Shown piece by piece: positions 1-64,000 of a stretch of DNA of 64,000 nucleotides (positions are counted from its first letter, which is position 1; each line of letters starts with the position of its first letter). The DNA lies in assembly GCA_031425655.1 (NCBI GenBank), contig JANPJS010000034.1, forward strand, positions 9,625 through 73,624, read 5' to 3'. The translations under genes were made by a program, and so were the position numbers. Source of the DNA: Abditibacteriaceae bacterium (GTDB lineage: Bacteria; Armatimonadota; Abditibacteriia; Abditibacteriales; Abditibacteriaceae). The notes beneath the pieces are model-generated. The model did not search any database, was not told where the DNA came from, and worked only from the letters and a program-made list of their open reading frames with translations.

Positions 1-1429
1 AGAGTAAAGGGCGCTCTTTATAAGTGAGAAAGGTGTCGCCGGTTGATGGGTTGTTTTCTATGTTGTCCTGCACATGGCCATTAGCCGTGAAAATATCGGG
101 ACGACCCTCATTATCTATGTCCACGAAAACGCAGCCGAATGTTGTGAAATAATCGCTGGGTTGAGTAATGCCCCAGTTTTTGGCTTTGTCTTCATAAAGC
201 GTCGCTCCGGTGATTGGGTCAGAGCCTATCACTTGATAAAGCCCCAAATATTCGCGTGAAAAATTGCCGATAAGGATGCTTTCATGGCCCGATTGATCGA
301 AGTCCGCCGTGTCAATTCCCATACCCGCGCGCACTTTCCCTATGGGGTCGTAAACAACGCCCGATTGGGCGCCTTTCTCGGAAAAAGTGCCGTTGCGCTG
401 ATTCAGAAACAGAAAATTCGGCATTAGGTCATTAGCCACCAGCAAGTCAGGCCAGCCGTCTCGGTTTGAATCGCACACGGCGATGCCTAATCCATGTCCG
501 GTTAAAGCCGTGGATTTCCCATTTTTCACAGTAGGCAATGTTGCAGAGATACCGGCTTTCTGTGAAACGTCGGCGAAGCGTCCCTGACCCAGATTTCGGT
601 AGAGAAGGTTAGTTGCCGCCTCGTAAGAATTGGGGCCGTCATATACTTTGCCCAAGTCGGAAGTGGTGAACTGGATTTCGCTTTCAGGCTTCCATTTCAA
701 GTAGCGACAGACAAAAAGGTCGAGCCTGCCATCTTTATCGTAGTCAACCCATGCGGCGCTGCTGGTCCAGCCATTCCCTCGCACGCCCGCCGAAGTCGCT
801 ACTTCGCGGAAGACGGGCTGCTGCCCAGATTTGGATTCGTTATGAAACAAGTAGGCTCGTCCGAGCGAAGTGACAAATAGATCAACACGCCCATCATTGT
901 CGTAATCGCCTGCGGCACCGCCAAAGCCATACATTTCAACGGCTAAGCCGCTGTTATGCGTCACATCGCGGAAAGTGCCGTCGCGGTTGTTATGATAAAG
1001 AGCGCCCGTCGTGCGGCGGGCCGGCTTATTTGGCGGAAGATCGAAATTAAACTTTTCTTTATGGATTTTGCCCGGCCCATTTTTGTATTGCGCGATTTCC
1101 TGTTCCGTCCAATTCCGCGCATTGGCAAAGAAAATATCTTGGTAACCATCGTTATCGTAATCCAAGAAGACAGCGCCGCTGCCCAAGTTTTCAGGAATCC
1201 ATTTCGCGCCAAAAGCCCCATTGTTGTGGACGAAGTTCAAGCCGCTCGTTTGAGTAACATCGAGAAATTTCACTGGCCCCGGCGGCACAAAAACCGGAGG
1301 GCTGCGCGTAGGTATGGGACGCGGCTCCAAAGCCAACTGGCGATCCTGCCACGAAAGAATCGTAAAAACGATTCCCGTAGCTATTCCGACAAGTCCGAGA
1401 AATTTTAAAAGGTTTTTGTAACGTGACAA
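1..1429 (-). CDS. FG-GAP/VCBS-repeat protein (CRTAC1 / ASPIC-UnbV-like), N-terminal part; 3' end lies beyond base 1
   Basis: Absent from the ORF track because no stop codon falls inside the window. My reverse-strand translation is open from a TTG near 1429 to base 1. It shows an N-terminal anchor KFLGLVGIATGIVFTIL, then five DxDxDG-type repeats (DYDNDGYQDIF, GDYDNDGRVDLF, VDYDKDGRLDLF, CDSNRDGWPDLL, DIDNEGRPDIF). Start codon uncertain. Confidence 0.75.
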   Translation of the reverse strand, partial: MSRYKNLLKFLGLVGIATGIVFTILSWQDRQLALEPRPIPTRSPPVFVPPGPVKFLDVTQTSGLNFVHNNGAFGAKWIPENLGSGAVFLDYDNDGYQDIFFANARNWTEQEIAQYKNGPGKIHKEKFNFDLPPNKPARRTTGALYHNNRDGTFRDVTHNSGLAVEMYGFGGAAGDYDNDGRVDLFVTSLGRAYLFHNESKSGQQPVFREVATSAGVRGNGWTSSAAWVDYDKDGRLDLFVCRYLKWKPESEIQFTTSDLGKVYDGPNSYEAATNLLYRNLGQGRFADVSQKAGISATLPTVKNGKSTALTGHGLGIAVCDSNRDGWPDLLVANDLMPNFLFLNQRNGTFSEKGAQSGVVYDPIGKVRAGMGIDTADFDQSGHESILIGNFSREYLGLYQVIGSDPITGATLYEDKAKNWGITQPSDYFTTFGCVFVDIDNEGRPDIFTANGHVQDNIENNPSTGDTFLTYKERPLL

Positions 1430-1454
1430 TGTGATTTTGCTTTCTTCCAATAAC

Positions 1455-1489
1455 AAAAGAGCAGGCAAGTAAAACTTGCCTGCTCTTTT
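1455..1489. terminator. bidirectional intrinsic terminator hairpin
   Basis: Stem aaaagagcaggcaagt / acttgcctgctctttt with an A-run before and a T-run after. It lies about 43 nt downstream of the stop of the 1532-2323 gene. Confidence 0.7.
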
Positions 1490-1531
1490 GCTTTTACCGT
1501 GAACTGCGCTGTTTTTAGGCGGTGTCAGGAG

Positions 1532-2323
1532 TTAGTTATACTTTTTGTCAACCGCGTCCATGCAATCCGTCAGGTTGGTTTCGGGCAAGTCGCAGTTGAT
1601 GCGGTTGGCGCCATCGAAGGCGGCGCCACAGGCATTGCCATTGGCCTTGCCCCACTGGTTGAAGGGGCCGGCTGTTACCGAAGCGCGCTGCGATTTGACG
1701 TGACCGTCAATGTAAAGCAGGTTCATCTGACCCAGATGCCCGGCCCATACGCGGTTTACCGCAGTGCCAGCATTCCATTCGGGCTTGTGGAAGGTTCGGT
1801 CCTTATCGGTGTATTCGAGGACGATTATCTTCTGGGAAGGCTTTTGCACGTCGGCAATGCTCATCGACACAACATAGTCGCCGATTAGATTCTGGTTGTT
1901 GACGTAGGACGTGTTAATGGCCGGCGTATCGGGCGTCGCGTTGTCCGAGAGGACATTTTTCGACGGATTGGAAGGGCAGACAAACAACTGTGCACTCTTT
2001 ATATACGGGTGGAGTTTTTGCCTCCACGATTTACGCGTTTCAAGTTCCGCAGGCGTGGTGCCATTGTTACGCTCTTCTCCATTCCACTGCGAGCCACCTC
2101 GCGCCGGGAACGATTCGTCGTAATCCTGCGTGTATTGGGCGAAGCCAAGACCGATTTGCTTCAGGTTGTTGGCGCAAGACGATTTGCGCGCGTTTTCGCG
2201 CGCTCGTGCGAAAACGGGGAAGAGAATGGCAGCGAGCAATGCGATAATCGCTATAACGACCAAGAGTTCAATCAGGGTAAAGGCTTTGCGCGTGCTTCCC
2301 TGCGTGCGACGGATGCTAATCAT
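1532..2323 (-). CDS. DUF1559-type protein with prepilin-type N-terminal cleavage/methylation domain
   Basis: N-terminus [26 protein letters not shown] is the classic type IV pilin-like leader and hydrophobic helix. The C-terminal LLYIDGHV motif is typical of the DUF1559 family, which is expanded in PVC-type bacteria. Confidence 0.85.
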
Positions 2324-2493
2324 GAATTTGTCCTGTGCTTCGTGGCGTTTTCGCCGACGGCTGAAATAGCCTGCGGCGGCCTAAATAACTGTCTAAGTAT
2401 GAGTATGGTTAATAATACAAAGTTTCAAACGCGAGGCACCATAATTTTAAATCGGTTGATACAGAGGCATTACTTTGTATCTTCTCTGCAAAA

Positions 2494-3711
2494 ATGTTGG
2501 CGCTGCGCGATAATAAAGGCTTCGTGAAACCTTTACGCATTCTCGTGACGGGCGGCGGCAGCGCCGGACACATCAGCCCGGCGTTGGCCATCATTCAGAC
2601 ACTTCAGGAAATTTCCGAAACACCGCCGCAGTTTCTTTATTTAGGCGGTCGGCACGGCTTGGAAGAAGAGCAGGCGAAGCGCGCCGGACTGGCTTTCGTC
2701 GGCGTGGAAACCGGGAAGCTGCGCCGCTATTTTAGCTGGCAGAATTTCACTGACCTGGCGCGAGTTCCCGTTGGCGTGTGGCAATCGCTGCGCGCGGTGC
2801 GCCGCTTTCGGCCCGATGTCGTGGTGTCAACGGGCGGCTATGTCAGCGTGCCGCCGGTCGTGGCGGCGCGTTTGTTGGGCATTCCTATTCTGATTCACGA
2901 GCAAACCGTGCAAGTCGGGCTGGCCAATCGCATTGCGGCGCGCTGCGCGACGAAAATCGCACTCAGTTGGGAAAGCGCAATGGCGGATCTAAGTCCTGCG
3001 CTGCAAAGCAAAGCCTTTGTGGCTGGGAATCCAATTCGCTCGGCGGTATTTGGCGGCTCGCGCGAAGACGCGGCGCGGATTTTCAACTTCGATGCGCGCG
3101 ATGCCCATTTGCCGGCGCTTTACATTACCGGCGGCAGTCAGGGCGCACGAGTTATCAATCGCGCCGTCGAAGCGGCGCTGCCCGAACTGTTGAAAATGTG
3201 CCGCGTGATTCATCAGTGCGGCCAGCAGCCGGACGGGCAGGAGCAGGATTTCGAGCGGCTCGAAGCGGCAGCAAAGGCTTTGTCGCCCGAATTAGCGCGC
3301 CGTTATCGCTGCGAACGCTTCATTCGTGAAGAAATCAATCACGTTTTCGCGTGGGCCGATTTGGTTCTCAGCCGCGCCGGAGCGGGCACGGTTTCGGAAT
3401 TATGCGCGCTTGGCAAACCTGCGCTTTATGTTCCCCTCGTGCCGACCGGCGGCGACGAGCAAACGCGCAACGCGCAAATGTGCGAAGCCATCGGCGCCGC
3501 GAAAATCATCCGCCAAAGCGAACTAAGCGCCGAAAAATTGCTTCAAGAAGTGCCGCTGCTGTTGAATAACGGCCCCCAATTAGCGAAGATGAGCGCCGCC
3601 GCGCTGACTTTAGCCAAACCCAACGCGGCGCACGTGTTGGCGCAGAATATTTTAGAACTGGCCTCTCGCAAAGACGCAAAGTCGCAAAGAAGCCCGCCAA
3701 CCGCAAAGTGA
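2494..3711 (+). CDS. murG: UDP-N-acetylglucosamine--N-acetylmuramyl-(pentapeptide) pyrophosphoryl-undecaprenol GlcNAc transferase
   Basis: Glycine-rich loop ILVTGGGSAGHISPALAI and C-terminal nucleotide-sugar region (ITGGSQGAR, SRAGAGTVSEL, VPLVPTGGDEQTRNA), typical of GT28 MurG. The last ~15 codons (ASRKDAKSQRSPPTAK) are encoded by the left arm of the 3664-3775 palindrome. Confidence 0.85.
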   Translation: MLALRDNKGFVKPLRILVTGGGSAGHISPALAIIQTLQEISETPPQFLYLGGRHGLEEEQAKRAGLAFVGVETGKLRRYFSWQNFTDLARVPVGVWQSLRAVRRFRPDVVVSTGGYVSVPPVVAARLLGIPILIHEQTVQVGLANRIAARCATKIALSWESAMADLSPALQSKAFVAGNPIRSAVFGGSREDAARIFNFDARDAHLPALYITGGSQGARVINRAVEAALPELLKMCRVIHQCGQQPDGQEQDFERLEAAAKALSPELARRYRCERFIREEINHVFAWADLVLSRAGAGTVSELCALGKPALYVPLVPTGGDEQTRNAQMCEAIGAAKIIRQSELSAEKLLQEVPLLLNNGPQLAKMSAAALTLAKPNAAHVLAQNILELASRKDAKSQRSPPTAK

Positions 3712-3775
3712 TTTTCTGCCGACAATCGGTCAGGTTTTCTCAGCGGCTTCTTTGCGACTTTGCGTCTTTGCGAGA
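3664..3775. repeat. long hairpin element (CAAAG-word subfamily)
   Basis: Perfect 30-bp inverted repeat: tctcgcaaagacgcaaagtcgcaaagaagc (3664-3693) and gcttctttgcgactttgcgtctttgcgaga (3746-3775). The 52-nt spacer contains the murG stop codon. Confidence 0.9.
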
Positions 3776-3791
3776 GATTAAAAAGGAAACT

Positions 3792-4910
3792 ATGCAAGAC
3801 CCACGAATCGAAAAATTAGCGCATCTGCTGGCGACGCACTCGTGCCAACTGACCAAAGGCGACAACGTCCTCATCGAAGCCTTCGACGTGCCCGAAGCGA
3901 TGACCGTCGCCCTGATTCGCGCCGTGCAGGACGCGGGCGCCACGCCGATGGTCAATCTGCGTCAAGGGCCGGTTTCGCGCGCATTAATGATGGGCATGAC
4001 CGAAAAAGGCGCCAAGCTCGCCACTAAAATTGCGATGGAGCAAACCAAAAAGGCCGACGCTTACATCGCGGTGCGCGGCGCCAACAACACGGCGGAAATG
4101 GCTGACGTGCCCGCCGAAAAACTGAAAATCTTTTCCGCTAACGGTGGCCATGATGTGTTGATGCATCGCGTCAATCATACGCGTTGGGTGGTGCTTCGCT
4201 ATCCGTCGCCTTCGATGGCCCAGGACGCGCAAATGTCCACCGAAGCCTTCGAGGAGTTCTTTTTTCAGGTTTGCACCATGGATTACGACAAAATGCGCCG
4301 CGCCTGCGAGCCATTGGTCGAATTGATGGAGAAAACCAACAAAGTTCACATCACCGGGCCGGGCACCGACTTGAAGTTTTCGATCAAAGGCATTCCCGCG
4401 ATTCCTTGTTTTGGCGAGCGCAACATTCCCGACGGCGAATGCTTTACGGCTCCGGTGCGCGATAGCGTGCAAGGCCAGATTACTTTCACGGCACCGACGT
4501 TGGAACATGGGATCACGCACGAAAACGTCTGCCTGAAATTCAAAAAGGGCAAGATTATCGAGGCGACTTCGAGCAACACGGAAAAGCTCAACGAAACTCT
4601 AAACCGCGATGAAGGCGCGCGTTATATCGGCGAGTTCTCACTCGGTTTCAATCCGTATATCGTCAAGCCGATGAAAGACATTTTGTTCGATGAAAAGATC
4701 GCCGGCTCTTTCCACTTCACGCCCGGTCAGGCTTACGAAGTGGCTGATAACGGCAATCGCAGCGAAGTGCACTGGGACATGGTGTGCATCCAACGCCCCG
4801 ATTTCGGCGGCGGCGAAATTTACTTCGACGGCAAGCTGATTCGCAAAGACGGCCTCTTCGTCGTGCCCGAACTCGAAGCCTTGAACCCGGAGAAATTGAA
4901 GGGTGCGTAA
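3792..4910 (+). CDS. M29-family (AmpS/PepS-type) aminopeptidase
   Basis: ATG at 3792 is preceded by aaggaa. The ORF-track start 3708 (GTG) lies inside the palindrome and is unlikely. The sequence resembles thermophilic metalloaminopeptidases, e.g. the C-terminal SEVHWDMV...GGEIYFDGKLIRKDG. Confidence 0.75.
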   Translation: MQDPRIEKLAHLLATHSCQLTKGDNVLIEAFDVPEAMTVALIRAVQDAGATPMVNLRQGPVSRALMMGMTEKGAKLATKIAMEQTKKADAYIAVRGANNTAEMADVPAEKLKIFSANGGHDVLMHRVNHTRWVVLRYPSPSMAQDAQMSTEAFEEFFFQVCTMDYDKMRRACEPLVELMEKTNKVHITGPGTDLKFSIKGIPAIPCFGERNIPDGECFTAPVRDSVQGQITFTAPTLEHGITHENVCLKFKKGKIIEATSSNTEKLNETLNRDEGARYIGEFSLGFNPYIVKPMKDILFDEKIAGSFHFTPGQAYEVADNGNRSEVHWDMVCIQRPDFGGGEIYFDGKLIRKDGLFVVPELEALNPEKLKGA

Positions 4911-4915
4911 ACACC

Positions 4916-5974
4916 ATGAACAAGCTGCCGTCGTTCGAGCAAATCGAAATTGTCATTCCCGATGCAGAAGCGAGGTGCGCTCCTCGGTCGCTGATGTGGC
5001 ATGGCGATACGTTAATAGATCGGGCAGGAGGCGGCACTTTCGGACTCGACGGCAAAATCGGACGCACAATTAACGAGTTTGGACACACGGTGAGTGGCTA
5101 TGGGTATCGCTTTAATAGCGCCGTGTCGTCGCCATCCGGCAGATATGCGGTCATTTATGAGAGAAGGGGCACCAAAGGGATAATACTGCGCGATGGGGAA
5201 TTCCTCCGCGAGATTAACCGCAGTTATTATCATTCCGATGTTTACGATTTTCCTGTCCTGCTGATTACGTTGCCGGACGGACGTGAGGTCATCGTTCACT
5301 GTCCCGAAGCATACTGCGAACTGCAAATTGAGGAATTGGAAACCGGCCATCGTCTGACAGAGCGCAGGAACAAGCCGCAGGATTTCTTTTATTCTCGTCT
5401 TGCGGCGAATCCATCCGGCACGCGCTTTCTCAGCGCCGGGTGGATATGGCACCCGTTTGATGCGGTCTTACTTTTCGAAACTGAAGTTGTTTTGCGCGAA
5501 CCGGCGTTGCTGGATAATGAGCAGCATTGGCAGTTTCGTGATTGCAGCAGCAGTATTAACAGCGCCTGTTTTCTGGATGACGACCGCGTTATTCTCTACA
5601 GCGATGCCGAGGCCGACGACTTTCACGATGATGATTTAGAGGAAGAGCGTGCCCGCCGTATAACTCCCGGCACGATTAGCGTTTTCAATTTGCAAACCCA
5701 AAAATACGAATCCATTGTGCCTGTTACCGAAACCATCGGCACGCTCATGCCGGTCGGAAAGACCCACGCAGTTGGCTTTTATGGGCATCCGAAATTGATT
5801 GATTTAGCCACCGGAACTATCGTGCATCGCTGGCCTGATTTGGCAACCGGGAAGCAAAACAGCAGCATCCACCGTGAGGAATTGCCACCGTTGGCTATTG
5901 ATGCTACTCATGCGCGTTTTGCGGTCGCCGGAGCATCCGGCATTAGCGTCGTTACGTTGCAGATTTCAGCTTGA
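4916..5974 (+). CDS. hypothetical protein, possibly beta-propeller-like
   Basis: In-frame ATG (MNKLPSFEQ...) lies 6 nt after the aminopeptidase stop. The upstream part of ORF 4784-5974 overlaps the previous gene. No family motif recognised. The sequence shows repeated beta-strand-rich segments. Confidence 0.6.
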   Translation: MNKLPSFEQIEIVIPDAEARCAPRSLMWHGDTLIDRAGGGTFGLDGKIGRTINEFGHTVSGYGYRFNSAVSSPSGRYAVIYERRGTKGIILRDGEFLREINRSYYHSDVYDFPVLLITLPDGREVIVHCPEAYCELQIEELETGHRLTERRNKPQDFFYSRLAANPSGTRFLSAGWIWHPFDAVLLFETEVVLREPALLDNEQHWQFRDCSSSINSACFLDDDRVILYSDAEADDFHDDDLEEERARRITPGTISVFNLQTQKYESIVPVTETIGTLMPVGKTHAVGFYGHPKLIDLATGTIVHRWPDLATGKQNSSIHREELPPLAIDATHARFAVAGASGISVVTLQISA

Positions 5975-5994
5975 ACACACTCGAATGAGAAATC

Positions 5995-6164
5995 TTAGAA
6001 GCAGTCTAAAAGTGCCAATCGCGGCTAAAAATGGGAGGAGAGTCATTCTGAGCTTGCGAAGAATCTCGGCGTTTTCGCACTTATAAGCGCCGAGATTCTT
6101 CGCAAGCTCAGAATGACAACGCCCTTTGCTGGACTCCGTGCATGACTTTTCAGACTGCTTCTAA
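5995..6164. repeat. nested palindromic element containing a GTCATTCTGAGC-family hairpin
   Basis: Inner perfect 30-bp inverted repeat: gtcattctgagcttgcgaagaatctcggcg (6042-6071) and its reverse complement (6088-6117). Outer arms are ttagaagcagtctaaaagt (5995-6013) and acttttcagactgcttctaa (6145-6164, one bulge). Confidence 0.9.
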
Positions 6165-6168
6165 AACG

Positions 6169-6197
6169 AAAAGGACGAGCCGCAGGCTCGTCCTTTT
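6169..6197. terminator. bidirectional intrinsic terminator
   Basis: Stem aaaaggacgagc / gctcgtcctttt with a 5-nt loop, flanked by an A-run and a T-run. It lies 17 nt from the stop of the M16 peptidase gene on the minus strand. Confidence 0.75.
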
Positions 6198-6213
6198 CGT
6201 TGGCGCGACCGCG

Positions 6214-9093
6214 TTAATTTGGTTCGGATTTTAGCGGTTTGCCTTCGTCGTCCAACAGCGTCAGCGTGGTGCCGAGGCTTTCGAGCGAACGCAAGCCGGG
6301 TTCGATGGTTTTGCGGTCGCCGACGATGAGAACCGCCATCTTCGACGGATCGAGATATTTGTCGGCGACACGTCTCACGTCGTCCGCAGTTACGGCGCGC
6401 ACCTTTTGAATCACGGTGTTGAAATAATCGTCGGGCAGGCCGTAAATCACCACGTCTTGAAGGCGCCCGGCGATTTGCCCCGGCGTCTCAAAACCCGACG
6501 GATAAGCGCGGATGATGTATTGTTTGGCGAATTCGACCTCGTTTTCCGTCAGGGGAATCGCGCCGCGAATGCCGCCCAATTCTTTGAGAGTCTCAACGAG
6601 GGCTTCTTTCGTGACGGCAGTTTGCACGCCCGCACTGGCCGCGAACGGCCCGGCGCCGCGCCGCATATCGAAATAAGTGAAGGCGCCGTAGCTGTAGCCT
6701 TTGGCCTCGCGCAGGTTCATGTTCAATCTCGACGTGAATTGCCCGCCTAAAATCGCATTCATCACGCGCAGCGGGAAATAATCGGGGTTGGAACGCGGCA
6801 CGCCGACTTGACCGACGGTTATCACCGACTGCGCCGCGCCGGGCTTGTCCACCAAATAAAGCGTGCTTTGCGTGCGTGCCCCCGGCGTGGAAACCTCGGT
6901 TGGCGACACGTCGGCGCGTTGCCATGCGCCGAAAGCGCGTTCCAGAGCCGGAAGCAGCGTGTCCGGCTGCACGTCGCCGACCACGATCAGCGTTGCGTTG
7001 TTCGGACGATAATTCGTCTCGTAGAAGCGGCGCACGTCGGCGATTTGCAGGGCTTTTGTCGAGGCTTCGTCGCCGATAGTCGAGTGGCCATACGGATGAT
7101 CGTTGCCGTAAAGCAGTCGCGCGTAAACGTCTTCGGCGATGGATTCGGCATCATCTTTCTGTTGTTCCAACGAGGCCAGACGGCGGGCGCGCAAGCGTTC
7201 CAGTTCGGCAGTTGCAAAGGCAGGATTCAAAATTACGTCCGCGAAAACACCAAGTGCTTGATCCATGTGGCGTGTGAGCGTCGTCATGGTCGCGCTGCTG
7301 CTGTCCCAACCGGCGCCCACGCCAAGACGCGAGCCGATGGACGACATTTCGTTGGAAATATCCAGCGACGAGCGCGTTTTTGTGCCTTCATCGAGCATAT
7401 CGGCGGTTAAAGTCGCCAATCCGGTGCGCTCTTTCGGGTCGGCACTGGCGCCGCTTTTGACCACTAAATCCATGCTGACAACCGGCAATTCGTGATGCTC
7501 GACAATCAGCACTTCCAAGCCGTTGGCCAAACGCCGCCGCTGAATCTGCGGTAGTTTCAAACTGGGGTCGGGCTGCGGTTTGGGCATTTCGTAAAGCCCT
7601 CCGGTTTTGCCTGCGCTGCTGGAAACCTCCAATGCCGGCTTGGCCGCGACGGCGGGAGGCGGCGCCTGCGGCTGCGTTACAGTCGGCGACGCAAGAGGCG
7701 GTTGAGCCGGCGCGGGATTGGCCGCCGGCTTCGCGGTTTTCGACAATGGCAGCACGCTGAGAGCTAACTTTTTGTCGGTTAAATACGCCTTCGCCACGCG
7801 CTGCACATCGGCGGGCGTGACGCGACGATAACGCGCCAAATCCTGCTCGGCGTAGCCGGGATTATTGAGAAATGTGGCGTAGGAATTGAGTTGGTCGGCC
7901 TTGCCGCGCACAGTTTGCAGGCCGTAAATAAACGACGATTCGATGGTGTTGTAAGCGCGCTCCATTTCGTCGGCGTTCGGAGGAGCGGTTTTCAGCTTTG
8001 CCAGTTCTTCGTTGATGGCGCTTTCCAGTTCAGCGATGGTTTTTCCGGGTTTGGCCGTGGCGATGATTGTGAATTCTCCGGCCAATTCGCGCGAACCGTT
8101 GAAAGCCGACACGTCCTGCGCGATTTGCCGGTCATAGACCAGCGATTTGTAAAGGCGCGAACCTTTGCCGTTGACCATGACGTAAGCCAACATATCGAGC
8201 GCGGCGTCGTCGGGCGCGAATTGCGGGACGGTGTGCCAGTCGAGATACAGTCGTGGCAGTGACACGCGGTCTTCCATTGTCTGGCGGATTTCGCGGTCAA
8301 GCTTTGGCCGCGGCGCTTTAACCGGCTTGATTTTTGGCCCGCCGGGCAAGGGCGCGAAATATTTTTCAACCCACTGGCGAGCCTGCGCCGGTTGGAAGTC
8401 GCCCGCGATGACGAGGCTGGCATTATTCGGCGTGTAATAACGGCGGAAAAAGTCTTTGACTTCGCCCATCGAAGCGCCGGTTACGTCGTCGAGCGAGCCG
8501 ATAGTGAGCCAGTGATACGGATGTGTTTTCGGATACATCGTCTCGGCGATTTTGGCCCAGACTTGTCCGTAAGGCTGATTATCGTAGTTTTGGCGCTTCT
8601 CGTTTTTCACGACTTCGCGCTGGTTGTTGAGCTTGGTTTCGGTCATCGCGTCGGGCAAATAGCCCATGCGGTCGCTTTCGAGCCATAAGGCCAGTTCGAG
8701 AAAATTGGCCGGGACGGTTTCAAAATAGTTGGTGCGGTCGGTGTTGGTAGTGCCGTTAATCGAGCCGCCCGCTTGCTGCAAAGGCTTGAAAAAATCGTCG
8801 TCGTGGTGCTTCGAGCCTTGAAACATCAAATGCTCAAACAAGTGCGCGAAGCCTGTGCGTCCCGGCACTTCATTTTTGGAGCCGACATGATACCATATGT
8901 TGGTCGTCACGAGCGGCGCCGAATGGTCTTCGTGCAAAATGACGCGCAGGCCATTTTTGAGGCGATATTGCTCGAAGCGCAACGGCGGCAGCGGCGCGCT
9001 TGGCGGCGTTTTGGCTTGGACAGTGTTGGGAAGCGTTATCAGAACTGTGAGAGCAAGCGGCCACAGGCCTTTTCGAGGTCGTTGAATGTTCAT
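6214..9093 (-). CDS. secreted two-unit M16 (pitrilysin/insulinase) family zinc peptidase
   Basis: Inverted zinc motif HxxEH in GFAHLFEHLMFQGS. A second M16-like half follows a Pro/Ala-rich linker. The ATG at 9093 has ggag upstream and gives the signal peptide MNIQRPRKGLWPLALTVLITLPNTVQA. The longer track ORF, reaching 9219, is unlikely. Confidence 0.85.
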   Translation of the reverse strand: MNIQRPRKGLWPLALTVLITLPNTVQAKTPPSAPLPPLRFEQYRLKNGLRVILHEDHSAPLVTTNIWYHVGSKNEVPGRTGFAHLFEHLMFQGSKHHDDDFFKPLQQAGGSINGTTNTDRTNYFETVPANFLELALWLESDRMGYLPDAMTETKLNNQREVVKNEKRQNYDNQPYGQVWAKIAETMYPKTHPYHWLTIGSLDDVTGASMGEVKDFFRRYYTPNNASLVIAGDFQPAQARQWVEKYFAPLPGGPKIKPVKAPRPKLDREIRQTMEDRVSLPRLYLDWHTVPQFAPDDAALDMLAYVMVNGKGSRLYKSLVYDRQIAQDVSAFNGSRELAGEFTIIATAKPGKTIAELESAINEELAKLKTAPPNADEMERAYNTIESSFIYGLQTVRGKADQLNSYATFLNNPGYAEQDLARYRRVTPADVQRVAKAYLTDKKLALSVLPLSKTAKPAANPAPAQPPLASPTVTQPQAPPPAVAAKPALEVSSSAGKTGGLYEMPKPQPDPSLKLPQIQRRRLANGLEVLIVEHHELPVVSMDLVVKSGASADPKERTGLATLTADMLDEGTKTRSSLDISNEMSSIGSRLGVGAGWDSSSATMTTLTRHMDQALGVFADVILNPAFATAELERLRARRLASLEQQKDDAESIAEDVYARLLYGNDHPYGHSTIGDEASTKALQIADVRRFYETNYRPNNATLIVVGDVQPDTLLPALERAFGAWQRADVSPTEVSTPGARTQSTLYLVDKPGAAQSVITVGQVGVPRSNPDYFPLRVMNAILGGQFTSRLNMNLREAKGYSYGAFTYFDMRRGAGPFAASAGVQTAVTKEALVETLKELGGIRGAIPLTENEVEFAKQYIIRAYPSGFETPGQIAGRLQDVVIYGLPDDYFNTVIQKVRAVTADDVRRVADKYLDPSKMAVLIVGDRKTIEPGLRSLESLGTTLTLLDDEGKPLKSEPN

Positions 9094-9232
9094 ATAAATC
9101 TCCGGGTTGGAATGGGAATCGGGTTGCCAATTGAAGCCCGCCGCAATTCTGCGACCGGCGTCGCACCGACGCGCGAGCAAAATCGCGGTTGCCGATGCGT
9201 TGTGCGGCTTCGCGCTCACGTCGCAGGTCGCC

Positions 9233-9415
9233 TTAATACCTAACCCAAGTTGCTACCTATTAGCCCGGCGATTGAAATCGCGGCCAACTAAGCAGCGAAG
9301 TCCGCCTTCGCGGACTAAAAACAAAGATTTTAGTCGCCGTAGGGCGACTTTGCCGCTTGGTTGCCGCGAATTTATTCGCCAGACTTGATAGGTAGCAACT
9401 TGGGTTAATACCTAA
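9233..9415. mobile_element. MITE-like 161-bp insert with 17-bp terminal inverted repeats and 11-bp direct (target-site-like) duplication
   Basis: TIRs are cccaagttgctacctat (9244-9260) and ataggtagcaacttggg (9388-9404). They are flanked by identical ttaatacctaa at 9233-9243 and 9405-9415. The interior holds two small hairpins (gtccgccttcgcggac, gtcgccgtagggcgac). The right duplicate contains the aroB stop codon. Confidence 0.7.
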
Positions 9416-10500
9416 GTGTCGAGTCCCAATGCCTTGCGCACCGCTTCAACCGGCACGTCGGCGAATTTTTCGACGTGGCCCATGCGCGTCGGCAAGATGA
9501 AATTCAAACTTTTGCCGCGCGATTTTTTATCCAACGCCATCGCCGCGAAAATTTCGGCTTCTTCCGCGCCCGGCGGCACTTGTGTCGGCAACCCGGCGCG
9601 CTGGAAAAGCCGCGTTTGGCGCGTGATTAGATTATCGGCTTCGTTTGCGGGCATCGCAGTAAGAATCTTCGCCAAGCGCGCCGCGACGGTCATGCCGATG
9701 GCAATCGCTTCGCCGTGCAGCAGTTCTCCGTAACTGGTAATCGCCTCAAAAGCGTGGCCTGCGGTGTGCCCGTAATTGAGAATCGCGCGCCGTCCGATAG
9801 AATCGCTTTCACGCTCGTCCTCGCCCACGACTTCGGCTTTGATTTCACAGCTTCGCGCGATGATTTTTTCCAAAACCGTCATGTCTAAGGCCAGCGCGGC
9901 GTCGAGATTGTCTTCCAGCCACGCGAAAAAATCGGCGTCGGCGATGACGCCATATTTAATCACTTCAGCCAGCCCCGCACGCAATTCTCGCGGCGACAAA
10001 GTTTGCAAGCAAAGCGGGTCAATAATCACTTCGTGGGGTTGATGAAAGGCGCCGATGAGGTTTTTGGCGCGCAGATGGTTGACGCCGGTTTTGCCGCCGA
10101 CGCTGGAATCTACCATCGCCAAAAGCGTAGTCGGCACTTGATAGAAGGGCACGCCGCGCATCCACGTCGCCGCCACGAATCCGGCCCAGTCGCCGACAAC
10201 TCCGCCGCCCACAGCGACAACCGCGCCGCGCCGCGTGAAGCCGTTTTCGGCTAAAGCGTCGTAAGCGCGGCTCGTCCAATCGAGGCTTTTGGAGGCTTCT
10301 CCCGCAGGCGCGTTGAACTGCAAAATGCGCCGATTGGTTTTCAAGCGCGCCGCCAAAGCGTCGGCGTAAAGCGGCGCGACACTTTCGTTGGATAAAACGG
10401 CCAGTTCGTCCGGCCAAAGCTCGCCGCAAGTTTGCAGAATGCCGGCTTCGATGCGAATTGAATAAGAGCGCTCGCCCAGCGGCACATGGATGATGGTCAC
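9412..10500 (-). CDS. aroB: 3-dehydroquinate synthase
   Basis: 362 aa. Contains GGGVVGDWAGFVAATWMRGVPFYQVPTTLLAMVDSSVGGKTGVN and the metal-binding HGEAIAIG region, both typical of AroB. Confidence 0.9.
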   Translation of the reverse strand: MTIIHVPLGERSYSIRIEAGILQTCGELWPDELAVLSNESVAPLYADALAARLKTNRRILQFNAPAGEASKSLDWTSRAYDALAENGFTRRGAVVAVGGGVVGDWAGFVAATWMRGVPFYQVPTTLLAMVDSSVGGKTGVNHLRAKNLIGAFHQPHEVIIDPLCLQTLSPRELRAGLAEVIKYGVIADADFFAWLEDNLDAALALDMTVLEKIIARSCEIKAEVVGEDERESDSIGRRAILNYGHTAGHAFEAITSYGELLHGEAIAIGMTVAARLAKILTAMPANEADNLITRQTRLFQRAGLPTQVPPGAEEAEIFAAMALDKKSRGKSLNFILPTRMGHVEKFADVPVEAVRKALGLDT

Positions 10501-10560
10501 AGGGGAATTTTAGCCGAAAACTGCGCCCATTCGCGCCGATGAAGGTGTCAAAGCGCAACT

Positions 10561-13551
10561 ATGCGTAAATTTCTCCTCGGATTCGTGCTGCTTTTTTGCG
10601 CGCCATTGTGCGCTCAAGACACGAAATTAAGCGAAGGTGCCGACTTGCAAATCTTCGGACGCGGCGCGGCTTCCGGGCAATTTGAACTGCTGCGCGACAT
10701 CACTTTCGATGCGCCGGGCAATCTTTATGTGCTTGACGGCGGCGAATTTCAAAAAGACGCGAAGCAGGGCAATTTTCGCGTGCAAAAATTCGACGCGGCG
10801 GGCAAATTCGCTGCGGAGTTTTCCGTTTGGAACGAAGCTCTCGGCGTCAAAAACAACCCGCAGCGGTTGGCGGTTGACGCGGCGGGAAATATCTACGTCA
10901 CGCAGCCAAGCGCCGACATCGTGCAGCAATTTTCGCCCGACGGAAAGCTGCTGCAAAACATCGCTTTACCGCGCGCGATGGGCATTGCGCGAGTCGGAAA
11001 TAATGTCGCCGCCATCGCCAGCCGCAACGACGTGGTCAATGGGAAATGGACGTGGCAAGGTGGCGAATCCATCGTTTTGCTGCCGGAAAATAAAGCGGTC
11101 TCATTGGAAAAGCGCCTGAATAATGTGCAGGATTTGGACGTTGACAAGCTTGGCAATTTTTACGTTTTAGCGGCGATAAATCAGATTTATAAATTCAGTC
11201 CCGACGGAAAATTATTGGGCGTCATCGGGGCGGGAGCCAACACGCGCAACGCCGACGGCAGCGAGCCGCTGCACAGCGTTGCGGTCAACGCAAAAGGCGA
11301 AGTTTTCACAATGACGTGGGGCAATCCCGGCCTGCTGACGCGCTACGATTCGCAGCTTAAAACCGTAACGCAGCGCGAAGGCCAATTCAAATGGGGTGAT
11401 CCGTGGAGCACACATTCGGGCTATGTGCCGCTTGCGGTTGACTCGCAAGATCGCGTCTGGGTAGCGTCCACGCAGCGCCACGATCCCAAAGGCCCAAACT
11501 TCCCAAAATACCACGTCAGCCCGGCCATTTCGCGCCTGACAACCGATTATCTCGATACCGATAAAAGCGGCACCACGCGCCGTTCGATGCTGCTTTTGGG
11601 CTTCAAGCCGCAACTGCAAATCAAGCTGCCTTACAACATTGCTTACGAGCCAAAACAGCCGATCAATTGCGAATTTATCGTGGCGCCCGCCAATCGACGC
11701 GTTAAGGAAGTTCAGGTCGCGTGGCACGTTTACGACGTTTATAAAAAAGAGTGGGGCAAAGGCGATTTCAAAGTTGCGCTCAAAGATGGCGAAGAAGCGC
11801 GCACTAATTTCACGTTCACGCCGCCGCGCTTTGGCTGGTTCACCGTCGAGGCCGAAATTAGCGCCAACGGCGAGCGTTTGCTGGGCATCGGCGCGCACGG
11901 CGGAGTTACGCCGCGCTACGCCAATATGCCGGTGCTTAATGAAGGCGATTCGCCCGGCGGATGGGAAGACGCGCCGCGCCAGATGTTTTCGGGCCTGCCA
12001 ATGATGCGCCTGCATCCCGGCAAAAGTCTGGATAAGTTCGACAAAGATTTGCAGTTCGCCGACAAATGGGGCGCTTTTGTTTTCGCGCAACTCACCGACA
12101 ACAAAAACAACTTCACCGTCGAATACGCGCGCCCGATTATCGAGCGTTTCAAGGGCCGCGTGAAATTTTGGGAGTTGATGAACGAGCCGAATTTTTCGAT
12201 GTCGCCCGAAGAATACGTCAAAGGCGCGCAGCCGCTTTACGACATGATTCACCAGCTTGACCCGGCGGCGAAAGTGCTTGGCCCGGCGATTGTCAGCCTC
12301 GATTTGGGCTGGATGGAGCGTTTTTACAAAGCCGGCGGCAAAACGACGTGCGACATTCTTTCGATGCACGATTACGAAGGCCACGAAAGCATTGATCCGA
12401 CGCACTGGCAGTGGAAAATCTCCGCGCTGCGCAAGCTGATGGCGCAATTCGGCGACGACAAAAAGGAAATCTGGCAAACCGAACGTGCGATTTGCGGCGT
12501 GCGCGGCGATAACTTTCTTGGCCCGGCCCAAGCCGTGCGCGTGACGCTGCACCGCAACCTCTTGGAAACCCTTGGCATCCCACCGCTGCACAACAGCCAC
12601 TATTATCTCAATGAAGGCGGCTATGGCCCTGTCCCGACCTATTTGTGGTCAAGCAGCGGCCCGCATCCCGGCGCGCTGGCGCTGCGAACGCGCGAAGCGA
12701 TGACAAAGGGCAAAAAGTTCGTCGGCACGCTGGATTTCGGGCCAACCGGAAACAAAATGGTGCTGGGGTTGCGTTATGATGGGCCGGATGGCTCGGTGTA
12801 TGTAATTCAGAATCTGGGAACGGATGTAGTGCTGCCGCTTGTTTTTCAAATTGGCGCCAACGTGAAAATGAAGGTAAGCGATAGTTTTGGCAACGAAGCT
12901 CAATTCAAATTCGATAGGGCTTTTCCGATGATTACCCTCGAACAATTGCCGCAATATGTTTTCATTGAGCCGGGCCAGAAGTTGCAGATGGCCGAAATGG
13001 ATTGGATGGATATGGGACAGAACCTCGCGTCGCAGGCCAAGTTTTCCTATTCCGGCAAGACCGAAAGCGATTTCGCGCTGCTGAACAACGGCGTGATGGA
13101 AACCATTCACGCCGGCAACCCGAACGGCGGCACCGACGGCAAAAAAATCTGGCAGGGCGAGCTAAACGGCGCGCCGCAAACGCTGGGAATCTCATTCGAT
13201 GCGCCGAAAAAAATCCAATACGTCGTGCTTTTTGGTGTGCGCCCGGACAACGCCTTTTGCTCACTGCTTGATTACGACTTGCAAGTTCGGCAAGGTTCGC
13301 AGTGGAAAACCATGCAACAGCCACGCAAAAAGGTGCCGCAGTCCGATGCGGTCAACACCTCCGGCAGCAAAGCGAGCATTTGGATGTTGGACGGCAATTT
13401 CTCCGTTTACTCCTTCGATGCGGTGACCACCGACAAAATTCGCCTCGTCGCGCGCCGCACCAGCTTCGGCTTTCTGCCGGACGAAACCGTCAAAGCGTGG
13501 GGCAACCAGATTCCCGCCAAACTGATGCTGCGCGAAATTGAGATTTATTGA
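10561..13551 (+). CDS. secreted multidomain protein: NHL-type repeats + clan GH-A-like TIM barrel + C-terminal discoidin (F5/8 type C)-like domain
   Basis: Signal peptide MRKFLLGFVLLFCAPLCAQD. N-terminal repeats read G.FY/IYV.D. The central FWELMNEPN and EIWQTERA are acid/base- and nucleophile-like motifs. The tail resembles galactose-binding domains. Confidence 0.7.
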   Translation: MRKFLLGFVLLFCAPLCAQDTKLSEGADLQIFGRGAASGQFELLRDITFDAPGNLYVLDGGEFQKDAKQGNFRVQKFDAAGKFAAEFSVWNEALGVKNNPQRLAVDAAGNIYVTQPSADIVQQFSPDGKLLQNIALPRAMGIARVGNNVAAIASRNDVVNGKWTWQGGESIVLLPENKAVSLEKRLNNVQDLDVDKLGNFYVLAAINQIYKFSPDGKLLGVIGAGANTRNADGSEPLHSVAVNAKGEVFTMTWGNPGLLTRYDSQLKTVTQREGQFKWGDPWSTHSGYVPLAVDSQDRVWVASTQRHDPKGPNFPKYHVSPAISRLTTDYLDTDKSGTTRRSMLLLGFKPQLQIKLPYNIAYEPKQPINCEFIVAPANRRVKEVQVAWHVYDVYKKEWGKGDFKVALKDGEEARTNFTFTPPRFGWFTVEAEISANGERLLGIGAHGGVTPRYANMPVLNEGDSPGGWEDAPRQMFSGLPMMRLHPGKSLDKFDKDLQFADKWGAFVFAQLTDNKNNFTVEYARPIIERFKGRVKFWELMNEPNFSMSPEEYVKGAQPLYDMIHQLDPAAKVLGPAIVSLDLGWMERFYKAGGKTTCDILSMHDYEGHESIDPTHWQWKISALRKLMAQFGDDKKEIWQTERAICGVRGDNFLGPAQAVRVTLHRNLLETLGIPPLHNSHYYLNEGGYGPVPTYLWSSSGPHPGALALRTREAMTKGKKFVGTLDFGPTGNKMVLGLRYDGPDGSVYVIQNLGTDVVLPLVFQIGANVKMKVSDSFGNEAQFKFDRAFPMITLEQLPQYVFIEPGQKLQMAEMDWMDMGQNLASQAKFSYSGKTESDFALLNNGVMETIHAGNPNGGTDGKKIWQGELNGAPQTLGISFDAPKKIQYVVLFGVRPDNAFCSLLDYDLQVRQGSQWKTMQQPRKKVPQSDAVNTSGSKASIWMLDGNFSVYSFDAVTTDKIRLVARRTSFGFLPDETVKAWGNQIPAKLMLREIEIY

Positions 13552-13572
13552 GCGCGGCACGGTGAGCAACCC

Positions 13573-15054
13573 ATGACTACTGCGGAGAAATTAGAAGCGC
13601 GCAAACGGCAGGGAGAACTTGGTCAGTTCTTCACGCCGGCACCGCTTGCTGATTTCATGGCGTCGCTGTTTGGCCCGTTGCCCGCTGCGGTGCGGCTTTT
13701 GGATGCAGGAGCCGGGGCCAGCGCATTGACCAGAGCGTTCGTCGAGAGGTTGAGTCGGCAGAAAGACGGCGTCGTCACCGTCGAAGCCACGCTTTACGAG
13801 ATTGACCCGCTGCTTTTGGACGATCTCACGGCCACGATGCGCGATTGCGAGCGCATTTGCGACCGTGCCGGAATCGGCTTCACCTACGCCATCCATTCGG
13901 CCAACTTCATCGAGGCAACGTCGGCAAGTCTGGCGGGAAATCTGTTCGCTGCGCCGCCGCCCGCTTTCGATGCCGCCATCGTGAATCCGCCTTATCGCAA
14001 GATCAACTCCGCCTCCGCCGAACGGCGCGCTTTGCGCTCGGCGGGAGTCGAAACGAGCAATCTTTACACGGGATTCATTGCCCTTATTCAGAGGTTGCTC
14101 GTTCCGGGCGGGCAACTCGTCGGCATTACGCCGCGCAGTTTTTGCAACGGTCGCTACTTTCGTCCCTTCCGCGAGGATTTTCTGAGCAATCTCGAACTTC
14201 GCAGGCTGCACGTTTTCGAGTCGCGCTCAACCGCGTTCCGCAGCGACGACGTTTTGCAGGAAAACGTCATTTTTCACGTTGCGAAGGGCAAAAATCAGCC
14301 ACCCGAAGTGGTTGTTTCCAGCAGCAGCGGCGAAGGCGACGGCGCGGTGATCGAGACGGTCGTGCCCTTTGCCGACGTGGTTCATCGGCATGAAAAGGAA
14401 AAATTCATCCATATTCCGTCGGCCTCAATGCAAACTGCGGCAAGGCAAACGATGAGCGGCTTGAGTTCGACTCTTGAATCTTTGGGGGTTTCGGTTTCGA
14501 CCGGACGTGTCGTTGATTTTCGCCTGAAAAACGCTCTGCGTCAGGCGCCGGAGGGGGGAACGGCGCCTCTCGTCTATCCCTGCCACTTCAACGGCGGCAC
14601 GATTCACTGGCCCAAACTCGATGGCCGCAAGCCCAATGCCATTTTAGACACGCCGGAGACGCGGCCCTGGTTGGTGCCGTCCGGCGTTTATTTGCTGACC
14701 AAACGCTTTACCTCCAAAGAAGAGCGCCGCCGTCTGGTGGCCTGCCTCTTCGACCGGGACGACGTGCAGGCGGAATGGCTTGGTTTCGAGAACCATTTGA
14801 ACTACTTTCACGAGAGCGGGCATGGACTCGAACGCAGCCTCGCACTGGGACTCTTTGCATTTTTGAACTCAACTCTGGTTGACCAGTATTTTCGGCGTTT
14901 CAGTGGCAACACGCAGGTCAACGCCACCGACCTTCGCAGCCTGCCATACCCCGACCGCGCTTGCCTGCAGGCGATGGGAAATGCCATGATGGCGATTGAC
15001 TTTACGCAAGGCGAGATTGACGCTCTGGTGGCGAAGCACATCCATACCAAGTGA
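13573..15054 (+). CDS. type II N6-adenine DNA methyltransferase, PstI/BsuBI (Eco57I-like gamma class) type
   Basis: GQFFTP (motif X), LLDAGAGASAL (motif I) and IVNPPYRK (motif IV) occur in gamma order. At 493 aa it is close to M.PstI/M.BsuBI in size. It is paired with a BsuBI/PstI-like endonuclease gene. Confidence 0.8.
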   Translation: MTTAEKLEARKRQGELGQFFTPAPLADFMASLFGPLPAAVRLLDAGAGASALTRAFVERLSRQKDGVVTVEATLYEIDPLLLDDLTATMRDCERICDRAGIGFTYAIHSANFIEATSASLAGNLFAAPPPAFDAAIVNPPYRKINSASAERRALRSAGVETSNLYTGFIALIQRLLVPGGQLVGITPRSFCNGRYFRPFREDFLSNLELRRLHVFESRSTAFRSDDVLQENVIFHVAKGKNQPPEVVVSSSSGEGDGAVIETVVPFADVVHRHEKEKFIHIPSASMQTAARQTMSGLSSTLESLGVSVSTGRVVDFRLKNALRQAPEGGTAPLVYPCHFNGGTIHWPKLDGRKPNAILDTPETRPWLVPSGVYLLTKRFTSKEERRRLVACLFDRDDVQAEWLGFENHLNYFHESGHGLERSLALGLFAFLNSTLVDQYFRRFSGNTQVNATDLRSLPYPDRACLQAMGNAMMAIDFTQGEIDALVAKHIHTK

Positions 15055-16042
15055 AAAGCCCCTCCGCAAGGACGCCATCAGAAAGCGCCGCCTCGCTGAG
15101 GCCGTTGAGGTTCTGAGCGCCTTGCAGTTTGCTCCCAAGCAAAGGAACGAGACCGCCGCTTATACACTGCTGGCGCTGCTGGGTCTCCAATGTGATTCTT
15201 CGTTGTCAGCCGCGCAGGCGCCGCTCTGCGGCATCACCCCGATAATTGGCTTCATCGCCGGATCGTATGGCGTGCGCTATGCGCCCAACACCCGCGAGAC
15301 GATCCGCGACGATGCCGTCAAATTCTTCGTGGAGTCCGGCTTGCTGCTTCGCAACCCTGACGACCCCGAACGTCCAACCAACAGCGGCAAGACGGTCTAT
15401 CATATCGAGCCTTCCGCTCTGGCTCTGCTTCGCAAATTCGGAAGCCCCGATTGGCCGGATGCTTTGCAGCAATACCTTGCCAGCCGTGAGGACATCAAAA
15501 ACGAGATTGCGCGGAAGAGGAATTTGGCGCGTGTGCCCGTCACGCTGCCGGACGGCTCACAAGTCGCGCTTTCGCCCGGCGGCCAGAATCCTCTCATCAA
15601 GGCGATCATCGAGCAATTTTGCCCGGCCTTCGCACCCGGCGGCGTGGTGATTTACATCGGCGACACGGAAAACAAATTCGTTCACCTCGAAACCGAGAAT
15701 CTGGCCATGTTGGGCGTGACTTTGGATTCTGCGGCCAAAATTCCCGATGTCATCGTGCATTTTGCCGCGAAAAATTGGCTGCTGCTCATTGAAGCCGTCA
15801 CCAGCGCCGGGCCGGTAGACGGCAAACGGCGCAAGGAACTCAAGGACTTATTCGCAGGCTGCAAAGCGGGCTTGGTCTTCGTGACCGCCTTCGAGACTCG
15901 GCGCACGATGCAGTCCTTTTTATCGCACATCGCATGGGAATCCGAAGTTTGGATTGCCGAAGACCCAGATCACATGCTCCATTTCGACGGAAAGCGCTTT
16001 CTGGGGCCGTATCCCGACGTTATGCCACCCGTTGCCAACTGA
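14996..16042 (+). CDS. BsuBI/PstI-family type II restriction endonuclease
   Basis: The C-terminal half (SPGGQNPLIKAIIEQFCPAFAPGGVVIYIGDT...PDVIVH...WLLLIEAVTSAGPVD...VFVTAFETR...IAWESEVWIAEDPDHMLHFDGKRFLGPY) matches my recollection of the BsuBI_PstI_RE family. There is no in-frame ATG. Candidate TTG starts are at 14996, 15017 and 15121; the first overlaps the methylase gene by 59 nt. Confidence 0.7.
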   Translation: MTLRKARLTLWWRSTSIPSEKPLRKDAIRKRRLAEAVEVLSALQFAPKQRNETAAYTLLALLGLQCDSSLSAAQAPLCGITPIIGFIAGSYGVRYAPNTRETIRDDAVKFFVESGLLLRNPDDPERPTNSGKTVYHIEPSALALLRKFGSPDWPDALQQYLASREDIKNEIARKRNLARVPVTLPDGSQVALSPGGQNPLIKAIIEQFCPAFAPGGVVIYIGDTENKFVHLETENLAMLGVTLDSAAKIPDVIVHFAAKNWLLLIEAVTSAGPVDGKRRKELKDLFAGCKAGLVFVTAFETRRTMQSFLSHIAWESEVWIAEDPDHMLHFDGKRFLGPYPDVMPPVAN

Positions 16043-16075
16043 AGCCCTTCTCAACAAATAAACTGACCCACCCAC

Positions 16076-19000
16076 ATGAAGAAACTGATTGCCGTTTTTG
16101 CCCTGATGTTAGCCGTCGCCCAATCAAGTCGTGCCGAACTGTCGCCCGCGAATCTGCGCTGCGAATACAAAGTCAATCCTGTGGGCGTTGGCGATGCGCA
16201 GCCGCGTTTGAGCTGGATTGTCGAGTCGAAACAGCGCGCCGAAAAGCAGACGGCGTATCAAATTTTGGCGGCGTCCAGCCTCGAAAATCTCAAGGCCAAA
16301 CGCGGCGATTTGTGGGACAGCGGCCAGATTAAATCGAACGCTACCGCGCAAATCGTATACGGCGGCAAGCCGCTCGGCAGCGCGCAAACCGCGTGGTGGC
16401 AGGTGCGCTCGTGGGACAAAAACGGCAAGTCGTCGCCGTTTAGCGCGCCCGCGCAGTGGACGATGGCGCTGCTCGACCCGGCGACGGAGTGGAAAGCGTC
16501 GTGGATCAACCTCGAAGCGTTGCCGGATCAGCCGAAAAGCGACGGCGCCAGTCCCAAAGGCGCCAACTGGATTTGGTTTCCCGAAGACGATCCCGCCGTC
16601 AGGGCGCCGGTCGCCACGCGTTATTTTCGCCTCGTGGTCAACGTGCCCGCCGATATCGGCATCGCCGCCGCGAAGCTGTCGCTGACCGCCGATGATCGCT
16701 GGACGGTGTGGTTCAACGGCAAGGAACTCGGCAAAAGCGGCACCGATGAATTCGCATGGCGCGACTTTAAAACCTTCGACGTGGCGAAGCTGGTGAAAAC
16801 CGGGCCGAACCTCATCGCTATCGAAGCGACCAACGCGACGGCCAGCCCCGCCGGTTTGCTGGCGAAGCTCACCATCGAATCGGCGCAGTGGGGCAAGCAT
16901 GAATTCGTCAGCGACGCGACGTGGAAAAGCGCGCAAACCGCGCCCGACGGCTGGCAAAACGTCGCTGGCGACGCCGGTTGGCAGTCGGCCAAAGTGCTGG
17001 CGGCGTATGGCGGCGGGCCGTGGATGGACACGGTCGGCGCCGGTGGCGCTAAAACCGGCGCGCCGCCGCCCAGCGCGTTTCTGCGCCGCACTTTTCGGGT
17101 GACAAAGCCGCTGCGCCGCGCCACTGCCTACGCGACTGCGCTCGGACTTTACGAACTGCACGTCAATGGAGCGCGCGTCGGCGACGACGTGTTCACGCCC
17201 GGTTGGACGGATTACAAAAAGCGCGTTTATTATCAAACTTACGACGTGACGCCGCTGCTGAAACAAGGCGCCAATGCAGTCGGCGCGATTTTAGGCGACG
17301 GCTGGGCGACAGGCCACGACGGCAACGGCGGGCGCGACCGCTACGGCTTGCATCGCCCGCATTTTAGCGGGCAAATCGTGCTGGATTACGCCGACGGCAC
17401 GCGCGAAGTCGTCGGTTCCGACACCAATTGGAAAGCCGCTTATGGCCCGATTGTTGAGCAAGACTTGCTCGATGGCGAGTTCTACGACGCCACACAGGAA
17501 CAAGCAGGCTGGGACACGCCGCAATTCGATGACGCCGCGTGGCAAAAGCCCGACATGATCGCCGCGCCGCAGATTAAAATCGAAGCGTATCCGGGCGTTC
17601 CGGTGCGCCGCCAACTTGAACTCAAGCCGAAAAAAATGACTCAGCCGAAGCCGGGCACTTACGTTTTCGATTTGGGACAGAACATGGTCGGCTGGGCGCG
17701 GTTGAACAATATCACGGCGCCGCGCGGCACCAAAATTCGCCTTCGCTTTGCCGAAATGCTGAACGCAGACGGCACGATTTACACCACCAATTTGCGCGGC
17801 GCGCGTTGCATTGACGAATACACTTGTCGCGGCGGCGCGCCTGAAACATGGGAGCCGCGCTTTACGTTTCACGGCTTCCGCTACGTTGAACTCACCGGCG
17901 TTCCAACCGCCACAGCCGACAGCGTGACCGGAATCGTGGTGCACTCCCAAATGCCGATGACAGGCGAATTTGCCTGCTCGAATCCCCTTGTCAACCAACT
18001 GCAAAGCAATATTCAATGGGGTCAGCGCGGCAATTTTCTCGAAGTGCCGACCGACTGCCCGCAACGCGACGAGCGCCTCGGCTGGATGGGTGACGCGCAG
18101 ATTTTCGTGAAAACCTCAACTTACAACGCCGATGTCGCCGGCTTTTTCAGTAAATGGATGGTAGATGTCGAAGACGGAATGCGCGGCGACGCTTTCCCCG
18201 ATGTGGCGCCCGACATTTGCTGCGGCGCGGGAACTCCGGCCTGGGCCGATGCCGGCGTGATCGTGCCGTGGACGATTTATCAGGTTTACGGCGATACGCG
18301 CATTCTCGAAAAGCACTACGGCGCGATGGCGCGCTACATCGAATGGATTCGCAAAAGCAACCCGGATTTGATCTGGAAAAATCGCGGCTCGGATTACGGC
18401 GACTGGCTTTCCATCGCCGCCGACACGCCCAAAGACGTGCTGGGAACCGCTTATTTCGCGTATTCAACCAGCCTTTTAGCCAAAATCGCGCACGCTCTCG
18501 GCAAAAACGACGACGCGCAAAAATACGAGGCGCTTTTCAACGGCATTAAAGCCGCTTTCAACAAGAATTTCGTGACCGCCGATGGACGCATCAAAGGCGA
18601 CACGCAAACCGATTACGTCTTGGCGTTGCGCTTCAATTTGCTGCCCGACGACAAGCGCGCTCAGGCCGCGCAACATCTGGTGGACGACATCGCCAAAAAG
18701 GGCAATCACCTTTCGACCGGCTTCGTTGGCGTCGGCTATTTGAATCCGGTTCTCACGCAAACCGGTCACGGCGATGTGGCCTATCAACTGCTGTTGCAGG
18801 ACACTTTTCCCTCGTGGGGCTACTCGATTCGCCAAGGCGCAACCACGATTTGGGAGCGTTGGGACGGCTATCGCGCCGACAAAGGCTTTCAAGACCCCGG
18901 CATGAATTCGTTCAACCATTATTCACTCGGCTCGGTCGGGCAGTGGATGTTTGAAAGCGTGGCCGGAATTGACGCCGACCCAAACCAGCCGGCCTTTTCG

Positions 19001-19297
19001 CACGTCATTTTGCGACCGCAGCCGGGCGGCGGCCTGACTTTCGCGCGCGGCGGCTTCGATTCGATACGCGGGCGCATCGAAAGCGGCTGGAAAATCGAAA
19101 ACGGCGTCTTTTCCTACAACGTGACGATTCCCGCCAACGCGACGGCGACGCTGTATTTGCCCGCCGCGCTGACCGCGAAAATCACCGAAGGCGGCAAAGC
19201 AGCGGATAAAGCCGACGGCGTGCAGTTCGTCAAGCACGAAAACGGCTCCGCGATTTACGAACTCGGTTCGGGCAGCTACGCTTTCGCGGTGCGATGA
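16076..19297 (+). CDS. alpha-L-rhamnosidase, glycoside hydrolase family 78
   Basis: Signal peptide, then LRCEYKVNPVGVGDAQPRLSW and the catalytic-domain hallmark EVPTDCPQRDERLGWMGDAQIF. 1073 aa. Confidence 0.9.
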   Translation: MKKLIAVFALMLAVAQSSRAELSPANLRCEYKVNPVGVGDAQPRLSWIVESKQRAEKQTAYQILAASSLENLKAKRGDLWDSGQIKSNATAQIVYGGKPLGSAQTAWWQVRSWDKNGKSSPFSAPAQWTMALLDPATEWKASWINLEALPDQPKSDGASPKGANWIWFPEDDPAVRAPVATRYFRLVVNVPADIGIAAAKLSLTADDRWTVWFNGKELGKSGTDEFAWRDFKTFDVAKLVKTGPNLIAIEATNATASPAGLLAKLTIESAQWGKHEFVSDATWKSAQTAPDGWQNVAGDAGWQSAKVLAAYGGGPWMDTVGAGGAKTGAPPPSAFLRRTFRVTKPLRRATAYATALGLYELHVNGARVGDDVFTPGWTDYKKRVYYQTYDVTPLLKQGANAVGAILGDGWATGHDGNGGRDRYGLHRPHFSGQIVLDYADGTREVVGSDTNWKAAYGPIVEQDLLDGEFYDATQEQAGWDTPQFDDAAWQKPDMIAAPQIKIEAYPGVPVRRQLELKPKKMTQPKPGTYVFDLGQNMVGWARLNNITAPRGTKIRLRFAEMLNADGTIYTTNLRGARCIDEYTCRGGAPETWEPRFTFHGFRYVELTGVPTATADSVTGIVVHSQMPMTGEFACSNPLVNQLQSNIQWGQRGNFLEVPTDCPQRDERLGWMGDAQIFVKTSTYNADVAGFFSKWMVDVEDGMRGDAFPDVAPDICCGAGTPAWADAGVIVPWTIYQVYGDTRILEKHYGAMARYIEWIRKSNPDLIWKNRGSDYGDWLSIAADTPKDVLGTAYFAYSTSLLAKIAHALGKNDDAQKYEALFNGIKAAFNKNFVTADGRIKGDTQTDYVLALRFNLLPDDKRAQAAQHLVDDIAKKGNHLSTGFVGVGYLNPVLTQTGHGDVAYQLLLQDTFPSWGYSIRQGATTIWERWDGYRADKGFQDPGMNSFNHYSLGSVGQWMFESVAGIDADPNQPAFSHVILRPQPGGGLTFARGGFDSIRGRIESGWKIENGVFSYNVTIPANATATLYLPAALTAKITEGGKAADKADGVQFVKHENGSAIYELGSGSYAFAVR

Positions 19298-19304
19298 AAG
19301 GAAC

Positions 19305-19886
19305 ATGAGTGAACAAGGCGCCTTTGACCTCGCGCACGAGTGGACAGGCGATGCTTTAAGCGAATCGGAATCGGCGGCGTTTCAAGAGGGCAAAGCCAAA
19401 GCTCTGCAAAAGCTGTTGCCTTACGCGCATCCTTCTTCTAACCAAGAGGCGGCATCGGTTGTTTTGGAACTGAATGGTAGCGAATTCGATTTCCGTGTCG
19501 GCGAGAGATTTGAAGTGATGGTGTTGGTGCCTGCGAATCGTGCCGTAGCACACTTGCACACTCATCCGGATGCGGAGCCGCAGAGCTTGGAAGATTGGCA
19601 GGAATTTCTCCCAGTCCATGCCGTTCGCCAAGCGCACGTCATTGCGCCCAACGCGACGTATTCGCTCCATAAACCACCGGCATGGGAAAATACGGTGCGT
19701 CCGATTCGTCGCAGAGAGATCGCCGTCGCCTATTTTGAGGTTTATCAAGCTGCTCAACTGGACGCGCTGCGGAGAGGCGAAAACGCGGAGAACTTGGAAG
19801 TGGACGAAGCAGCGGCGCGGAACATGGCCGCCCGTTTTGGCATACTTCATTGCGTTGGCATCCGACGAGGAGAGGAAAGGCCATGA
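19305..19886 (+). CDS. hypothetical protein with JAB/MPN-like motif
   Basis: Starts 7 nt after the GH78 stop. Contains AHLHTHPDAEPQSLEDWQEF, which resembles the JAMM signature HxHP-x6-S-xx-D (cf. RadC AHNHPSGDPTPSREDIELT) but with a loop one residue shorter. Confidence 0.55.
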   Translation: MSEQGAFDLAHEWTGDALSESESAAFQEGKAKALQKLLPYAHPSSNQEAASVVLELNGSEFDFRVGERFEVMVLVPANRAVAHLHTHPDAEPQSLEDWQEFLPVHAVRQAHVIAPNATYSLHKPPAWENTVRPIRRREIAVAYFEVYQAAQLDALRRGENAENLEVDEAAARNMAARFGILHCVGIRRGEERP

Positions 19887-20053
19887 AAGAAAAGATCACA
19901 AATCTTCGCATGGATACTAAAGCGGGGCAAGAGAAGCAGCACAAAATCAAGAAGGCAGCTTTGGCATCAGCAAAAGCAAAATTCGCGGCGGAACAGAGAG
20001 ACGGCGCCCTCCCCGCCACACACACTGCCACGCCGTTGAGAAAAGTCGCCTAA
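19883..20053 (+). CDS. small basic hypothetical protein (56 aa)
   Basis: Its ATG overlaps the stop of the preceding ORF (ATGA). The sequence is Lys/Ala-rich (MKEKITNLRMDTKAGQEKQHKIKKAALASAKAKFAAEQ...). Coding status unproven. Confidence 0.35.
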   Translation: MKEKITNLRMDTKAGQEKQHKIKKAALASAKAKFAAEQRDGALPATHTATPLRKVA

Positions 20054-20095
20054 GCGCGCATCTATGGTTGAAGCGAAGCCGGAAGAAGAACAACC

Positions 20096-20305
20096 ATGAG
20101 CGAAGAAGTCGTTCCTTACAACTGCGATGGGATGGAAAGCCGCAAGCGGCAGAAGGCGACGCCGCAAGCTATGCGCGCGCGCATTGACGCGGAAGAGAAG
20201 GCCGCCAAAGCCTATTCAACACAGAAAGCCTCATCGAGCCGCGTGAAAATCGAAGCTGGACAAATCGAAACCCCGTCGCAAAATCCCCATCGCAAGGCCG
20301 CATGA
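20096..20305 (+). CDS. small basic hypothetical protein (69 aa)
   Basis: ATG ORF in the same orientation as the two preceding ORFs. The predicted protein is charged and looks disordered. No motif recognised. Confidence 0.3.
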   Translation: MSEEVVPYNCDGMESRKRQKATPQAMRARIDAEEKAAKAYSTQKASSSRVKIEAGQIETPSQNPHRKAA

Positions 20306-20415
20306 GTCCATTGAAACGGCGCCTGCCAATCGTCGCAGAGCTGCTCCGCCTGCCGCCCGCCAAAGACAGATAATTTTGAGCGGGCGTTTTTCATGGTTCA
20401 CGTTACCGACGCATT

Positions 20416-20656
20416 ATGCTGAAACACCTTCTCGCGCTTTTAATTTCGTTCGTTGTCGCGGCGCCTTCGATTCAATCCGAGGCCACATCGAAAGCAGTTG
20501 GAAGCTCGAAAATGGTGCCTTTTCCTGCAACGTGACGATTCCCGCCAATACGACGGCGACGCTGCAAAATCCGACGGCGTGCAATTCGTAAAGCAGGAAA
20601 ACGGCGCCGCGATTTATGAGCTTGGTTCGGGGACTTATTCGTTCGAGGTGCGATGC
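20416..20656 (+). pseudogene. remnant of a GH78-type gene: signal-peptide-like start fused to a degraded, frameshifted copy of the rhamnosidase 3' end
   Basis: 20458-20656 aligns with 19047-19297. Compare FDSIRGHIESSWKLENGAFSCNVTIPANTTATL with FDSIRGRIESGWKIENGVFSYNVTIPANATATL, and DGVQFVKQENGAAIYELGSGTYSFEVR with DGVQFVKHENGSAIYELGSGSYAFAVR. The copy has an internal deletion, a frameshift and a lost stop (tga to tgc). The ATG at 20416 encodes MLKHLLALLISFVVAAPS. Confidence 0.8.
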
Positions 20657-20775
20657 GGTCGTGTTTGGCCGGGGGAACCAATGCTGAACCTGAAATCTAA
20701 GCTATCCCTCCGCCGGATTTGTTTGAACGATTGCGAGCCGCGTTGCAAAAGAACGTCTGAAAAGTCACCTTGCCA

Positions 20776-20810
20776 ATGGCCCGCAAAATCATTCAAACCG
20801 GCGTGTTGGT
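20776..20810 (+). repeat. direct repeat copy A: first 12 codons of an FAD-oxidoreductase-like gene (MARKIIQTGVLV)
   Basis: atggcccgcaaaatcattcaaaccggcgtgttggt matches 21529-21563 (atggcacgaaaaatcatccaaaccgacgtgttggt) at 31 of 35 positions. Copy A is cut off by the stop of the 20810-21475 gene. Confidence 0.8.
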
Positions 20811-21475
20811 CAGTTGATAATCTCGTTCGGCCCGGAATAAGTTATGGGGCCTGGGGGAAAACACGGGAAGAGTTCCAGGCCAAAGCCGTCGTTCAACACT
20901 TCGTCGCTGTAAACATCCGCCATGACCAGTTCCCTGCGGCCAAAATAGTAAATCCACTCGAAATCGTAGCGCACCTGAATCCAAGGATAAAGTTCCTCAT
21001 CGTCATCCTCCGAAGGAGGTGGGAGTTCTTTAATTTTGATTGTAAAGGGGCCAACCAGCTTCCAAATAATCGGACGTTCCGCGTCCGGAGGACTGAATCC
21101 TGCCAATTGTTGATACCAACCAGTTCCATCAGGATTGAATTGCCATACGACATCTACTCCGCGCCAGCCGCCCACAGGCCCCTCTCGAAACTTGATTCGA
21201 TGACCTTTTATGGAACGCAGGGTGAACCCACTGATGAGCGTTGGAATAAGCTTTTGCAGTTCTGTTGGTGGTAGTTTGGCCCAAGGAAGCAACGCGCCAC
21301 ATTGGCACTGCTTAAAGTCATGGGGATATGGCTCTCCGCATTGGGCGCAATTGCCGCAAGATGGCTTCACCCAAGGCAGGATCGCGCCGCATTGGCACAA
21401 TTTGGATGTGTAGGCGTTTTTCGCGCCGCATACATCGCAATTTCCGCCGATTGGATTCTTTTGCATTGACTCCAT
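20810..21475 (-). CDS. hypothetical protein: tandem zinc-ribbon N-terminus + unknown C-terminal domain
   Basis: The N-terminus has three CxxC...CQCG..LPW units (CDVCGAKN..CQCGAILPW, CGNCAQCGEP..CQCGALLPW). No match was recognised for the C-terminal ~150 aa. GC is visibly lower than in the neighbours. Confidence 0.65.
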   Translation of the reverse strand: MESMQKNPIGGNCDVCGAKNAYTSKLCQCGAILPWVKPSCGNCAQCGEPYPHDFKQCQCGALLPWAKLPPTELQKLIPTLISGFTLRSIKGHRIKFREGPVGGWRGVDVVWQFNPDGTGWYQQLAGFSPPDAERPIIWKLVGPFTIKIKELPPPSEDDDEELYPWIQVRYDFEWIYYFGRRELVMADVYSDEVLNDGFGLELFPCFPPGPITYSGPNEIIN

Positions 21476-21528
21476 TGGTTGGCGCTTTCGTGTGGCTTAA
21501 GTTGTAGTAAAACGGAAATAGAGATTTT

Positions 21529-21563
21529 ATGGCACGAAAAATCATCCAAACCGACGTGTTGGT
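21529..21563 (+). repeat. direct repeat copy B of the FAD-oxidoreductase-like gene start
   Basis: See 20776-20810. Copy B continues into DVLVCGGGGAG (a dinucleotide-binding GxGxxG) before the frame runs into an unrelated signal peptide. Confidence 0.8.
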
Positions 21564-21903
21564 GTGTGGCGGTGGCGGCGCTGGGCGCGCGTGCTGGGAA
21601 AGGAAATCCATGTTGAAATTGCGTTCCCTTTGTCTGTTGGCCTCGTTGTCCACGCCGCTCTGCGCGCAGGAACTGACGATGAAGCAAATCGTGCCGCAAA
21701 TCTCTGAGGCGCCGCTGAAAAATCCCGGCATGGGCCTCTATCTTGGCGGCACGCTGAACGAAAAAGAGCTTTCGCCCGATTTATGGCCCACACAAATCAT
21801 TGACATCGGCTATTTCCGCGACGATTGGGCCAAAATTCAGCCGCATGGCCCCGGAACGGCGGATTTTGACGCGTATTTAAGCCGATTTTCGACCTTTGGG
21901 TGA
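21529..21903 (+). pseudogene. chimeric ORF: ~21 codons of an FAD-oxidoreductase start fused to a truncated secreted glycosidase-like N-terminus
   Basis: MARKIIQTDVLVCGGGGAGRA is followed by MLKLRSLCLLASLSTPLCAQ (signal peptide, ATG at 21610) and ~75 further residues before a stop. Downstream, 21900-22115 shows only out-of-frame protein-like fragments (e.g. GELAVEKGSLESRPQIALRLDEVKLELVESP). Confidence 0.6.
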
Positions 21904-22135
21904 ACAAACTGCACCGGCAAGTGGCTGACGAACGCGAACACCGACAAATACGACACGACGAAATTGGGCACATGGCAACGGCTCGAAGCCTGAGTCTAAA
22001 CCACGCCGCAAACCGCGCGTGGCGAGCTGGCCGTCGAAAAAGGCTCGCTCGAATCGCGCCCGCAAATCGCGCTGCGCTTGGACGAAGTGAAGCTCGAATT
22101 GGTCGAATCGCCGTGACGGTTAAACTCAGGGTGAG

Positions 22136-22405
22136 GTGAACGAAATGGCAGTCGCAACGGTAGAAGAGATTTATGAGCAGGTGAAGGCTTTGCCGCTGGA
22201 AGCTCGATTGCGCCTGGTTGAACGAATCGCGCATGATGTGTCGCGGCAAGTGGGCGAGGAAGAACCGAAGATAAAGCGCCGTTGGCGCGATATTCGCGGC
22301 ACAGCAGTCGGATTATTAGACGGCGAGGACGCGCAAGAATGGGTGTCGCGCACGCGGCGCGAAGGCGACGCGCATCGGGAAAAGCAATGGAAGCGTGAGC
22401 CGTGA
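22136..22405 (+). CDS. vapB: type II antitoxin (VapB-like partner of the PIN gene)
   Basis: 89-aa acidic/basic protein. Its stop overlaps the GTG of the PIN gene (GTGA). The N-terminal EEIYEQVKALPLEARLRLVERI resembles addiction-module antitoxin components. An alternative ATG lies at 22145. Confidence 0.6.
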   Translation: MNEMAVATVEEIYEQVKALPLEARLRLVERIAHDVSRQVGEEEPKIKRRWRDIRGTAVGLLDGEDAQEWVSRTRREGDAHREKQWKREP

Positions 22406-22859
22406 ACATTGCCGACGCGCTGGCGCCCGGTAGCCGCTTGTTTCTTGATTCGGCTCCCGTCATTTATTACGTTGAACGGCATCCCCATTATTTGTCACTG
22501 GTGGATGTGTTGTTCGATGCGCTTGACGACGAGACTATTGAAGCAGTAACTTCGCCCGTTACATTGGCGGAGTGCTTGATTCTTCCGCTGCGGGTTGGCA
22601 ATACGCTTTGCGGCGAGAATATGTCGCAGTCATTACCAATGGCCCTGGCATCGAATTTTGGCCTCTGAATGATGTTGAGGCGCAACACGCCGCCGACCTC
22701 ACAGCGCGCTACAATATCCCGTTGCCTGACGCCTTTCAAATTGCCGTTGCCATCGCGTCCGGCTGCGACGCATTTCTTACCAACGACCTCACGCTGAAAC
22801 GAGTGCGGGAAATCACGATTTTGGTGCTGGACGAACTGGAACCGCCAACCTCTACATGA
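22402..22859 (+). pseudogene. vapC: PIN-domain toxin (VapC-like) interrupted by a single frameshift
   Basis: The N-terminal frame (22402-22668) carries FLDSAPVIYY and LAECL. The C-terminal frame (22572-22859) carries LPDAFQIAVA and FLTNDLTLKRV. All four PIN acidic positions are present, but split over two frames that switch near 22600-22615. Confidence 0.65.
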
Positions 22860-24346
22860 CCCAACCGCTGATTCAAATTGAAAGTCTGAGCAAATTTTAT
22901 GGCGTGGTGCGGGCGCTCGAAGGCGTCAGCTTCGATATTCGCGCGGGCGAAATTCACGCGCTCGTCGGAGAAAACGGCGCCGGGAAAAGCACTTTAATCA
23001 AGGCGTTGGGCGGCGCGCACGCGCCGAGCGAAGGCCGCGTTTTGGTGAGTGGGCAGCCGCTTTCGTGCGGCGTGACGGCTTCGGAAGCGGCGGGCATCGC
23101 CACGATTCACCAGGAAATCACGGCGTTTCCGCATCTCAGCGCCGAAGACAACATTTTCGTGGGCCGCGAGCCGCGTTTGGGCGGAATTTTCATCAATCGC
23201 GGCCAAATGCGGCGCGAAACGCGGGCGCTTTTGACACAACTTGGCGAAAATTTCGATTCGGCGCGGCCTGTTGGCGAACTCAGCGTGGCGCGGCGGCAGA
23301 TGGTCGGCTTCGCCCGCGCGCTGTCGCAGAAAAGCAAATTGCTGATATTAGATGAGCCAACGGCTTCGCTGTCCGAGCGCGAATGCGTGGCGTTGTTCAA
23401 AGTGATTCGCGCGCTGCAAAGCGACGGCGTGGCGATTCTCTACGTTAGCCACCGTTTGGACGAAATTTTTGCTTTAGCCAACCGCGTCACGGTTTTTCGC
23501 GACGGGCGCCACGTCCAAACCTGCGACATCGGCGAAGTGGACAAAGCCGGTTTAATTCGCTTGATGGTCGGGCGCGAAGTCGTCGAAGAGCGCGATGAAT
23601 CGGGGCGCGGCGTGCCGGGCGAAGCGGTTTTGCAGGTCGAAAACTTGTCGCGCGAAGGCGCTTTTCGTGACGTTTCGTTCCAAGTGCGTGCCGGAGAAAT
23701 CGTCGGGTTGGCCGGCCTCGTTGGCGCCGGACGCAGCGAAGTGGCGCGGGCGATTTTCGGTGTAGACAAACCGACAGCGGGCGTCGTGAAAATCAGCGGC
23801 GCGATTTTGCCGTCCGGTTCGGTGGGAAAAGCGGTCGCGCGCGGTGTGGCTCTGGTGCCCGAAGACCGCCAGCATCAGGGGTTGGTTTTGGCGATGACGG
23901 TCGGCGAAAACCTTACGCTTTCGGTGCTGGAACGCCTGGCGCGCGGGCCGGGGCGCGACAAAAAAGCCGAGCGCACAGAGATTGCGAAATTGATGAAAGA
24001 CCTGTCGGTGCGCGCCGCCGGGCCGGATATTCCGGCGCAATCGCTGTCGGGCGGAAATCAGCAAAAGTTGGTGGTCGGTAAGTGGCTGGCTTCGCAGCCG
24101 AAAGTTTTGATTTTAGACGAGCCGACGCGCGGCGTGGATGTCGGCGCGCGGGCCGAGGTTTATCGCTTGATTCGTCAGTTGGCCGGGCAGGGCATGGCGG
24201 CGCTGGTGATCTCGTCCGACTTGACCGAAATCCTCGCCTTATGCGACCGCATTTTAGTCATGCGCGAGGGCGTCGTTTCCGGCGAGCTGCCGCGCGAAGG
24301 CGCCACGCAAGAGAAGATTTTAGAATTAGCTTTGCCGGAAAAATAA
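22856..24346 (+). CDS. sugar ABC transporter ATP-binding protein with duplicated ATPase domains (RbsA/MglA/RhaT type)
   Basis: Two Walker A sites (GENGAGKST, GLVGAGRSE) and two signature regions (LSVARRQ, LSGGNQQK). 496 aa. The ATG overlaps the vapC stop (ATGA). Confidence 0.9.
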   Translation: MTQPLIQIESLSKFYGVVRALEGVSFDIRAGEIHALVGENGAGKSTLIKALGGAHAPSEGRVLVSGQPLSCGVTASEAAGIATIHQEITAFPHLSAEDNIFVGREPRLGGIFINRGQMRRETRALLTQLGENFDSARPVGELSVARRQMVGFARALSQKSKLLILDEPTASLSERECVALFKVIRALQSDGVAILYVSHRLDEIFALANRVTVFRDGRHVQTCDIGEVDKAGLIRLMVGREVVEERDESGRGVPGEAVLQVENLSREGAFRDVSFQVRAGEIVGLAGLVGAGRSEVARAIFGVDKPTAGVVKISGAILPSGSVGKAVARGVALVPEDRQHQGLVLAMTVGENLTLSVLERLARGPGRDKKAERTEIAKLMKDLSVRAAGPDIPAQSLSGGNQQKLVVGKWLASQPKVLILDEPTRGVDVGARAEVYRLIRQLAGQGMAALVISSDLTEILALCDRILVMREGVVSGELPREGATQEKILELALPEK

Positions 24347-24353
24347 GACTTTC

Positions 24354-24457
24354 AATGGAACACGGGCCTTCGGCACACGGATTACACGGATTTTCACGGT
24401 TTAAATCGAAAAAACCGTGAAAATCCGTGGCCGTTTCCGTGAATTCCGTGTTCCATT
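24354..24457. repeat. long imperfect hairpin (CACGGAT-word type) between ABC ATPase and permease genes
   Basis: aatggaacacgg...cacggattttcacggttt pairs with aaaccgtgaaaatccgtg...ccgtgttccatt. The outer and inner parts pair and the middle has diverged. Each arm is built of cacgg(a/t)tt-like words. Confidence 0.85.
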
Positions 24458-24483
24458 AAAAACTTTGCGCTCGACCGCTTTTT

Positions 24484-25449
24484 ATGACTCTCGTTAAACG
24501 CATTTTTCTCCAGCGCGAATACGGCGTCGCGGCGCTTTTGCTGTTGATGATCGCTGTCGTGACGGCAGTAGATCACAATTTTTTGTCGCGGCAGAATTTT
24601 CTCGATATTCTCATGGCGACGGTGCCGGTCGCTATCGTGGCGTGCGGGCTGACATTCGTGATCGTGCTGGGCGAAATTGATATTTCCGTCGGCTCGCTGC
24701 TCGGCCTCACGGCAGTAGTTTTGGGGCTGCTGACTTCGCTCGATCATGCGAAACAGCCGGTTGTCGTCGGCGTCGCGGCGGTCTTGGTGCTGGGCACGTT
24801 TGTCGGCCTTGTCAACGGTGTATTAGTCGTGTTCGGGCGCGTGCCTTCGATTATCGTCACGCTGGGAATGCTGACGGCGCTCAAAGGCTTGATGGTGATT
24901 CTGATGAACGGCGAGAACATCCAGAATTTGCCGGACAGCGTGCGCTTTTTGGGCACCGGAACGCTGGTCGGTGTGCCGATTCCACTGCTTGTCGCGGCGG
25001 TCGTCATCGCTTTTTCTGCTGGATTAGCGGTTTATACGCCGCTTGGCCGAAGGCTTTACGCGGCGGGCAGCAATCCGCACGCGGCGGAGTTGGCCGGGCT
25101 TTCGGTGCGCGGATTGAAGCTCTTTGCTTTCACTTACACAGGCTTTCTCACAGCGGTAGCCGCTCTGGTGACGGCGCCGCGCTTGTCGGTCATTGAAGAC
25201 AGCGCCGGCAAAGATTTGGAGTTGATGGTCGTGACAGCGGTCGTCGTCGGCGGCACGTCGCTGAGCGGCGGACGCGGCACCATCGCCGGCTCGCTGCTGG
25301 CGGCGATTCTTCTGGGTTCGGTCAGCACAGCGCTGATCTTTCTCAAGTTCAGCGCGGCCACTTATTGGGAGCGCGCGATTCAAGGCGGATTTATTTTGGC
25401 GGCGGTTTTGGTTGACCACCTGGCGCGGCGCGACGGAGAAACGCCATGA
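24484..25449 (+). CDS. sugar ABC transporter permease (RbsC/BPD_transp_2 type)
   Basis: 321 aa and polytopic. Contains GEIDISVGS and TGGTSLSGGRGT-like motifs typical of ribose/rhamnose-type permeases. Confidence 0.85.
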   Translation: MTLVKRIFLQREYGVAALLLLMIAVVTAVDHNFLSRQNFLDILMATVPVAIVACGLTFVIVLGEIDISVGSLLGLTAVVLGLLTSLDHAKQPVVVGVAAVLVLGTFVGLVNGVLVVFGRVPSIIVTLGMLTALKGLMVILMNGENIQNLPDSVRFLGTGTLVGVPIPLLVAAVVIAFSAGLAVYTPLGRRLYAAGSNPHAAELAGLSVRGLKLFAFTYTGFLTAVAALVTAPRLSVIEDSAGKDLELMVVTAVVVGGTSLSGGRGTIAGSLLAAILLGSVSTALIFLKFSAATYWERAIQGGFILAAVLVDHLARRDGETP

Positions 25450-26357
25450 AAAAGCGATTTGCCCACGAAACCGCGCTTTTAGCGTTACTTTTCGCGCTTT
25501 TGGCTTACGCGAAATTCACCGAGCCGAAATTTTTAGCTCTTGATACGCAGCGCAAGCTGCTCGAAGAATTGTGGGAATTGGCCTTGATTTCCATCCCGAT
25601 GACGCTGATTATCCTGACTGGCGGCATAGATTTATCGGTCGGTTCGGCGATGGGCTTGTGTGCCGTCGTCATGGGAATGAGCTTTCAGCGCGGATATCCC
25701 CCGGCACTGTGCGCGCTGCTGGCTTTAGTCGCCGGATTGGCGGCGGGCGCGCTGAATGGATTTTTCATCACGCGCGTGAAAGTCCATCCACTTCTGGTGA
25801 CTTTGGCGACTTTGGCCGCTTTTCGCGGCGTGGCCGAAGGCATGAGCGGCGGCGCGAGCGTTGAAGGCTTCGTCGAGACGTTTAAGCTGCTGCGCGACCC
25901 GGTTCCGGCGTTGATTTTCGTCGCTTTCGTGGCAATCGCCGCGTGGTTTCTGAACGCGGCGCCCGGCGGCGTGTGGCTGCGCGCAATTGGTTTCAACGAA
26001 ACTTCGGCGCGCTTTTCCGGATTGCCGGTTGATCGTCTAAAACTGCGTCTTTACGCGCTGTCGGGCCTCGCGGCGGGCGTGGCGGCTGTGCTTTATGCAG
26101 CGCGGTTCAATACGGCCAAAGCTGACATCGGCGATGGCAAAGAATTGGAAGCCGTCACCGCTGTTGTGTTGGGCGGCACCAGCATTTTCGGCGGACGCGG
26201 CCACGTTTTCGGCACCGTTCTCGGCCTGTTACTTATCCACGAGACGCGCGAGTTCGTAAAATGGCATTGGAGCAACGAATATATCGCCATCGTTCTCGGC
26301 GTGCTGTTGATTTTATCGGTCTTGATGAATCGCTTTTTGGGCGACGGCGAATCTTAA
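25446..26357 (+). CDS. sugar ABC transporter permease (second subunit)
   Basis: 303-aa paralogue of the previous gene (GGIDLSVGS, LGGTSIFGGRG). Start and stop overlap (ATGA). Confidence 0.85.
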   Translation: MKKRFAHETALLALLFALLAYAKFTEPKFLALDTQRKLLEELWELALISIPMTLIILTGGIDLSVGSAMGLCAVVMGMSFQRGYPPALCALLALVAGLAAGALNGFFITRVKVHPLLVTLATLAAFRGVAEGMSGGASVEGFVETFKLLRDPVPALIFVAFVAIAAWFLNAAPGGVWLRAIGFNETSARFSGLPVDRLKLRLYALSGLAAGVAAVLYAARFNTAKADIGDGKELEAVTAVVLGGTSIFGGRGHVFGTVLGLLLIHETREFVKWHWSNEYIAIVLGVLLILSVLMNRFLGDGES

Positions 26358-26382
26358 TTCCGGCCCCATTTTAGGAGAAATT

Positions 26383-27423
26383 ATGCGTTTACTTGAGCGA
26401 GTTGTTCCTGTTGTATTGCTGGGCTTAGCCATTGCGGGTTGCGGCAGCAATCCTCCGGCGGAGACCTCGAATTCGTCTGGCCCGGCGCCCGCTTCCACTT
26501 CGCCTGCCAGCGGTGAAAAAATCACCATCGCGCTGTTGCCCAAGCAAAAGGGCATCGCGTATTTCACTTCTTGCGCCAAAGGCGCCGAGGAAGCCGCCAA
26601 AGAACTCGGCGACGTGGAACTGATTTACGACGGCCCGACCGACGGCAAAGCGGAAAAAGCCGCGTCCATGATTGACCAGTGGGTGCTGAAAGGCGTGAGC
26701 GCCATCGCGGTTTCGCCCAACGACCCGCAAGTCTTGGCGCCGGCCATGAAATCGGCCAAAGAAAAAGGTATCAAAGTGCTGACATGGGACGCCGACGGCG
26801 ACAAAGCCGGGCGCGACTGGTTCGTCAATCAAGCGACGGCAGAGCAAATCGGCAACGCTCTGGTGGACACTCTGGCTAAGGACATCGGCGGCAAAGGCAA
26901 AGTCGCGATCATAACCGCCACGCTGACCGCAGCCAACCAGAACGAATGGATGAAATACATGAATATCCGCTTGAAAAAGTATCCCGGCATGACGTTGGTA
27001 GCGACTAAACCCTCGAACGAGAATCAGAAGATCGCTTTTACCGCCACGCAGGATTTGATGAAGGCGTATCCCGATTTGAAAGGCGTTTTCGCCATCAGTT
27101 CGGCGGCGTTTCCCGGCGCGGCGGAAGCGATTAAACAGTCCGGCAACAATGGCAAAGTCATGGTCACCGGCCTTTCGACGCCCAACGACATGAAAGCCTA
27201 TGTCAAAGGCGGAACCGTGAAATCCGTCATTCTGTGGAACACCGTTGATCTCGGCTATCTCGCGGTTCAGGCGGCGCACGCGGCTGTCAAAGGCGACCTC
27301 AGAACGGGCGCCAAAACCTTCAAAGCCGGGCGTTTGGGCGAAAAGAAAATCGCCGGCGACAACGTGCTGCTCGGCGATATTTTGGTCTTCACTAAAGACA
27401 ACATTGACAAATATGATTTTTAA
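26383..27423 (+). CDS. periplasmic sugar-binding lipoprotein (RhaS/LsrB-like family)
   Basis: Lipobox LAIAGC. The body (ITIALLPKQKGIAYFTSCAKGAEEAAKELG...ELIYDGPTDG...GVSAIAVSPNDP...GIKVLTWDAD) resembles rhamnose/AI-2 binding proteins. Rhamnose is suggested only by the nearby GH78. Confidence 0.8.
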   Translation: MRLLERVVPVVLLGLAIAGCGSNPPAETSNSSGPAPASTSPASGEKITIALLPKQKGIAYFTSCAKGAEEAAKELGDVELIYDGPTDGKAEKAASMIDQWVLKGVSAIAVSPNDPQVLAPAMKSAKEKGIKVLTWDADGDKAGRDWFVNQATAEQIGNALVDTLAKDIGGKGKVAIITATLTAANQNEWMKYMNIRLKKYPGMTLVATKPSNENQKIAFTATQDLMKAYPDLKGVFAISSAAFPGAAEAIKQSGNNGKVMVTGLSTPNDMKAYVKGGTVKSVILWNTVDLGYLAVQAAHAAVKGDLRTGAKTFKAGRLGEKKIAGDNVLLGDILVFTKDNIDKYDF

Positions 27424-29191
27424 ACGGTCGCCCCAATTTGGCGCAAAGCTCGCTTTCGCAGGCTCCTTTTTCAAAAGCCGATTCTTCGTTAGCAGGCTTT
27501 GCGCGGTTGTCGCCTTGTTTTTAGGCGCAGGTCAGGTGAAATGTGCCGAAATTCCGCGCCCGACGCTGGTGCGCGATGTCGTCGGCGTAACGCACGTCGC
27601 CGGGAAATACAACTTTACCGACAGCGATTTTCTCAACGAAGGCGCCGATAAAATCCTCGAACTCGGCTCGCGCGTGATTAAAGTCTGGTTTATGAAACCA
27701 GACACGTCATATCCCTTCAACTCGCAGTGGCCGCCAGCAAAAAACTTGGTTGAACTGGCGCAAACGCCTTATTTTAAAACGCTTTTTGCCAAGCCGTTTA
27801 CAACTTTCGTGCTGGAAACTTACGTGCCGGGGCGCGGCGATCATTACTACAAAAACGGCATGACGGCGGCTCAGATTCAAACCGAAAGCGACGACTTTTA
27901 CACGCTGACAAAGCACCTTTTGCAAACCTACAAAGGCAGCGGCAAAACTTTTGTTTTGCAAAACTGGGAAGGCGATTGGTCGCTGATTGGCGCCGGCTCC
28001 AATGATGAGCCGACGCAAACACAAATTGACGGCATGATTCAATGGCTGAACGCACGTCAGGACGGCGTGGACAAAGCGCGTCGTGAGTTGGGCGCAACCG
28101 GTGTGACCGTCGCGCACGCGGCGGAAGTTAATTTGATCAAGCGCGCGATGGACGGCAAAAAATCGGTCACCAACGACGTTTTGCCCAAAACGCACTGCGA
28201 TTTATATTCGACTTCGGCCTACGATATTCAAGACAATGCCAAAACGCTGATGGCCGGTTTGGATTATTTAGCTTCTAAAGCGCCGGACAGCGCGCTTTAC
28301 GGCGCCAAAAACATCTTCGTCGGCGAGTTTGGCTTTCCCGAAAACGGCGCCGGAATCGGGCCGCAAAAACAACGCGACAAAACGCGCGCGGCCTTGCAGA
28401 CGGCTTTGCGCTGGGGCGTGCGCTATGCGCTTTACTGGGAACTATATTGCAACGAAAAAGCGCGCGAATTTGAAGGCAAACCGCGAAACGAAGATATGCG
28501 CGGCTTCTGGCTGATACGCCCCGATGGGTCGAAGGCGCCGCTGTGGGATTACTTGAAAAAGATTATGGATTGGAACGTGGACGAGGCAGCACTGCCTTTT
28601 ATCGAAGACATTCGCGCGTTTGAGGCGGCGGATGCGAAGGCGTTTCCCGCGCCCAATCAAATTGTCTTCGTCGGCAGTTCCAGCTTTACCAACTGGGCGA
28701 ACATGGCGCGCGATTTAGCGCCGTTTCCTGTCGTGCGGCGCGGTTTTGGCGGCTCGCAAATGGACGACAGCTTGCGCTACGCCGGGCGCGTCGTGATTCC
28801 CTATAAACCCAAAATGGTCGTGGTTTACGCGGGCGATAACGACCTTGCGAATGGTCGCACGCCGCAGGCCATACTTGATGATTTCAAAGCGATGGTTGCC
28901 AATATTCACGCGGCGCTGCCCGACACCAAAATCGCTTATCTTTCCATTAAACCGAGCATCGCGCGCTGGCATTTAATCGAGAAAATTCGCCAGGCCAATG
29001 GTCTAATCCAAAACTGGACGATTCAGGATGCGCGCCTTTCTTACATTGACATTTTCCCGGCCACGCTTGGCGCGGATAATCAGCCAAACCCCGACATTTT
29101 TCTCGAAGATAATCTGCACATCAACCAAAAGGGCTACGATTTGTGGGCGCAGGTCATCAAAGCGCATTTAGCGCAGAACTTTCAACCTTAA
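27413..29191 (+). CDS. secreted bifunctional-looking protein: clan GH-A-like TIM barrel + C-terminal SGNH/GDSL esterase
   Basis: The in-frame ATG at 27413 gives a signal peptide; the track ORF start 27245 overlaps the previous gene. VLQNWEGDW and FVGEFGFPE resemble the GH-A acid/base and nucleophile. SGNH blocks are present: VFVGSSSF, GFGGSQ, VYAGDND, DNLHINQKGY. Confidence 0.75.
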   Translation: MIFKRSPQFGAKLAFAGSFFKSRFFVSRLCAVVALFLGAGQVKCAEIPRPTLVRDVVGVTHVAGKYNFTDSDFLNEGADKILELGSRVIKVWFMKPDTSYPFNSQWPPAKNLVELAQTPYFKTLFAKPFTTFVLETYVPGRGDHYYKNGMTAAQIQTESDDFYTLTKHLLQTYKGSGKTFVLQNWEGDWSLIGAGSNDEPTQTQIDGMIQWLNARQDGVDKARRELGATGVTVAHAAEVNLIKRAMDGKKSVTNDVLPKTHCDLYSTSAYDIQDNAKTLMAGLDYLASKAPDSALYGAKNIFVGEFGFPENGAGIGPQKQRDKTRAALQTALRWGVRYALYWELYCNEKAREFEGKPRNEDMRGFWLIRPDGSKAPLWDYLKKIMDWNVDEAALPFIEDIRAFEAADAKAFPAPNQIVFVGSSSFTNWANMARDLAPFPVVRRGFGGSQMDDSLRYAGRVVIPYKPKMVVVYAGDNDLANGRTPQAILDDFKAMVANIHAALPDTKIAYLSIKPSIARWHLIEKIRQANGLIQNWTIQDARLSYIDIFPATLGADNQPNPDIFLEDNLHINQKGYDLWAQVIKAHLAQNFQP

Positions 29192-29247
29192 GCCGCACCG
29201 TCGGGAACCGCATTTGCGCCCGCGTGTCGTTGAATGCGAACTTATTT

Positions 29248-29272
29248 GGGCAGCTTTCCCGCTGCCCTTTTT
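29248..29272 (+). terminator. intrinsic terminator
   Basis: gggcagc tttccc gctgccc followed by ttttt, 57 nt after the stop at 29191. Confidence 0.65.
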
Positions 29273-29288
29273 GCATTTGGAGATTCTC

Positions 29289-31100
29289 ATGGCCCGAAAA
29301 AACGACCGCAATCGCGGCGGCGATAACAACGATTTCGACTCCTCCGACGACATCAATTTCAGCAACAGCCCGTTTCAAGGCTTGCCCGAAACGCATTTGC
29401 AATCGTCGGCTCTGCTCGACGAAATTCTGACGAATTATCCGCACCCCGACACGCGGGCGCGGCAGTATTTAATGCTGTTGCGTCATCAGTTGGCAACCGA
29501 CGACAATCAACTCGAAGAAGCACGTCAGGCGCTTCAGGAATTCGAGGAGGTTTATAACAAGCTCACGCAACCGGCCAACCGCATCGGCGTTTACATCGCC
29601 AAATTAGATGGCGACAAGCCGAAAAGCAAAAAGCGTAAGCTGCCGTTTCAATCGCAGGAAGCGGCGCCCAAAGAAAACCATCTCATTGCGGTTGGCGATC
29701 AGGAGTTCATCGTCGGCGCCGATCCGATGCTTGAAGACAGTGACTTCGCCGCCGGCACGCGCGTGACGGTCAACGAAGCCTACGTTATCGTCGGCGATTT
29801 AGGCCCGGCGACCAACGGCCCGGTCGTGAAAATCAGCGAAGTTTTGGACGATGGTCGTCTGCGCGTGGCGATGGACTCTCAGGGAATGCAGTCGCGTCTT
29901 GTCTATCGCGGCGATTCGTTGAAAGAATTGGATTTAAAAGCCGGCGACGAAGTTCGCATGGAGCCGAATTTCAAAGTCGCGCTCGAACGCTTCGGGCAAA
30001 GCGAAAACAAAGAGTATTTTCTGGACACGGTGCCGGAGCTTCCCTGGGAGAAAATCGGCGGTCAGGAAGAAGCGATTGAGCTTATCAAAGACACCATCGA
30101 ATTGCCGCTGATTTACCCCGAACTGTTCGAGCGTTTCGGCAAAAAGCCGCTTAAAGGAATCCTGCTTTACGGCCCGCCGGGCTGCGGTAAAACGCTCATC
30201 GGTAAAGCGACGGCTTATAATGTCACGCGCGCCTTCAACGACCGCACCGGGCAAGAGCTGAAAGAGTATTTTATGCTCATCAACGGCCCGCAGATTCTCA
30301 ATATGTGGCTGGGCGAAACCGAGCGGCAGATTCGGGAAATCTTTCAGGTCGCGCGCGAAAAAGCCAAGTCGGGCCACTTGGTTTTCATCTTTATTGACGA
30401 AGCCGAAAGCATTTTACGCACGCGCAGCGCCGGGCGCGGCGGCTATATGCAAAACACCATCGTGCCGATGTTTTGCGCTGAAATGGATGGACTTGTCGCT
30501 TTAGAAAACGTTATCGTGATCCTGACCAGCAATCGCCCGGATTACATTGATCCGGCGATTTTGCGCCCCGAACGCATTGATCGCAAAGTCAAAATCCGCC
30601 GCCCGGACAAAGCCAGCGCACGCCAGATTTTCGATATTTATCTGCGCAAAGACTTGCCGTATTCGCCGGATTTGTTGAAAGAGTTCGATGGCGATGTCGA
30701 AAAAGCGCGGCAGGGCTTGATAGATCACGCGATGGAAAAAGTGTTCCGCAAAGCGCCGGACACCGAATTTGTCGAGGTTTACACGCGCAGCGGCGGCGTC
30801 GAAACGCTGCACTTCAAAGACTTGCTCAGCGGCGCCTTAATCATGAGTTTGGTGGAGCGCGCCAAAGACTTCGCCATCAAGCGCAGCATTGACGTGAAGA
30901 GTTCCAACGAAGGCATCAGCCGCGACGACATGGCGCGCAGCATCGAAAGCGAGTTCAAGGAAAACGAGATTTTCCCCAAGACCGATAATCTCGAAGATTG
31001 GCTGAAATTGCTCGATTACGAGCCGGAAAACGTGGTGACCATCAAGCCGATTCGTCCCGGCGCGAAGGAAAAATACACCGCGCGCAACGGCGTGATTTAA
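29289..31100 (+). CDS. arc: Mpa/ARC-type AAA+ ATPase (proteasome-associated ATPase homologue)
   Basis: ATG at 29289 (MARKNDRN...). Coiled-coil-like N-terminus, OB-like middle, Walker A LLYGPPGCGKTL, Walker B IFIDEAES. Regions collinear with my recollection of M. tuberculosis Mpa include NVIVILTSNRPDYIDPAILRPERIDRKVKIRRPD, EFDGD..., HFKDLLSGALIMSLVERAKDFAIKRSI and EFKENEIFPKTDNLEDW. It ends ...KYTARNGVI rather than GQYL. Confidence 0.85.
   Translation: MARKNDRNRGGDNNDFDSSDDINFSNSPFQGLPETHLQSSALLDEILTNYPHPDTRARQYLMLLRHQLATDDNQLEEARQALQEFEEVYNKLTQPANRIGVYIAKLDGDKPKSKKRKLPFQSQEAAPKENHLIAVGDQEFIVGADPMLEDSDFAAGTRVTVNEAYVIVGDLGPATNGPVVKISEVLDDGRLRVAMDSQGMQSRLVYRGDSLKELDLKAGDEVRMEPNFKVALERFGQSENKEYFLDTVPELPWEKIGGQEEAIELIKDTIELPLIYPELFERFGKKPLKGILLYGPPGCGKTLIGKATAYNVTRAFNDRTGQELKEYFMLINGPQILNMWLGETERQIREIFQVAREKAKSGHLVFIFIDEAESILRTRSAGRGGYMQNTIVPMFCAEMDGLVALENVIVILTSNRPDYIDPAILRPERIDRKVKIRRPDKASARQIFDIYLRKDLPYSPDLLKEFDGDVEKARQGLIDHAMEKVFRKAPDTEFVEVYTRSGGVETLHFKDLLSGALIMSLVERAKDFAIKRSIDVKSSNEGISRDDMARSIESEFKENEIFPKTDNLEDWLKLLDYEPENVVTIKPIRPGAKEKYTARNGVI
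31030..31100 (+). repeat. direct repeat copy 1: last 71 nt of the arc gene
   Basis: Identical to 31530-31600 at 68 of 71 positions. Differences are at 31076 c/t, 31087 a/g and 31099 a/g. The copies are exactly 500 bp apart. Confidence 0.95.
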
Positions 31101-31103
31101 CAA

Positions 31104-31145
31104 CAGAGCGGGCCAACGCATTATGCAGCGGCCCGCTCTGTTTTT
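31104..31145 (+). terminator. intrinsic terminator after arc copy-1 end
   Basis: cagagcgggcc ... ggcccgctctg followed by ttttt. Confidence 0.75.
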
Positions 31146-31176
31146 GAAGGGCTATAATCAATAATGGTGATGCCAG

Positions 31177-31530
31177 ATGAAGCAAATTCTTTTCTCACTT
31201 TTGCGTTTTGCAAACCTTGCATACATGGGTTTTTCTGACCTTCGGCAATGGGAAAAAATCAGGGCACAGGGTTCGGCGCGTTTCATTTTTTCGCGCAGTA
31301 TTGTGATGACCTGTTGGTGGAGCGCGCTTATCGGTTCTTCCTTTTACATTTGGGGAGACCCTATTTCCTTCAGCCCCAAAGGCATTTTGATTTTATTTGG
31401 GTGTTCCTATCCAATGGGTTTGATTTCGGCCTTCGGAGCATGGGGCGATTGTGAAACGTGGTATCTCAAAAAGCGGAATGAAGAATCCAAGCCTGCCACG
31501 GACAAAAACGGCAACTCCGCAAACGCCTGA
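31177..31530 (+). CDS. small hypothetical membrane protein (117 aa) carried on the low-GC insert
   Basis: Two or three hydrophobic segments (FIFSRSIVMTCWWSALIGSSFYIW, GILILFGCSYPMGLISAFGAWG). My hand count gives about 45 % GC over 31141-31500. TATAAT at 31153-31158 lies upstream. The stop tga (31528-31530) abuts repeat copy 2. Confidence 0.55.
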   Translation: MKQILFSLLRFANLAYMGFSDLRQWEKIRAQGSARFIFSRSIVMTCWWSALIGSSFYIWGDPISFSPKGILILFGCSYPMGLISAFGAWGDCETWYLKKRNEESKPATDKNGNSANA

Positions 31531-31600
31531 CGTGGTGACCATCAAGCCGATTCGTCCCGGCGCGAAGGAAAAATATACCGCGCGCAGCGGCGTGATTTGA
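31530..31600 (+). repeat. direct repeat copy 2: orphaned duplicate of the arc 3' end (encodes ...VVTIKPIRPGAKEKYTARSGVI-stop)
   Basis: See 31030-31100. It is followed by the convergent-gene terminator at 31619-31648. Confidence 0.95.
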
Positions 31601-31618
31601 GGCTGCCGGAGCAAAAGC

Positions 31619-31648
31619 AAACGGGAACAGAAAAGTCTGTTCCCGTTT
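31619..31648. terminator. bidirectional intrinsic terminator
   Basis: aaacgggaacag aaaagt ctgttcccgttt with an A-rich 5' flank and a T-rich 3' flank. It lies between repeat copy 2 and the stop of the convergent 31663-32202 gene. Confidence 0.75.
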
Positions 31649-31662
31649 GCGTTTGTGTCATT

Positions 31663-32202
31663 TTAGCGCGCTTCAACGAGATTGTTGAGCAGATTTTTAA
31701 GTGCAACGTCCGCGTGCGCATCGGGCGCGAGACCGCCGAAGCCGCGAAAAACGATGCGATCCTGAATATGGCTGGAAACCGTGTTGACTTCCATTTCTAC
31801 GGGAAACAGCGCCAACAGCGATGCCTGAGAAAGCAATTTTCCCAAAAATCCGACCTGATCCGGCCCTTCGAGATGCACTTCGATGCCCTCATCGCGTTTG
31901 CGGGCAAGGCGGAATGCGGTTAATTTAGGCATTCCGGTGCCGCTTAACAGCGATTTAGTCTGCGCCAGCGCCACGTAATCCATATATTCAGGCGTGGCAT
32001 CGCTATGTTTGAAATCGAGACGAAAAGTCGCATCCCACCGCCGCGTGCTGTCTTGAATCGCCTTCCCGGATAGCACGGAGACTTTGGAATCCGCCAGACC
32101 CGAAAACAGAAAAACCATCCAGTGAGGATGAGGAAAAAAACCGTAAATGCTCAGCTCGTAGGAGCCGTTGGCAAGATGTGAAAGCGAGGAACGCGGCGTC
32201 AT
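31663..32202 (-). CDS. hypothetical protein (possibly ACT-like regulatory fold)
   Basis: 179-aa ORF with plausible coding composition. The segment LEGPDQVGFLGKLLSQASLLALFPVEMEVNT is reminiscent of ACT domains. No firm motif. Confidence 0.55.
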   Translation of the reverse strand: MTPRSSLSHLANGSYELSIYGFFPHPHWMVFLFSGLADSKVSVLSGKAIQDSTRRWDATFRLDFKHSDATPEYMDYVALAQTKSLLSGTGMPKLTAFRLARKRDEGIEVHLEGPDQVGFLGKLLSQASLLALFPVEMEVNTVSSHIQDRIVFRGFGGLAPDAHADVALKNLLNNLVEAR

Positions 32203-32312
32203 AAAAACTCCTGTGAGCGTTAATTTATCAGGCCTCTGTTTCCGGCAGATTAAAGATTTTCGTGAATTCTCTGGGTTTTTACTCGAAAAAGATGACAGGC
32301 ATCGAAAAGCGA

Positions 32313-32340
32313 CAACGCCGGAGCAATTGCTCCGGCGTTG
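32313..32340. terminator. bidirectional intrinsic terminator
   Basis: caacgccggagc aatt gctccggcgttg with T-rich tracts on both strands, 42 nt beyond the GH2 stop. Confidence 0.7.
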
Positions 32341-32381
32341 TTGTTTTCTATCAACTCTGCGATTTCAGCAGCGCAGTTTCG

Positions 32382-34301
32382 TTACTTCTTTGGCGTGGCT
32401 TTCGTCGGCTTGGCGACCGGCGCTTTGGCGACCGGCGCTGCTTTAGCCGATTTGCCATCTAACTTTTCGATGGCGGCTTTGCGCGTTTGCGCTTTGCGAA
32501 TGCGCTTCATGTCGAATTTCAGTGAGCGGTCGAAGTTGTAGATGCCGTTTTCTTCGAGAAACACGTCGGTGAGCTGCGTGTAGCAGTATCCGAACATATC
32601 GGGATTATCGAGCAGCACGCCGCACAAGCCCTCAAAGCGCGTGTAGAACTCCTCAATGGTGCGAGGCCGCTTGCCATAACCCCACGACTGCTTGACATCG
32701 GTTTGCGGACGCCACCAGATGCCGCCGAATTCGGACACGAAGAACGGCTGGCCGCGATAATGAACGCTCCACGGCTTGTCGGGCGGGCCGTTGTAAAACG
32801 GCTTGCCTGCGGCTAAGCCTTCCTGGTTTTTGGCGAACTTTTTCGGGTCTTGCTCGTAGTCGTGGCAATCGTAAATATCGGTTTCAGGAATGCGGTGCGA
32901 ATAACCGGACGCATCGAGAACCGGGCGCGTCTGGTCAATGGCTTTGGTGCCCCAGAACATGGCGTGCGTGGCGTCATCGAGAAGGGAAATCTGCGAGCGA
33001 ATCTCCTCGTAGGTTTCATTCAGCGGGCACCATCCGACAATGCTGGGATGCGAATAATCGCGCTCGACGCATTCCGTCCACTGCGCGGCGCAGGTAATGC
33101 CCGGCTTCAAAATATTATCGTCGTGGCCGCGCAAACCCCAATCGGGAAACTCACTCCACACGATGTAGCCCAGTTTGTCGCAGTGATAAAGAAAGCGTTC
33201 CTCGAAGACTTTCTGGTGCAATCGCGCGCCGTTGAAACCTGCCGCGATGGAGAGCTTGATGTCGTTGACGAGCGCGTCTTCAGTGGGCGCGGTCATAATG
33301 CCGTCGGCGTAATAACCCTGATCGAGAACAAGGCGTTGAAAGACGGATTTGCCGTTGATTTTCACGGCTTTGCCGACGATAGTGACCGAGCGCAGGCCTG
33401 CATAGCTTTGCAGCGCGTCTTTAACTTGGCCGTTGGCATCCAATAATTCGATGAGCACATCATAAAGAAACGGGTCTTCGATAGACCACAAACGGCGGCG
33501 TTTTTCGGGAATTTCCAGCGCCAGATAGGGAATCATGTCGCTTTCGGCCTCGATTTGCTTTTGGATGACGACGCCTTGCTCGTCGCTGAGCGTGGCGCGC
33601 AGAAAAAGGCCGCCTCGCGGGCCGGTTAACGGCTGTTCAATGCGAATAATGCCGTGCGCGACGTTGGGCGTCAGGCGCGGGCGACGCAGATAGCATTTGG
33701 GCACCGGTTCCATCCACACGGTTTGCCAGATGCCCGTCGTGCGCGTGTAAAGGCACGAATGATTTTCGTAGCGTTGCGATTGCTTGCCGCGCGGCTGCAC
33801 CGGTTGCGCGTAATCACGCGCCCGCACGATAATGGTCACGGTGTCGCCGCCTTTGGCGATGCCTTCGAGGTTGGCCGAAAACGGCGTAAAACCGCCGCGA
33901 TGCCGCACCACTTCGCGGCAGGTGCCATCCGGCAAAGCAATCCAGACGGTTGTGTCGTAGTCACACGCTTGAAAGCGCAAAAGCACGTTTTGTGCGCCCC
34001 ATTCGGCGGGAATCGTCACCTCGCGCCGATACCAAACCGCATTCAGAAAATCGGTGTCGCCGATGCCCGACAACTCCGATTCGGGGCAAAACGGCACGAT
34101 GATTTTGCTTTCCAAGTCGCGCGCTTTGAGTCCGCGCTCTTCACCACTGTCGCCTTTATCAATTTCAAACTGCCATTCGCCGTTCAAACACAGCCATTGG
34201 TCGCGCACAAATTGCGGGCGCGGATATTCGGGGCGCGGCACGTTGGGCGCCGCTGCGTCGGCGGATTGAACCGCTTGGTCACTCGTTTTCTTTGCAGCCA
34301 T
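32382..34301 (-). CDS. glycoside hydrolase family 2-like enzyme with Lys/Ala/Pro-rich C-terminal tail
   Basis: PRPEYPRPQFVRDQWLCLNGEWQFEID, NGARLHQKVFEERFLYHCDKLGYIVWSEF and WCPLNETYE fit the GH2 sugar-binding, Ig and TIM layout. The ATG at 34301 has gaggag upstream, whereas the track start 34370 is TTG. The tail reads KSAKAAPVAKAPVAKPTKATPKK. Confidence 0.75.
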   Translation of the reverse strand: MAAKKTSDQAVQSADAAAPNVPRPEYPRPQFVRDQWLCLNGEWQFEIDKGDSGEERGLKARDLESKIIVPFCPESELSGIGDTDFLNAVWYRREVTIPAEWGAQNVLLRFQACDYDTTVWIALPDGTCREVVRHRGGFTPFSANLEGIAKGGDTVTIIVRARDYAQPVQPRGKQSQRYENHSCLYTRTTGIWQTVWMEPVPKCYLRRPRLTPNVAHGIIRIEQPLTGPRGGLFLRATLSDEQGVVIQKQIEAESDMIPYLALEIPEKRRRLWSIEDPFLYDVLIELLDANGQVKDALQSYAGLRSVTIVGKAVKINGKSVFQRLVLDQGYYADGIMTAPTEDALVNDIKLSIAAGFNGARLHQKVFEERFLYHCDKLGYIVWSEFPDWGLRGHDDNILKPGITCAAQWTECVERDYSHPSIVGWCPLNETYEEIRSQISLLDDATHAMFWGTKAIDQTRPVLDASGYSHRIPETDIYDCHDYEQDPKKFAKNQEGLAAGKPFYNGPPDKPWSVHYRGQPFFVSEFGGIWWRPQTDVKQSWGYGKRPRTIEEFYTRFEGLCGVLLDNPDMFGYCYTQLTDVFLEENGIYNFDRSLKFDMKRIRKAQTRKAAIEKLDGKSAKAAPVAKAPVAKPTKATPKK

Positions 34302-34415
34302 TGAGTTAAAAACTCTCCTCAAATTTGGGTCAATCCCTGCAATTTTAGATGCCTCGTCTGCGTTGGGCAACCCGCTTATTATCCAGCCGCCGGGATAATC
34401 GAATTGTTCTGGAAA

Positions 34416-37400
34416 TTATCGGCGTGGCCCCTCAATCGCGTCTCCGATTTTGTCACGCAGCTTTAAAAGCGCGGTCGGATCGCTCTGATTTTTGCTGGAA
34501 TAACGGCCTCCGGCGTTGGGAATCGAGACTTGATTCTCCGTTTCGCGCAGCAGGGCCATCAGGAAGATTTCGCGGGCCAAAACGACGGTAATGCCGTTCT
34601 CATTCCATAACTTTTTGTGTAGCAACCGCAAATATTCGTAATCTTCGGCGCCGTCGCGCACGGCTTCGAGGCGAATGCTGGAAATCGGGCCGTCTTTACT
34701 GGGATAAGCTAAATAGCCGTCGCCATTGGGATAGCGAATGTAATATCCGGCGCTTTTTTCGCTGTCGGACTGCGAAATATAGCGGTGCCAGCCGAAACGG
34801 TGCGGGTCGAGAGTCCACCAATTGACGCCCCAGAATTCAAAGCCTTTGACGCCATATTTGAAGCAGGCCCACGACAGCAAACGCTCGGTGCCGAGATAGG
34901 GCGTGTCGAGGCATTGCTGGCCATCGGTGGTGAACCAGAACGAATCGCCCGCCTTCTTCCGCTCTTTAATATCCGCGACGGGAAACATTCCGACGTGCCC
35001 GGCGCCCCAGCGCGTGACGGCACCGTCGAGAGCTTTCATGTGCGTCCAAGTGCTGGAATAAATCGGCAGGCCGGGCACAGTTTTTTGCACGAAACGGGAG
35101 AATTTCTGCAAATTCTCCGCGACTTCGGGCGTGTCGAACGGCTCGTCGCTGAGATAAAACGTGAATTTGCTCAGCCAGCCTTTAGCGCGGACGTGATCGG
35201 CCCACAGTTTCAGCGCGCCGCCGAAAGTTTTTTCCCATTCGGGCGTGAAAGCCGTCGTGCCGAGAAATTTGCGCGGCGCATAGGCCCAGCCAAGCGCGTA
35301 GAATTGGTCGGGCGTATACATCGTGCTCATGCCGAGTTCATCGAAGCACAGCGCGGCGGCCTTGTCATAGTCGGCGAAATCGGCTTTGACTTCACCGTTT
35401 TCGAGCGTGAATTTCGGCTCCGGCAGATAGCCCGGCGAAACGTGATGCTCGGCCAAAAAGCGATACCAACTGGCTTCGCTCGGCGCTTTTGGCCCGCGTA
35501 AATCGAAGGTGATTTGCAGCGACGGCGTTTTCGGCAGCATGAAGCTACGCAGATGCACCCGCAACGGGATTTTACGGCTGCCAATCGAAATCTCGCCTTT
35601 ATAATCGCTCGTATATTCGCCATTATAAAGTCTCGGCACGGCGCTTTCCGGCGCGTGAACGATAAAATAAAGCGGCTGCGCTTCGCCGGCATTGAGTTGG
35701 ACGCTGTCGCCGTTTTTCAATGGATAAAGCGGGTCGGGCCAGTCGCCGGCCCAGCCGTCAGAGCCGGGCGTGCCCGTTGGGATTTTGCGCTCCCACGCTT
35801 TGGCTTTGTCGAGACGATAATAGTTCGTTGGATAGTCCACCGGAACATAGCCGACGCGCGCAATTTCAACCGGCAGCGTCTCGCCCGCCGCGTTTTTCAG
35901 CGGGCTAACGGCGATTTTTACGCTGCTCGGTTTGGCGCTTCGCAGAACGAGTTGCAGCGACTCGCGCTCGTTGCGCGCGAGGGAAATTTCGCACGCTTTC
36001 ACGTCCGGATGAACGGCGTCATCTTTGAAAATCTTCAACGCCGTAGACGCCTGCCAGACTCGTAATTCCGGCGCTGGATGGGGCGCAGGAGCGGACGACG
36101 CGCGCAACGGCCCGACGCTGGCGGTCAGCGTTTCCTTCAGTTGGCGCACCACGACGCCATCGTGCCAGAGCGTGCCCGTTGTGTTGGTCGTCAGGTGAAT
36201 CTCTATGAATTTGGCATCCGGCGGCGCAGTCACGATATTTTGCCGCCACGTCCAGTCGTTCGTGCCCGAAAGCGCCAGGCCGGCGCCAGTGAAGGCGTTT
36301 TCCTTGACGAGTTTCTTACCGGCACCGCGCCAGTGCGCGTTGAGTTCTGCGCCGCCGGAATCTTTAGTTCTGAGCCATGCGCCAATAAGATATTTGGCGC
36401 CCGCTTGCACCGGCGCGAATTGATGCCATCCGCTCCAATTCGCTTTGGCATCCGGCGGAATCGTCAGTTCGACGGCCCAGTTGCCGTCTTTGCCGCCGCG
36501 CACGCGCTTCGCACTTCCAACCGGCTTGCCGTCCGTCTTTTGCGCGGAGAGTGGCCAACTGTTCGGCAAGTCGCCGCCGCTTTCAAAACTGGCGTTTTGC
36601 AGACGATTAACCGGGCCTTCGGCGAGTGCGGCTTCGGCGAGCGTTGGGCTGGGGCGAAGATTTTTGTCCGATGATAGCAGAAGCTTGAAGGTTTCAACGC
36701 CGTTCAATGGAAAAAAGCTCGTTTGAAATGTAAGAATTCCTTTGTCGAGCCGGGCCGGATGTATCCAATTCCCTTCACTGACAAGCTGCCAATAAACTGG
36801 CTGCCGTAATCGGGAAATGAACAACGCGCGTTGTAAATTGGCGGTGACTAAGGTGGGAATAGCTTTGGCCTGGATGTGATAAACGGTGATTGGCACAACA
36901 AGTAATGGATTGACACGGGGCAAAAAAGCTCGTTGGTGGGCGACCGGTCTCGGTTTTAATTTAACGGTTTCTACTGCTCCAACGTCCAACTTTGCCGCGC
37001 CGTTTTCGCCGCCGCTTATTTTCAGCGACACGTCGTCGAACCACGCTTTGCCGGTTCCGTAAAGCACGGTGCCGATGTCCATCGTGGCGCCGGTTTCGGG
37101 CACGATGAAAGTCGCTATTGCTTCTTTCCAATCGAACGTGCCGTCGCCGGCTTTTATGACTTGATTGACAATCTGCGGCTTGGCGCCGTTGACATGAACG
37201 TAGAATCCGGCGCTGCCGACGACGTTTTCGCCCTTGACCCACGCGCGAAGCTCGATTTGCTGCCCCGGCGCGACGGGAAGGCCGGTTTGCGCCCATTTAA
37301 ACCATTCGGACGACGCGCCGGGTTTGGCTTCGGCATAAAGCGCCTTTTTGCCCGAACGCGCGTCGCTTTCCCAGCGCAAAAGATGCGCGTCGTCGTTACC

Positions 37401-37871
37401 TTCGGGTTTCCAGGCGAGCGGGGCACCTTCGCCGCTTTCGATTGTGCCGTTGGCAAAGCCGCCGGGCAGAAAATCGGGCACTAATCCGGCTTTTTCGTTG
37501 CCCCAGTAAATCCAGAATGCGCGCGTTTGTCCTGCGGCGAGTTCGAGCGGCAGCGTTAATTTATCGCCGTTGGCGATTTTGCCTTCGTGTCGCGGCGTGC
37601 CGTCAGCGCTCGTGAGGTTGAAAAGCAACTCTTGCTTTGCGTCGTCCAAAACGCGCACGCTGCGCGCTTCACTTCCGGCCAGAGCGAGGCTGTTTTGCCC
37701 AACAATGAGGGTTTGCGGTGCGCCGTCCAGTGGTGTCGGGCTGCTCGCCGTGATTTTCACGCGGTTGGGCCAATAGCCGCCGTTGTCGAGATAAAGCGGA
37801 TGCTGCCACGGTGCTTGTTGCGCGAAAACGGGCAGGGTGAGGCAAACGAGGAGGGCACATATCTTCTTCAT
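34416..37871 (-). CDS. large secreted protein with CBM-like modules and a DUF4091 (GH123-like) C-terminal region
   Basis: Signal peptide MKKICALLVCLTLPVFAQ. Two CBM4/9-like segments (NGTIESGEG..., NASFESGGD...). The C-terminal part (...FWFTTDGQQCLDTPYLGTERLLSWACFKYGVKGFEFWGVNWW...) resembles DUF4091. Confidence 0.65.
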   Translation of the reverse strand: MKKICALLVCLTLPVFAQQAPWQHPLYLDNGGYWPNRVKITASSPTPLDGAPQTLIVGQNSLALAGSEARSVRVLDDAKQELLFNLTSADGTPRHEGKIANGDKLTLPLELAAGQTRAFWIYWGNEKAGLVPDFLPGGFANGTIESGEGAPLAWKPEGNDDAHLLRWESDARSGKKALYAEAKPGASSEWFKWAQTGLPVAPGQQIELRAWVKGENVVGSAGFYVHVNGAKPQIVNQVIKAGDGTFDWKEAIATFIVPETGATMDIGTVLYGTGKAWFDDVSLKISGGENGAAKLDVGAVETVKLKPRPVAHQRAFLPRVNPLLVVPITVYHIQAKAIPTLVTANLQRALFISRLRQPVYWQLVSEGNWIHPARLDKGILTFQTSFFPLNGVETFKLLLSSDKNLRPSPTLAEAALAEGPVNRLQNASFESGGDLPNSWPLSAQKTDGKPVGSAKRVRGGKDGNWAVELTIPPDAKANWSGWHQFAPVQAGAKYLIGAWLRTKDSGGAELNAHWRGAGKKLVKENAFTGAGLALSGTNDWTWRQNIVTAPPDAKFIEIHLTTNTTGTLWHDGVVVRQLKETLTASVGPLRASSAPAPHPAPELRVWQASTALKIFKDDAVHPDVKACEISLARNERESLQLVLRSAKPSSVKIAVSPLKNAAGETLPVEIARVGYVPVDYPTNYYRLDKAKAWERKIPTGTPGSDGWAGDWPDPLYPLKNGDSVQLNAGEAQPLYFIVHAPESAVPRLYNGEYTSDYKGEISIGSRKIPLRVHLRSFMLPKTPSLQITFDLRGPKAPSEASWYRFLAEHHVSPGYLPEPKFTLENGEVKADFADYDKAAALCFDELGMSTMYTPDQFYALGWAYAPRKFLGTTAFTPEWEKTFGGALKLWADHVRAKGWLSKFTFYLSDEPFDTPEVAENLQKFSRFVQKTVPGLPIYSSTWTHMKALDGAVTRWGAGHVGMFPVADIKERKKAGDSFWFTTDGQQCLDTPYLGTERLLSWACFKYGVKGFEFWGVNWWTLDPHRFGWHRYISQSDSEKSAGYYIRYPNGDGYLAYPSKDGPISSIRLEAVRDGAEDYEYLRLLHKKLWNENGITVVLAREIFLMALLRETENQVSIPNAGGRYSSKNQSDPTALLKLRDKIGDAIEGPRR

Positions 37872-37898
37872 AATTCACCGCAAAGTCAGACAAAGCAA

Positions 37899-37932
37899 AA
37901 TGGAGAATTGAGCGTTTTCTCAATTCTCCATT
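37899..37932 (-). terminator. intrinsic terminator of the HD-GYP gene
   Basis: aatggagaattgag cgtttt ctcaattctccatt. On the minus strand it is followed by ttttgctttg. Confidence 0.7.
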
Positions 37933-37949
37933 CGCAATTCCAAATTCTA

Positions 37950-38555
37950 TTAAACCGGCACGAAATCCGACTGCGGAGCCGAAAGCTTACTCACCATATC
38001 TACAATTTCGACTTGCCACCAGCCTTTGCCGACTTCTTTTTGCAAGATTTGCATAGCGTCCTCATGTGCGAAAGCGGTGCGATAAGCGCGGTCGCAGCGC
38101 AGCGTGTCGTAAACGTCTACGACCGAAAGGATGCGCATGGCCGGCGTAATGGCATCGCCGCGCAGGCCGTCGGGATAGCCGGAGCCGTTGAGTTTTTCAT
38201 GGTGGCTGCGCATCAAGGGCAGAGCGCCGGCCAGTGACGCGAGTGGCTTGCAAATCTGCACGCTGATGAGCGGATGCATCTTGGTTTCCTCGAATTCCCA
38301 TTCGCTCAGGCCCGCAGGCTTGAGCAAAATCGAGTCGGGAATGCCGATATTGCCGATGTCGTGCAAAAGCGCGCCGTATTTCAGATTAAATAGTTCCGTC
38401 TCATCCAGTCCGAGTTTCACGCCGATTTCGAGGCAATAACGAGCCACGCGCTCTGAATGCTGGCGAATGCGGAAGTCTTTGGCTTCCGCCGCTGTGAGAA
38501 GCGCTCGTGCGATGTGTTCTACGGGATCGTTTGAGGATAATTCTAAATTATTCAT
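37950..38555 (-). CDS. stand-alone HD-GYP domain protein (putative c-di-GMP phosphodiesterase)
   Basis: HSERV...LHDIGNIGIPDSIL...HHEKLNGSGYPDGL carries the HD and GYP signatures. Confidence 0.8.
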   Translation of the reverse strand: MNNLELSSNDPVEHIARALLTAAEAKDFRIRQHSERVARYCLEIGVKLGLDETELFNLKYGALLHDIGNIGIPDSILLKPAGLSEWEFEETKMHPLISVQICKPLASLAGALPLMRSHHEKLNGSGYPDGLRGDAITPAMRILSVVDVYDTLRCDRAYRTAFAHEDAMQILQKEVGKGWWQVEIVDMVSKLSAPQSDFVPV

Positions 38556-38683
38556 GCTGATCTTTTTATCTCATCTTACGCGGAGGAACCTTTGCGGGGC
38601 GCAAAAGCAACTGCGCTCAGAATGACAACGCTTCTTTAATTGCTTTGCCTCGAAACGTTGTCCTTGTAAGGTGAGTTTCTATT

Positions 38684-39367
38684 TCAATACGCACTTTGCC
38701 CGGCAGCGCCATCTCCGGAATCATGCGGTTCCGTTACGGCGGGTGCATCCGTGATTTGCTGCGGTGGCAGTGGCGCGAACGGTGGCCGCTTGCCGTCCAT
38801 GTTCATTGGCCCGGACAGGCCCAGAGCCTCGTGCGCGGCGCGCGGCGCGTTCGGCCCGACGGCGGGCAAAAACGTCTGTTTGGGTTGCTTGCCGCCAAAC
38901 GTCATCGCCACTTCGTCACACGCAACCATGAATTTCGGGCAGTTCGTGCATTCGCTCCACACGCGCTGCGGCAACAAGCGCATATCAATCGGCACGAAAT
39001 CAAGTTTGGCGAAAAACTCCATTTTATTAGTCAGCGTGAACACGCATTCGATGCCCAGAGGCTCGGCTTCGGCCAGCGCCGCATCCACCAATTTGCGGCC
39101 CCAGCCGTGTCCCTGCACTGCATCGCAGACCGCCAGCGCTTTCAATTCCGCCAGCCCGTCCCACGCCGAATGCAGCGCGCAGCAGCCGGCGACTTTGTCC
39201 GCTTCGTCCGCCAGCACCGTGTAATCGCGGATGTTTTCGTAAAGCTCGGTCAAGCTGCGCGGCAGCATATGACCGTGCTTGTAATCTTTGTCGGTGCGCG
39301 CCGCCATTTCATTAATAAGCGCGCGAATTTGCGGCACGTCATCGTTGCGCGCCTTGCGGAGTTTCAT
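38684..39367 (-). CDS. GNAT-family N-acetyltransferase with disordered C-terminal tail
   Basis: Acetyl-CoA motif LAVCDAVQGHGWGRKLVDAAL. The overall layout resembles short N-acetylglutamate-synthase-like GNATs. Confidence 0.7.
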   Translation of the reverse strand: MKLRKARNDDVPQIRALINEMAARTDKDYKHGHMLPRSLTELYENIRDYTVLADEADKVAGCCALHSAWDGLAELKALAVCDAVQGHGWGRKLVDAALAEAEPLGIECVFTLTNKMEFFAKLDFVPIDMRLLPQRVWSECTNCPKFMVACDEVAMTFGGKQPKQTFLPAVGPNAPRAAHEALGLSGPMNMDGKRPPFAPLPPQQITDAPAVTEPHDSGDGAAGQSAY

Positions 39368-39382
39368 GAGGTTCTACCACAG

Positions 39383-39454
39383 ATTTCACCACAAAGACAC
39401 GAAGACACAAAGAGCTTTCAGTTTCTTTGTGTCTTCGTGTCTTTGTGGTGAAAT
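39383..39454. repeat. long hairpin element (CAAAG-word subfamily)
   Basis: Perfect 31-bp arms atttcaccacaaagacacgaagacacaaaga (39383-39413) and tctttgtgtcttcgtgtctttgtggtgaaat (39424-39454). It abuts the Uma2 stop codon at 39455. Confidence 0.9.
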
Positions 39455-40021
39455 TCACTCGAAAATTTCTTTTATCGGCAACTCGAATCCCGGCAAAATT
39501 TCGCCGCCGGGCACGATGTCGCCTTCGATGTAAGTGACGGGCGCGCCGTCGGAGCGCCGAACGATCAGTGCGCGGCGTTGCGGTTCGACCAACCAAACGG
39601 CTTTGGTGCCCGCTTCCAAATACAATCGCACTTTGTCTTCAATCTCAAACCACAAATCGCCCGGCGAAACGACTTCGACGGCCAAAGTCGGCGGGCCATC
39701 AATAAAGCTTTCGGTGCGCTGACCAACCAACCGCGCCGATTCTAAAAAAGACACATCCGGCCCGCGCACTAAATCGGGATTATGAAACAAGCGATAACCC
39801 GCTTCTACACTGACTCGTCCCAAGCCGTGCTTGCGAACAAAGGCCAACAAATGCGAAAAAATAATGCCCGCGTATTCTCCGTGATCAAAGCCAACCGGCA
39901 TAAGGTGCACCACTTTTCCTGCGATTAATTCCGTGTGTTTCGGTGGGCCGGAAGCGAAATACTCTTCGGCTGTCAGCAGTTTGTCCGCGATGTTTGGTGC
40001 CTCTAAAAGCGCGTTTGCCAT
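39455..40021 (-). CDS. Uma2-family (DUF820) endonuclease
   Basis: TAEEYF...ELIAGKVV.MPVG..H...PDVSF...PTLAVEVVSPGD...DKVRLYLEAGTKAVWLVEP matches the Uma2/PD-(D/E)xK pattern. Confidence 0.75.
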   Translation of the reverse strand: MANALLEAPNIADKLLTAEEYFASGPPKHTELIAGKVVHLMPVGFDHGEYAGIIFSHLLAFVRKHGLGRVSVEAGYRLFHNPDLVRGPDVSFLESARLVGQRTESFIDGPPTLAVEVVSPGDLWFEIEDKVRLYLEAGTKAVWLVEPQRRALIVRRSDGAPVTYIEGDIVPGGEILPGFELPIKEIFE

Positions 40022-40036
40022 GAGTCTTCACCTTGC

Positions 40037-41140
40037 TTAATCTTCAGCGTTCGCGGGTTCGTTAGCCAAATCGGCGTTGATAACGCTCATCAGCGCGTCC
40101 ATTTGGTCGGCGGGTTTGGCCCGCGCGACGATTTCGCCCTTGCGGAAAATTAGGCTGATGCCGTTGCCGCCCGCGATGCCATAATCGGCGCTTTTGGCTT
40201 CACCCGGCCCGTTGACCTCGCAGCCCATCACGGCCACGGAAATCGGCTTGCGAATCGTGCTAACCGCATCGGCGACTTGCCCGGCCAAAGGCACCACGTC
40301 AATATCGCAGCGACCGCAACTGGGGCAGGAAATCACGTTCACGCCGCGCCGACGCAATTCAAGGCCCGCTAAAATGTCCCAGCCGACTTTCACTTCGTCG
40401 TCGCAAATTCCCGTCAGGCTGACGCGCAGCGTGTCGCCGATGCCGTCGTGCAAGAGCATTCCCATGCCCATCGCCGATTTCACGGTGCCAACGCGCGTCA
40501 AACCGGCTTCGGTCACGCCCAAGTGCAGCGGATAATCGCCTAATTCTTCGTTGGCGAGGCGATAAGCGGCGACCGTCGTGCGCACATCGCTGGCTTTGAG
40601 CGAAATGATGACATCGCCGAAATCTTCTTTGTCGAAGTAACTGAGTTCGCGCTTGGCCGACTCGATCAGGGCGCGCGGCGTCATGCCCCATTTGGCCTTG
40701 ATGTCGGGATCGAGCGAGCCGGCGTTGACGCCAATGCGAATCGGCACCCCCCGCTCTTTGGCGGCGCGCACGATGTCGCGGATTTTGCCTTCGTTGCGAA
40801 TGTTGCCGGGATTCAAGCGCAGCTTGTCCACGCCTTGCTCCAGCGCGATCATGGCGAATTTGGCGTTGAAATGGATGTCGGCGACGAGCGGAATCTGGAT
40901 ATTGAGGCGAATCCAGCCCAGCGATTTGGCGGAGGCTTCGTCCGGGACGGCCACGCGCACCAAATCGGCGCCGGCCTGCTGCGCTTGATGAATCTGCTCG
41001 ATAGTGGCTTTGGTGTCGTCGGTTTTGGTTTTGGTCATCGTTTGCACGGCGATGGGAGCATCGCCGCCGATGAAAATGTTGCCGACTTTGACTTTGCGCG
41101 TTTTGCGCCGTTGGATGGGAAGAACTTCGTCGAATTTCAT
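40037..41140 (-). CDS. ispG: 4-hydroxy-3-methylbut-2-en-1-yl diphosphate synthase
   Basis: RRKTRKVKVGNIFIGGDAPIAVQTMTKT, NPGNI and the C-terminal Fe-S cysteines (ISCPSCGRC ... VMGCEVNGPGE). Confidence 0.9.
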   Translation of the reverse strand: MKFDEVLPIQRRKTRKVKVGNIFIGGDAPIAVQTMTKTKTDDTKATIEQIHQAQQAGADLVRVAVPDEASAKSLGWIRLNIQIPLVADIHFNAKFAMIALEQGVDKLRLNPGNIRNEGKIRDIVRAAKERGVPIRIGVNAGSLDPDIKAKWGMTPRALIESAKRELSYFDKEDFGDVIISLKASDVRTTVAAYRLANEELGDYPLHLGVTEAGLTRVGTVKSAMGMGMLLHDGIGDTLRVSLTGICDDEVKVGWDILAGLELRRRGVNVISCPSCGRCDIDVVPLAGQVADAVSTIRKPISVAVMGCEVNGPGEAKSADYGIAGGNGISLIFRKGEIVARAKPADQMDALMSVINADLANEPANAED

Positions 41141-41162
41141 GGTAAGTCCAAAAGGAATTTTG

Positions 41163-41228
41163 AATGTCGAACAAGGAATTTTGAAGGCTGAACGATTCTT
41201 CGACCTTCAAAATTCCTTGCTCGACATT
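41163..41228. repeat. intercistronic hairpin (GGAATTTTGAA-word type) between rseP and ispG
   Basis: aatgtcgaacaaggaattttgaagg (41163-41187) pairs with ccttcaaaattccttgctcgacatt (41204-41228) with one mismatch. That mismatch becomes a G.U pair only in the minus-strand (operon) transcript. Confidence 0.85.
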
Positions 41229-41241
41229 CGATATTTTAAGG

Positions 41242-42552
41242 CTATCCGCGAATCATGGGTAGCACGTCGTGGATGGTAATCAGCAGCATGAAAGTTAAAA
41301 GCAGCACGATGCCGACCATGTGAACCAGACCTTCTTTTCGCGGATCGAAAGGCCGGCGCATGACCAATTCGTAACCGAGAAACAAGATGCGCCCGCCGTC
41401 TAAGGCCGGCAGCGGCAGCAAGTTCATCAAGCCGAGGTTCACACTGAGGGCTGCGGCCAGCAAAATCGTTTCCTGCCATGATTTCTCCGCAGTGTGTCCG
41501 ATGGTCTGCGCGATTTTCACCGGGCCGCCGATATTGCGCTTGTCGTCGGGCGTGAGACGCAGAGTTATCACACGGCGCAATAAGCCGAAAATGCGCTCCG
41601 CTAAACCGTAAGAACCGCGCAAACCGTAGCCGATGGCGCTGTCCCAAAAGCCTTCTTCGCCGCGCAATAGTCCGACGCGATGATACTCGGTGACTCGCGT
41701 GAACATCACGCCGATGACCGGCGCTTTTTTGGTGGTTACACCGTCTGGTTGAAGTTCATCTTCAATGCGCGGGGTCAGCGAACTTTTAATTTCCTGTCCG
41801 TTGCGGTCAATGACAATATCAACAGGCTTTCCGTTGCCGGAGCGGATCATATCGCGCAATTTGCCGGTGTCGTTGCTGCGCACGCCGCCGACGGCTAACA
41901 AGCGGTCACCGGCTTGAATTCCGGCTTTAGCGGCGGGCATTCCGGGATAAACCATATCAACGCGGTTGTTCACGCTTTTGTCGTCGGGGACACCGATGAG
42001 CGTAAACACTAAGGCGAACACGGTGAGGGCGAAGATGAAATTCATCATTGGCCCGGCAAAAAGAGTCCAAAAACGCCAGCCCAGCGAAGCGTCCTGAAAC
42101 TGCTTTTGACCAAACGGCGTATCGGGTCGGGCCGTGCGCGTGGCATCGGCAACCGTTTCGCCCCGGCCTGTGGCGACCATTTCTTCCTCGCTGCCCAATC
42201 CGGCAATGTCTACCATGCCGCCAATCGGTAAAGCGCCGAGCGAGTAGTCAATGTTGTTGACGCGCTTGGTGTAAATCCACGGCGGGAAGCCGAGGGCGAA
42301 GCGATTCACTTTCATGCCGCCCCAGCGCGCGAACTGATAATGGCCCCATTCGTGGACGAAAACCAAAATGCTCAGCGTGATGATGAAAATGACGCCAGCG
42401 CGCAGCACATGAGGCTGTTTGACGGCGAGAAACGCTAAAACCGCCACGCCGATGATGATTTGGAGTGCCGTCGTGCTTTTAGAAGCCGGGTCGGGTTGAA
42501 CGCTTTGCGGAGCGCCGGGCGGATTGGGTGACAACTGTTGAGGATCGTTCAT
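41242..42552 (-). CDS. rseP: RIP metalloprotease RseP (M50 site-2 protease)
   Basis: HEWGHYQFARWGGM (HExxH), a PDZ-like middle and a C-terminal NLLPLPALDGG motif. Confidence 0.9.
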   Translation of the reverse strand: MNDPQQLSPNPPGAPQSVQPDPASKSTTALQIIIGVAVLAFLAVKQPHVLRAGVIFIITLSILVFVHEWGHYQFARWGGMKVNRFALGFPPWIYTKRVNNIDYSLGALPIGGMVDIAGLGSEEEMVATGRGETVADATRTARPDTPFGQKQFQDASLGWRFWTLFAGPMMNFIFALTVFALVFTLIGVPDDKSVNNRVDMVYPGMPAAKAGIQAGDRLLAVGGVRSNDTGKLRDMIRSGNGKPVDIVIDRNGQEIKSSLTPRIEDELQPDGVTTKKAPVIGVMFTRVTEYHRVGLLRGEEGFWDSAIGYGLRGSYGLAERIFGLLRRVITLRLTPDDKRNIGGPVKIAQTIGHTAEKSWQETILLAAALSVNLGLMNLLPLPALDGGRILFLGYELVMRRPFDPRKEGLVHMVGIVLLLTFMLLITIHDVLPMIRG

Positions 42553-42576
42553 GGCAAAAAGGGCTGATTCACAATT

Positions 42577-43740
42577 TTATAAGGCAATTTGCAGAAATTC
42601 GCGGGAGGCTCGACGCGCCCACTCATCGGCGGCGAAAACGTCCGGCAGTGCGGGACGTGCGACGACTTGGTGTCGTTCCAGCACGCTCTCGATGCACGCC
42701 GTGATGCCGTAAAACGTGGTCGCGCCATCAAGGTAGGCTTGCACCGCGATTTCGTTGGCCCCGTTCAGCACTGCGGGAGCCGTGCCGCCTAAGCGCATGG
42801 CGGCGCGGGCCAACTCTAAGGCCGGAAAGCGCGCCAAGTCCGGCGCTTCAAAAGTTAACGGCCCCATCGTGGTTAAATTGAGCGGCGGCGACCCGCCGGG
42901 CACGCGGTCGGGGAAAAGCAGCGCCCATTGAATCGGCAGGCGCATATCCGGCACGCCGAGTTGCGCTTTCACGCTGTTGTCGGCGAAAGTCACGAACGAA
43001 TGCACGATGCTCTGGCGATGCACGACGACATCAATGTCGTCCATCGGCACATCGAAAAGCCAGTGCGCTTCGATCATTTCGAGGCCTTTGTTCATCAAAG
43101 TGGCCGAGTCAATGGTGATTTTGCGGCCCATCTCCCACGTCGGATGCTTGAGCGCCGCCGTTACGGGCGCGGCTGCGATTTCCTCGCGCGATTTATCCAC
43201 GAACGGCCCGCCGGAGGCCGTAATCGTGATGCGCGCGGCGCTGCTCTGCGCTTCTCCGAGCAGGCATTGGGCAATCGCCGAATGCTCGCTGTCCACGGGC
43301 AACAAGTCCACGCCGTGTTTGCGCGCCGCTGTCGTCACCATTTCGCCTGCCGCGACGAGAGTTTCTTTGTTGGCGATGGCGATTTGTTTTCCCGATTCGA
43401 TGGCCGTTAATGTTGGGCCAAGTCCCGCTGCACCGAGCATCGCACCGAGCATCAGCGTGGCTTCGGGATGCGCCGCGACTTCGGCCACGCCGCCGCTTCC
43501 GCCCACGATGCGCGTCGGGCCGCTTATCATTTCGCGCAGGCGTTGGGCCGCGTTTTCATCGGCTAACGCGGCGATTTTCGGTTGCCATTCCGCGACTTGC
43601 TGGGCGAACAGTTCGAGATTGGAGCCGGCGGCGAGTCCGACGACGCGCAGGCGATGCGGCAACGCCCGCGCCACTTCGAGCGCCTGACGCCCGATGCTGC
43701 CGGTGCTGCCGAGAATAACGATGGATTTTGGCTCGCTCAT
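42577..43740 (-). CDS. dxr: 1-deoxy-D-xylulose 5-phosphate reductoisomerase
   Basis: IVILGSTGSIGRQALEV, LLPVDSEHSAI and NKGLEMIEAHWLF. Confidence 0.9.
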   Translation of the reverse strand: MSEPKSIVILGSTGSIGRQALEVARALPHRLRVVGLAAGSNLELFAQQVAEWQPKIAALADENAAQRLREMISGPTRIVGGSGGVAEVAAHPEATLMLGAMLGAAGLGPTLTAIESGKQIAIANKETLVAAGEMVTTAARKHGVDLLPVDSEHSAIAQCLLGEAQSSAARITITASGGPFVDKSREEIAAAPVTAALKHPTWEMGRKITIDSATLMNKGLEMIEAHWLFDVPMDDIDVVVHRQSIVHSFVTFADNSVKAQLGVPDMRLPIQWALLFPDRVPGGSPPLNLTTMGPLTFEAPDLARFPALELARAAMRLGGTAPAVLNGANEIAVQAYLDGATTFYGITACIESVLERHQVVARPALPDVFAADEWARRASREFLQIAL

Positions 43741-43754
43741 GCGCGGAAATGGGC

Positions 43755-44534
43755 TTATTCGGGTGTAGCGTGGCTGTCAGCGGAGGCCGGAGGCGCCACG
43801 CTTTGTAACAGCGTGCCCGATTGGCGAGCGCCAAGAATCATCAGGCCGCCGATTATTAAAACTGGCAAAAAGCGGTCGAGCAGGGTGCCGCGTCGGGGTG
43901 TTAAGTGCCAGCCCTGAATAGAAACAGGCATTGGAAGTTCAGTAGAAGCAGCTTTGACGGGCGAATTGGAAAACGCGGATGGGCCTGCTTCGCCGGAGCC
44001 TGACATTACCGCTTGATGAGCAGGCGGCGCTAAGGCTTCGCGCAATTTCCACAGCGCGAAACTAATGGCTACGACGGCTAATTTGGCGACAACCGGCGCC
44101 TCAATCGTGATGATTCCGGCTAATGCGCCCATCGCGAAAGCCCCGGCAATGGTTGCCAGATAGCCGAGCAGTGGGGCCGGTGAAAGTTGCTTGAAAGCCG
44201 CGCCGAACGCGCTCATGGTGGCGATAGCAACCATCAGCGAGGCCATCATCAGGCCAATGGAAAGCACTAAAATCACGAAATCCGATTCGTTGCGGAAGTT
44301 GAAATAAATAAAGCCGCCGCTGGAAAGCGCCACAGCCGTGGCAAGTGGTTCCTGTGTCCACAGGCCGCGCCGCGCCAGAGCCTCGCTCCATTCCTGCGCC
44401 GCCATGTAAACCGCCAAGCCGCACGCGAGCAAAAAAGCCGTGCCGTGCAACGCAGGAATGGCTGCGTCTAAGCCTAATCCGAGCAGCAAAGCGCCGAATA
44501 ACAAGGTGTCGAAAAGTCGGTTGGAAACTACCAT
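43755..44534 (-). CDS. CdsA-position polytopic membrane protein with degenerate cytidylyltransferase signature
   Basis: It occupies the slot between uppS and dxr where cdsA normally sits. Only PRRGTLLDRFLPV remains of the expected KR..KD...PGHGG.LDR.D signature. A non-hydrophobic insert (APPAHQAVMSGSGEAGPSAFSNSPVKAAS) precedes it. Confidence 0.6.
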   Translation of the reverse strand: MVVSNRLFDTLLFGALLLGLGLDAAIPALHGTAFLLACGLAVYMAAQEWSEALARRGLWTQEPLATAVALSSGGFIYFNFRNESDFVILVLSIGLMMASLMVAIATMSAFGAAFKQLSPAPLLGYLATIAGAFAMGALAGIITIEAPVVAKLAVVAISFALWKLREALAPPAHQAVMSGSGEAGPSAFSNSPVKAASTELPMPVSIQGWHLTPRRGTLLDRFLPVLIIGGLMILGARQSGTLLQSVAPPASADSHATPE

Positions 44535-44556
44535 CGCGGAATTCAGGATAACAAAC

Positions 44557-44634
44557 TTGAGTTATGAATTTTGAGTTTTAAGTTTTGAGTTAGGCTGGCT
44601 CCTAATAACTCAAAACTCAAAATTCATAACTCAA
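44557..44634. repeat. intercistronic hairpin (TGAGTTTT-word type) between uppS and the cdsA-like gene
   Basis: Perfect 23-bp arms ttgagttatgaattttgagtttt (44557-44579) and aaaactcaaaattcataactcaa (44612-44634). The left side carries an extra word copy. It ends 2 nt from the uppS stop. Confidence 0.9.
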
Positions 44635-44636
44635 AA

Positions 44637-45398
44637 CTAATCTTTCACGCCTCCGAAGCGGCGGTCGCGTTTACTGAAGTCGAGAATGGCGCGGTGCAGT
44701 TCGGCGGGCGAAAAGTCCGGCCAGAGCGTCGGCGTCACCCACAATTCGGCATAGGCGATTTGCCAGGGCAGGAAGTTGGAAATACGCATTTCGCCGCCGG
44801 TGCGAATCATCAAATCGGGTTCGGGCAAACCGGCGGTGTAAAGCGAATCGGTGATATGCGTTTCAGTGAGTTCGTCGGCGCTCAGGCGACCCGCCTGGAT
44901 TTCGCTGAGCAGGTGGCGAAAGGCATCGGTGATTTCGGCGCGGCCTCCATAATTCAAGGCCAGACTTAGGACTAAGCCGGTGTTTTTTACGGTTGCGCTG
45001 ATGCAGTCGTCAATTTGGCGCAAGAGATGGTTCGGCAAGCCTTCGCGCCGCCCGATGTGGCGCACTTGAATGTTATTGGCGATCATGTCCGGCAATTCCT
45101 GCTTCAGATTGCGCGTAATCAGACGCAAAAGCGCCGTGACTTCGGACGATGGACGCTTCCAGTTTTCCGTGGAAAAGGTGTAAATCGTGAGCGCCGGAAT
45201 TTTCAGGTTGACGCATTCCTGAATAATGTCGCGCGTGGAGCGGGCGCCGACCGAGTGGCCGCGAATGACCATCCAGCCGCGCGCTTTGGCCCAGCGCCGA
45301 TTGCCGTCCATAATGATCGCGATATGCTGCGGCATTTTCTGAGGATCAAGCGGTTCAGACGACGCCGTGTCGGAAGAAGAGCGGGGTTGAGACAGCAT
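44637..45398 (-). CDS. uppS: isoprenyl transferase (undecaprenyl diphosphate synthase)
   Basis: HIAIIMDGNRRWAK, TIYTFSTENWKRP and the C-terminal RRFGG. Confidence 0.9.
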   Translation of the reverse strand: MLSQPRSSSDTASSEPLDPQKMPQHIAIIMDGNRRWAKARGWMVIRGHSVGARSTRDIIQECVNLKIPALTIYTFSTENWKRPSSEVTALLRLITRNLKQELPDMIANNIQVRHIGRREGLPNHLLRQIDDCISATVKNTGLVLSLALNYGGRAEITDAFRHLLSEIQAGRLSADELTETHITDSLYTAGLPEPDLMIRTGGEMRISNFLPWQIAYAELWVTPTLWPDFSPAELHRAILDFSKRDRRFGGVKD

Positions 45399-45403
45399 GA
45401 TAG

Positions 45404-45676
45404 TTAAGAATCGGAACGTGGAGCGGCTGGTTCGGGCTTGGGTAATTGTTCGCGCGCGATGAGAATTTCACAACGCGTTTCGGAATTGGAGGAAACGCGG
45501 CAGCGAAGCACGCGCCAATCACCGAGCGGCCCGGAGGCGCGCGGCGGAACCGTCTCGACAATCGTCAATTCGTGTCCGATTAATGCCTTGCGCGCTTCTT
45601 CTAAGGGCCAGCCGGTGACATCGGGGACGATCATTTCGCGCGAATGGAAGAAAGTTGCTGACATGAACGCGCTCAA
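45404..45676 (-). CDS. small PASTA-like domain protein
   Basis: VPDVTGWPLEEARKALIGHELTI...GDWRVLRCRV...EILIARE follows the PASTA consensus. The track start is TTG, overlapping the frr stop. Alternative ATGs lie at 45664 and 45634. Confidence 0.45.
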   Translation of the reverse strand: MSAFMSATFFHSREMIVPDVTGWPLEEARKALIGHELTIVETVPPRASGPLGDWRVLRCRVSSNSETRCEILIAREQLPKPEPAAPRSDS

Positions 45677-46230
45677 ACTTCCATGATGTCGGCTTCTTTG
45701 GCAGCGCGCAGTTTGTCGGCGTCGGCGACAAGGCGGTCGGTGATTTTCTGCACTTCGCCTTCGTAGCGCTGCACGTCGTCTTTGGTCAGACCACCGTCTT
45801 TTTCCAGTTTTTTCAATTGATCGTTGGCGTCGCGGCGAATGTTCCGCAGCGCGACTTTGTGCGCTTCGGCCTTTTTTGCGGCCATTTTTACCATTTCTTT
45901 GCGGCGCTCTTCGTTAAGCGTCGGGACGGAAACGCGCACGTTATCGCCGTCGCGGATGGCTTGAATTCCCAGATCGCTTTTGGAAATCGCGTTGGCGATT
46001 TGCGGCGCGAGAGCTTTGTCCCACGGCGTCACGAGAATCTGGCGCGGATCGGGCGAAGTGACGTTGGCGACCTGTTTCAGCGGCGTCGGCGTGCCGTAAT
46101 ATTCGACCATGACGCGGTCGAGAAGCGCGGGATTGGCCCGCCCTGTGCGCAGCGTTCCAAGATCGGTTTCCAGATCGTGCAACGTCGCTTTCATTTTGCG
46201 CTCCATCTCGGCAATGACTTGTTTGGGCAT
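45673..46230 (-). CDS. frr: ribosome recycling factor
   Basis: 185 aa. LRTGRANPALLDRVMVEYYGTPTPLKQVANV...PTLNEERRKEMVK is canonical Frr. Confidence 0.92.
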   Translation of the reverse strand: MPKQVIAEMERKMKATLHDLETDLGTLRTGRANPALLDRVMVEYYGTPTPLKQVANVTSPDPRQILVTPWDKALAPQIANAISKSDLGIQAIRDGDNVRVSVPTLNEERRKEMVKMAAKKAEAHKVALRNIRRDANDQLKKLEKDGGLTKDDVQRYEGEVQKITDRLVADADKLRAAKEADIMEV

Positions 46231-46309
46231 AGAGAAAATTCCTTTCGACAGGAATGAAATTCACGATTTCGGCGCGTTGAATCTTAGCACAGGCGGGATG
46301 AGGGAGAAA

Positions 46310-46437
46310 GGATGAAGAAGGGATGAGGGCGGAAGGATGAGGGATGAAGGATGAAAGAAGATGCTTCGCGCCGTTGAACTGAGCGCCGCAGGCGCATCTT
46401 CATCCCTCATCCTTCCGCCCTCATCCCTTCTTCATCC
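46310..46437. repeat. long hairpin element (GGATGA(A/G)G-word type)
   Basis: The left arm ggatgaagaagggatgagggcggaaggatgagggatgaag (+ an extra word) pairs with the right arm catcttcatccctcatccttccgccctcatcccttcttcatcc (46395-46437). The right arm supplies the last codons (MKKG-stop) of the 46421-47392 gene. Confidence 0.9.
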
Positions 46438-47392
46438 CCAGCCCTAAATCGCGGCAAAACGCGATGCTGCGCTCCAGTTCGGCGCGCTGATAATCCGCCT
46501 CGTTCATGCTTGCCGGAGCGAGTTCGTGTCCGCGAAAGCTCAAGTTCAAAAAGCGCATGAAATCGCCGGCGCGCACGTCTTCGTAAGGTGCCCAAAACGC
46601 CGGGTCGAAACATGGGAAACCGCGCGCAAAGCCGGAAATAATCTCTAATTGACAAGGCACGCCGGGACAAAGCTGTGCGAAACGCTGAAAATAAGCGTTC
46701 CAATCCACAAGGCCTTCGCCCATCGCCGTCCATTGCACCAAAACGTCGTTATCTTCGCGCCAGACCATCGAATCGCGGATGCCGCTCGAAACCGCGTAGG
46801 AGCCTAAAATTTCGAGATTGCGAAGCGGTTCTTCAAGCGCCCACGTCGCGTTGCCGGAATCTAAGGTCGCGCCGACGAAATCGGGGCCGGCTTCGTGGAT
46901 AAGCTCGACCAATTCGCGCGCCTGCATATCGCCGGCGTGGTTTTCGATGGCGATTTTGACGCCCGCGTCCAACGCTTGCGAGCGCACTGCCTTGCAAGCC
47001 GCGGCGGTGTCACGCATCCGGGCGCGAATTCCGCCTTCCGAAGTGCGGTCGTCGGCGTTGCCCAAATAACAGCGCGCGACCGGCGAACCGAGCGCCTCGG
47101 CCACGCGAATCGTGAGCGATAAATGCTCTTCGGCGTTGCCCCATTTATCGTTGAAAGTGTTGGAAGTCGGGCAAATGCTGCCCGTCCCGGCGTGGATTAC
47201 GAGGCCCAAGTCGTCGGCTTGCGCTTTGATTTCACGCAGGTAATTTTCGTCGTGGCTTTCGTAGACATTGAGGTCGGAAAACAGCACGGCGTCTAAATTG
47301 AGCGAGGCGGCGTAGTCGAGAAGTTGAGGCGCTTTCCAGTTCAGCGCGCGGATCGAAAAGTTGTCAAAACCGAGAGGAATGTTGAATTTCAT
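46421..47392 (-). CDS. sugar phosphate isomerase/epimerase (xylose isomerase-like TIM barrel)
   Basis: [18 protein letters not shown] and the overall AP-endonuclease-2/TIM pattern. Confidence 0.7.
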
Positions 47393-49673
47393 GTTGCCTT
47401 TTGTGGAGCAGAATTGTGGCGGCGCCGAAAAAGGCGCCCAAACCTAAAAGCGAAAGGAAAAGTCCGAGACGCAAGGTTTGCGGCTCATAAATCATCGTGA
47501 CGTGACGGCTGCCCGGCGGCAAGGCCACGCCGCGAAAAAGATAATTCGCCGGCTCGACTTTGACTTCGTGAGCGCGTCCGCCGCGCCAGTGGAACGCGCG
47601 CCAGCCGGGATACCAGCATTCACTCGCCACCAAAACCGCCGGTGCGTCCGCTTTGACTTCGACATCGAGCCAATTTAAATCGCGCTTCGAGCCGACAACA
47701 CGGCCCGGCATTCCGCCTTCGCGCACCGTCGGGAACGCTGTGAGCGCGGCGACGACAGGTTGGTTTTTCGCGTTGAAATCGCGCGTGGCCAAGCGTTTTA
47801 GCGCTGCCATCTGGCGTTCTTCGGGCAAGCGCAAAACGTGGCCGGTGAGATAAAAACGCGGCCACGCGCCTTCATATCTATGAAGAGCGAACTTCTCGCG
47901 TTGATGAATCTGATGCGTTACGCTCGCCACGCGCAGCAGCGGGGCACGATGCATGACCTGATAGCTGAAGCTGAAAAAAGGCTGGCCTTCGAGCGCACTG
48001 GCGAAGCGGAAAAAGCGGCGCGGCGCGGCGGGATCGTAGCCGTTGAACAAGTCAATGCCGCTGGTCAACCCGCCGTTCGTTTGCGGAGCGCCATTTTCCA
48101 GATTGGTTTCCCAGCGTTGTCCGGCGCGATGCGCGGCCAAAATCGAAGAAGGCCAGGCGATGCTCCGGCTCGGCCTGGGAATATGCGCCGAGCGCCAAAA
48201 CAAACAGAGCATTTCAGCCACGGCCACAACGACAAATGCACGACGAAAAAAATCACTGCGTGGTAAGCGGTGCGCTTCTGAGCGGTGCGCTTCGAACACG
48301 ATTTTGGCGCCTAACACCGCTACGACCATGCCGATGAGCGCCGCTTCGACAACCATTTTTTGTAATTTGACCGCATCCGCAAATCCCGCCCCCAGCGGCG
48401 AAATCGCCGCAGCGAGCGCCAACAAAGCCAGAATCATGGCAACTTCACACAACACCCAGCGAAAAAATGGCGGCGCCGAGCGGCGTGTAAACAATCCATC
48501 GCACGCAAAACCAGCCAGCAACGCGCCGGGCAACAGCCACAATTCGAGCCAACGCACCGGCACGCGCAGTGATGAAAAGCCGGGCAAATGCTCAAACGCG
48601 ATCTGATAGATAGGCGTGTTATGCCCCAGCGCCAGCGTGAATGCGACGGGCAGCAGCAGCCACAACGGAAGCACGGCGCGCGGCAGGCGTCCCTGAACAT
48701 CGCGCGCCAGAGACGGCGCGCCCACGGCGAGAAGTCCGGCTAAAAGCCCCAGCGACGCGGCTTCTTCGTGACCGTAACCGGGCAGGCTCCACTGCGGTAT
48801 AAGGTTGCCGCCGAAAAAGTCGGGAAGCAGCAGGCGCGCCAAAGATTGCCATGTGCCCGAACCGTGCATGGCCGTGTCAAAAGTAAGGTCGGCGCGGATG
48901 CTGAAGCGACCGCTTTCAAGCAGCGGCAGCCATGTCGAGGCGGTTGAAGCGACCATCAAAACCGTGGCGGCAAGGAGCAAAGGCAAGGCTGCTCGATTCG
49001 GCAGAAGCGAAAGGCCGCGCCCTCGGCGCGACAGCGAGCGAATCATCAGCAACCCGCCGCAGAAGGACAGGCTCAGCAGCGCCACCGGCGGATGCCCGGC
49101 GCTGAGTTGCAGCGCGCCGAAAAATGCCCACAACAAGATAGGGCGCGGACGCCCATTGCGCAGAAAACACAGCAGCGCCCAGAGCAGCCACGGCGTCCAT
49201 GCCCGCGCGGCGTGCCACGTCAGGTGCCCGACATAAAGGCGCGCCGAAACCGCGCCCGCAAGCGCCAGCACGCCCGCTGCCAGTAAAGCAGCGCTGCGGC
49301 TTTGACCTAAAACGCGCGCTAACTTGTAGGTGCCCAGCGCGAGGACGAAATTATGCGCCCATGCATCGCCGAGCAGCGCAAAGTGCAGCGGCAGCAGATT
49401 ATAAATCAGGTTCGGCGGGTAAAGCACCGCACTTTGTCCGTTCGCCATGAACGGCATCCCGCAAAAGACGTGCGGATTCCACAGTGGCAGGATGCCGCGC
49501 CCCAGTGATTCGCTGGTGAATGCGTGCCACGGCCCGAACGCGGAGATAGCATCGCCACCAAAGGGCAAGCCGCCGCGCGCCACCGCAAAAATCGCCGGGA
49601 TATAAGCCAAAATGCACAGCAGGGCCAACCCAAACCCGACGCGGCGGTCAGTTTTTGCGGGTAGGAAACTCAT
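47364..49673 (-). CDS. large polytopic membrane protein, YfhO-like
   Basis: 769 aa with more than 12 predicted TM segments. The N-terminal [23 protein letters not shown] resembles the YfhO family. C-terminal extracytoplasmic domain. Confidence 0.55.
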
Positions 49674-49843
49674 TGTAGAGGGGTCGAAAGCGCGCTGAGT
49701 TTATCAAACGCCCCGGCGAAAATTGCACGCGCGCCAGCCTTGATTTAGAATCAAATGCGGTCGGATTGCCCGCGAAATGGGCAGAATCAACGCTGTTTCT
49801 CCATTCGTCATTCTCAATTCTTCATTCTCATACAGGTGTTTCC

Positions 49844-50809
49844 TTGATCGAATTTCACGATGTTTCGGTTTGTTATCGCGCCGGGCGCGGTCGCGCGGTG
49901 CAGGCACTCGACAACATCAATCTCACCATCGGCGCCGGCGAATGGGTGTTTTTCGTCGGCCCGACCGGCGCCGGAAAAAGCACGCTGCTGAAACTCATTT
50001 ACGGCGGCGCGCAGCCGTCCGGCGGGCACATCATCGTAGACGGGCGCGACATCACCAAATTGCCCCCACACCAGATTCCGTGGCTGCGCCGCAAACTCGG
50101 TGTGGTGTTTCAGGATTTTCAGTTGCTCGAAGAAAAATCGGTCTGGGAAAACGTCGCTTTCGCGTTGCAAGTGACGGGCACTCCGCAACACAAATTGTCT
50201 ACAGCCGTCGCCCGCGCGCTCGATACCGTGGGCCTGACGCACCGCGCTTTGGCCCGTCCTCGTGAATTGTCGGGCGGCGAGCAACAGCGCGCGGCCATTG
50301 CGCGGGCTATCGTCAACGAGCCGCTGATTCTCTTGGCCGATGAGCCGACCGGGAACCTCGACCCGCAAACCGGCTCGGAAATCGCCGAAGTTTTGAATAA
50401 AGTCAACGAGCGCGGCACGACGGTCGTGATGGCCACGCACGACCGCGCTCTGGTGGACACGCTGCGCCGTCGCGTGGTGCGCTTCGCCGCCGGACAAGTC
50501 GTCGCCGACGAAGAGCACGGCGGCTATGCGCCCGATGAAGTCATATCGGAACTATCCAGCCGAATCGGCGGCGATTTGATGGATGCTTTGATGAAAGCGC
50601 CCCAGCCACAAGTTGAAATTAGGGCCGAGGAACAATCGTTAACTGTCCCTCAATCCGTAGAAATTGAACCGAAATTCGATGCCGCAAGGCCGTGGGCATC
50701 ACGAGCCACAGGCCCGAACGCGCATCCGGGCTTGAAGAACAAAGCGCCGCTCGGCTCGGCGGAAAATCCCCTGATCGTAGGAGTCGAGAACGAAGAATTA
50801 AGAAATTGA
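49844..50809 (+). CDS. ftsE: cell-division ABC ATPase FtsE with ~95-aa C-terminal extension
   Basis: A TTG at 49844 gives LIEFHDVSVCY, the usual FtsE start. Contains GPTGAGKSTLLKLIYG and LSGGEQQRAAIARAIVNEPLILLADEPTGNLD. Followed by ftsX. Confidence 0.85.
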   Translation: MIEFHDVSVCYRAGRGRAVQALDNINLTIGAGEWVFFVGPTGAGKSTLLKLIYGGAQPSGGHIIVDGRDITKLPPHQIPWLRRKLGVVFQDFQLLEEKSVWENVAFALQVTGTPQHKLSTAVARALDTVGLTHRALARPRELSGGEQQRAAIARAIVNEPLILLADEPTGNLDPQTGSEIAEVLNKVNERGTTVVMATHDRALVDTLRRRVVRFAAGQVVADEEHGGYAPDEVISELSSRIGGDLMDALMKAPQPQVEIRAEEQSLTVPQSVEIEPKFDAARPWASRATGPNAHPGLKNKAPLGSAENPLIVGVENEELRN

Positions 50810-50877
50810 TACTGGATGCTGGTTACTTGATGCCGGATGAAATTCTCTGACTTGGCTCATCCAGCATCCAGTATCAA
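50807..50877. repeat. intercistronic hairpin between ftsE and ftsX
   Basis: Perfect 17-bp arms ttgatactggatgctgg (50807-50823) and ccagcatccagtatcaa (50861-50877). The left arm begins with the ftsE stop codon. Confidence 0.85.
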
Positions 50878-50894
50878 GCATCAAAATTCCCATT

Positions 50895-51794
50895 ATGCCG
50901 TTAGAATTCATTGCTTTTTGGCTGCGCGAAACGCTGCGCAACATCGCGCGCAACCGCTTGATGAGCTTGCTCGCCACCAGCACCGTCGCCATCGGTTTGT
51001 TTATTTTGGGCGGCTTTTATTTGTCGCTGGCCAACGTGCGCGCGATGGTGAACAACCAGACGCAAAAGCTCGAAATCCGCGTGATTTTTGAGCCGAATAT
51101 TTCGGTCAAACGCCGCAAGGAAATCTACGACGCCTGCCGCATCGCCCAAGTCGCCGATTTGGAATTCGTCGCCAAAGGTCAGGCTTTGCGCGAAATGCAC
51201 CGCGATATGCCCGGCATTCCGATCAACGATTTGTTAGGCGGCGAGAATCCTTTGGGCGATGAGCTACGCATTCGCGTGAAAGACCCGGCGACGATTCCCG
51301 CCGTGCGCGCCTACATCAACACGCTGAAGGGAAAAGGCGTGGCGGAAACGCTCAGCGAAGTGGATTTCGTCAACAAATTGCTGCAAATTAACCGGATGCT
51401 GACGCTGCTCGGCTCGGTTGCACTCGTGGTGCTGGGATTGGGGATTTTGGCGATTATTTACAACACGATTCGCCTCACGGTTTACGCTCGCCGCCGCGAA
51501 ATTCGCATCATGGAATTAGTCGGAGCAACGCGCGGTTTTATTCGCGTGCCGTTCGTGCTCGAAGGCATTTTATTGGGCCTGGCGGGTTCGATTTTGGCTG
51601 CTGTGCTGCTCGCTTCGTTCTACACCGCCGCCGAAAGCATGATTCCCGACTCGCTGCGCTTGCTGTTTCCCATCGCCAAAGTGGATGTCATGCGGCGCTG
51701 CGCCACAGGGTTGGTTTTATCCGGTCTGGTATTCGGTTTCGTCGGTTCGATTTTCTCGCTCGAACGCTCGATTTCCAAAGTCGCGCAAAGCTGA
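50895..51794 (+). CDS. ftsX: cell-division permease-like protein FtsX
   Basis: 299 aa. TM1, a periplasmic domain and three C-terminal TMs, with MELVGATRGFIRVPF typical of FtsX. Confidence 0.85.
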   Translation: MPLEFIAFWLRETLRNIARNRLMSLLATSTVAIGLFILGGFYLSLANVRAMVNNQTQKLEIRVIFEPNISVKRRKEIYDACRIAQVADLEFVAKGQALREMHRDMPGIPINDLLGGENPLGDELRIRVKDPATIPAVRAYINTLKGKGVAETLSEVDFVNKLLQINRMLTLLGSVALVVLGLGILAIIYNTIRLTVYARRREIRIMELVGATRGFIRVPFVLEGILLGLAGSILAAVLLASFYTAAESMIPDSLRLLFPIAKVDVMRRCATGLVLSGLVFGFVGSIFSLERSISKVAQS

Positions 51795-51897
51795 AACGTC
51801 AAAAGACCTCGCAAAAATTTTAACAGCGCCTTAACTTTATGCCATTGGGCTAACGCCCCGCCCCATCCGATGACAAGGCTCGCACGAGAACAAAACA

Positions 51898-51930
51898 AAA
51901 CCGCCGCGAAGAATTTCTTCGCGGCGGTTT
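51898..51930. terminator. bidirectional intrinsic terminator (cold-shock gene / ftsX)
   Basis: aaaccgccgcgaagaa t ttcttcgcggcggttt, flanked by caaaacaaaa and cgtttt. Confidence 0.8.
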
Positions 51931-51945
51931 CGTTTTGGGGTAAAT

Positions 51946-52152
51946 TTAGACGCTGTGCTTGACGTTGGCGGCGCGCAAACCTTTGTCGGCTTGAGCCAGT
52001 TCAAACTCGACGACCTGGCCTTCTTTGAGCGAACGATAGCCGTCCATTTCAATGGAAGAATGGTGGACGAATACGTCTTCGCCGCCGCCTTCCTGCTCGA
52101 TGAAACCGAAGCCTTTGGTGTCGTTAAACCACTTCACGGTGCCTTTTGCCAT
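51946..52152 (-). CDS. cspA: cold-shock protein (CspA family)
   Basis: [34 protein letters not shown] carries the RNP1/RNP2 motifs. The ATG at 52152 has aggag upstream. The longer track ORF is an upstream extension. Confidence 0.92.
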
Positions 52153-52268
52153 TGCGACAATTCTCCTGTGCTGGCGCCACGCCGGGAACTTGCTTGAGAC
52201 TTTTACAGCCATCTGCATCGTCCGTCATTGGTCAGCTAAACAAAATTAGTTCTTGCGAACTTGCGGCA

Positions 52269-52297
52269 ATTATAAATGGCGTCGATTTTGCTGTCAA
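52269..52297 (-). promoter_or_regulatory. consensus sigma-70-type promoter for the cold-shock gene
   Basis: The minus strand reads TTGACA (52297-52292), a 17-nt spacer, then TATAAT (52274-52269). This implies a 5' UTR of about 110 nt, as is usual for cspA-type genes. Confidence 0.6.
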
Positions 52298-52332
52298 GAG
52301 TGCCCCCCGATTGGGCCGCACTTCGTAGTCTT

Positions 52333-53277
52333 TCAACAAGAGTCAAGCGCAGGGTTGTGCCACACCTGGCATCCATCTCTGGACAGAAACATCTCATGCT
52401 GTTCCTGCCGATAGCGACAGCTTTCGTCGGCTTCTAAAATCCAGCCCTGTCCGGCCAGTTCCGCCAGTAATTTTTCCTCGATCAGACGGCTATGCGTGCC
52501 GATGACAAGGCGCCGCACTTTCCTCTTAAGCGCTTGGCGGGAGCAGCGCAGCACTTCGTATTCGTGACCTTGAATATCAATATGCACCAAATCCACGCGC
52601 TCAAAAGGTTTCAGTAACGTGGGGATAGAATAGCTTGTGATGCGCTCAACCGGTGATGCGCCGGTCTTGCCGTGACGCACGTAATGCGCCGCCGCTCGGA
52701 CTGGCCGCAAAACACGTCGGGCTAAGCGTTCTGCGGGCGATTTGTGCAAATTAACGGCTGCCGCGCCCCAATCATGAGCGGGATCGAGAAGGGTGGGAAA
52801 CTCGGCCACGCCATCTCGCTGCGCGACGATGCCCTGCAACAGCGTGTGTTGCCGCACATCGAGTCCGTTATCGGCAAAGTGTGATCTCATGTAATCGCAA
52901 TGCTCCTCCGAAGCCTCCACACCTACCAGATGCACTTCAGCAACGCCGCGCAGTTGAGCGGCGCGGGCCACGGTCACCAGCCACGGCGCCCAGCCAGCGC
53001 CCAGCTCGCAGGCCACGATTTTCGGCCCGGCAGTCAGCACGGCACGGAGCACACCGGCCCATTCCAGCGCGGTCGCATGAAAATTCGTAGGAATTGGGTA
53101 ATCTTCAATGCTGCTACCACCTCCGGCCAGCATCGAAATGTAAGCGATGCGCGTTTTAGTGCCTAGAAAGTCAATGACGTGATCCGGGCTGGCCGCTCCC
53201 TGGTAGCGCGGAAAAGAACGGATAACTTCCTCGTCTGTGAGCGGGAACTCGGTGGAAATGGTCATAAAATGGGCCAA
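52333..53277 (-). CDS. FkbM-family methyltransferase
   Basis: ACELGAGWAPW (SAM loop) and VDLVHIDIQGHEYEVL are typical of the FkbM family. Confidence 0.6.
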   Translation of the reverse strand: MAHFMTISTEFPLTDEEVIRSFPRYQGAASPDHVIDFLGTKTRIAYISMLAGGGSSIEDYPIPTNFHATALEWAGVLRAVLTAGPKIVACELGAGWAPWLVTVARAAQLRGVAEVHLVGVEASEEHCDYMRSHFADNGLDVRQHTLLQGIVAQRDGVAEFPTLLDPAHDWGAAAVNLHKSPAERLARRVLRPVRAAAHYVRHGKTGASPVERITSYSIPTLLKPFERVDLVHIDIQGHEYEVLRCSRQALKRKVRRLVIGTHSRLIEEKLLAELAGQGWILEADESCRYRQEQHEMFLSRDGCQVWHNPALDSC

Positions 53278-53443
53278 TGTTTTTAATGTGCCGTTCGCAC
53301 TTGCAAAATGTCGTGAAACAACGATTCCAACCGCGCGAGCCGACTGAGCCTATCTTTTCTTGAGACCCGGATTGCAAGGCGGCGATGTGTCTTTTGTGAG
53401 CCGGCCATTGCTTGACGCCGCGTGTCCCGCTACATTTTAAGCC

Positions 53444-54940
53444 ATGCTCACCACCAAATCGCCTCTTAAAATTGTCTTCATCGCCTCGGAATGCGCGCCG
53501 TATGCCAAAACCGGCGGCTTGGCCGACGCCGTGGCCGGTCTTGCCAAAGCCCTCGTCGGCGCCGGGCACGACGTGCGCGTGATTATTCCGCTTTACGCGG
53601 CCATTGACCGCATTCGTTACGAAATTCAGCCCGATGGCGATTCGTGCGCGCACATGGGCGAAGGCGAAGAACAGTGGGTCGGCGTTCACAAAGCGCTGCT
53701 CGACGGCGTGGTGCCCGTTTGGTTCGTGGACTGCGAACGCTATTTCGGCAGGCCCGGCTATTATGATTTCGGCGGCGGCGAATACTCGGATAACGCTTTT
53801 CGCTACGCTCTGTTTTCCAAAGCCGCGCTGCAAATCTGCAAAGATCGCGCGTGGACGCCGGACGTGGCGCACATTCACGATTGGCCAACCGGACTTGTGC
53901 CGGTCTTTCTGAAAACGTGGGATCGCATTTTGTCGCCTCTCTCGAATACGGCCAGCGTATTGACGATTCACAATATCGGCTATCAGGGCGTTTATCACGA
54001 CTCGGTTTTTCGTTATATCGGCATCGGAGTCGAGCATTTTCGCTCCGACCGCCTTGAAGATCACGGACGCATGAATTTGCTCAAAGCCGGCGTCAACTAT
54101 GCCGACGCCATCACGACGGTTTCGCCGACGCACGCGCAGGAAATACTCACAACCGAAGGCGCGCACGGTTTGGCGCCGTATCTCAATTATCGCCGCCGCG
54201 ACCTGTTTGGCATTCTCAACGGCGTGGATTACGATCACTGGGATCCGGCGACCGATAAATTGATTCCCGCGAACTTCACGCCCGCCGATTTATCGGGCAA
54301 AGCGACGTGCAAACGCGCTTTGCAAGAGCGTTTTGGCCTCGAACAGCGCGAAGATGTGCCGATTTTCGGCATCGTGTCGCGTTTTGCCCATCAAAAAGGC
54401 TTTCATCTGCTGCGCGAGGCTTTGCCGCGCATTGTTAACACCATGAACATTCAAGTCGTGGTGCTGGGCAGCGGCGATGACGACACGGAAAACTTCTTTC
54501 ACTGGCTGACGGCCACGCATCCGGGCCGCGTCGGCAGTTACATCGGCTTCTCGAACCAACTGGCGCACCTCATCGAAGCGGGCAGCGATTTCTTCCTCAT
54601 GCCTTCGCTTTACGAGCCGTGCGGCTTGAACCAAATCTACTCGTTGAAATACGGCACGCTGCCGGTTGTCCACGCCACGGGCGGGCTTGACGACACCGTC
54701 GAAAACTACGACCAAAGCACGGGCGGCGGCACCGGCTTCAAATTCTGGGGCGCCACAGCCGGCGCGCTTTACGACACGGTCGGCTGGGCCAACGCAACGT
54801 GGTGGGACAGACCGAAACACATCGCACAACTTCGACAGAACGCGATGGCCAAGCACTTTTCATGGGACGACACGGTGCCGGAATATATGCAGGTTTACGA
54901 ACACGCGATTCAAAACCGGCGCGGCCTCGGAGCCAATTAA
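53444..54940 (+). CDS. glgA: glycogen synthase (ADP-glucose type)
   Basis: KIVFIASECAPYAKTGGLADAV, HDWPTGLVP and LMPSLYEPCGLNQIY. Confidence 0.9.
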   Translation: MLTTKSPLKIVFIASECAPYAKTGGLADAVAGLAKALVGAGHDVRVIIPLYAAIDRIRYEIQPDGDSCAHMGEGEEQWVGVHKALLDGVVPVWFVDCERYFGRPGYYDFGGGEYSDNAFRYALFSKAALQICKDRAWTPDVAHIHDWPTGLVPVFLKTWDRILSPLSNTASVLTIHNIGYQGVYHDSVFRYIGIGVEHFRSDRLEDHGRMNLLKAGVNYADAITTVSPTHAQEILTTEGAHGLAPYLNYRRRDLFGILNGVDYDHWDPATDKLIPANFTPADLSGKATCKRALQERFGLEQREDVPIFGIVSRFAHQKGFHLLREALPRIVNTMNIQVVVLGSGDDDTENFFHWLTATHPGRVGSYIGFSNQLAHLIEAGSDFFLMPSLYEPCGLNQIYSLKYGTLPVVHATGGLDDTVENYDQSTGGGTGFKFWGATAGALYDTVGWANATWWDRPKHIAQLRQNAMAKHFSWDDTVPEYMQVYEHAIQNRRGLGAN

Positions 54941-55000
54941 ACACAAAGGCGCAAAGGCACAAAGAGAAAATTCTTTGTGTCTTTGTGCCTTTGTGTTTAA
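54937..55000. repeat. long hairpin element (CAAAG-word subfamily) overlapping the glgA stop
   Basis: ttaaacacaaaggcgcaaaggcacaaagag (54937-54966) pairs with ttctttgtgtctttgtgcctttgtgtttaa (54971-55000). The two non-Watson-Crick positions are G.U pairs only in the plus-strand (glgA) transcript. Confidence 0.9.
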
Positions 55001-55008
55001 TTGAATTT

Positions 55009-57270
55009 ATGCTTCGCCTCCTTTGTCTTTCGTTAATTCTCACGTTTCCCGCGTTGGCCCAACCCGACACGCGCGCTATCGCGCAACGCCTCGCCGTTGC
55101 CAACGAAAAGTTCTGGAGAGCCACGCAGGAGCCGAAAGGCAGCGTCGCAGCGCGCACCCTGTTCGCTTATGCGTTCGTGCTGTGCGAGGCGAATCAGAAT
55201 CTCGAACGCCTCGAACCGCTTTTCGATCTCGCGGCGCGGATGCAAGACCGCAACGAGGCCAGCAAAAGCTTCGGCAACTTCAAGTGGAAATGGGAAGACA
55301 AAGCCATCGTAGATTACAACGCGGTGGATTTTTCGATGCGCGGCGGCTCGCTGCTCTGGCTCAAGCACCGCGATAAAATCCCGGCCTCGGCGCGTGCAAA
55401 GCTCGCCGAACTTCTGAAATTCGCCACGCAAGGCTGTCTGCGCCACAAGGTCAACGAAGCCTACACCAACATCGCGCTGATGAACGCCGGCGATTTGATT
55501 CTGCTCGGCGAGGCGCAAAACCTGCCCGCCGTGGCCGACGAAGGCTACAAACGCCTCGAACGCGCCCTGCTTTACACCCACGAATTCGGCACCCACGAAT
55601 ACGTCAGCCCGACCTATTACGGCCCCGACCTCGACGCGCTGGTGATGATCGAAGCCTATGCGAAGCGCGAGCGCGGCGTGGAGCAGGCGCGGGCGTTATT
55701 AAATTATTTCTGGCACGACATCGCGCTCAACTGGTTCGCGCCCGCGCAGAAGCTTTCCGGCGCCCATTCGCGCTCCTACGATTATCTGCGCGGGCTTGGC
55801 GAAGCCGACAAACACTTCGTGCAAGCCGGTTGGCTGGAAGGCGAACTGCGCGAACTTGACAGCATTTACACCGCACAGGCGCGCTGGATGCCGCCCGCCG
55901 AATTAAAGACGCTGAACGCGCAATATCCGCGACTCGTGCAGCAAAAATGGGGCGTGGAAGCCGCGCAATGGCGCACGAACTTTGTGCAACGCGACGTGGC
56001 GCTGTCCACGGCGGGCGCGTCCTACGGCGGCAAGATGGACTTTCCGCTGACGGTGGATTTTCCCGGCCCACGCGATAGCGTGCGCTGTTATTTCACCAGC
56101 GACGGGCGCGGCGACCCCTACGGCAAAATCAAAATCGCCGAAAGCGCCACGCACAGCAAAGCGTTGCATTTGAACCCGCTCTGGACTGCGAGGCAGGTTC
56201 AAAGCAAAGCCATTGGCATTGTAAGGTATCGCGATGGTGACATTCCGCCCGAAGCGGAAAATTTGGAATCGCATTTCGTGATGCCTTTCGACAACGATGG
56301 CTTATGGATTGACGACCGCAAAATTGAATTTGTCAAAGGACAGGCGGCGAGCTTTGCCGTTCAGTCGAAAGAAACGGTATCTCTGCGGAAAGGCAGTGCC
56401 GGATTGATTTTGCGGGTGCCTTGGTCGGCGGACATCAAGGGCGAAGGCGCGCCGGTTAGTCTGGTTTATGACGGCAATGCGTTCGGCGCAATTCGGCTCA
56501 CCGTGACGCACTGTCGCGGCGTGCCAATTGGCGTTGTAAAGCAGGAACAGAATTTATCCGGCGCTGCGTTTGTCGTGAATGTGGGCAGCGACTTGAAGTC
56601 CGACGAAAATTTGCAGGTCTTTCGCCGCCGGATTCTTGAACGCCCGATTGGTATCATGATTTTGCCGGGTGCCGGGGCGATTATCTCGAACGGGCAAACT
56701 TTCCCGGTCAACTTGCCAGCAGGCGCCGGAACTCTTTGGCACAACGGCCAAGAAATTGGCCGCAAAATTCTCGAAGCCGCCGAACCGCTGAAAAGCGGCA
56801 CGCGCATCGGCGCCGTGCCCGAATTGAAGCTTCCCGCGACCGGCGGCGTGTATTTCGAGGCCGAAACGGGCCAAATCATGCCCGGCTTTGAAATCGGCGG
56901 CGACGCGGCGGCTTCGGGCGGCAAATTCGTGTGGATGCCGGGCGAACCCGGTCTGGGCGGAGGCGGCAACGGCAACGCGACGTGGGCGCTCAATCCGGCG
57001 CAGCCCGGCGATTATACCCTGTGGGGCCGCGTGATGGCCGCAACGCCCGACGACGATTCGTTTTTCGTGCGCCTTTTCGGCGACACAGCCGAGCAGTTGC
57101 CCGCGACAACGTGGAGCATCGGCACGCACGCGCAATGGGAATGGGTGCGCTTCGACCAAAAACTGCCGCTGCCGCAAGGCTTAATCCGCTTGCAACTGCG
57201 CGTGCGCGAAGACTGCGCGAAGATTGACCGTTTGTTTTTGACGCGCGACGCGAAAGAAACCCCAAAATAA
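55009..57270 (+). CDS. secreted hypothetical protein, helical (alpha/alpha)-like body + C-terminal CBM-like beta-sandwich
   Basis: The ATG at 55009 gives the signal peptide MLRLLCLSLILTFPALAQ; the track start 54799 runs through the hairpin. The C-terminal GGKFVWMPGEPG...GDYTLWGRVMAATPDDDSFFVRL...IRLQLRVREDCAKIDRLFLT resembles carbohydrate-binding modules. Confidence 0.65.
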   Translation: MLRLLCLSLILTFPALAQPDTRAIAQRLAVANEKFWRATQEPKGSVAARTLFAYAFVLCEANQNLERLEPLFDLAARMQDRNEASKSFGNFKWKWEDKAIVDYNAVDFSMRGGSLLWLKHRDKIPASARAKLAELLKFATQGCLRHKVNEAYTNIALMNAGDLILLGEAQNLPAVADEGYKRLERALLYTHEFGTHEYVSPTYYGPDLDALVMIEAYAKRERGVEQARALLNYFWHDIALNWFAPAQKLSGAHSRSYDYLRGLGEADKHFVQAGWLEGELRELDSIYTAQARWMPPAELKTLNAQYPRLVQQKWGVEAAQWRTNFVQRDVALSTAGASYGGKMDFPLTVDFPGPRDSVRCYFTSDGRGDPYGKIKIAESATHSKALHLNPLWTARQVQSKAIGIVRYRDGDIPPEAENLESHFVMPFDNDGLWIDDRKIEFVKGQAASFAVQSKETVSLRKGSAGLILRVPWSADIKGEGAPVSLVYDGNAFGAIRLTVTHCRGVPIGVVKQEQNLSGAAFVVNVGSDLKSDENLQVFRRRILERPIGIMILPGAGAIISNGQTFPVNLPAGAGTLWHNGQEIGRKILEAAEPLKSGTRIGAVPELKLPATGGVYFEAETGQIMPGFEIGGDAAASGGKFVWMPGEPGLGGGGNGNATWALNPAQPGDYTLWGRVMAATPDDDSFFVRLFGDTAEQLPATTWSIGTHAQWEWVRFDQKLPLPQGLIRLQLRVREDCAKIDRLFLTRDAKETPK

Positions 57271-57273
57271 AAT

Positions 57274-57426
57274 CTCTCGCAAAGACGTCCTGCCCAAAGG
57301 GCGCCCGGCGCAAAGAGTTTTTGAACGGGACGTAATGGGCAAGGCGGTGAATCGCATACCATATCCGCGCAACCGCCTTGCCCTTCTTCAAAAAAACTCT
57401 TTGCGCCTTGGCGTCTTTGCGAGAGA
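57274..57426. repeat. 153-bp compound palindrome (CAAAG-word subfamily) between convergent genes
   Basis: Outer arms tctctcgcaaagacg / cgtctttgcgagaga. Middle arms ggcgcaaagagttttt (57307-57322) / aaaaactctttgcgcc (57392-57407). Inner arms gggcaaggcggt (57337-57348) / accgccttgccc (57372-57383). Confidence 0.9.
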
Positions 57427-57449
57427 CAAAAACGTCTCTGCGGTGAAAA

Positions 57450-59351
57450 TTACACCACGCCGCCTTCCATTTGCTGTGCCCACAGGTCGGCGTAATAGCT
57501 GTTTAGCACCATTAATTCTTCGTGGGTGCCCATTTCGACGATGCGACCTTTGTTCATGGCGACGATTAAATCGGCAGTGCGCGCCACGCTCAATCGGTGC
57601 GCGATGATGAACGTAGTGCGGCCCGATGACAGGCGATCTAACGCTTCCAAAACGAGCGATTCGCTGGTCGCATCGAGGTTGCTGGTCGCTTCGTCCAAAA
57701 TCAGCAGCGCCGGGTCTTTCAAAAAGGCGCGTCCGATGGCGATGCGTTGCACTTGGCCGCCTGAAAGCCCGACGCCGCGCTCGCCGACGATGGTGTCGTA
57801 GCCATCGGGCAGTTGCAAAATAAATTGCTCGGCGTTGGCGGCTCTGGCGGCGGCGTGGATTTCTTCGTCGCTGGCGCCGCGCCGTCCGTAAAGTAGGTTT
57901 TCGCGGACGGTGCCGCGAAACAAGACCGGCGCCTGCGGCACGATGCCGATGTTGCCGCGCAGCGAGTTGGTCGTCACGGTTTGAATATCCTGGCCGTCAA
58001 TCAGAATACGGCCTTGTTCGGGTGCATAAAAGCGCGAAAGCAGGCTCATCAGCGTGCTTTTGCCTGAACCGCTGCCGCCGACTAAAACCACGCGACCGCC
58101 CGGTTTGGCCTCGAAATTCACGTCTTGTAAAATCCATTTGCGCTCTTCGTCCGGGTAGCGAAACGAAATGCGCTCGAAGCGCACCCCGGCTGGCCGCGTG
58201 ACCTGCAAATCTTTGGCGTTTTCGGCGTCTTTGATGGCCGGAACCGTGTCGAAAAACTCGGCCACGCGGTCGGCGGCGACGGCGGTGACTTGCAACTGCG
58301 CGAACATATTGTTGATGAAGTTGACCGGCGCCAGCAGCATACCTGTATACAGATAAAACAGAACTACATCGCCTTCGGTGGCCTGCCCATGAATCACGCG
58401 ATAAGCGCCGAAAACCAAGACGATAATCGTTCCCAATGTGGAAAGCGATTCCGAAACCATCATCAATACGGCTTGCAAAAACACTTGGCGCAGCGTATAG
58501 CCGCGCAGAACCCGCACCTGGCCTTGCACGCGGCGACGTTCGTAGTCTTCATTGGTGAAGCTTTGCACTTCGCGGATCATCGAAATGCGCTCTTGCAAAT
58601 GCCCTGCAACGCGCGAGTTGGTTTCCAGCGTTTGACGGCTGGCGCGGCGCACACGGCCTTTCATGGCGCGCGTGGTGAGGCCAAAAGCCGGAACGGTTGC
58701 CAGCGACACCAAAGCCCATTGCCAGTCGTGATGAAAAAGCATACACAGCGACCAAATGGCGATCATGGCCTGCTGCGCGCCTTGAATGAAGAGCATATCG
58801 AAGGCGTTTTGTGCCGTCGCTACGTCGCCCATCACGCGCGTGACAATCGAACCCGTCGGGCGTTGATTGTGAAACTCCAGCGACAGCCTTTGAATGTGGT
58901 CGAAAAGCTGATAGCGAATGTCGCGCACGGCGTTGGTTTCGGCGACTTTGGCCCAATAATGCCGCGACAAAGTCACAATCGCGTGCATCACCATCAGGCC
59001 GGCGAGCAGCGGCATCATATTGAACAATGTTTCCAGCCGCTGGGCTTGCGTGGCGCCATGAACGCGAATGACATTGTCCATCACGTTCTTGAAGAACAGC
59101 GGCATATACAGCGGCAAAATCGTGCGTAGCAGGCCGGTGACGGTCGCGCCGACCAGCCACCAAGCGTAAGGTTTGGTGAAAGCCAGCAGGCGCCAGAGGT
59201 TTTTCAAACTGCCGTCGTCGGGAGCGGTGCTGCGTTCGGGATGGCGCCTGTCGGGGCGCGAGAAAACCGGCGGAATGGATTGGGGCGGAGCGGCCTGCGT
59301 GCTTCTCGTGGAAGGAGCAGTCGCGCCGCGTGTGAAGTGGAAACTTCTCAT
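57450..59351 (-). CDS. ABC exporter, fused permease/ATPase (MsbA/ABCB type)
   Basis: Six-TM N-terminal half, then GGSGSGKST, LSGGQVQRIAIGRA and ILDEATSNLD. Confidence 0.88.
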   Translation of the reverse strand: MRSFHFTRGATAPSTRSTQAAPPQSIPPVFSRPDRRHPERSTAPDDGSLKNLWRLLAFTKPYAWWLVGATVTGLLRTILPLYMPLFFKNVMDNVIRVHGATQAQRLETLFNMMPLLAGLMVMHAIVTLSRHYWAKVAETNAVRDIRYQLFDHIQRLSLEFHNQRPTGSIVTRVMGDVATAQNAFDMLFIQGAQQAMIAIWSLCMLFHHDWQWALVSLATVPAFGLTTRAMKGRVRRASRQTLETNSRVAGHLQERISMIREVQSFTNEDYERRRVQGQVRVLRGYTLRQVFLQAVLMMVSESLSTLGTIIVLVFGAYRVIHGQATEGDVVLFYLYTGMLLAPVNFINNMFAQLQVTAVAADRVAEFFDTVPAIKDAENAKDLQVTRPAGVRFERISFRYPDEERKWILQDVNFEAKPGGRVVLVGGSGSGKSTLMSLLSRFYAPEQGRILIDGQDIQTVTTNSLRGNIGIVPQAPVLFRGTVRENLLYGRRGASDEEIHAAARAANAEQFILQLPDGYDTIVGERGVGLSGGQVQRIAIGRAFLKDPALLILDEATSNLDATSESLVLEALDRLSSGRTTFIIAHRLSVARTADLIVAMNKGRIVEMGTHEELMVLNSYYADLWAQQMEGGVV

Positions 59352-59553
59352 GGCGGGGACTCTTCGTTACTTCGCGGAGACACTTCGGCTGAAGCGAAAC
59401 CAGAATTAAGGCGCTAAACGTCGCGCGACGAACCTTGTCTTAACCCATCATGCCACGCTTGTTAACCCAAAAAGCCAGTTTTATAAGTGTGCTTAGCGGA
59501 AGCGGTGTAATGATGGAGGGGCAACTTTGACCGCGATTTTTAGATTCTTCAAG

Positions 59554-59705
59554 GCAGGGCAAACGCATGAGGATTTTTAAGAGCAAAAGCGGTTGTCATT
59601 CTGAGCGGGCGCCCTCTGGGCAGGATTTGCTCGGAATGACACTCCTCTTTGGCCTCCCAATTCTCTAATGCGATTGCCCTGCAGGGCAATCGCATGAGGA
59701 TTTTT
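59554..59705. repeat. composite repeat region upstream of icd
   Basis: Direct 25-nt repeat gcagggcaa(a/t)cgcatgaggattttt at 59554-59578 and 59681-59705. A GTCATTCTGAGC-family hairpin lies at 59592-59640. A perfect 24-bp palindrome gcgattgccctgcagggcaatcgc lies at 59670-59693. Confidence 0.85.
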
Positions 59706-59767
59706 CGGTGTTTCCCAGAACTTGCCCTGCACCGCCAACCCAGGCGCGACGTTTTGCCGCAGTGCTT

Positions 59768-59776
59768 TGATATAAT
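59768..59776 (+). promoter_or_regulatory. candidate extended -10 promoter element for icd
   Basis: TGATATAAT (TGnTATAAT) sits 45 nt upstream of the icd ATG. No good -35 is seen. Confidence 0.4.
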
Positions 59777-59820
59777 GGCTTCGGGTTGCAAAACCTGAAA
59801 CCTCGAAACGGGTAGGAACT

Positions 59821-61128
59821 ATGAGCGAAGCGACTTCAACTCTCTCCGGCGAAAAAATTAGCATTGAAAATGGCATTTTGAACGTGCCCGACAACCCGAT
59901 TATTCCCTTCGTGCGCGGCGACGGCACCGGCCCCGACATCTGGGCGGCGTCCGTGCGCGTCTTCGATGCCGCTGTCGAAAAAGCTTACGGCGGCCAGCGG
60001 AGCATCGCGTGGAAGGAAGTTTTTGCGGGCGAAACCGCGTTTACACAGTTCAATAACTGGCTGCCGGACGAAACTGTCGAAGCCTTCCGCGAATATCTGG
60101 TCGGCATCAAAGGGCCTCTGACCACGCCGGTTGGCGGCGGCATCAGCAGCCTGAACGTGGCGCTGCGCCAGATGCTCGATCTTTACGTTTGCCTGCGTCC
60201 CGTGCGTTATTTTGAGGGCACGCCGTCGCCGGTCAAGCACCCCGAAAAAGTCGAAATGGTGATCTTCCGCGAAAATACCGAAGACATCTACGCTGGCCTT
60301 GATTTCAAGGCCGGTTCGGAAGAATCCATCAAAATGCTGCTCTTTTTGAAGGAGAATTTTCCCGATCAATTGAAGAAAATTCGCTTCGCCAATGATGAAC
60401 CGGTGCGCGTCGGCTTTGGCATCAAGCCGGTCAGCCGTCCGGGAACCGAGCGTTTAATCGGCGCGGCCATCGAATATGCCATTCGCCACAAGCGCAAAAG
60501 CGTGACGATTGTCCACAAGGGCAACATCATGAAGCACACCGAAGGCGCCTTCCGCGATTGGGGCTACGCGCACGCCGAGCGCATTTACGGACAGCACGTT
60601 TACACCTGGGCGACGTGGGAACGCACCAAAAAAGAAGTCGGCGAATCCGCCGCCAACGCCGAGCAAAAAGCCGCGTTAGCCGCCGGAAAAATCCTGATTA
60701 AAGACGCGATTGCCGACATCACTTTGCAACAAGTGCTGACGCGCCCCGAAGATTTCGATGTCATCGCCACGCTGAACCTGAACGGCGATTATCTCAGCGA
60801 TGCCTTAGCCGCGCAGGTTGGCGGCATCGGCATCGCGCCGGGCGGCAACATCAATTACTCGACGGGCCACGCCATTTTCGAGGCCACGCACGGCACCGCG
60901 CCCAAATACGCCGATCAAGACAAAGTCAATCCCGGCTCGGTCGTTTTGTCGGGCGAAATGATGCTGCGCTATTTGGGTTGGGGCGAGGCCGCCGACCTGA
61001 TTATCAAAGGCATTGACGGCGCCATTAAATCCAAGCGCGTCACTTACGATTTCGCGCGCTTGATGGACGGCGCGACAGAAATCAAATGCTCGGAATTCGG
61101 CCAGAACATCATTGACCACATGGCGTGA
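59821..61128 (+). CDS. icd: NADP-dependent isocitrate dehydrogenase
   Basis: 435 aa. [27 protein letters not shown] (the E. coli Ser113 region) and [22 protein letters not shown]. Confidence 0.92.
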
Positions 61129-61133
61129 TTGAG

Positions 61134-61243
61134 AAATGCAAAATGAAAAATGCAAAATTTAAAATGCAAAAGCGGTCGCGCGACGGCATATTCGGGATAA
61201 GCGGAACTTCATTTTTTCATTTTTCATTTTTCATTTTGCATTT
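61134..61243. repeat. long hairpin element (AATGCAAAA/ATGAAAAA-word type)
   Basis: Perfect 19-bp arms aaatgcaaaatgaaaaatg (61134-61152) and catttttcattttgcattt (61225-61243). Additional word copies occur inside each arm. Confidence 0.85.
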
Positions 61244-61265
61244 TCTGCGTTCGGGGCGTTTTGGT

Positions 61266-63875
61266 ATGCCGCGCGGCATTGCTTTCGTCGCGTTGACAGC
61301 GGTTCTGTGCGGCGCGCTGCCGTCATTCGCGCAGCGCCTTCAGCCGACGTTGCCGCGTGACCGGCGCGGCAATGAGCGGGCATCGCAGCCGGTTCCCGTG
61401 GCGCTGCCGTCGGTCAAACCGTTTGCCGGGCGCTACATAATGCTGATGTTGGCCGGTGTAAGCTGGGCCGATTGGGCAGCCATCAGTGGCGGCACGTTCG
61501 GCAGCACGCCGGGTTTGCGGCGTGTGCTGGACGAAGGCGATGTGGCCGCTCTGCGTCTCCCCGGCTCGCTAAAGCGCGAAACGTGGGGCGAACCCTCCAA
61601 CGGCAATAGCGACCTGCTGGCCGAGCGTTCCCGATTTGAGCGCAGCCGCATTTCGCCGCCTTTGCTGCGCGCCGCGGCCACGCTGTCGAGCGGCGAGGCC
61701 ATCGGCTGGCCCAACGCCGCAGCACCTTCGATTTCCCTCAGTGCGGCGGCGACTTTAGGCGTTGGCGAAACGTGGAGCGCCGCTACGCCGGGCTATGAAG
61801 AAGCTTCTCCGGCCTTAGCGTATGCGCGCCGCGTTGCCGGTTGGAAAACGCCCGGCGACGAGCCAAAACCGGGCACGATGGTCAACTTGGCCGGGTCGTT
61901 CTGGCACGGCGGCGAAAGCGCGCGTGAATCGAATTTGCCGCACTTTGGCGCGTTGGGCGATGCTTTGCGCCGCGCCGGTGGCCGCGCTGTGGCCTTCGGC
62001 TCGGCGGATACGAATTTGGTGGCCGCGCGCACGCTGCCTTTGCGCGAATGGGCCTTAGCAGCGTGCGACGGGCGCGGCGTAATCTCCTCCGGCGACGTTT
62101 CCCCCGCGCTTTTAGTCGGCGATGAAAGCGCTCCGTTCGGCGTTCGGCAGAACGGAGCGGCGCTGCTCAGCCACTTGCAAAGCGCGCTGTCCGATCCCGC
62201 AACCGGGCTGGTCACTATCGAATGGGGCGACACGCGCCGCGCCGCGCTTTATGCGCCGCTGTGCGCGCCCGGCGTGGCCCAATCGCACCAAAAGCAGGCT
62301 ATCGAACGCGCCGATGCCTTTGTGCGCGGCGTCATGCGTTTGCTTCAGCCGACTGACCGGCTTTTCGTGCTGAGCGTGCCCGATATTGACAGCGCCCGCG
62401 TGCAGTGGATGCCGGCGGTTTACTGGCAGCCGTCCCTCGTTGGACGAGCCACAACGGGCGTCGGGCAGGTTACAACGGGCCGCTTTTTGATGGCCGGCGC
62501 CGAACACGAAGGTGTGGCGCCGCTCGAAAGCGTGTTTTCCAGCATCATGGCGCGCGTCGGCAGCACCGCCGATATGTTGCCGGCGAATCCGGCTCCGGCG
62601 CTTGGCCCTTCGGATACGCCGCCGGCGACGGCGAGTTACCGCGTCGGGCGTTTGTTGGCGTTGCAATCGGGCTGGGCGTGGTTGGACGCGGCCCGGCCCG
62701 TGGCGCACGGCATCTGGGCCGTCTTCTTTTTCGTTTCGATGGTGATTCTCGTGGTTTTGCTGTCGCACGCTCCGCCGGGCGGCGCTTTCGGCACCGTTTC
62801 GGAAACGCCGGTCGGACATCTGAGCAGCAGCCAAAATTGGGCGCGGGCGTGGTGGAGCGCGACGATGGTGTTGCCGCTGTTGATGTGGCTGGGCGGCCTA
62901 TGTATTGAAGCGACGTGGCGTTTTGGCGCTTTGTCTGGTCTGGCCGGCGCGCCGACCGCGCAATCGAGTTGGCGATTGCCCATTGCGCTGGTGCTTATCG
63001 CCGGGATGATGGTCGGCTTGGCCGGGTTAGCGCGCACCTGGTTCGCACGGGCGCGCTTACGCGGCGTGCGCGTCGGTTTAATCTACTTATTCCTGACAAT
63101 CGTTGGCCTGTTCGTCGGCGGTTTTGCTTTGCCGTGGAATTCGCTGCTCGGCCAGACGGTGCCCGAAGGCGCGACGGCGCGGGCCGGCGACATTTGGGCG
63201 CTGCTGCTGATTTCCGCGACGCTGCTCGGCGTGGGCGGCATGGCGCAGCCCTCGCAGCGTTCGCTATCCGCCCGCACCGAATACAAAAGCAACGATGAAA
63301 GGCCGCGCCGCATTCGCCGCGTTATCAATTTGCGGCCCGCCGCGCTGTGGATGGTCGCGGTTCTGCTGATTTTGTGGATGAGCAGTCTGGGCCGCAACAG
63401 CGGCGCGACTTTAGTGGCTCTCATCGCTTTCGGCACGCTTTGGCTGCGCTTATGGCTCGAACGCTCTCATCGCCCCGAACGGTTGCGCAAGCGCCGTTGG
63501 GTGCTGTCTTTTGCGATTGCGTTTGGCTTTTTGCTGCTCTTGCCGCAAGGAATGCCCGCCATCGAAGACGCTTTGGCCGATTGGTGGCCGCGCTGGCTGG
63601 AAACCTGGAAATTATGGTGGTGGAACCTCGCATTAGTGGCGACTTTGCTCGGTGCCGGCGCGTTTCTCACGACGGCGCGCATCGCTTTGCGTAATTACTT
63701 GCGTGTGCGTTATGCCATGCGCGCCATGTTGGCCGGAGCGATGTTGGCGGCTGTGGCCGCGTTGGTGATTTTTGGCTCTTTCGGCCCGCCGCTGATTGCG
63801 CTTTATACGCTGGGAGCGGTGATTTTTCAGGTTTTAGGCGCGCCGCCCGCGACCGAGCGGCAAACGGAATCTTGA
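61266..63875 (+). CDS. large hypothetical membrane protein (extracytoplasmic N-terminal domain + ~12 TM C-terminal half)
   Basis: The ATG at 61266 gives the signal peptide MPRGIAFVALTAVLCGALPSFAQ; the track start 61125 reads through the hairpin. No family motif recognised. Confidence 0.65.
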   Translation: MPRGIAFVALTAVLCGALPSFAQRLQPTLPRDRRGNERASQPVPVALPSVKPFAGRYIMLMLAGVSWADWAAISGGTFGSTPGLRRVLDEGDVAALRLPGSLKRETWGEPSNGNSDLLAERSRFERSRISPPLLRAAATLSSGEAIGWPNAAAPSISLSAAATLGVGETWSAATPGYEEASPALAYARRVAGWKTPGDEPKPGTMVNLAGSFWHGGESARESNLPHFGALGDALRRAGGRAVAFGSADTNLVAARTLPLREWALAACDGRGVISSGDVSPALLVGDESAPFGVRQNGAALLSHLQSALSDPATGLVTIEWGDTRRAALYAPLCAPGVAQSHQKQAIERADAFVRGVMRLLQPTDRLFVLSVPDIDSARVQWMPAVYWQPSLVGRATTGVGQVTTGRFLMAGAEHEGVAPLESVFSSIMARVGSTADMLPANPAPALGPSDTPPATASYRVGRLLALQSGWAWLDAARPVAHGIWAVFFFVSMVILVVLLSHAPPGGAFGTVSETPVGHLSSSQNWARAWWSATMVLPLLMWLGGLCIEATWRFGALSGLAGAPTAQSSWRLPIALVLIAGMMVGLAGLARTWFARARLRGVRVGLIYLFLTIVGLFVGGFALPWNSLLGQTVPEGATARAGDIWALLLISATLLGVGGMAQPSQRSLSARTEYKSNDERPRRIRRVINLRPAALWMVAVLLILWMSSLGRNSGATLVALIAFGTLWLRLWLERSHRPERLRKRRWVLSFAIAFGFLLLLPQGMPAIEDALADWWPRWLETWKLWWWNLALVATLLGAGAFLTTARIALRNYLRVRYAMRAMLAGAMLAAVAALVIFGSFGPPLIALYTLGAVIFQVLGAPPATERQTES

Positions 63876-63899
63876 TTTTGACGAAGTAGGAGATTCTCG

Positions 63900-64000
63900 A
63901 TGAAAGCGTTAGTGATTGTGGATGTGCAGAACGATTTTTGTCCCGGCGGCGCCTTAGCGGTCGCTGATGGCGACTTGGTGGTGCCGATTATCAATCGCGT
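63900..64000 (+). CDS. isochorismatase-family hydrolase, nicotinamidase-like (5' part; continues beyond window)
   Basis: My translation from the ATG at 63900 (gtaggag upstream) is MKALVIVDVQNDFCPGGALAVADGDLVVPIINR, the typical PncA N-terminus. It is not in the ORF track because no stop lies in the window. Confidence 0.7.
   Translation, partial: MKALVIVDVQNDFCPGGALAVADGDLVVPIINR

Follow-up and report, generated by a model that had tools for sequence, protein, structure and literature searches.

Gene gain at recombinase-free hotspots is mostly put down to scarless double crossover within the core genes on either side. The minimal mobile elements of Neisseria, small recombinase-free cassettes between conserved genes that Snyder, Saunders and colleagues reportedly found to be exchanged by transformation and homologous recombination, are said to have homology on both flanks and no gene-end duplication. 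A process that displaces the end of a gene has already been described for rhs and type VI secretion system (T6SS) loci, and has been made experimentally at lacZ. C-terminal displacement at rhs leaves downstream partial repeats, low-GC DNA and decaying arrays, and has been proposed to proceed, without a recombinase, by homologous recombination through circular intermediates that carry a patch of homology (Jackson et al. 2009; PMC2935791); the sequential displacement of effector–immunity modules of the Vibrio cholerae T6SS has been ascribed to homology-facilitated illegitimate recombination (HFIR; Kirchberger et al. 2017; PMC5361080); and Escherichia coli circles with one-sided homology to lacZ yielded gene-end duplications of 109–950 bp in 56 of 60 integrants (PMC3240628). 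Insertion of e14 or phage 21 into icd, by contrast, is integrase-mediated and provides a substitute gene end, leaving icdC behind (PMC13626634).

We analysed a 64-kb window, a 64,000-nucleotide stretch of an Abditibacteriaceae genome, in which a first-pass annotation had picked out three small low-GC cassettes, each bracketed by a direct duplication of the end of its host gene. Aligning the three repeat pairs, as that annotation had proposed, showed that all are genuine and far exceed chance; apart from the GH78 and arc pairs, no direct repeat of more than 60 nt with at least 80% identity occurs anywhere in the window. The low GC content held for the DNA enclosed by the arc pair (47.6%, within the lowest 0.1% among windows of the same size) and by the pair of FAD-oxidoreductase-like fragments (50.4%, within about the lowest 4%), and was not clear for the GH78 pair (55.2%, where the window as a whole averages 56.7%). 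Pfam scans of 44 ORFs across the window found no integrase, excisionase or transposase, in keeping with the absence of a recombinase noted at first pass.

The intact arc gene, encoding a proteasomal-type AAA ATPase (29289–31100, plus strand; Pfam AAA and Prot_ATP_ID_OB), hosts the first pair, and the structure described in the first-pass annotation was recovered in full. Its final 71 nt (31030–31100) recur as a displaced 3′ end (31530–31600, plus strand) that remains in frame and stops at TGA; positions 31030–31098 and 31530–31598 are identical at 67 of 69 nt, with mismatches of the types C/T and A/G, and the match is 68 of 71 when the stop codons (TAA versus TGA) are included. Enclosed are T1, a terminator hairpin directly 3′ of arc (31098–31152, plus strand; −28.8 kcal/mol, z −5.4), and a cargo segment (31153–31530, plus strand; 46.6% GC) that consists of a leader, TATAATCAATAATGGTGATGCCAG, and a 117-aa ORF, o117 (31177–31530), a two-helix membrane protein with the motif WEKIRA.G.AR. 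T1 represents the ancestral arc-terminator type and is kept after arc in two relatives (L020 and L062).

A comparator for this locus was reached solely via a distant o117 relative: scanning genome and metagenome collections for the arc protein brought up no same-species comparator, the best matches having 86% and 76% amino-acid identity and almost no flank synteny, and a word-indexed protein search with o117 gave zero matches. In that comparator, the close relative L172, the same genes flank the locus and arc is followed directly by a T2-type terminator and o179. The window’s copy 2 is contiguous with this post-arc context and is alignable to it together with the bidirectional terminator T2 (31617–31650), o179 (31663–32202) and the region upstream of o179 (31612–32273 overall, minus strand; 81% to L172 7532–8278). 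L172 thus has the empty site for the arc insertion, supplying one of the comparators called for at first pass; none was found for the other two pairs. With T1 after copy 1, as in L020 and L062, and L172-type context after copy 2, the window joins two haplotypes, T1-type and L172-type. The two arc genes are 91% identical in nucleotide sequence, evenly along the gene up to the stop codon, and sliding identity against L172, L020 and L062 revealed no imported tract; this evenness sits more easily with a short circular patch than with an extended HFIR tract, and is compatible with import of either side.

The association of o117 with arc ends extends beyond the window. Relatives of o117 are P0011 (43% identity), P0012 and P0014, and its leader also precedes the relatives in L171 and L172. 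L171 carries a stand-alone series of arc end, hairpin, TATAATCAA leader and o117-like gene, in which the o117 relative is again trailed by an arc-end fragment; both this fragment and the window’s copy 2 keep the arc frame and stop at the homologous position. That the pairing recurs between genes only 43% identical may point to a more systematic cause than chance.

The second host is a GH78 alpha-L-rhamnosidase gene (16076–19297, plus strand; Pfam Bac_rhamnosid domains, with the C-terminal domain to residue 1041), which, like arc, is left intact because one repeat copy completes its reading frame, as the first-pass annotation had stated for both. Its final ~250 nt (19046–19297) recur, as proposed, in degraded form around three co-oriented ORFs, in blocks of 85% (19046–19153 versus 20457–20564) and 83% (19208–19296 versus 20567–20655). 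The displaced end (20409–20655, plus strand; residues ~975–1073) has decayed, with a 52-nt deletion and TGC in place of the stop codon TGA of copy 1, and its protein-level similarity to GH78 extends back to 20409, corresponding to residue 975. Mismatches are of all types; counted over the three codon positions they number 6:6:20, and of the codons changed 15 are synonymous and 14 non-synonymous; the distribution departs from equal thirds (p = 7e-4), while the third-position excess (p = 0.045 against 46%) is only marginally above that of in-place duplication with one selected copy.

The GH78 cargo (19305–20305, plus strand) comprises o193 (19305–19886), o56 (19883–20053) and o69 (20096–20305), all with relatives in other loci. 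o193 starts 7 nt past the GH78 stop codon, bears the motif HLHTHP..S..DW and has seven relatives apart from the window’s own sequence, three of which (L170, L164 and L165) are trailed by o56-like and o69-like ORFs. Pfam, PHROGs, NCBIfam and PADLOC returned nothing for any cargo ORF, and a profile search of PDB sequences with o193 gave nothing meaningful; the best Foldseek match of its AF2 model is a weak one to a RadC JAB domain (E 0.15), with one of five models confident. The cassette begins 0–10 nt past the stop codon of GH78, sucD, a PSD-family gene or an AsnC/NirDL-like gene, and because it sits behind these four different hosts, homology to one gene cannot explain its first arrival at each. 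An R-M pair is found upstream of the cassette in the window.

The same architecture proved recurrent in other genomes, at arc, sucD, accA, uvrB, gap and GH4. Duplicated arc 3′ ends surround unrelated cargo in L021, L092 and L055; sucD ends are duplicated in L166 and L168, with o193 relatives directly after sucD; accA scars occur in L027 and uvrB scars in L046 and L048; and the gap (L131) and GH4 (L139) scars are short tandem-type gene-end duplications. Among the cargo are a 2-hydroxyacid dehydrogenase, an ankyrin protein, PIN, XisH/XisI, a VapBC-like pair and ORFs without a curated-family match, and Pfam found no recombinase in the cargo of L021, L027, L055, L092, L166 or L168. Displaced ends are stacked in L168 (sucD twice, in the order sucD, cassette, sucD end, cassette), in L027 (three accA copies) and in L171; the window itself has no such stack. 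Partial repeats vary from 35 to about 300 nt in length and inserts from 0.4 to 3.8 kb, and at arc, GH78, sucD, accA, uvrB and gap the protein end is conserved, without replacement by a new domain.

In all cargo-bearing pairs checked, namely the three in the window and those of L166, L168, L021, L092, L055 and L046, similarity ends at most about 10 nt from a coding-sequence boundary. The other boundary lies 30, 57, 69, 80 or 151 nt before the gene end in five genomes with arc scars; boundaries that differ in this way for the same host gene argue against a site-specific element. Decay of the displaced end is seen as a 10-nt deletion in L166 sucD, as an indel in L021 and, in L092, as a remnant of only 35 nt. 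The L055 pair is a mosaic, 97% identical over the first 100 nt and 65% in the final 51 nt, where a serine codon has changed from TCC to AGC; comparing its two tails with relatives gave no indication of the native one, and copy 2 is followed by a Pup-ligase gene, as arc is in most loci. For L021, L127 provides the empty site, and in both L055 and the L127/L021 comparison the displaced end lies in native synteny.

We consider it probable, though well short of certain, that these scars arose by additive one-sided homologous integration that displaced the 3′ (or 5′) end of a gene. A segment from a diverged relative would bring the end of a conserved gene together with its donor neighbours and recombine with the resident gene through that end homology, its other end being joined illegitimately inside the terminal region of the resident gene; alternatively, and with the same product, the segment would circularise and enter through one Campbell-type crossover. 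The incoming end would complete the host gene, the cargo would come next, and the resident end, with its own downstream context attached, would be shifted downstream and decay. Judged by their substitutions, the repeat copies differ as two working alleles would. The recombination route (HFIR, a single crossover with a circle, or the repair of a break followed by end joining), the mode of DNA uptake and the identity of the donor copy are matters on which we infer rather than observe; no donor genome was found.

Each described system shares part of this arrangement. As at rhs, partial direct repeats of variable length lie downstream of an intact gene; rhs differs in that its repeats derive from a conserved core that gains a toxin tip and an immunity gene, whereas here what is repeated is the extreme terminus of an ordinary gene, as far as its stop codon, with the protein left essentially as it was and the cargo made up of separate genes further downstream. 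As in the V. cholerae T6SS, one junction is homologous, at a conserved upstream anchor, and the other illegitimate, the old 3′ end and the gene downstream of it are shifted back, and arrays form; retention there is put down to selection for old immunity genes, a point on which tandem and fused o117-family variants are suggestive. None of arc, GH78, sucD, accA, uvrB and gap is a polymorphic-toxin host like those of rhs and T6SS. The lacZ integrants share a gene-end duplication that flanks the insert, formed without a site-specific recombinase and overlapping in size with the 35–300 nt seen here, and differ in being a laboratory construct delivered by conjugation; they provide a precedent for the single crossover over a short homology patch that the first-pass annotation had suggested, and which fits (PMC3240628). 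Its statement that no named class matches did not survive comparison with rhs and T6SS (PMC2935791; PMC5361080), nor did its treatment of the cassettes as one class of element: the three cargoes are unrelated, boundaries vary and the third pair involves a 5′ end. DNA from relatives, entering by one-sided recombination, explains the scars best, rather than a novel kind of mobile element; what is new lies in the host genes (housekeeping genes and glycosidases), the phyla and two recurrent cargo families without a curated-family match.

Non-autonomous site-specific elements, or decayed islands or prophages that supplied a substitute gene end through an integrase encoded elsewhere, as with e14 or CIME, are an unlikely source of the scars. 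The icd/e14/icdC architecture of intact hybrid gene, insert and displaced C-terminal pseudogene matches ours, down to its mostly synonymous differences; the o193 cassette occurs in many contexts, often near restriction or defence genes (L169, L170 and L166); and in L055 a long near-identical block gives way to divergence. e14, however, is 15 kb long with its own integrase and a fixed core, whereas these inserts are uniformly tiny at independent loci, unlike random deletion remnants, the arc boundaries all differ and share no common core, recombinase genes are missing from the bracketed segments examined as well as from the window, and viral contigs contain no o193 relatives.

A purely intragenomic origin, in which deletions eroded a tandemly duplicated segment or the repeats are relics of former tandem paralogues, with no foreign DNA, is similarly improbable. 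The short tandem-type duplications of L139 and L131 speak for it, and L168 resembles a tandem unit of sucD end plus o193 relative, present twice. Material for it is local at arc, since L172 has an o117-like gene ~700 bp away, and a duplication that began 69 nt short of the arc end and ran through the o117 stop codon would yield the o117/arc-end joint. In all cargo-bearing cases, however, the sequences after copies 1 and 2 are unrelated, and tandem duplication would need further deletions ending exactly at stop codons every time; T1 and the L172-type context are alternative haplotypes. The L168 sucD copies are 92% identical, with differences of 4:2:15 by codon position and 16 synonymous versus 3 non-synonymous codon changes, whereas sucD part and o193-relative start together are only 78% identical. 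Tandem arc paralogues, which would have marked the repeats as deletion relics, were seen in 0 of 160 related arc loci, and we rejected the tandem-paralogue reading accordingly.

That the downstream copies are kept by function, as a peptide of the ARC C-terminal tail, as a 3′-UTR or regulatory RNA or as homology arms for excision, seems very unlikely: the window’s arc copy 2 and the L171 fragment do keep frame and stop despite o117 relatives that are 43% identical, but the ends at GH78, L166, L021 and L092 are decaying, a shared start codon or ribosome-binding context is absent, and there is no Rfam match in the window. An assembly or binning artefact, conceivable for an uncultured lineage and for an arc pair that lacks a second assembly because neither arc (603 aa) nor o117 had an identical protein match, can scarcely be credited, since Logan contig L161 reproduces window positions 18061–24166 with 2 mismatches and zero gaps over 6106 nt, so that the GH78 and FAD pairs are not artefacts of this assembly, and since the repeats are shorter than typical reads, their copies differ, and the architecture is present in complete chromosomes (L021 is OZ251992.1) and many unrelated assemblies.

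Several established classes were rejected. A transposon or insertion sequence is at odds with duplications of 35 to about 300 nt, end inverted repeats that are terminator hairpins only and a transposase that was not found; a diversity-generating retroelement with the absence of a reverse transcriptase from the window and with mismatches that are not adenine-specific; and an integron cassette with the lack of a detected integrase and with bounds made of host-gene sequence rather than shared imperfect inverted repeats. A tRNA attachment site was dismissed because the window holds no tRNA, and the Microcystis toxin–antitoxin module with direct repeats is different, its repeats being 152-bp intergenic sequences and not gene ends.

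In a more speculative reading, which we hold as a possibility but doubt, o193 (JAB-like), o117 and the toxin–antitoxin-like modules at accA and uvrB would be adapted recombinase-free cassettes that carry a host 3′ end as a portable homology arm, are released as circles when the flanking repeats recombine and enter relatives again by a RecA-dependent single crossover. If true, it would amount to a general, unnamed route for spreading and stacking accessory, toxin–antitoxin or defence-like genes behind housekeeping genes in Armatimonadota and Abditibacteriota. Under additive one-sided integration, the scars, kept and recurring, would be a readable record of such events at housekeeping genes in two little-studied phyla, and would take 3′-end displacement beyond polymorphic-toxin loci. 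This simple signature, in which the end of a gene recurs within a few kb and similarity halts at the stop codon, can be counted across genomes to gauge how frequent the route is, and the repeated passengers, two unannotated families and toxin–antitoxin modules, bear on how modules move without recombinases.

The third pair lies just downstream of the GH78 scar, where a 120-nt spacer, by inference part of the old GH78-downstream context, leads into the opening 35 nt of an FAD-oxidoreductase-like gene (20656–20810 together, plus strand). This 35-nt stretch (20776–20810) shares 31 of its positions with 21529–21563, a match for which the chance expectation in this region is about 2e-6; the repeat begins exactly at the ATG, and three of the four differences are synonymous third positions. 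The repeat and the enclosed minus-strand zinc-ribbon gene agree with the first-pass annotation, which had assumed an FAD-oxidoreductase gene as host; no intact gene of this kind is present. What is duplicated is a gene start, and both copies are fragments, of 35 nt and about 75 nt: the second (MARKIIQTDVLVCGGGGAG..., 21529–21609, plus strand; no Pfam match) ends after about 25 codons, its truncation being read from the sequence, and is fused there to the beginning of a signal-peptide fragment (from 21610).

The enclosed gene, ZnR221 (20810–21475, minus strand), has two CxxC...CxC zinc-ribbon motifs and a natural stop codon that adjoins repeat copy 1; its full-length orthologue P0001 (226 aa, 67% identity) has other neighbours in OTE_64_metabat_168, a related MAG. 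Farther along, 22136–22859 (plus strand) holds an antitoxin-like ORF and a frameshifted PIN toxin (Pfam PIN, E 1.2e-8, at 22572–22859, preceded by two ORFs with weak PIN and Unstab_antitox matches), probably a VapBC-like remnant, and its frameshifts are also present in the independent contig L161. We considered 21529–22859 as a single frameshifted pseudogene and rejected this in favour of several fragments plus a toxin–antitoxin remnant. The remnant is part of the same patchwork of gene fragments between GH78 and an ABC transporter, within which the third pair is a 5′-end relic.

Alignment of the repeat pairs confirmed that all three gene-terminus duplications reported in the first-pass annotation are present where it had placed them. 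At arc, the gene end at 31030–31098 recurs at 31530–31598 with 67 of 69 nucleotides identical; at the rhamnosidase gene GH78, the end at 19046–19296 recurs at 20457–20655 as two blocks, 85% and 83% identical, the downstream copy carrying a 52-nt deletion and having lost its stop codon, and protein-level comparison extends this relic upstream to 20409. Beyond these two pairs, the 64-kb window has no long direct repeats of high identity. The third pair, 35 nt from the start of a gene resembling FAD-oxidoreductases (20776–20810 and 21529–21563), matches at 31 of 35 positions, a similarity of which ~2e-6 occurrences are expected by chance for the region; this pair duplicates a gene start rather than a gene end, and it has no intact host gene. 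A Logan contig from run SRR20217183 reproduces window positions 18061–24166 with two mismatches and zero gaps, making the GH78 and FAD-oxidoreductase cassettes independent of the window’s assembly. The inserts had also been described as poor in GC, which is clear at arc (47.6%) and in the FAD-oxidoreductase cassette (50.4%) but not at GH78 (55.2%, where the window averages 56.7%).

The arc gene encodes a complete proteasomal-type AAA ATPase whose closest protein matches are in MAGs at 85–86% identity, and this protein assigns the window to Abditibacteriaceae. A comparison locus found by way of a relative of the arc cargo gene o117 (31177–31530), L172, shares with the window two permeases, a binding protein, a GDSL protein, arc and the minus-strand gene o179 (31663–32202 in the window), and its arc is 91% identical to the window’s at the nucleotide level, uniformly over the whole gene. 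In L172, a terminator of the type of T2 (31617–31650 in the window) and then o179 come directly after the arc stop, and the window’s downstream repeat copy, T2, o179 and the region upstream of o179 align to this stretch at 81%; L172 is therefore an empty site for the arc cassette. The window’s upstream copy, in contrast, is followed by hairpin T1 (31098–31152), which is the arc terminator in L020 and L062, so two alternative arc-downstream haplotypes have been joined in the window. A further locus, L171, has a donor-type order of arc end, hairpin, leader (TATAATCAA..GGTGAT..ATG) and o117-like gene; downstream of this o117 relative (43% identity) come an in-frame fragment of the arc end, IKPIRPGQREKYGANRGVI, closed by a stop codon, then a hairpin, the leader once more and another ORF. 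The same cargo family has thus been paired with the arc end twice, with differing joints.

Upstream of o117-family genes the leader TATAATCAA-N3-5-GGTGAT-N5-ATGAA is conserved in three organisms (window 31153–31176; L171, ~595–625; L172, 8290–8315) whose proteins are 30–43% identical. Relatives of o117 are few and share the motif WEKIRA.G.AR and a pair of hydrophobic helices; in two of these relatives, P0012 and P0014, two o117-like units are fused in tandem.

The rhamnosidase gene GH78 is complete, and the 3.5 kb that separates it from the ABC transporter form a patchwork: the o193 module (o193 at 19305–19886 with two small ORFs), the GH78 relic, a 120-nt spacer, a first FAD-oxidoreductase fragment, the minus-strand gene ZnR221 (20810–21475), a second FAD-oxidoreductase fragment fused to a signal-peptide fragment and, at 22136–22859, an antitoxin-like ORF followed by a PIN toxin gene split by a frameshift, a combination suggestive of a VapBC-like remnant. 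Modules of the PIN or VapBC-like kind are carried at the duplicated accA (L027) and uvrB (L046) ends as well.

Such duplications extend beyond the window, as a wider scan revealed in which 2.37 Mb of collected sequence was self-compared and filtered for repeats of the ends of long ORFs. The arc end is duplicated in L021 (71 nt, around a 2-hydroxyacid dehydrogenase gene), for which L127 is the empty site, in L092 (35 nt, enclosing two small ORFs) and in L055 (151 nt, enclosing two genes over 3.8 kb). The displaced copy in L055 is followed by the Pup-ligase gene, which follows arc in most loci, and its two copies form a mosaic: identity is 97% in the first 100 nt and drops to 65% in the final 51 nt, and the changes include synonymous and conservative ones. 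Three copies of the accA end are found in L027, with an ankyrin protein, PIN and XisH/XisI as cargo; the uvrB end is duplicated in L046, around a VapBC-like pair, and in L048, the gap end in L131 and the end of a GH4 gene in L139.

The cargo genes in the window have no match to any curated family; they are real genes. ZnR221 has a full-length orthologue of 67% identity in another context in a related MAG, so the ZnR221 stop codon abutting the repeat is native to the gene. The o193 proteins form a small family with an invariant motif, AHLH.H...S..DW; a single model of the five made with AF2 was confident, and the PDB structure nearest to it, the RadC JAB domain, is a weak match (E 0.15) that tentatively suggests a RadC JAB-like fold. 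Relatives of o193 start 0–10 nt past the stop codon of differing host genes, namely a PSD-family gene (L164), an AsnC/NirDL-like gene (L165) and sucD (L166 and L168). The L166 cassette precedes a degraded repeat of the final ~68 nt of sucD that has lost 10 nt to a deletion and keeps its stop; a terminator comes next. L168 carries sucD, an o193 relative, a small ORF, a 261-nt sucD end, a second o193 relative and a small ORF; its sucD ends are 92% identical, differing by codon position 4:2:15 (16 synonymous versus 3 non-synonymous codons), and are two working alleles rather than a single copy decaying in place.

A repeated segment, (I/V)KVGGKDE..FDAITAH.KA, lies inside the small ORFs downstream of these sucD-linked relatives (L166, 2756–2865 and 3044–3153; L168, 10618–10700 and 12022–12129), and L166 appears to have arisen from an L168-like stacked array by deletion between two of these segments. 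The sole bracket of the L164 cassette is a 9–10-nt direct repeat, ACGAAGTGA (399–408 and 1197–1206), into which the host stop falls; a displaced end eroded completely, or another type of joint, could account for it.

Common rules emerge from these loci. Similarity between copies stops within ~10 nt of the stop codon, or begins at the start codon for the FAD-oxidoreductase pair, and the flanks beyond are unrelated; the opposite boundary, the cargo joint, is genome-specific for one host gene, lying 30–151 nt before the end of arc. The upstream copy completes the host gene, the old downstream context stays with the downstream copy, which decays, and the cargoes are mutually unrelated and lack a recombinase. 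These rules fit one-sided-homology integration of DNA from a diverged relative: the incoming DNA would pair with a conserved gene through homology on one side only, and the second joint would form illegitimately inside that gene’s terminal region or, equivalently, a circularised fragment bearing the gene end would enter by a single crossover. Candidate routes are homology-facilitated illegitimate recombination (HFIR), Campbell crossover, or break repair with end joining. The uniform identity of arc to its L172 counterpart favours a short patch, and the Campbell-type single crossover through a short homology patch suggested at first pass was well guessed, suiting the same rules.

The o193 module sits right after the stops of unrelated genes and o117-type genes recur with arc ends, which keeps alive a reading in which such modules would be adapted, not accidental, passengers. 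There is a modest chance that the recurrent passengers reflect something more organised. Movement of the cassettes by a site-specific element is argued against by boundaries that vary for the same host gene and by the lack of a recombinase: 44 ORFs distributed over the window, scanned against Pfam, gave no integrase, transposase or reverse transcriptase, in keeping with the initial impression. The window contains no tRNA and no Rfam match. Simple tandem duplication, or a paralogue relic, is opposed by the lack of relation between the sequences following each copy, by the presence of two haplotype contexts in the window and by the absence of tandem arc paralogues from all 160 arc loci.

One-sided-homology integration has precedents. 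The architecture and a circular-intermediate model have been published for rhs loci as C-terminal displacement (PMC2935791), and an HFIR model for T6SS effector–immunity arrays (PMC5361080); both match the architecture seen here, so the statement that no named element class fits was not upheld. In E. coli given DNA with one-sided homology, 56 of 60 integrants carried 109–950-bp duplications of the lacZ end (PMC3240628); e14 in icd/icdC is an integrase-driven analogue (PMC13626634). The defining feature of the toxin systems is missing in the window, where the hosts are ordinary genes with conserved ends, as are those of integrase elements such as e14. The window scars are a variant of a known process, belonging to neither the toxin-displacement nor the integrase-element family, in a new setting whose hosts are ordinary genes.

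Several other features of these loci were apparent. A restriction–modification pair lies directly upstream of GH78 (13573–16042; an Eco57I-type methylase of 493 aa and a BsuBI/PstI-type endonuclease of 348 aa), and o193 relatives also adjoin restriction or defence genes in L169 (Eco57I/MmeI-type and GmrSD), L166 (Fic and Mrr) and L170 (an MmeI-like gene start, identified by eye). No Pup-ligase, Pup or proteasome genes lie beside arc in the window or L172; in most Armatimonadota loci arc is followed by the Pup-ligase gene. L172 has an extra ~1 kb (2995–4047), holding a short ORF (199 aa) of the histone-deacetylase family, between its sugar-binding protein and GDSL genes where the window has only 117 nt (27428–27545), a further insertion or deletion nearby. 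A Uma2-family putative restriction endonuclease gene (39455–40021) sits amid the housekeeping genes ispG, rseP-like and dxr. Finally, a 35-nt motif, TCTTTGCGnCTTnGCGTCTTTGCGAGAGA, occurs at 3749–3783 and 57398–57432 with 89% identity, inside or bordering gaps between predicted ORFs at both sites, and weaker matches to it lie at 39424 and 54972; possible identities are a regulatory site and a small repeat element.

What the first reader, a model, noticed from the sequence alone, without database searches (positions are those of the whole stretch)
31030..31600. 71-bp duplication of the Mpa/ARC 3' end encloses a terminator and a low-GC membrane-protein ORF
31030-31100 and 31530-31600 match at 68 of 71 positions and lie exactly 500 bp apart. 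Copy 1 finishes the arc ORF (...KEKYTARNGVI-taa). Copy 2 is an orphan that would encode ...KEKYTARSGVI-tga. Copy 2 is followed by the bidirectional terminator shared with the convergent gene, so it looks like the ancestral gene end.
The enclosed segment carries its own terminator (31104-31145), a TATAAT box (31153-31158) and a 117-aa ORF whose stop abuts copy 2. My hand count gives about 45 % GC for 31141-31500, against roughly 55-65 % around it.
In Mpa the extreme C-terminus is the proteasome-docking tail. An event that replaces exactly this tail could therefore matter functionally.
Basis: seen in the sequence. Interest (0 to 1): 0.7.

Follow-up and report, generated by a model that had tools for sequence, protein, structure and literature searches.

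The report
Orphan arc gene-end marks small insertion
A 500-bp piece carrying a small membrane-protein gene was inserted at the end of a conserved AAA-ATPase gene (arc) in an Abditibacteriaceae genome and left a 71-bp spare copy of the gene's end; this is a real but fairly ordinary recombination scar, and similar scars recur at the same gene end in related genomes.

Summary
Positions 31030-31100 and 31530-31600 match at 68 of 71 bases, exactly 500 bp apart. Copy 1 ends the arc gene and copy 2 is an orphan.

The closest relative (L081, ARC 98% identical) and a more distant one (L088) have arc followed directly by the copy-2 terminator (T2) and the convergent 179-aa gene.

The insert is not random DNA:
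- Its terminator (T1) is homologous to the terminator that follows arc in other Abditibacteriaceae (L020, L059, L085).
- ORF117 belongs to a very rare two-hydrophobic-segment protein family that also sits next to arc in L081 and L090.

No integrase or transposon features were found. Orphan arc ends of 24-170 bp flank unrelated cargo in four other genomes. A second scar of the same kind lies in this window, at a rhamnosidase gene.

Best reading: homology-guided illegitimate or single-crossover insertion of the equivalent locus from a relative.

The encoded ARC tail changes by one residue (S to N). It has no GQYL motif, and no proteasome genes lie in the window, so the proposed functional effect is not supported. 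Interest is modest.

The parts
29289..31100 (+). arc gene: an Mpa/ARC-type AAA ATPase of 603 aa. The listed ORF starts at the TTG at 29214, but the ATG at 29289 matches the homologues.
   Evidence: Pfam finds AAA plus Prot_ATP_ID_OB_N and Prot_ATP_ID_OB_C. It matches M. tuberculosis Mpa chains at E = 1e-94 to 1e-97 over residues 74-592. All called homologues are about 603 aa.
31030..31100 (+). Repeat copy 1: the last 71 nt of the intact arc gene, including the TAA stop.
   Evidence: It matches copy 2 at 68 of 71 positions.
31096..31148 (+). T1: an intrinsic-terminator hairpin followed by TTTTT. It is homologous to the terminator that follows arc in L020, L059 and L085.
   Evidence: The fold is -31 kcal/mol with z = -6.2. 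It is 80% identical over 46 nt to L020, at the same position after the stop codon. The 20-nt pattern occurs only there, in 2 of 84 loci, and the fuller 27-nt form occurs once in the window.
31153..31176 (+). Conserved TATAATCAA -10-like box (31153-31158) and a GGTGATG ribosome-binding region upstream of ORF117.
   Evidence: About 80% identical to the region upstream of the homologous genes in L081 (8290-8339) and L090 (598-624). The consensus scan found no -35 box.
31177..31530 (+). ORF117 ('X'): a small protein with two hydrophobic segments, from a very rare uncharacterised family with the motif WEK[IV][RK]A[KQ]G.
   Evidence: It is 30% identical to each half of the 223-aa gene of L081 and 43% identical to P0130. 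Only 5 hits were found among 1.84 billion representative proteins. The family alignment is and the hydropathy profile. There is no Pfam or NCBIfam match.
31530..31600 (+). Repeat copy 2: an orphan arc 3' end with a TGA stop. It is inferred to be the original gene end.
   Evidence: It is followed by T2 and p179, exactly as the intact arc is in L081 and L088.
31612..31655 (.). T2: a bidirectional terminator hairpin between the orphan and the convergent p179 gene. It is orthologous to the arc terminator of L081 and L088.
   Evidence: -31.6 kcal/mol on the + strand, -30.2 on the - strand.
31663..32202 (-). p179: a conserved hypothetical gene convergent with arc. Together with copy 2, T2 and about 70 bp upstream (to about 32273) it forms a block colinear with L081 7532-8278.
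   Evidence: There is no Pfam or NCBIfam match.

Best explanation
The ancestral arrangement of this lineage was arc, then T2, then the convergent p179 gene.

DNA from the equivalent locus of a related Abditibacteriaceae genome was added at the end of arc by recombination guided by arc homology. In that donor, arc was followed by T1, a TATAAT promoter and the small membrane-protein gene X.

The two joints:
- One joint lies in the last, highly conserved nucleotides of arc (...GCGGCGTGATTT, identical in several lineages).
- The other joint links the 3' flank of X to a GTGGTG about 69-71 nt upstream of the arc stop. This joint is illegitimate, mediated by microhomology.

Because the second joint falls upstream of the first, the 71 nt between them are present twice.

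A variant gives the same product: a circularised fragment [arc 3' end-T1-P-X] from a near-identical strain integrates by a single Campbell-type crossover.

Consequences:
- arc stays intact, with one S-to-N change, and now terminates at T1.
- X is expressed from its own promoter, and its transcript would run through the orphan to T2.
- The 71-bp direct repeats allow the unit to be lost again by homologous recombination.

What is shown and what is inferred:
- Shown: the repeat, the empty sites, the T1 homology, the X homologues next to arc, the recurrence elsewhere, and the absence of recombinase or transposon features.
- Inferred: the donor arrangement, the order of events and the exact recombination pathway.
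For: Empty sites:
- L081 and L088 have arc-T2-p179 without the unit.

The insert comes from an arc locus:
- T1 is positionally and sequence-homologous to the arc terminators of L020, L059 and L085.
- X with its conserved promoter lies next to arc/p179 in L081.
- In L090 an orphan arc end is followed by a hairpin, TATAATCAA and a second X gene.

The repeat ends exactly at the stop codon, which is where homology between lineages ends.

A possible microhomology: the sequence after the X stop in L081 (GCCTGAaGTGGTGtC) matches the window joint (GCCTGAcGTGGTGaCC).

Recurrence with variable repeat length and unrelated cargo:
- L021: 81 bp, a dehydrogenase gene.
- L055: about 170 bp, two genes.
- L054: 30 bp.
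- L013: 24 bp, a DUF+HNH gene pair whose 67%-identical homologue follows the orphan.
- Four of 10 dispersed direct repeats in 79 arc loci touch the last 200 bp of arc, which is 2.3% of the sequence.
- A second scar of the same kind lies in this window at a GH78 rhamnosidase gene.

Experimental precedent: in an E. coli assay for homology-facilitated illegitimate recombination (HFIR), 56 of 60 recombinants were single-crossover integrations that duplicated 109-950 bp of the homologous segment. HFIR joints there carry 3-10 bp of microhomology (PMC3240628).

No integrase was found in any cargo, and a crude motif scan found no tyrosine-recombinase box II.
Against: - No genome with the exact donor arrangement arc-T1-P-X was found.
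- The two copies are identical over their first 46 nt. A Campbell crossover with a divergent (about 80% identical) T1-clade donor is therefore excluded, and the two-joint version needs a replication or template-switch step that is only inferred.
- The arc gene shows no mosaic tract relative to L081: identity is a uniform 91% or so.
- Classical HFIR deletes recipient DNA rather than duplicating it (PMC3240628).
- The GTGGTG microhomology rests on a single comparison near a contig end.
- The polarity (gain here rather than loss in L081 and L088) rests on parsimony only.
- Four of the six repeat left ends fall between -62 and -81, which hints at some site preference.
Confidence: 0.55

Rival explanations
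1. Site-specific integration. The 500-bp unit is a degenerate or trans-mobilised integrative cassette (CIME-like) whose attachment site is the arc 3' end. Copy 1 is attL and copy 2 is attR.
For: - Direct repeats flank the cargo, and one of them completes the target gene.
- The native terminator lies distal to the insert.
- The same gene end is hit in at least six lineages.
- The left ends of four repeats cluster at -62 to -81.
- CIMEs are defined as elements that retain attL and attR but have lost their integration genes (PMC6323972).
Against: - There is no recombinase gene in the insert or in any of the four other cargos.
- A crude motif scan found no box-II motif in the window or in 90 loci.
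- Repeat lengths range from 24 to 170 bp.
- T1 and X are native arc-neighbourhood sequences, not element-specific DNA.
- The cargos of L013 and L090 are homologues of the gene that follows the orphan.
- An unrelated gene in this window carries the same kind of scar.
Confidence: 0.12
2. The duplicated arrangement is ancestral. L081 and L088 lost the 500 bp through recombination between the two 71-bp repeats, so the 'empty sites' are secondary deletions.
For: - 71-bp direct repeats at 96% identity are good substrates for deletion.
- The L081 gene end carries the ancestral state at all three variable positions, so it could be a hybrid of the two copies.
- X homologues lie near arc in L081 as well.
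Against: - It needs two independent precise losses (L081 and the much more distant L088) against one gain.
- An unselected orphan that old should have decayed, like those of L021 or the rhamnosidase scar (85-87% identity with indels). This one is 96% identical and has no indels.
- It does not explain how the duplicate arose in the first place.
Confidence: 0.15
3. A purely local rearrangement. An L081-like ancestor underwent tandem duplication of [arc 3' end-T2-p179-promoter-X] through GTGGTG microhomology, and later deletions left the present order.
For: - The blocks [arc end-T2-p179 + 70 bp] and [promoter-X] are in opposite order in L081 and in the window.
- GTGGTG follows the X stop in L081.
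Against: - T1 has no counterpart in L081 but is homologous to arc terminators of another clade, and this model does not explain it.
- X is only 30% identical to the L081 protein, whereas the flanking genes are 82-98% identical.
- It needs at least three events.
Confidence: 0.08
4. An assembly artefact: two co-existing strains with different arc-downstream regions were concatenated in the metagenome-assembled genome.
For: - All changes in copy 2 are silent or stop-to-stop, as expected for a functional allele of another strain.
- The source is probably a metagenome-assembled contig (P0121: a 95.8-kb NCBI contig).
Against: - The X | copy-2 junction shares only about 6 nt with arc. That is too short for a k-mer join.
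- The same architecture occurs in independent assemblies, including a complete long-read chromosome (L021) and an ENA contig (L090).
- The second scar in this window has a decayed orphan with a 52-bp deletion, which cannot be a live allele.
Confidence: 0.04

Closest known systems
Single-crossover (Campbell-type) insertion-duplication and homology-facilitated illegitimate recombination (HFIR)
   Same: - Incoming DNA that shares homology on one side only is added next to the homologous gene.
- A partial copy of the homologous segment flanks the insert. In E. coli these duplications were 109-950 bp.
- Illegitimate joints carry 3-10 bp of microhomology (PMC3240628).
   Different: - This is a natural scar in an uncultured phylum, not a laboratory construct.
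- The duplication is short (71 bp) and ends exactly at the stop codon.
- Classical HFIR deletes recipient DNA instead of duplicating it.
- The route of DNA entry is unknown.
Integrative elements and CIMEs inserted in the 3' end of a protein-coding gene (for example the ICESt1/ICESt3 family at fda; that example is from my own knowledge)
   Same: - Direct repeats made of the gene's 3' end flank the cargo.
- The gene is restored.
- The old end and its native terminator are displaced distally.
- CIMEs lack integration genes (PMC6323972).
   Different: - No recombinase was found anywhere near.
- Repeat length varies among cases.
- The cargo is only 429 bp and is made of sequences native to the arc neighbourhood.
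- An unrelated gene in the same window shows the same kind of scar.
Transposon, IS or MITE insertion with target-site duplication
   Same: A short insert flanked by a direct duplication of target sequence.
   Different: - The duplication is 71 bp, whereas target-site duplications are typically under about 15 bp (my own knowledge).
- There are no terminal inverted repeats at the insert ends.
- There is no second copy of the insert in the window.
Mpa/ARC proteasomal ATPase of Actinobacteria (the gene whose end is duplicated)
   Same: The same double-OB plus AAA architecture, and full-length homology to Mpa.
   Different: - The C-terminus is ...GVI, not GQYL.
- No Pup/UBact-ligase or proteasome genes lie nearby in Abditibacteriaceae, although 32 Armatimonadota relatives have a Pup-ligase-family gene directly downstream of arc, most of them with proteasome-subunit genes too.

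Membership tests
Mpa/ARC proteasome-associated AAA ATPase | Tandem OB domains followed by one AAA module, with full-length similarity to Mpa | tested here: met
   Pfam finds Prot_ATP_ID_OB_N, Prot_ATP_ID_OB_C and AAA. The protein matches Mpa chains 5kwa and 7px9 at E = 1e-94 to 1e-97.
Mpa/ARC proteasome-associated AAA ATPase | C-terminal GQYL (penultimate Tyr) proteasome-docking motif | tested here: not met
   The protein ends ...KEKYTARNGVI. All Abditibacteriaceae homologues examined end in [GS]VI.
Mpa/ARC proteasome-associated AAA ATPase | Genomic linkage to Pup/UBact-ligase and 20S proteasome genes | tested here: not met
   tblastn found no homologue in the 64-kb window. A Pup-ligase-family gene lies downstream of arc in 32 Armatimonadota loci, with proteasome-subunit and UBact genes in some.
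Site-specific integrative element (genomic island / IME / CIME) in a gene 3' end | Cargo flanked by direct repeats, one of which completes the target gene, with the native end displaced distally | tested here: met
Site-specific integrative element (genomic island / IME / CIME) in a gene 3' end | A tyrosine or serine recombinase in the element, or a cognate element able to act in trans | tested here: not met
   The 429-bp insert holds only ORF117. Pfam finds no recombinase in the cargos of L013, L021, L054 or L055. A crude motif scan found no plausible box-II motif in the window or in 90 loci. A recombinase acting in trans from elsewhere in the genome cannot be tested here.
Site-specific integrative element (genomic island / IME / CIME) in a gene 3' end | Constant att boundaries among independent insertions | tested here: not met
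   Repeat lengths are 24, 30, about 66, 71, 81 and about 170 bp.
Homology-guided illegitimate / single-crossover insertion | The insert derives from the homologous locus of a related genome (shared anchor gene) | tested here: met
   T1 is homologous to the arc terminators of L020, L059 and L085. X with the same promoter lies next to arc/p179 in L081. The cargos of L013 and L090 are homologues of the gene that follows the orphan.
Homology-guided illegitimate / single-crossover insertion | Microhomology of 3-10 bp at the non-homologous joint | tested here: inconclusive
   GTGGTG follows the X stop in L081 and starts the repeat in arc. The donor's own flank is not available.
Homology-guided illegitimate / single-crossover insertion | An empty site exists in close relatives | tested here: met
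   L081 and L088.
Transposable element with target-site duplication | Terminal inverted repeats, a short target-site duplication, and multiple copies | tested here: not met
   The only inverted repeat within the insert is the T1 hairpin. The duplication is 71 bp. No other copy of 31101-31529 occurs in the window or in 86 loci.

The most novel reading that the evidence does not exclude
Gene 3' ends in Abditibacteriota and Armatimonadota, arc above all, might be dedicated landing sites for small, recombinase-less gene cassettes. Each cassette would carry a terminator, a promoter and one or a few genes, and would always regenerate the stop codon of the target gene. The cassettes would be moved by a recombinase acting in trans or by a mechanism not yet described, and the orphan gene ends would be the att scars of such a system.
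Probability: 0.1. Interest if true: 0.7.

Novelty: new member of a known kind. Interest (0 to 1): 0.35.

Why it matters
- It is a clean natural example, with an empty site in a close relative, of how a small self-contained gene (terminator, promoter, ORF) is added at the end of a conserved gene without damaging that gene.
- Orphan 3' ends can serve as a searchable footprint of such additive recombination in uncultured phyla.
- The enrichment at arc marks the point where the ancestral cluster of arc, Pup-ligase-family and proteasome genes was broken in Abditibacteriaceae. That point has since become a variable region.
- It also gives genomic context to a very rare small membrane-protein family.
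- It does not change what is known about ARC function.

Tried and rejected
Searches that found nothing or little:
- The word-indexed homologue search for ORF117 found nothing. The exhaustive HMMER search was needed.
- Exact-sequence look-ups of ORF117, p179 and P0121 found no record.
- The metagenome scan with the X-family alignment returned only one distant proteobacterial homologue, L087.
- Pfam and NCBIfam gave nothing for X or p179.

Uninformative result:
- Single-sequence AlphaFold of ORF117 gave pLDDT 55.8. It was not used and no fold search was run.

Ideas tested and dropped:
- I looked for a donor-derived mosaic tract in arc relative to L081. Identity is a uniform 91% or so, with no such tract.
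- I considered that the 153-158-aa ORFs downstream of arc in L020, L084 and L085 might be X homologues. They show no similarity.
- I first argued that both copies share a derived G at repeat position 8. I dropped this because L088 also has G there.
- I considered an integron attC reading of T1. The left arm fits RYYYAAC by eye, but the right arm does not fit GTTRRRY, and there is no intI and no cassette array.
- A Campbell crossover with a divergent T1-clade donor is rejected, because the first 46 nt of the two copies are identical.
Full report
**1. The observation**

The repeat finder reports 31030-31098 and 31530-31598 as a 69-nt direct repeat, 67/69 identical, with spacing 500. Carried through the stop codons, this is 68/71.

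Only three direct-repeat families of 35 nt or more occur in the 64-kb window. The three mismatches are at repeat positions 47, 58 and 70.

- Copy 1 is the end of a 603-aa AAA ATPase. Its probable start is the ATG at 29289, not the TTG at 29214 that begins the mechanical ORF.
- Copy 2 is an orphan.
- T1 (31096-31148) is a stable hairpin with a T-run: -31 kcal/mol, z = -6.2.
- T2 (31612-31655) is a stable hairpin on both strands.
- GC of 31101-31529 is 47.6% against 56.7% for the window, which puts it in the lowest 0.3% of windows of that size.

**2. Organism and gene**

The arc protein has Pfam AAA plus both proteasomal-ATPase OB domains. It aligns with M. tuberculosis Mpa over residues 74-592 at E = 1e-94 to 1e-97.

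The nearest genomes are Abditibacteriaceae, phylum Abditibacteriota. The protein ends ...ARNGVI, and relatives end in [GS]VI. The GQYL motif is absent.

In 32 Armatimonadota loci, arc is followed by a Pup-ligase-family gene, and proteasome-subunit and UBact genes also occur downstream. No Abditibacteriaceae locus has these genes within 4 kb, and the 64-kb window has none.

**3. Empty sites**

The closest ARC in the protein collection is P0001 (98% identical). It lies on a 9-kb contig, L081, which also carries the p179 homologue P0122 (82%).

In L081, arc is followed by a 66-bp spacer holding a hairpin orthologous to T2, then the convergent p179 gene. The 500-bp unit is absent.

L088 is a short contig with a 59%-identical p179. 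It has the same convergent arc end and a T2-like hairpin. On a tree of the C-terminal 142 residues, L088 branches outside the group that contains the window, L081, L082 and the T1-bearing genomes. That tree rests on a short segment and is a weak guide.

Arc-T2-p179 is therefore the older arrangement of this lineage, and copy 2 with T2 is the displaced original end.

**4. What the insert is**

T1 is not arbitrary.
- The blastn alignment of the window to L020 (ARC 85% identical) runs through the stop codon to 31146.
- T1 aligns with the hairpin directly after arc in L020, L059 and L085, and these hairpins have different stem sequences around the same loop.
- The 20-nt pattern GCATTRTGCANNGGCCCGCT occurs only at that position, in 2 of 84 loci. 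The longer 27-nt form of the T1 pattern occurs only at T1 in the window.

ORF117 is a real gene.
- It is 30% identical to each half of a 223-aa gene in L081 that lies just beyond p179.
- The TATAAT box, the GGTGATG ribosome-binding region and the first codons are about 80% identical between the window and L081.
- An exhaustive HMMER search of 1.84 billion representative proteins gave only 5 hits. These include a 114-aa protein at 43% identity (P0130) and two-unit fusions (P0131, P0133).
- The family shares WEK[IV][RK]A[KQ]G, two hydrophobic segments and a charged tail. ORF117 aligns to within a few residues of its stop, so it is full length.
- The L081 homologue has the same low GC, 47.8%, so low GC is a property of the gene family here.

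**5. The same architecture elsewhere**

P0130 lies on a 643-bp contig, L090. There the X gene is followed, about 95 bp later, by an orphan arc end (TIKPIRPGQREKYGANRGVI-TGA). After that come a strong hairpin, TATAATCAA and a second X-like start.

I searched each arc locus with its own gene end and found downstream orphans in four genomes:

| Locus | Repeat | Cargo |
|---|---|---|
| L021 | 81 bp, 87% identical, with indels | a 2-hydroxyacid dehydrogenase gene |
| L055 | about 170 bp | two genes, 3.9 kb |
| L054 | 30 bp | not characterised |
| L013 | 24 bp | includes a DUF+HNH gene pair; a 67%-identical homologue of that pair follows the orphan |

All of these repeats except L054 end at the stop codon.

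As a control, 79 loci (678 kb) contain 10 dispersed direct repeats of at least 24 bp and at least 85% identity within 5 kb. Four of them touch the last 200 bp of arc, which is 2.3% of the sequence.

The same window holds a second scar at an unrelated gene. The last 251 bp of a GH78 rhamnosidase gene (19046-19296) recur at 20457-20655, at about 85% identity with a 52-bp deletion. Both copies end at the stop codon, and 1.16 kb with a 193-aa ORF lies between them.

**6. Mechanism**

- No recombinase domain occurs in any cargo.
- A crude box-II motif scan of the window and 90 loci found nothing plausible.
- The insert has no terminal inverted repeats and no second copy.
- Repeat lengths vary from 24 to 170 bp, while the right end is fixed at the stop codon. 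That is where related lineages stop being homologous.
- The cargo is repeatedly what lies downstream of arc in some relative.

These features fit recombination guided by arc homology better than a dedicated site-specific system.

Two versions are compatible with the data.

(a) Two-joint insertion.
- One joint is in the conserved last nucleotides of arc. GCGGCGTGATTT is identical in the window, L020, L085 and L086.
- The other joint is at a GTGGTG about 69-71 nt upstream of the stop. L081 has GCCTGAaGTGGTGtC after its X stop, against GCCTGAcGTGGTGaCC at the window joint.
- The recipient's 71 nt between the joints are duplicated.
- This explains why the first 46 nt of the copies are identical and why all the differences lie near the 3' end.

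(b) Single crossover of a circularised fragment from a near-identical strain.
- This was the dominant outcome in an E. coli HFIR assay: 56 of 60 clones, with duplications of 109-950 bp (PMC3240628).
- A Campbell crossover with a divergent (about 80% identical) donor is excluded by the identity of the left 46 nt.

The arc gene shows no mosaic tract relative to L081. The donor arrangement arc-T1-promoter-X was not found in any genome, so it remains an inference.

**7. Consequences**

- The encoded ARC tail differs by one residue (S to N at position -4). Taken with the absent docking motif and the absence of proteasome genes in the window, the proposed functional significance is not supported.
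- arc now terminates at T1.
- X has its own conserved promoter-like box, and its transcript would include the orphan as a 3' UTR up to T2. This is inferred.
- The 71-bp repeats make the unit liable to loss by homologous recombination, which would regenerate an L081-like site. This is also inferred.

**8. Rivals**

- Site-specific CIME-like element: 0.12.
- Ancestral duplication with loss in L081 and L088: 0.15.
- Local tandem duplication plus deletions: 0.08.
- Assembly artefact: 0.04.

Each is set out, with its evidence, in the rival explanations.

**9. Verdict**

It is best filed as a natural homology-guided insertion-duplication scar, a new member of a known kind.

The added value lies in four things: the empty site, the origin of the insert in an arc locus, the recurrence at arc across the phylum, and the second scar in this window.

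Interest is modest (0.35). A dedicated cassette system is not excluded, but I put its probability at about 0.1.

Noticed in passing
window 19046-19296 and 20457-20655: A second scar of the same kind. The last 251 bp of a GH78 alpha-L-rhamnosidase gene (16076-19297) recur 1.4 kb downstream as a decayed orphan (about 85% identical, with a 52-bp deletion). Both copies end at the stop codon. A 1.16-kb insert with a 193-aa ORF of unknown family (19305-19886) lies between them.
   Followed up: partly
L021 5687-5767 / 6874-6950; L055 5489-5659 / 9448-9618; L054 5600-5629 / 6239-6268; L013 5759-5782 / 7395-7418; L090 about 459-524: Orphan copies of the arc 3' end lie downstream of arc in four other Abditibacteriota or Armatimonadota genomes, each with different cargo. 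One more orphan follows an X-family gene in L090. Four of 10 dispersed direct repeats in 79 arc loci involve the last 200 bp of arc.
   Followed up: partly
L022-L058 (32 loci), 0-4 kb downstream of arc: In Chthonomonadales, Capsulimonadaceae and other Armatimonadota, arc is followed by a Pup-ligase-family gene, with proteasome-subunit genes in most loci and UBact genes in some. Abditibacteriaceae loci and this 64-kb window lack them, so the cluster has been broken right after arc in this family.
   Followed up: partly
L081 8313-8984 (P0131) and P0133: Some members of the rare X family are head-to-tail fusions of two units (223 aa and 201 aa). The family has only 5 hits among 1.84 billion representative proteins. 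An 88-aa homologue sits on a proteobacterial contig (L087 1082-1348).
   Followed up: partly
window 27428-27545 versus L081 2995-4047: Between the periplasmic-binding-protein gene and the GDSL-lipase gene, L081 carries about 1 kb that the window lacks, including a 199-aa Hist_deacetyl-family ORF. This is another indel between the two close relatives.
   Followed up: no
window 3749-3783, 39424-39458, 54972-55006, 57398-57432: A 35-nt motif built on TCTTTGCG-type units (TCTTTGCGACTTTGCGTCTTTGCGAGAGA...) occurs four times in the window at 63-89% identity. Its nature is unknown.
   Followed up: no
L026 5922-5992 and 7791-7861: A 71-bp direct repeat (94% identical) starts 116 bp after the arc stop in a Chthonomonadaceae genome. 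It was not examined.
   Followed up: no
L013 6589-7304 and 7459-8157; L054 6430-7095: The genes next to the orphan arc ends include HNH-endonuclease genes: one as a separate DUF+HNH pair and one as a fused 232-aa gene. A Uma2-family putative endonuclease gene is also present. These are selfish-looking genes in the variable region after arc.
   Followed up: no
L020 5815-5836: The arc gene of this long-read metagenome-assembled genome has a frameshift in its last codons (...RETHFA* instead of ...REKH..SGVI*). This is probably a sequencing indel.
   Followed up: no
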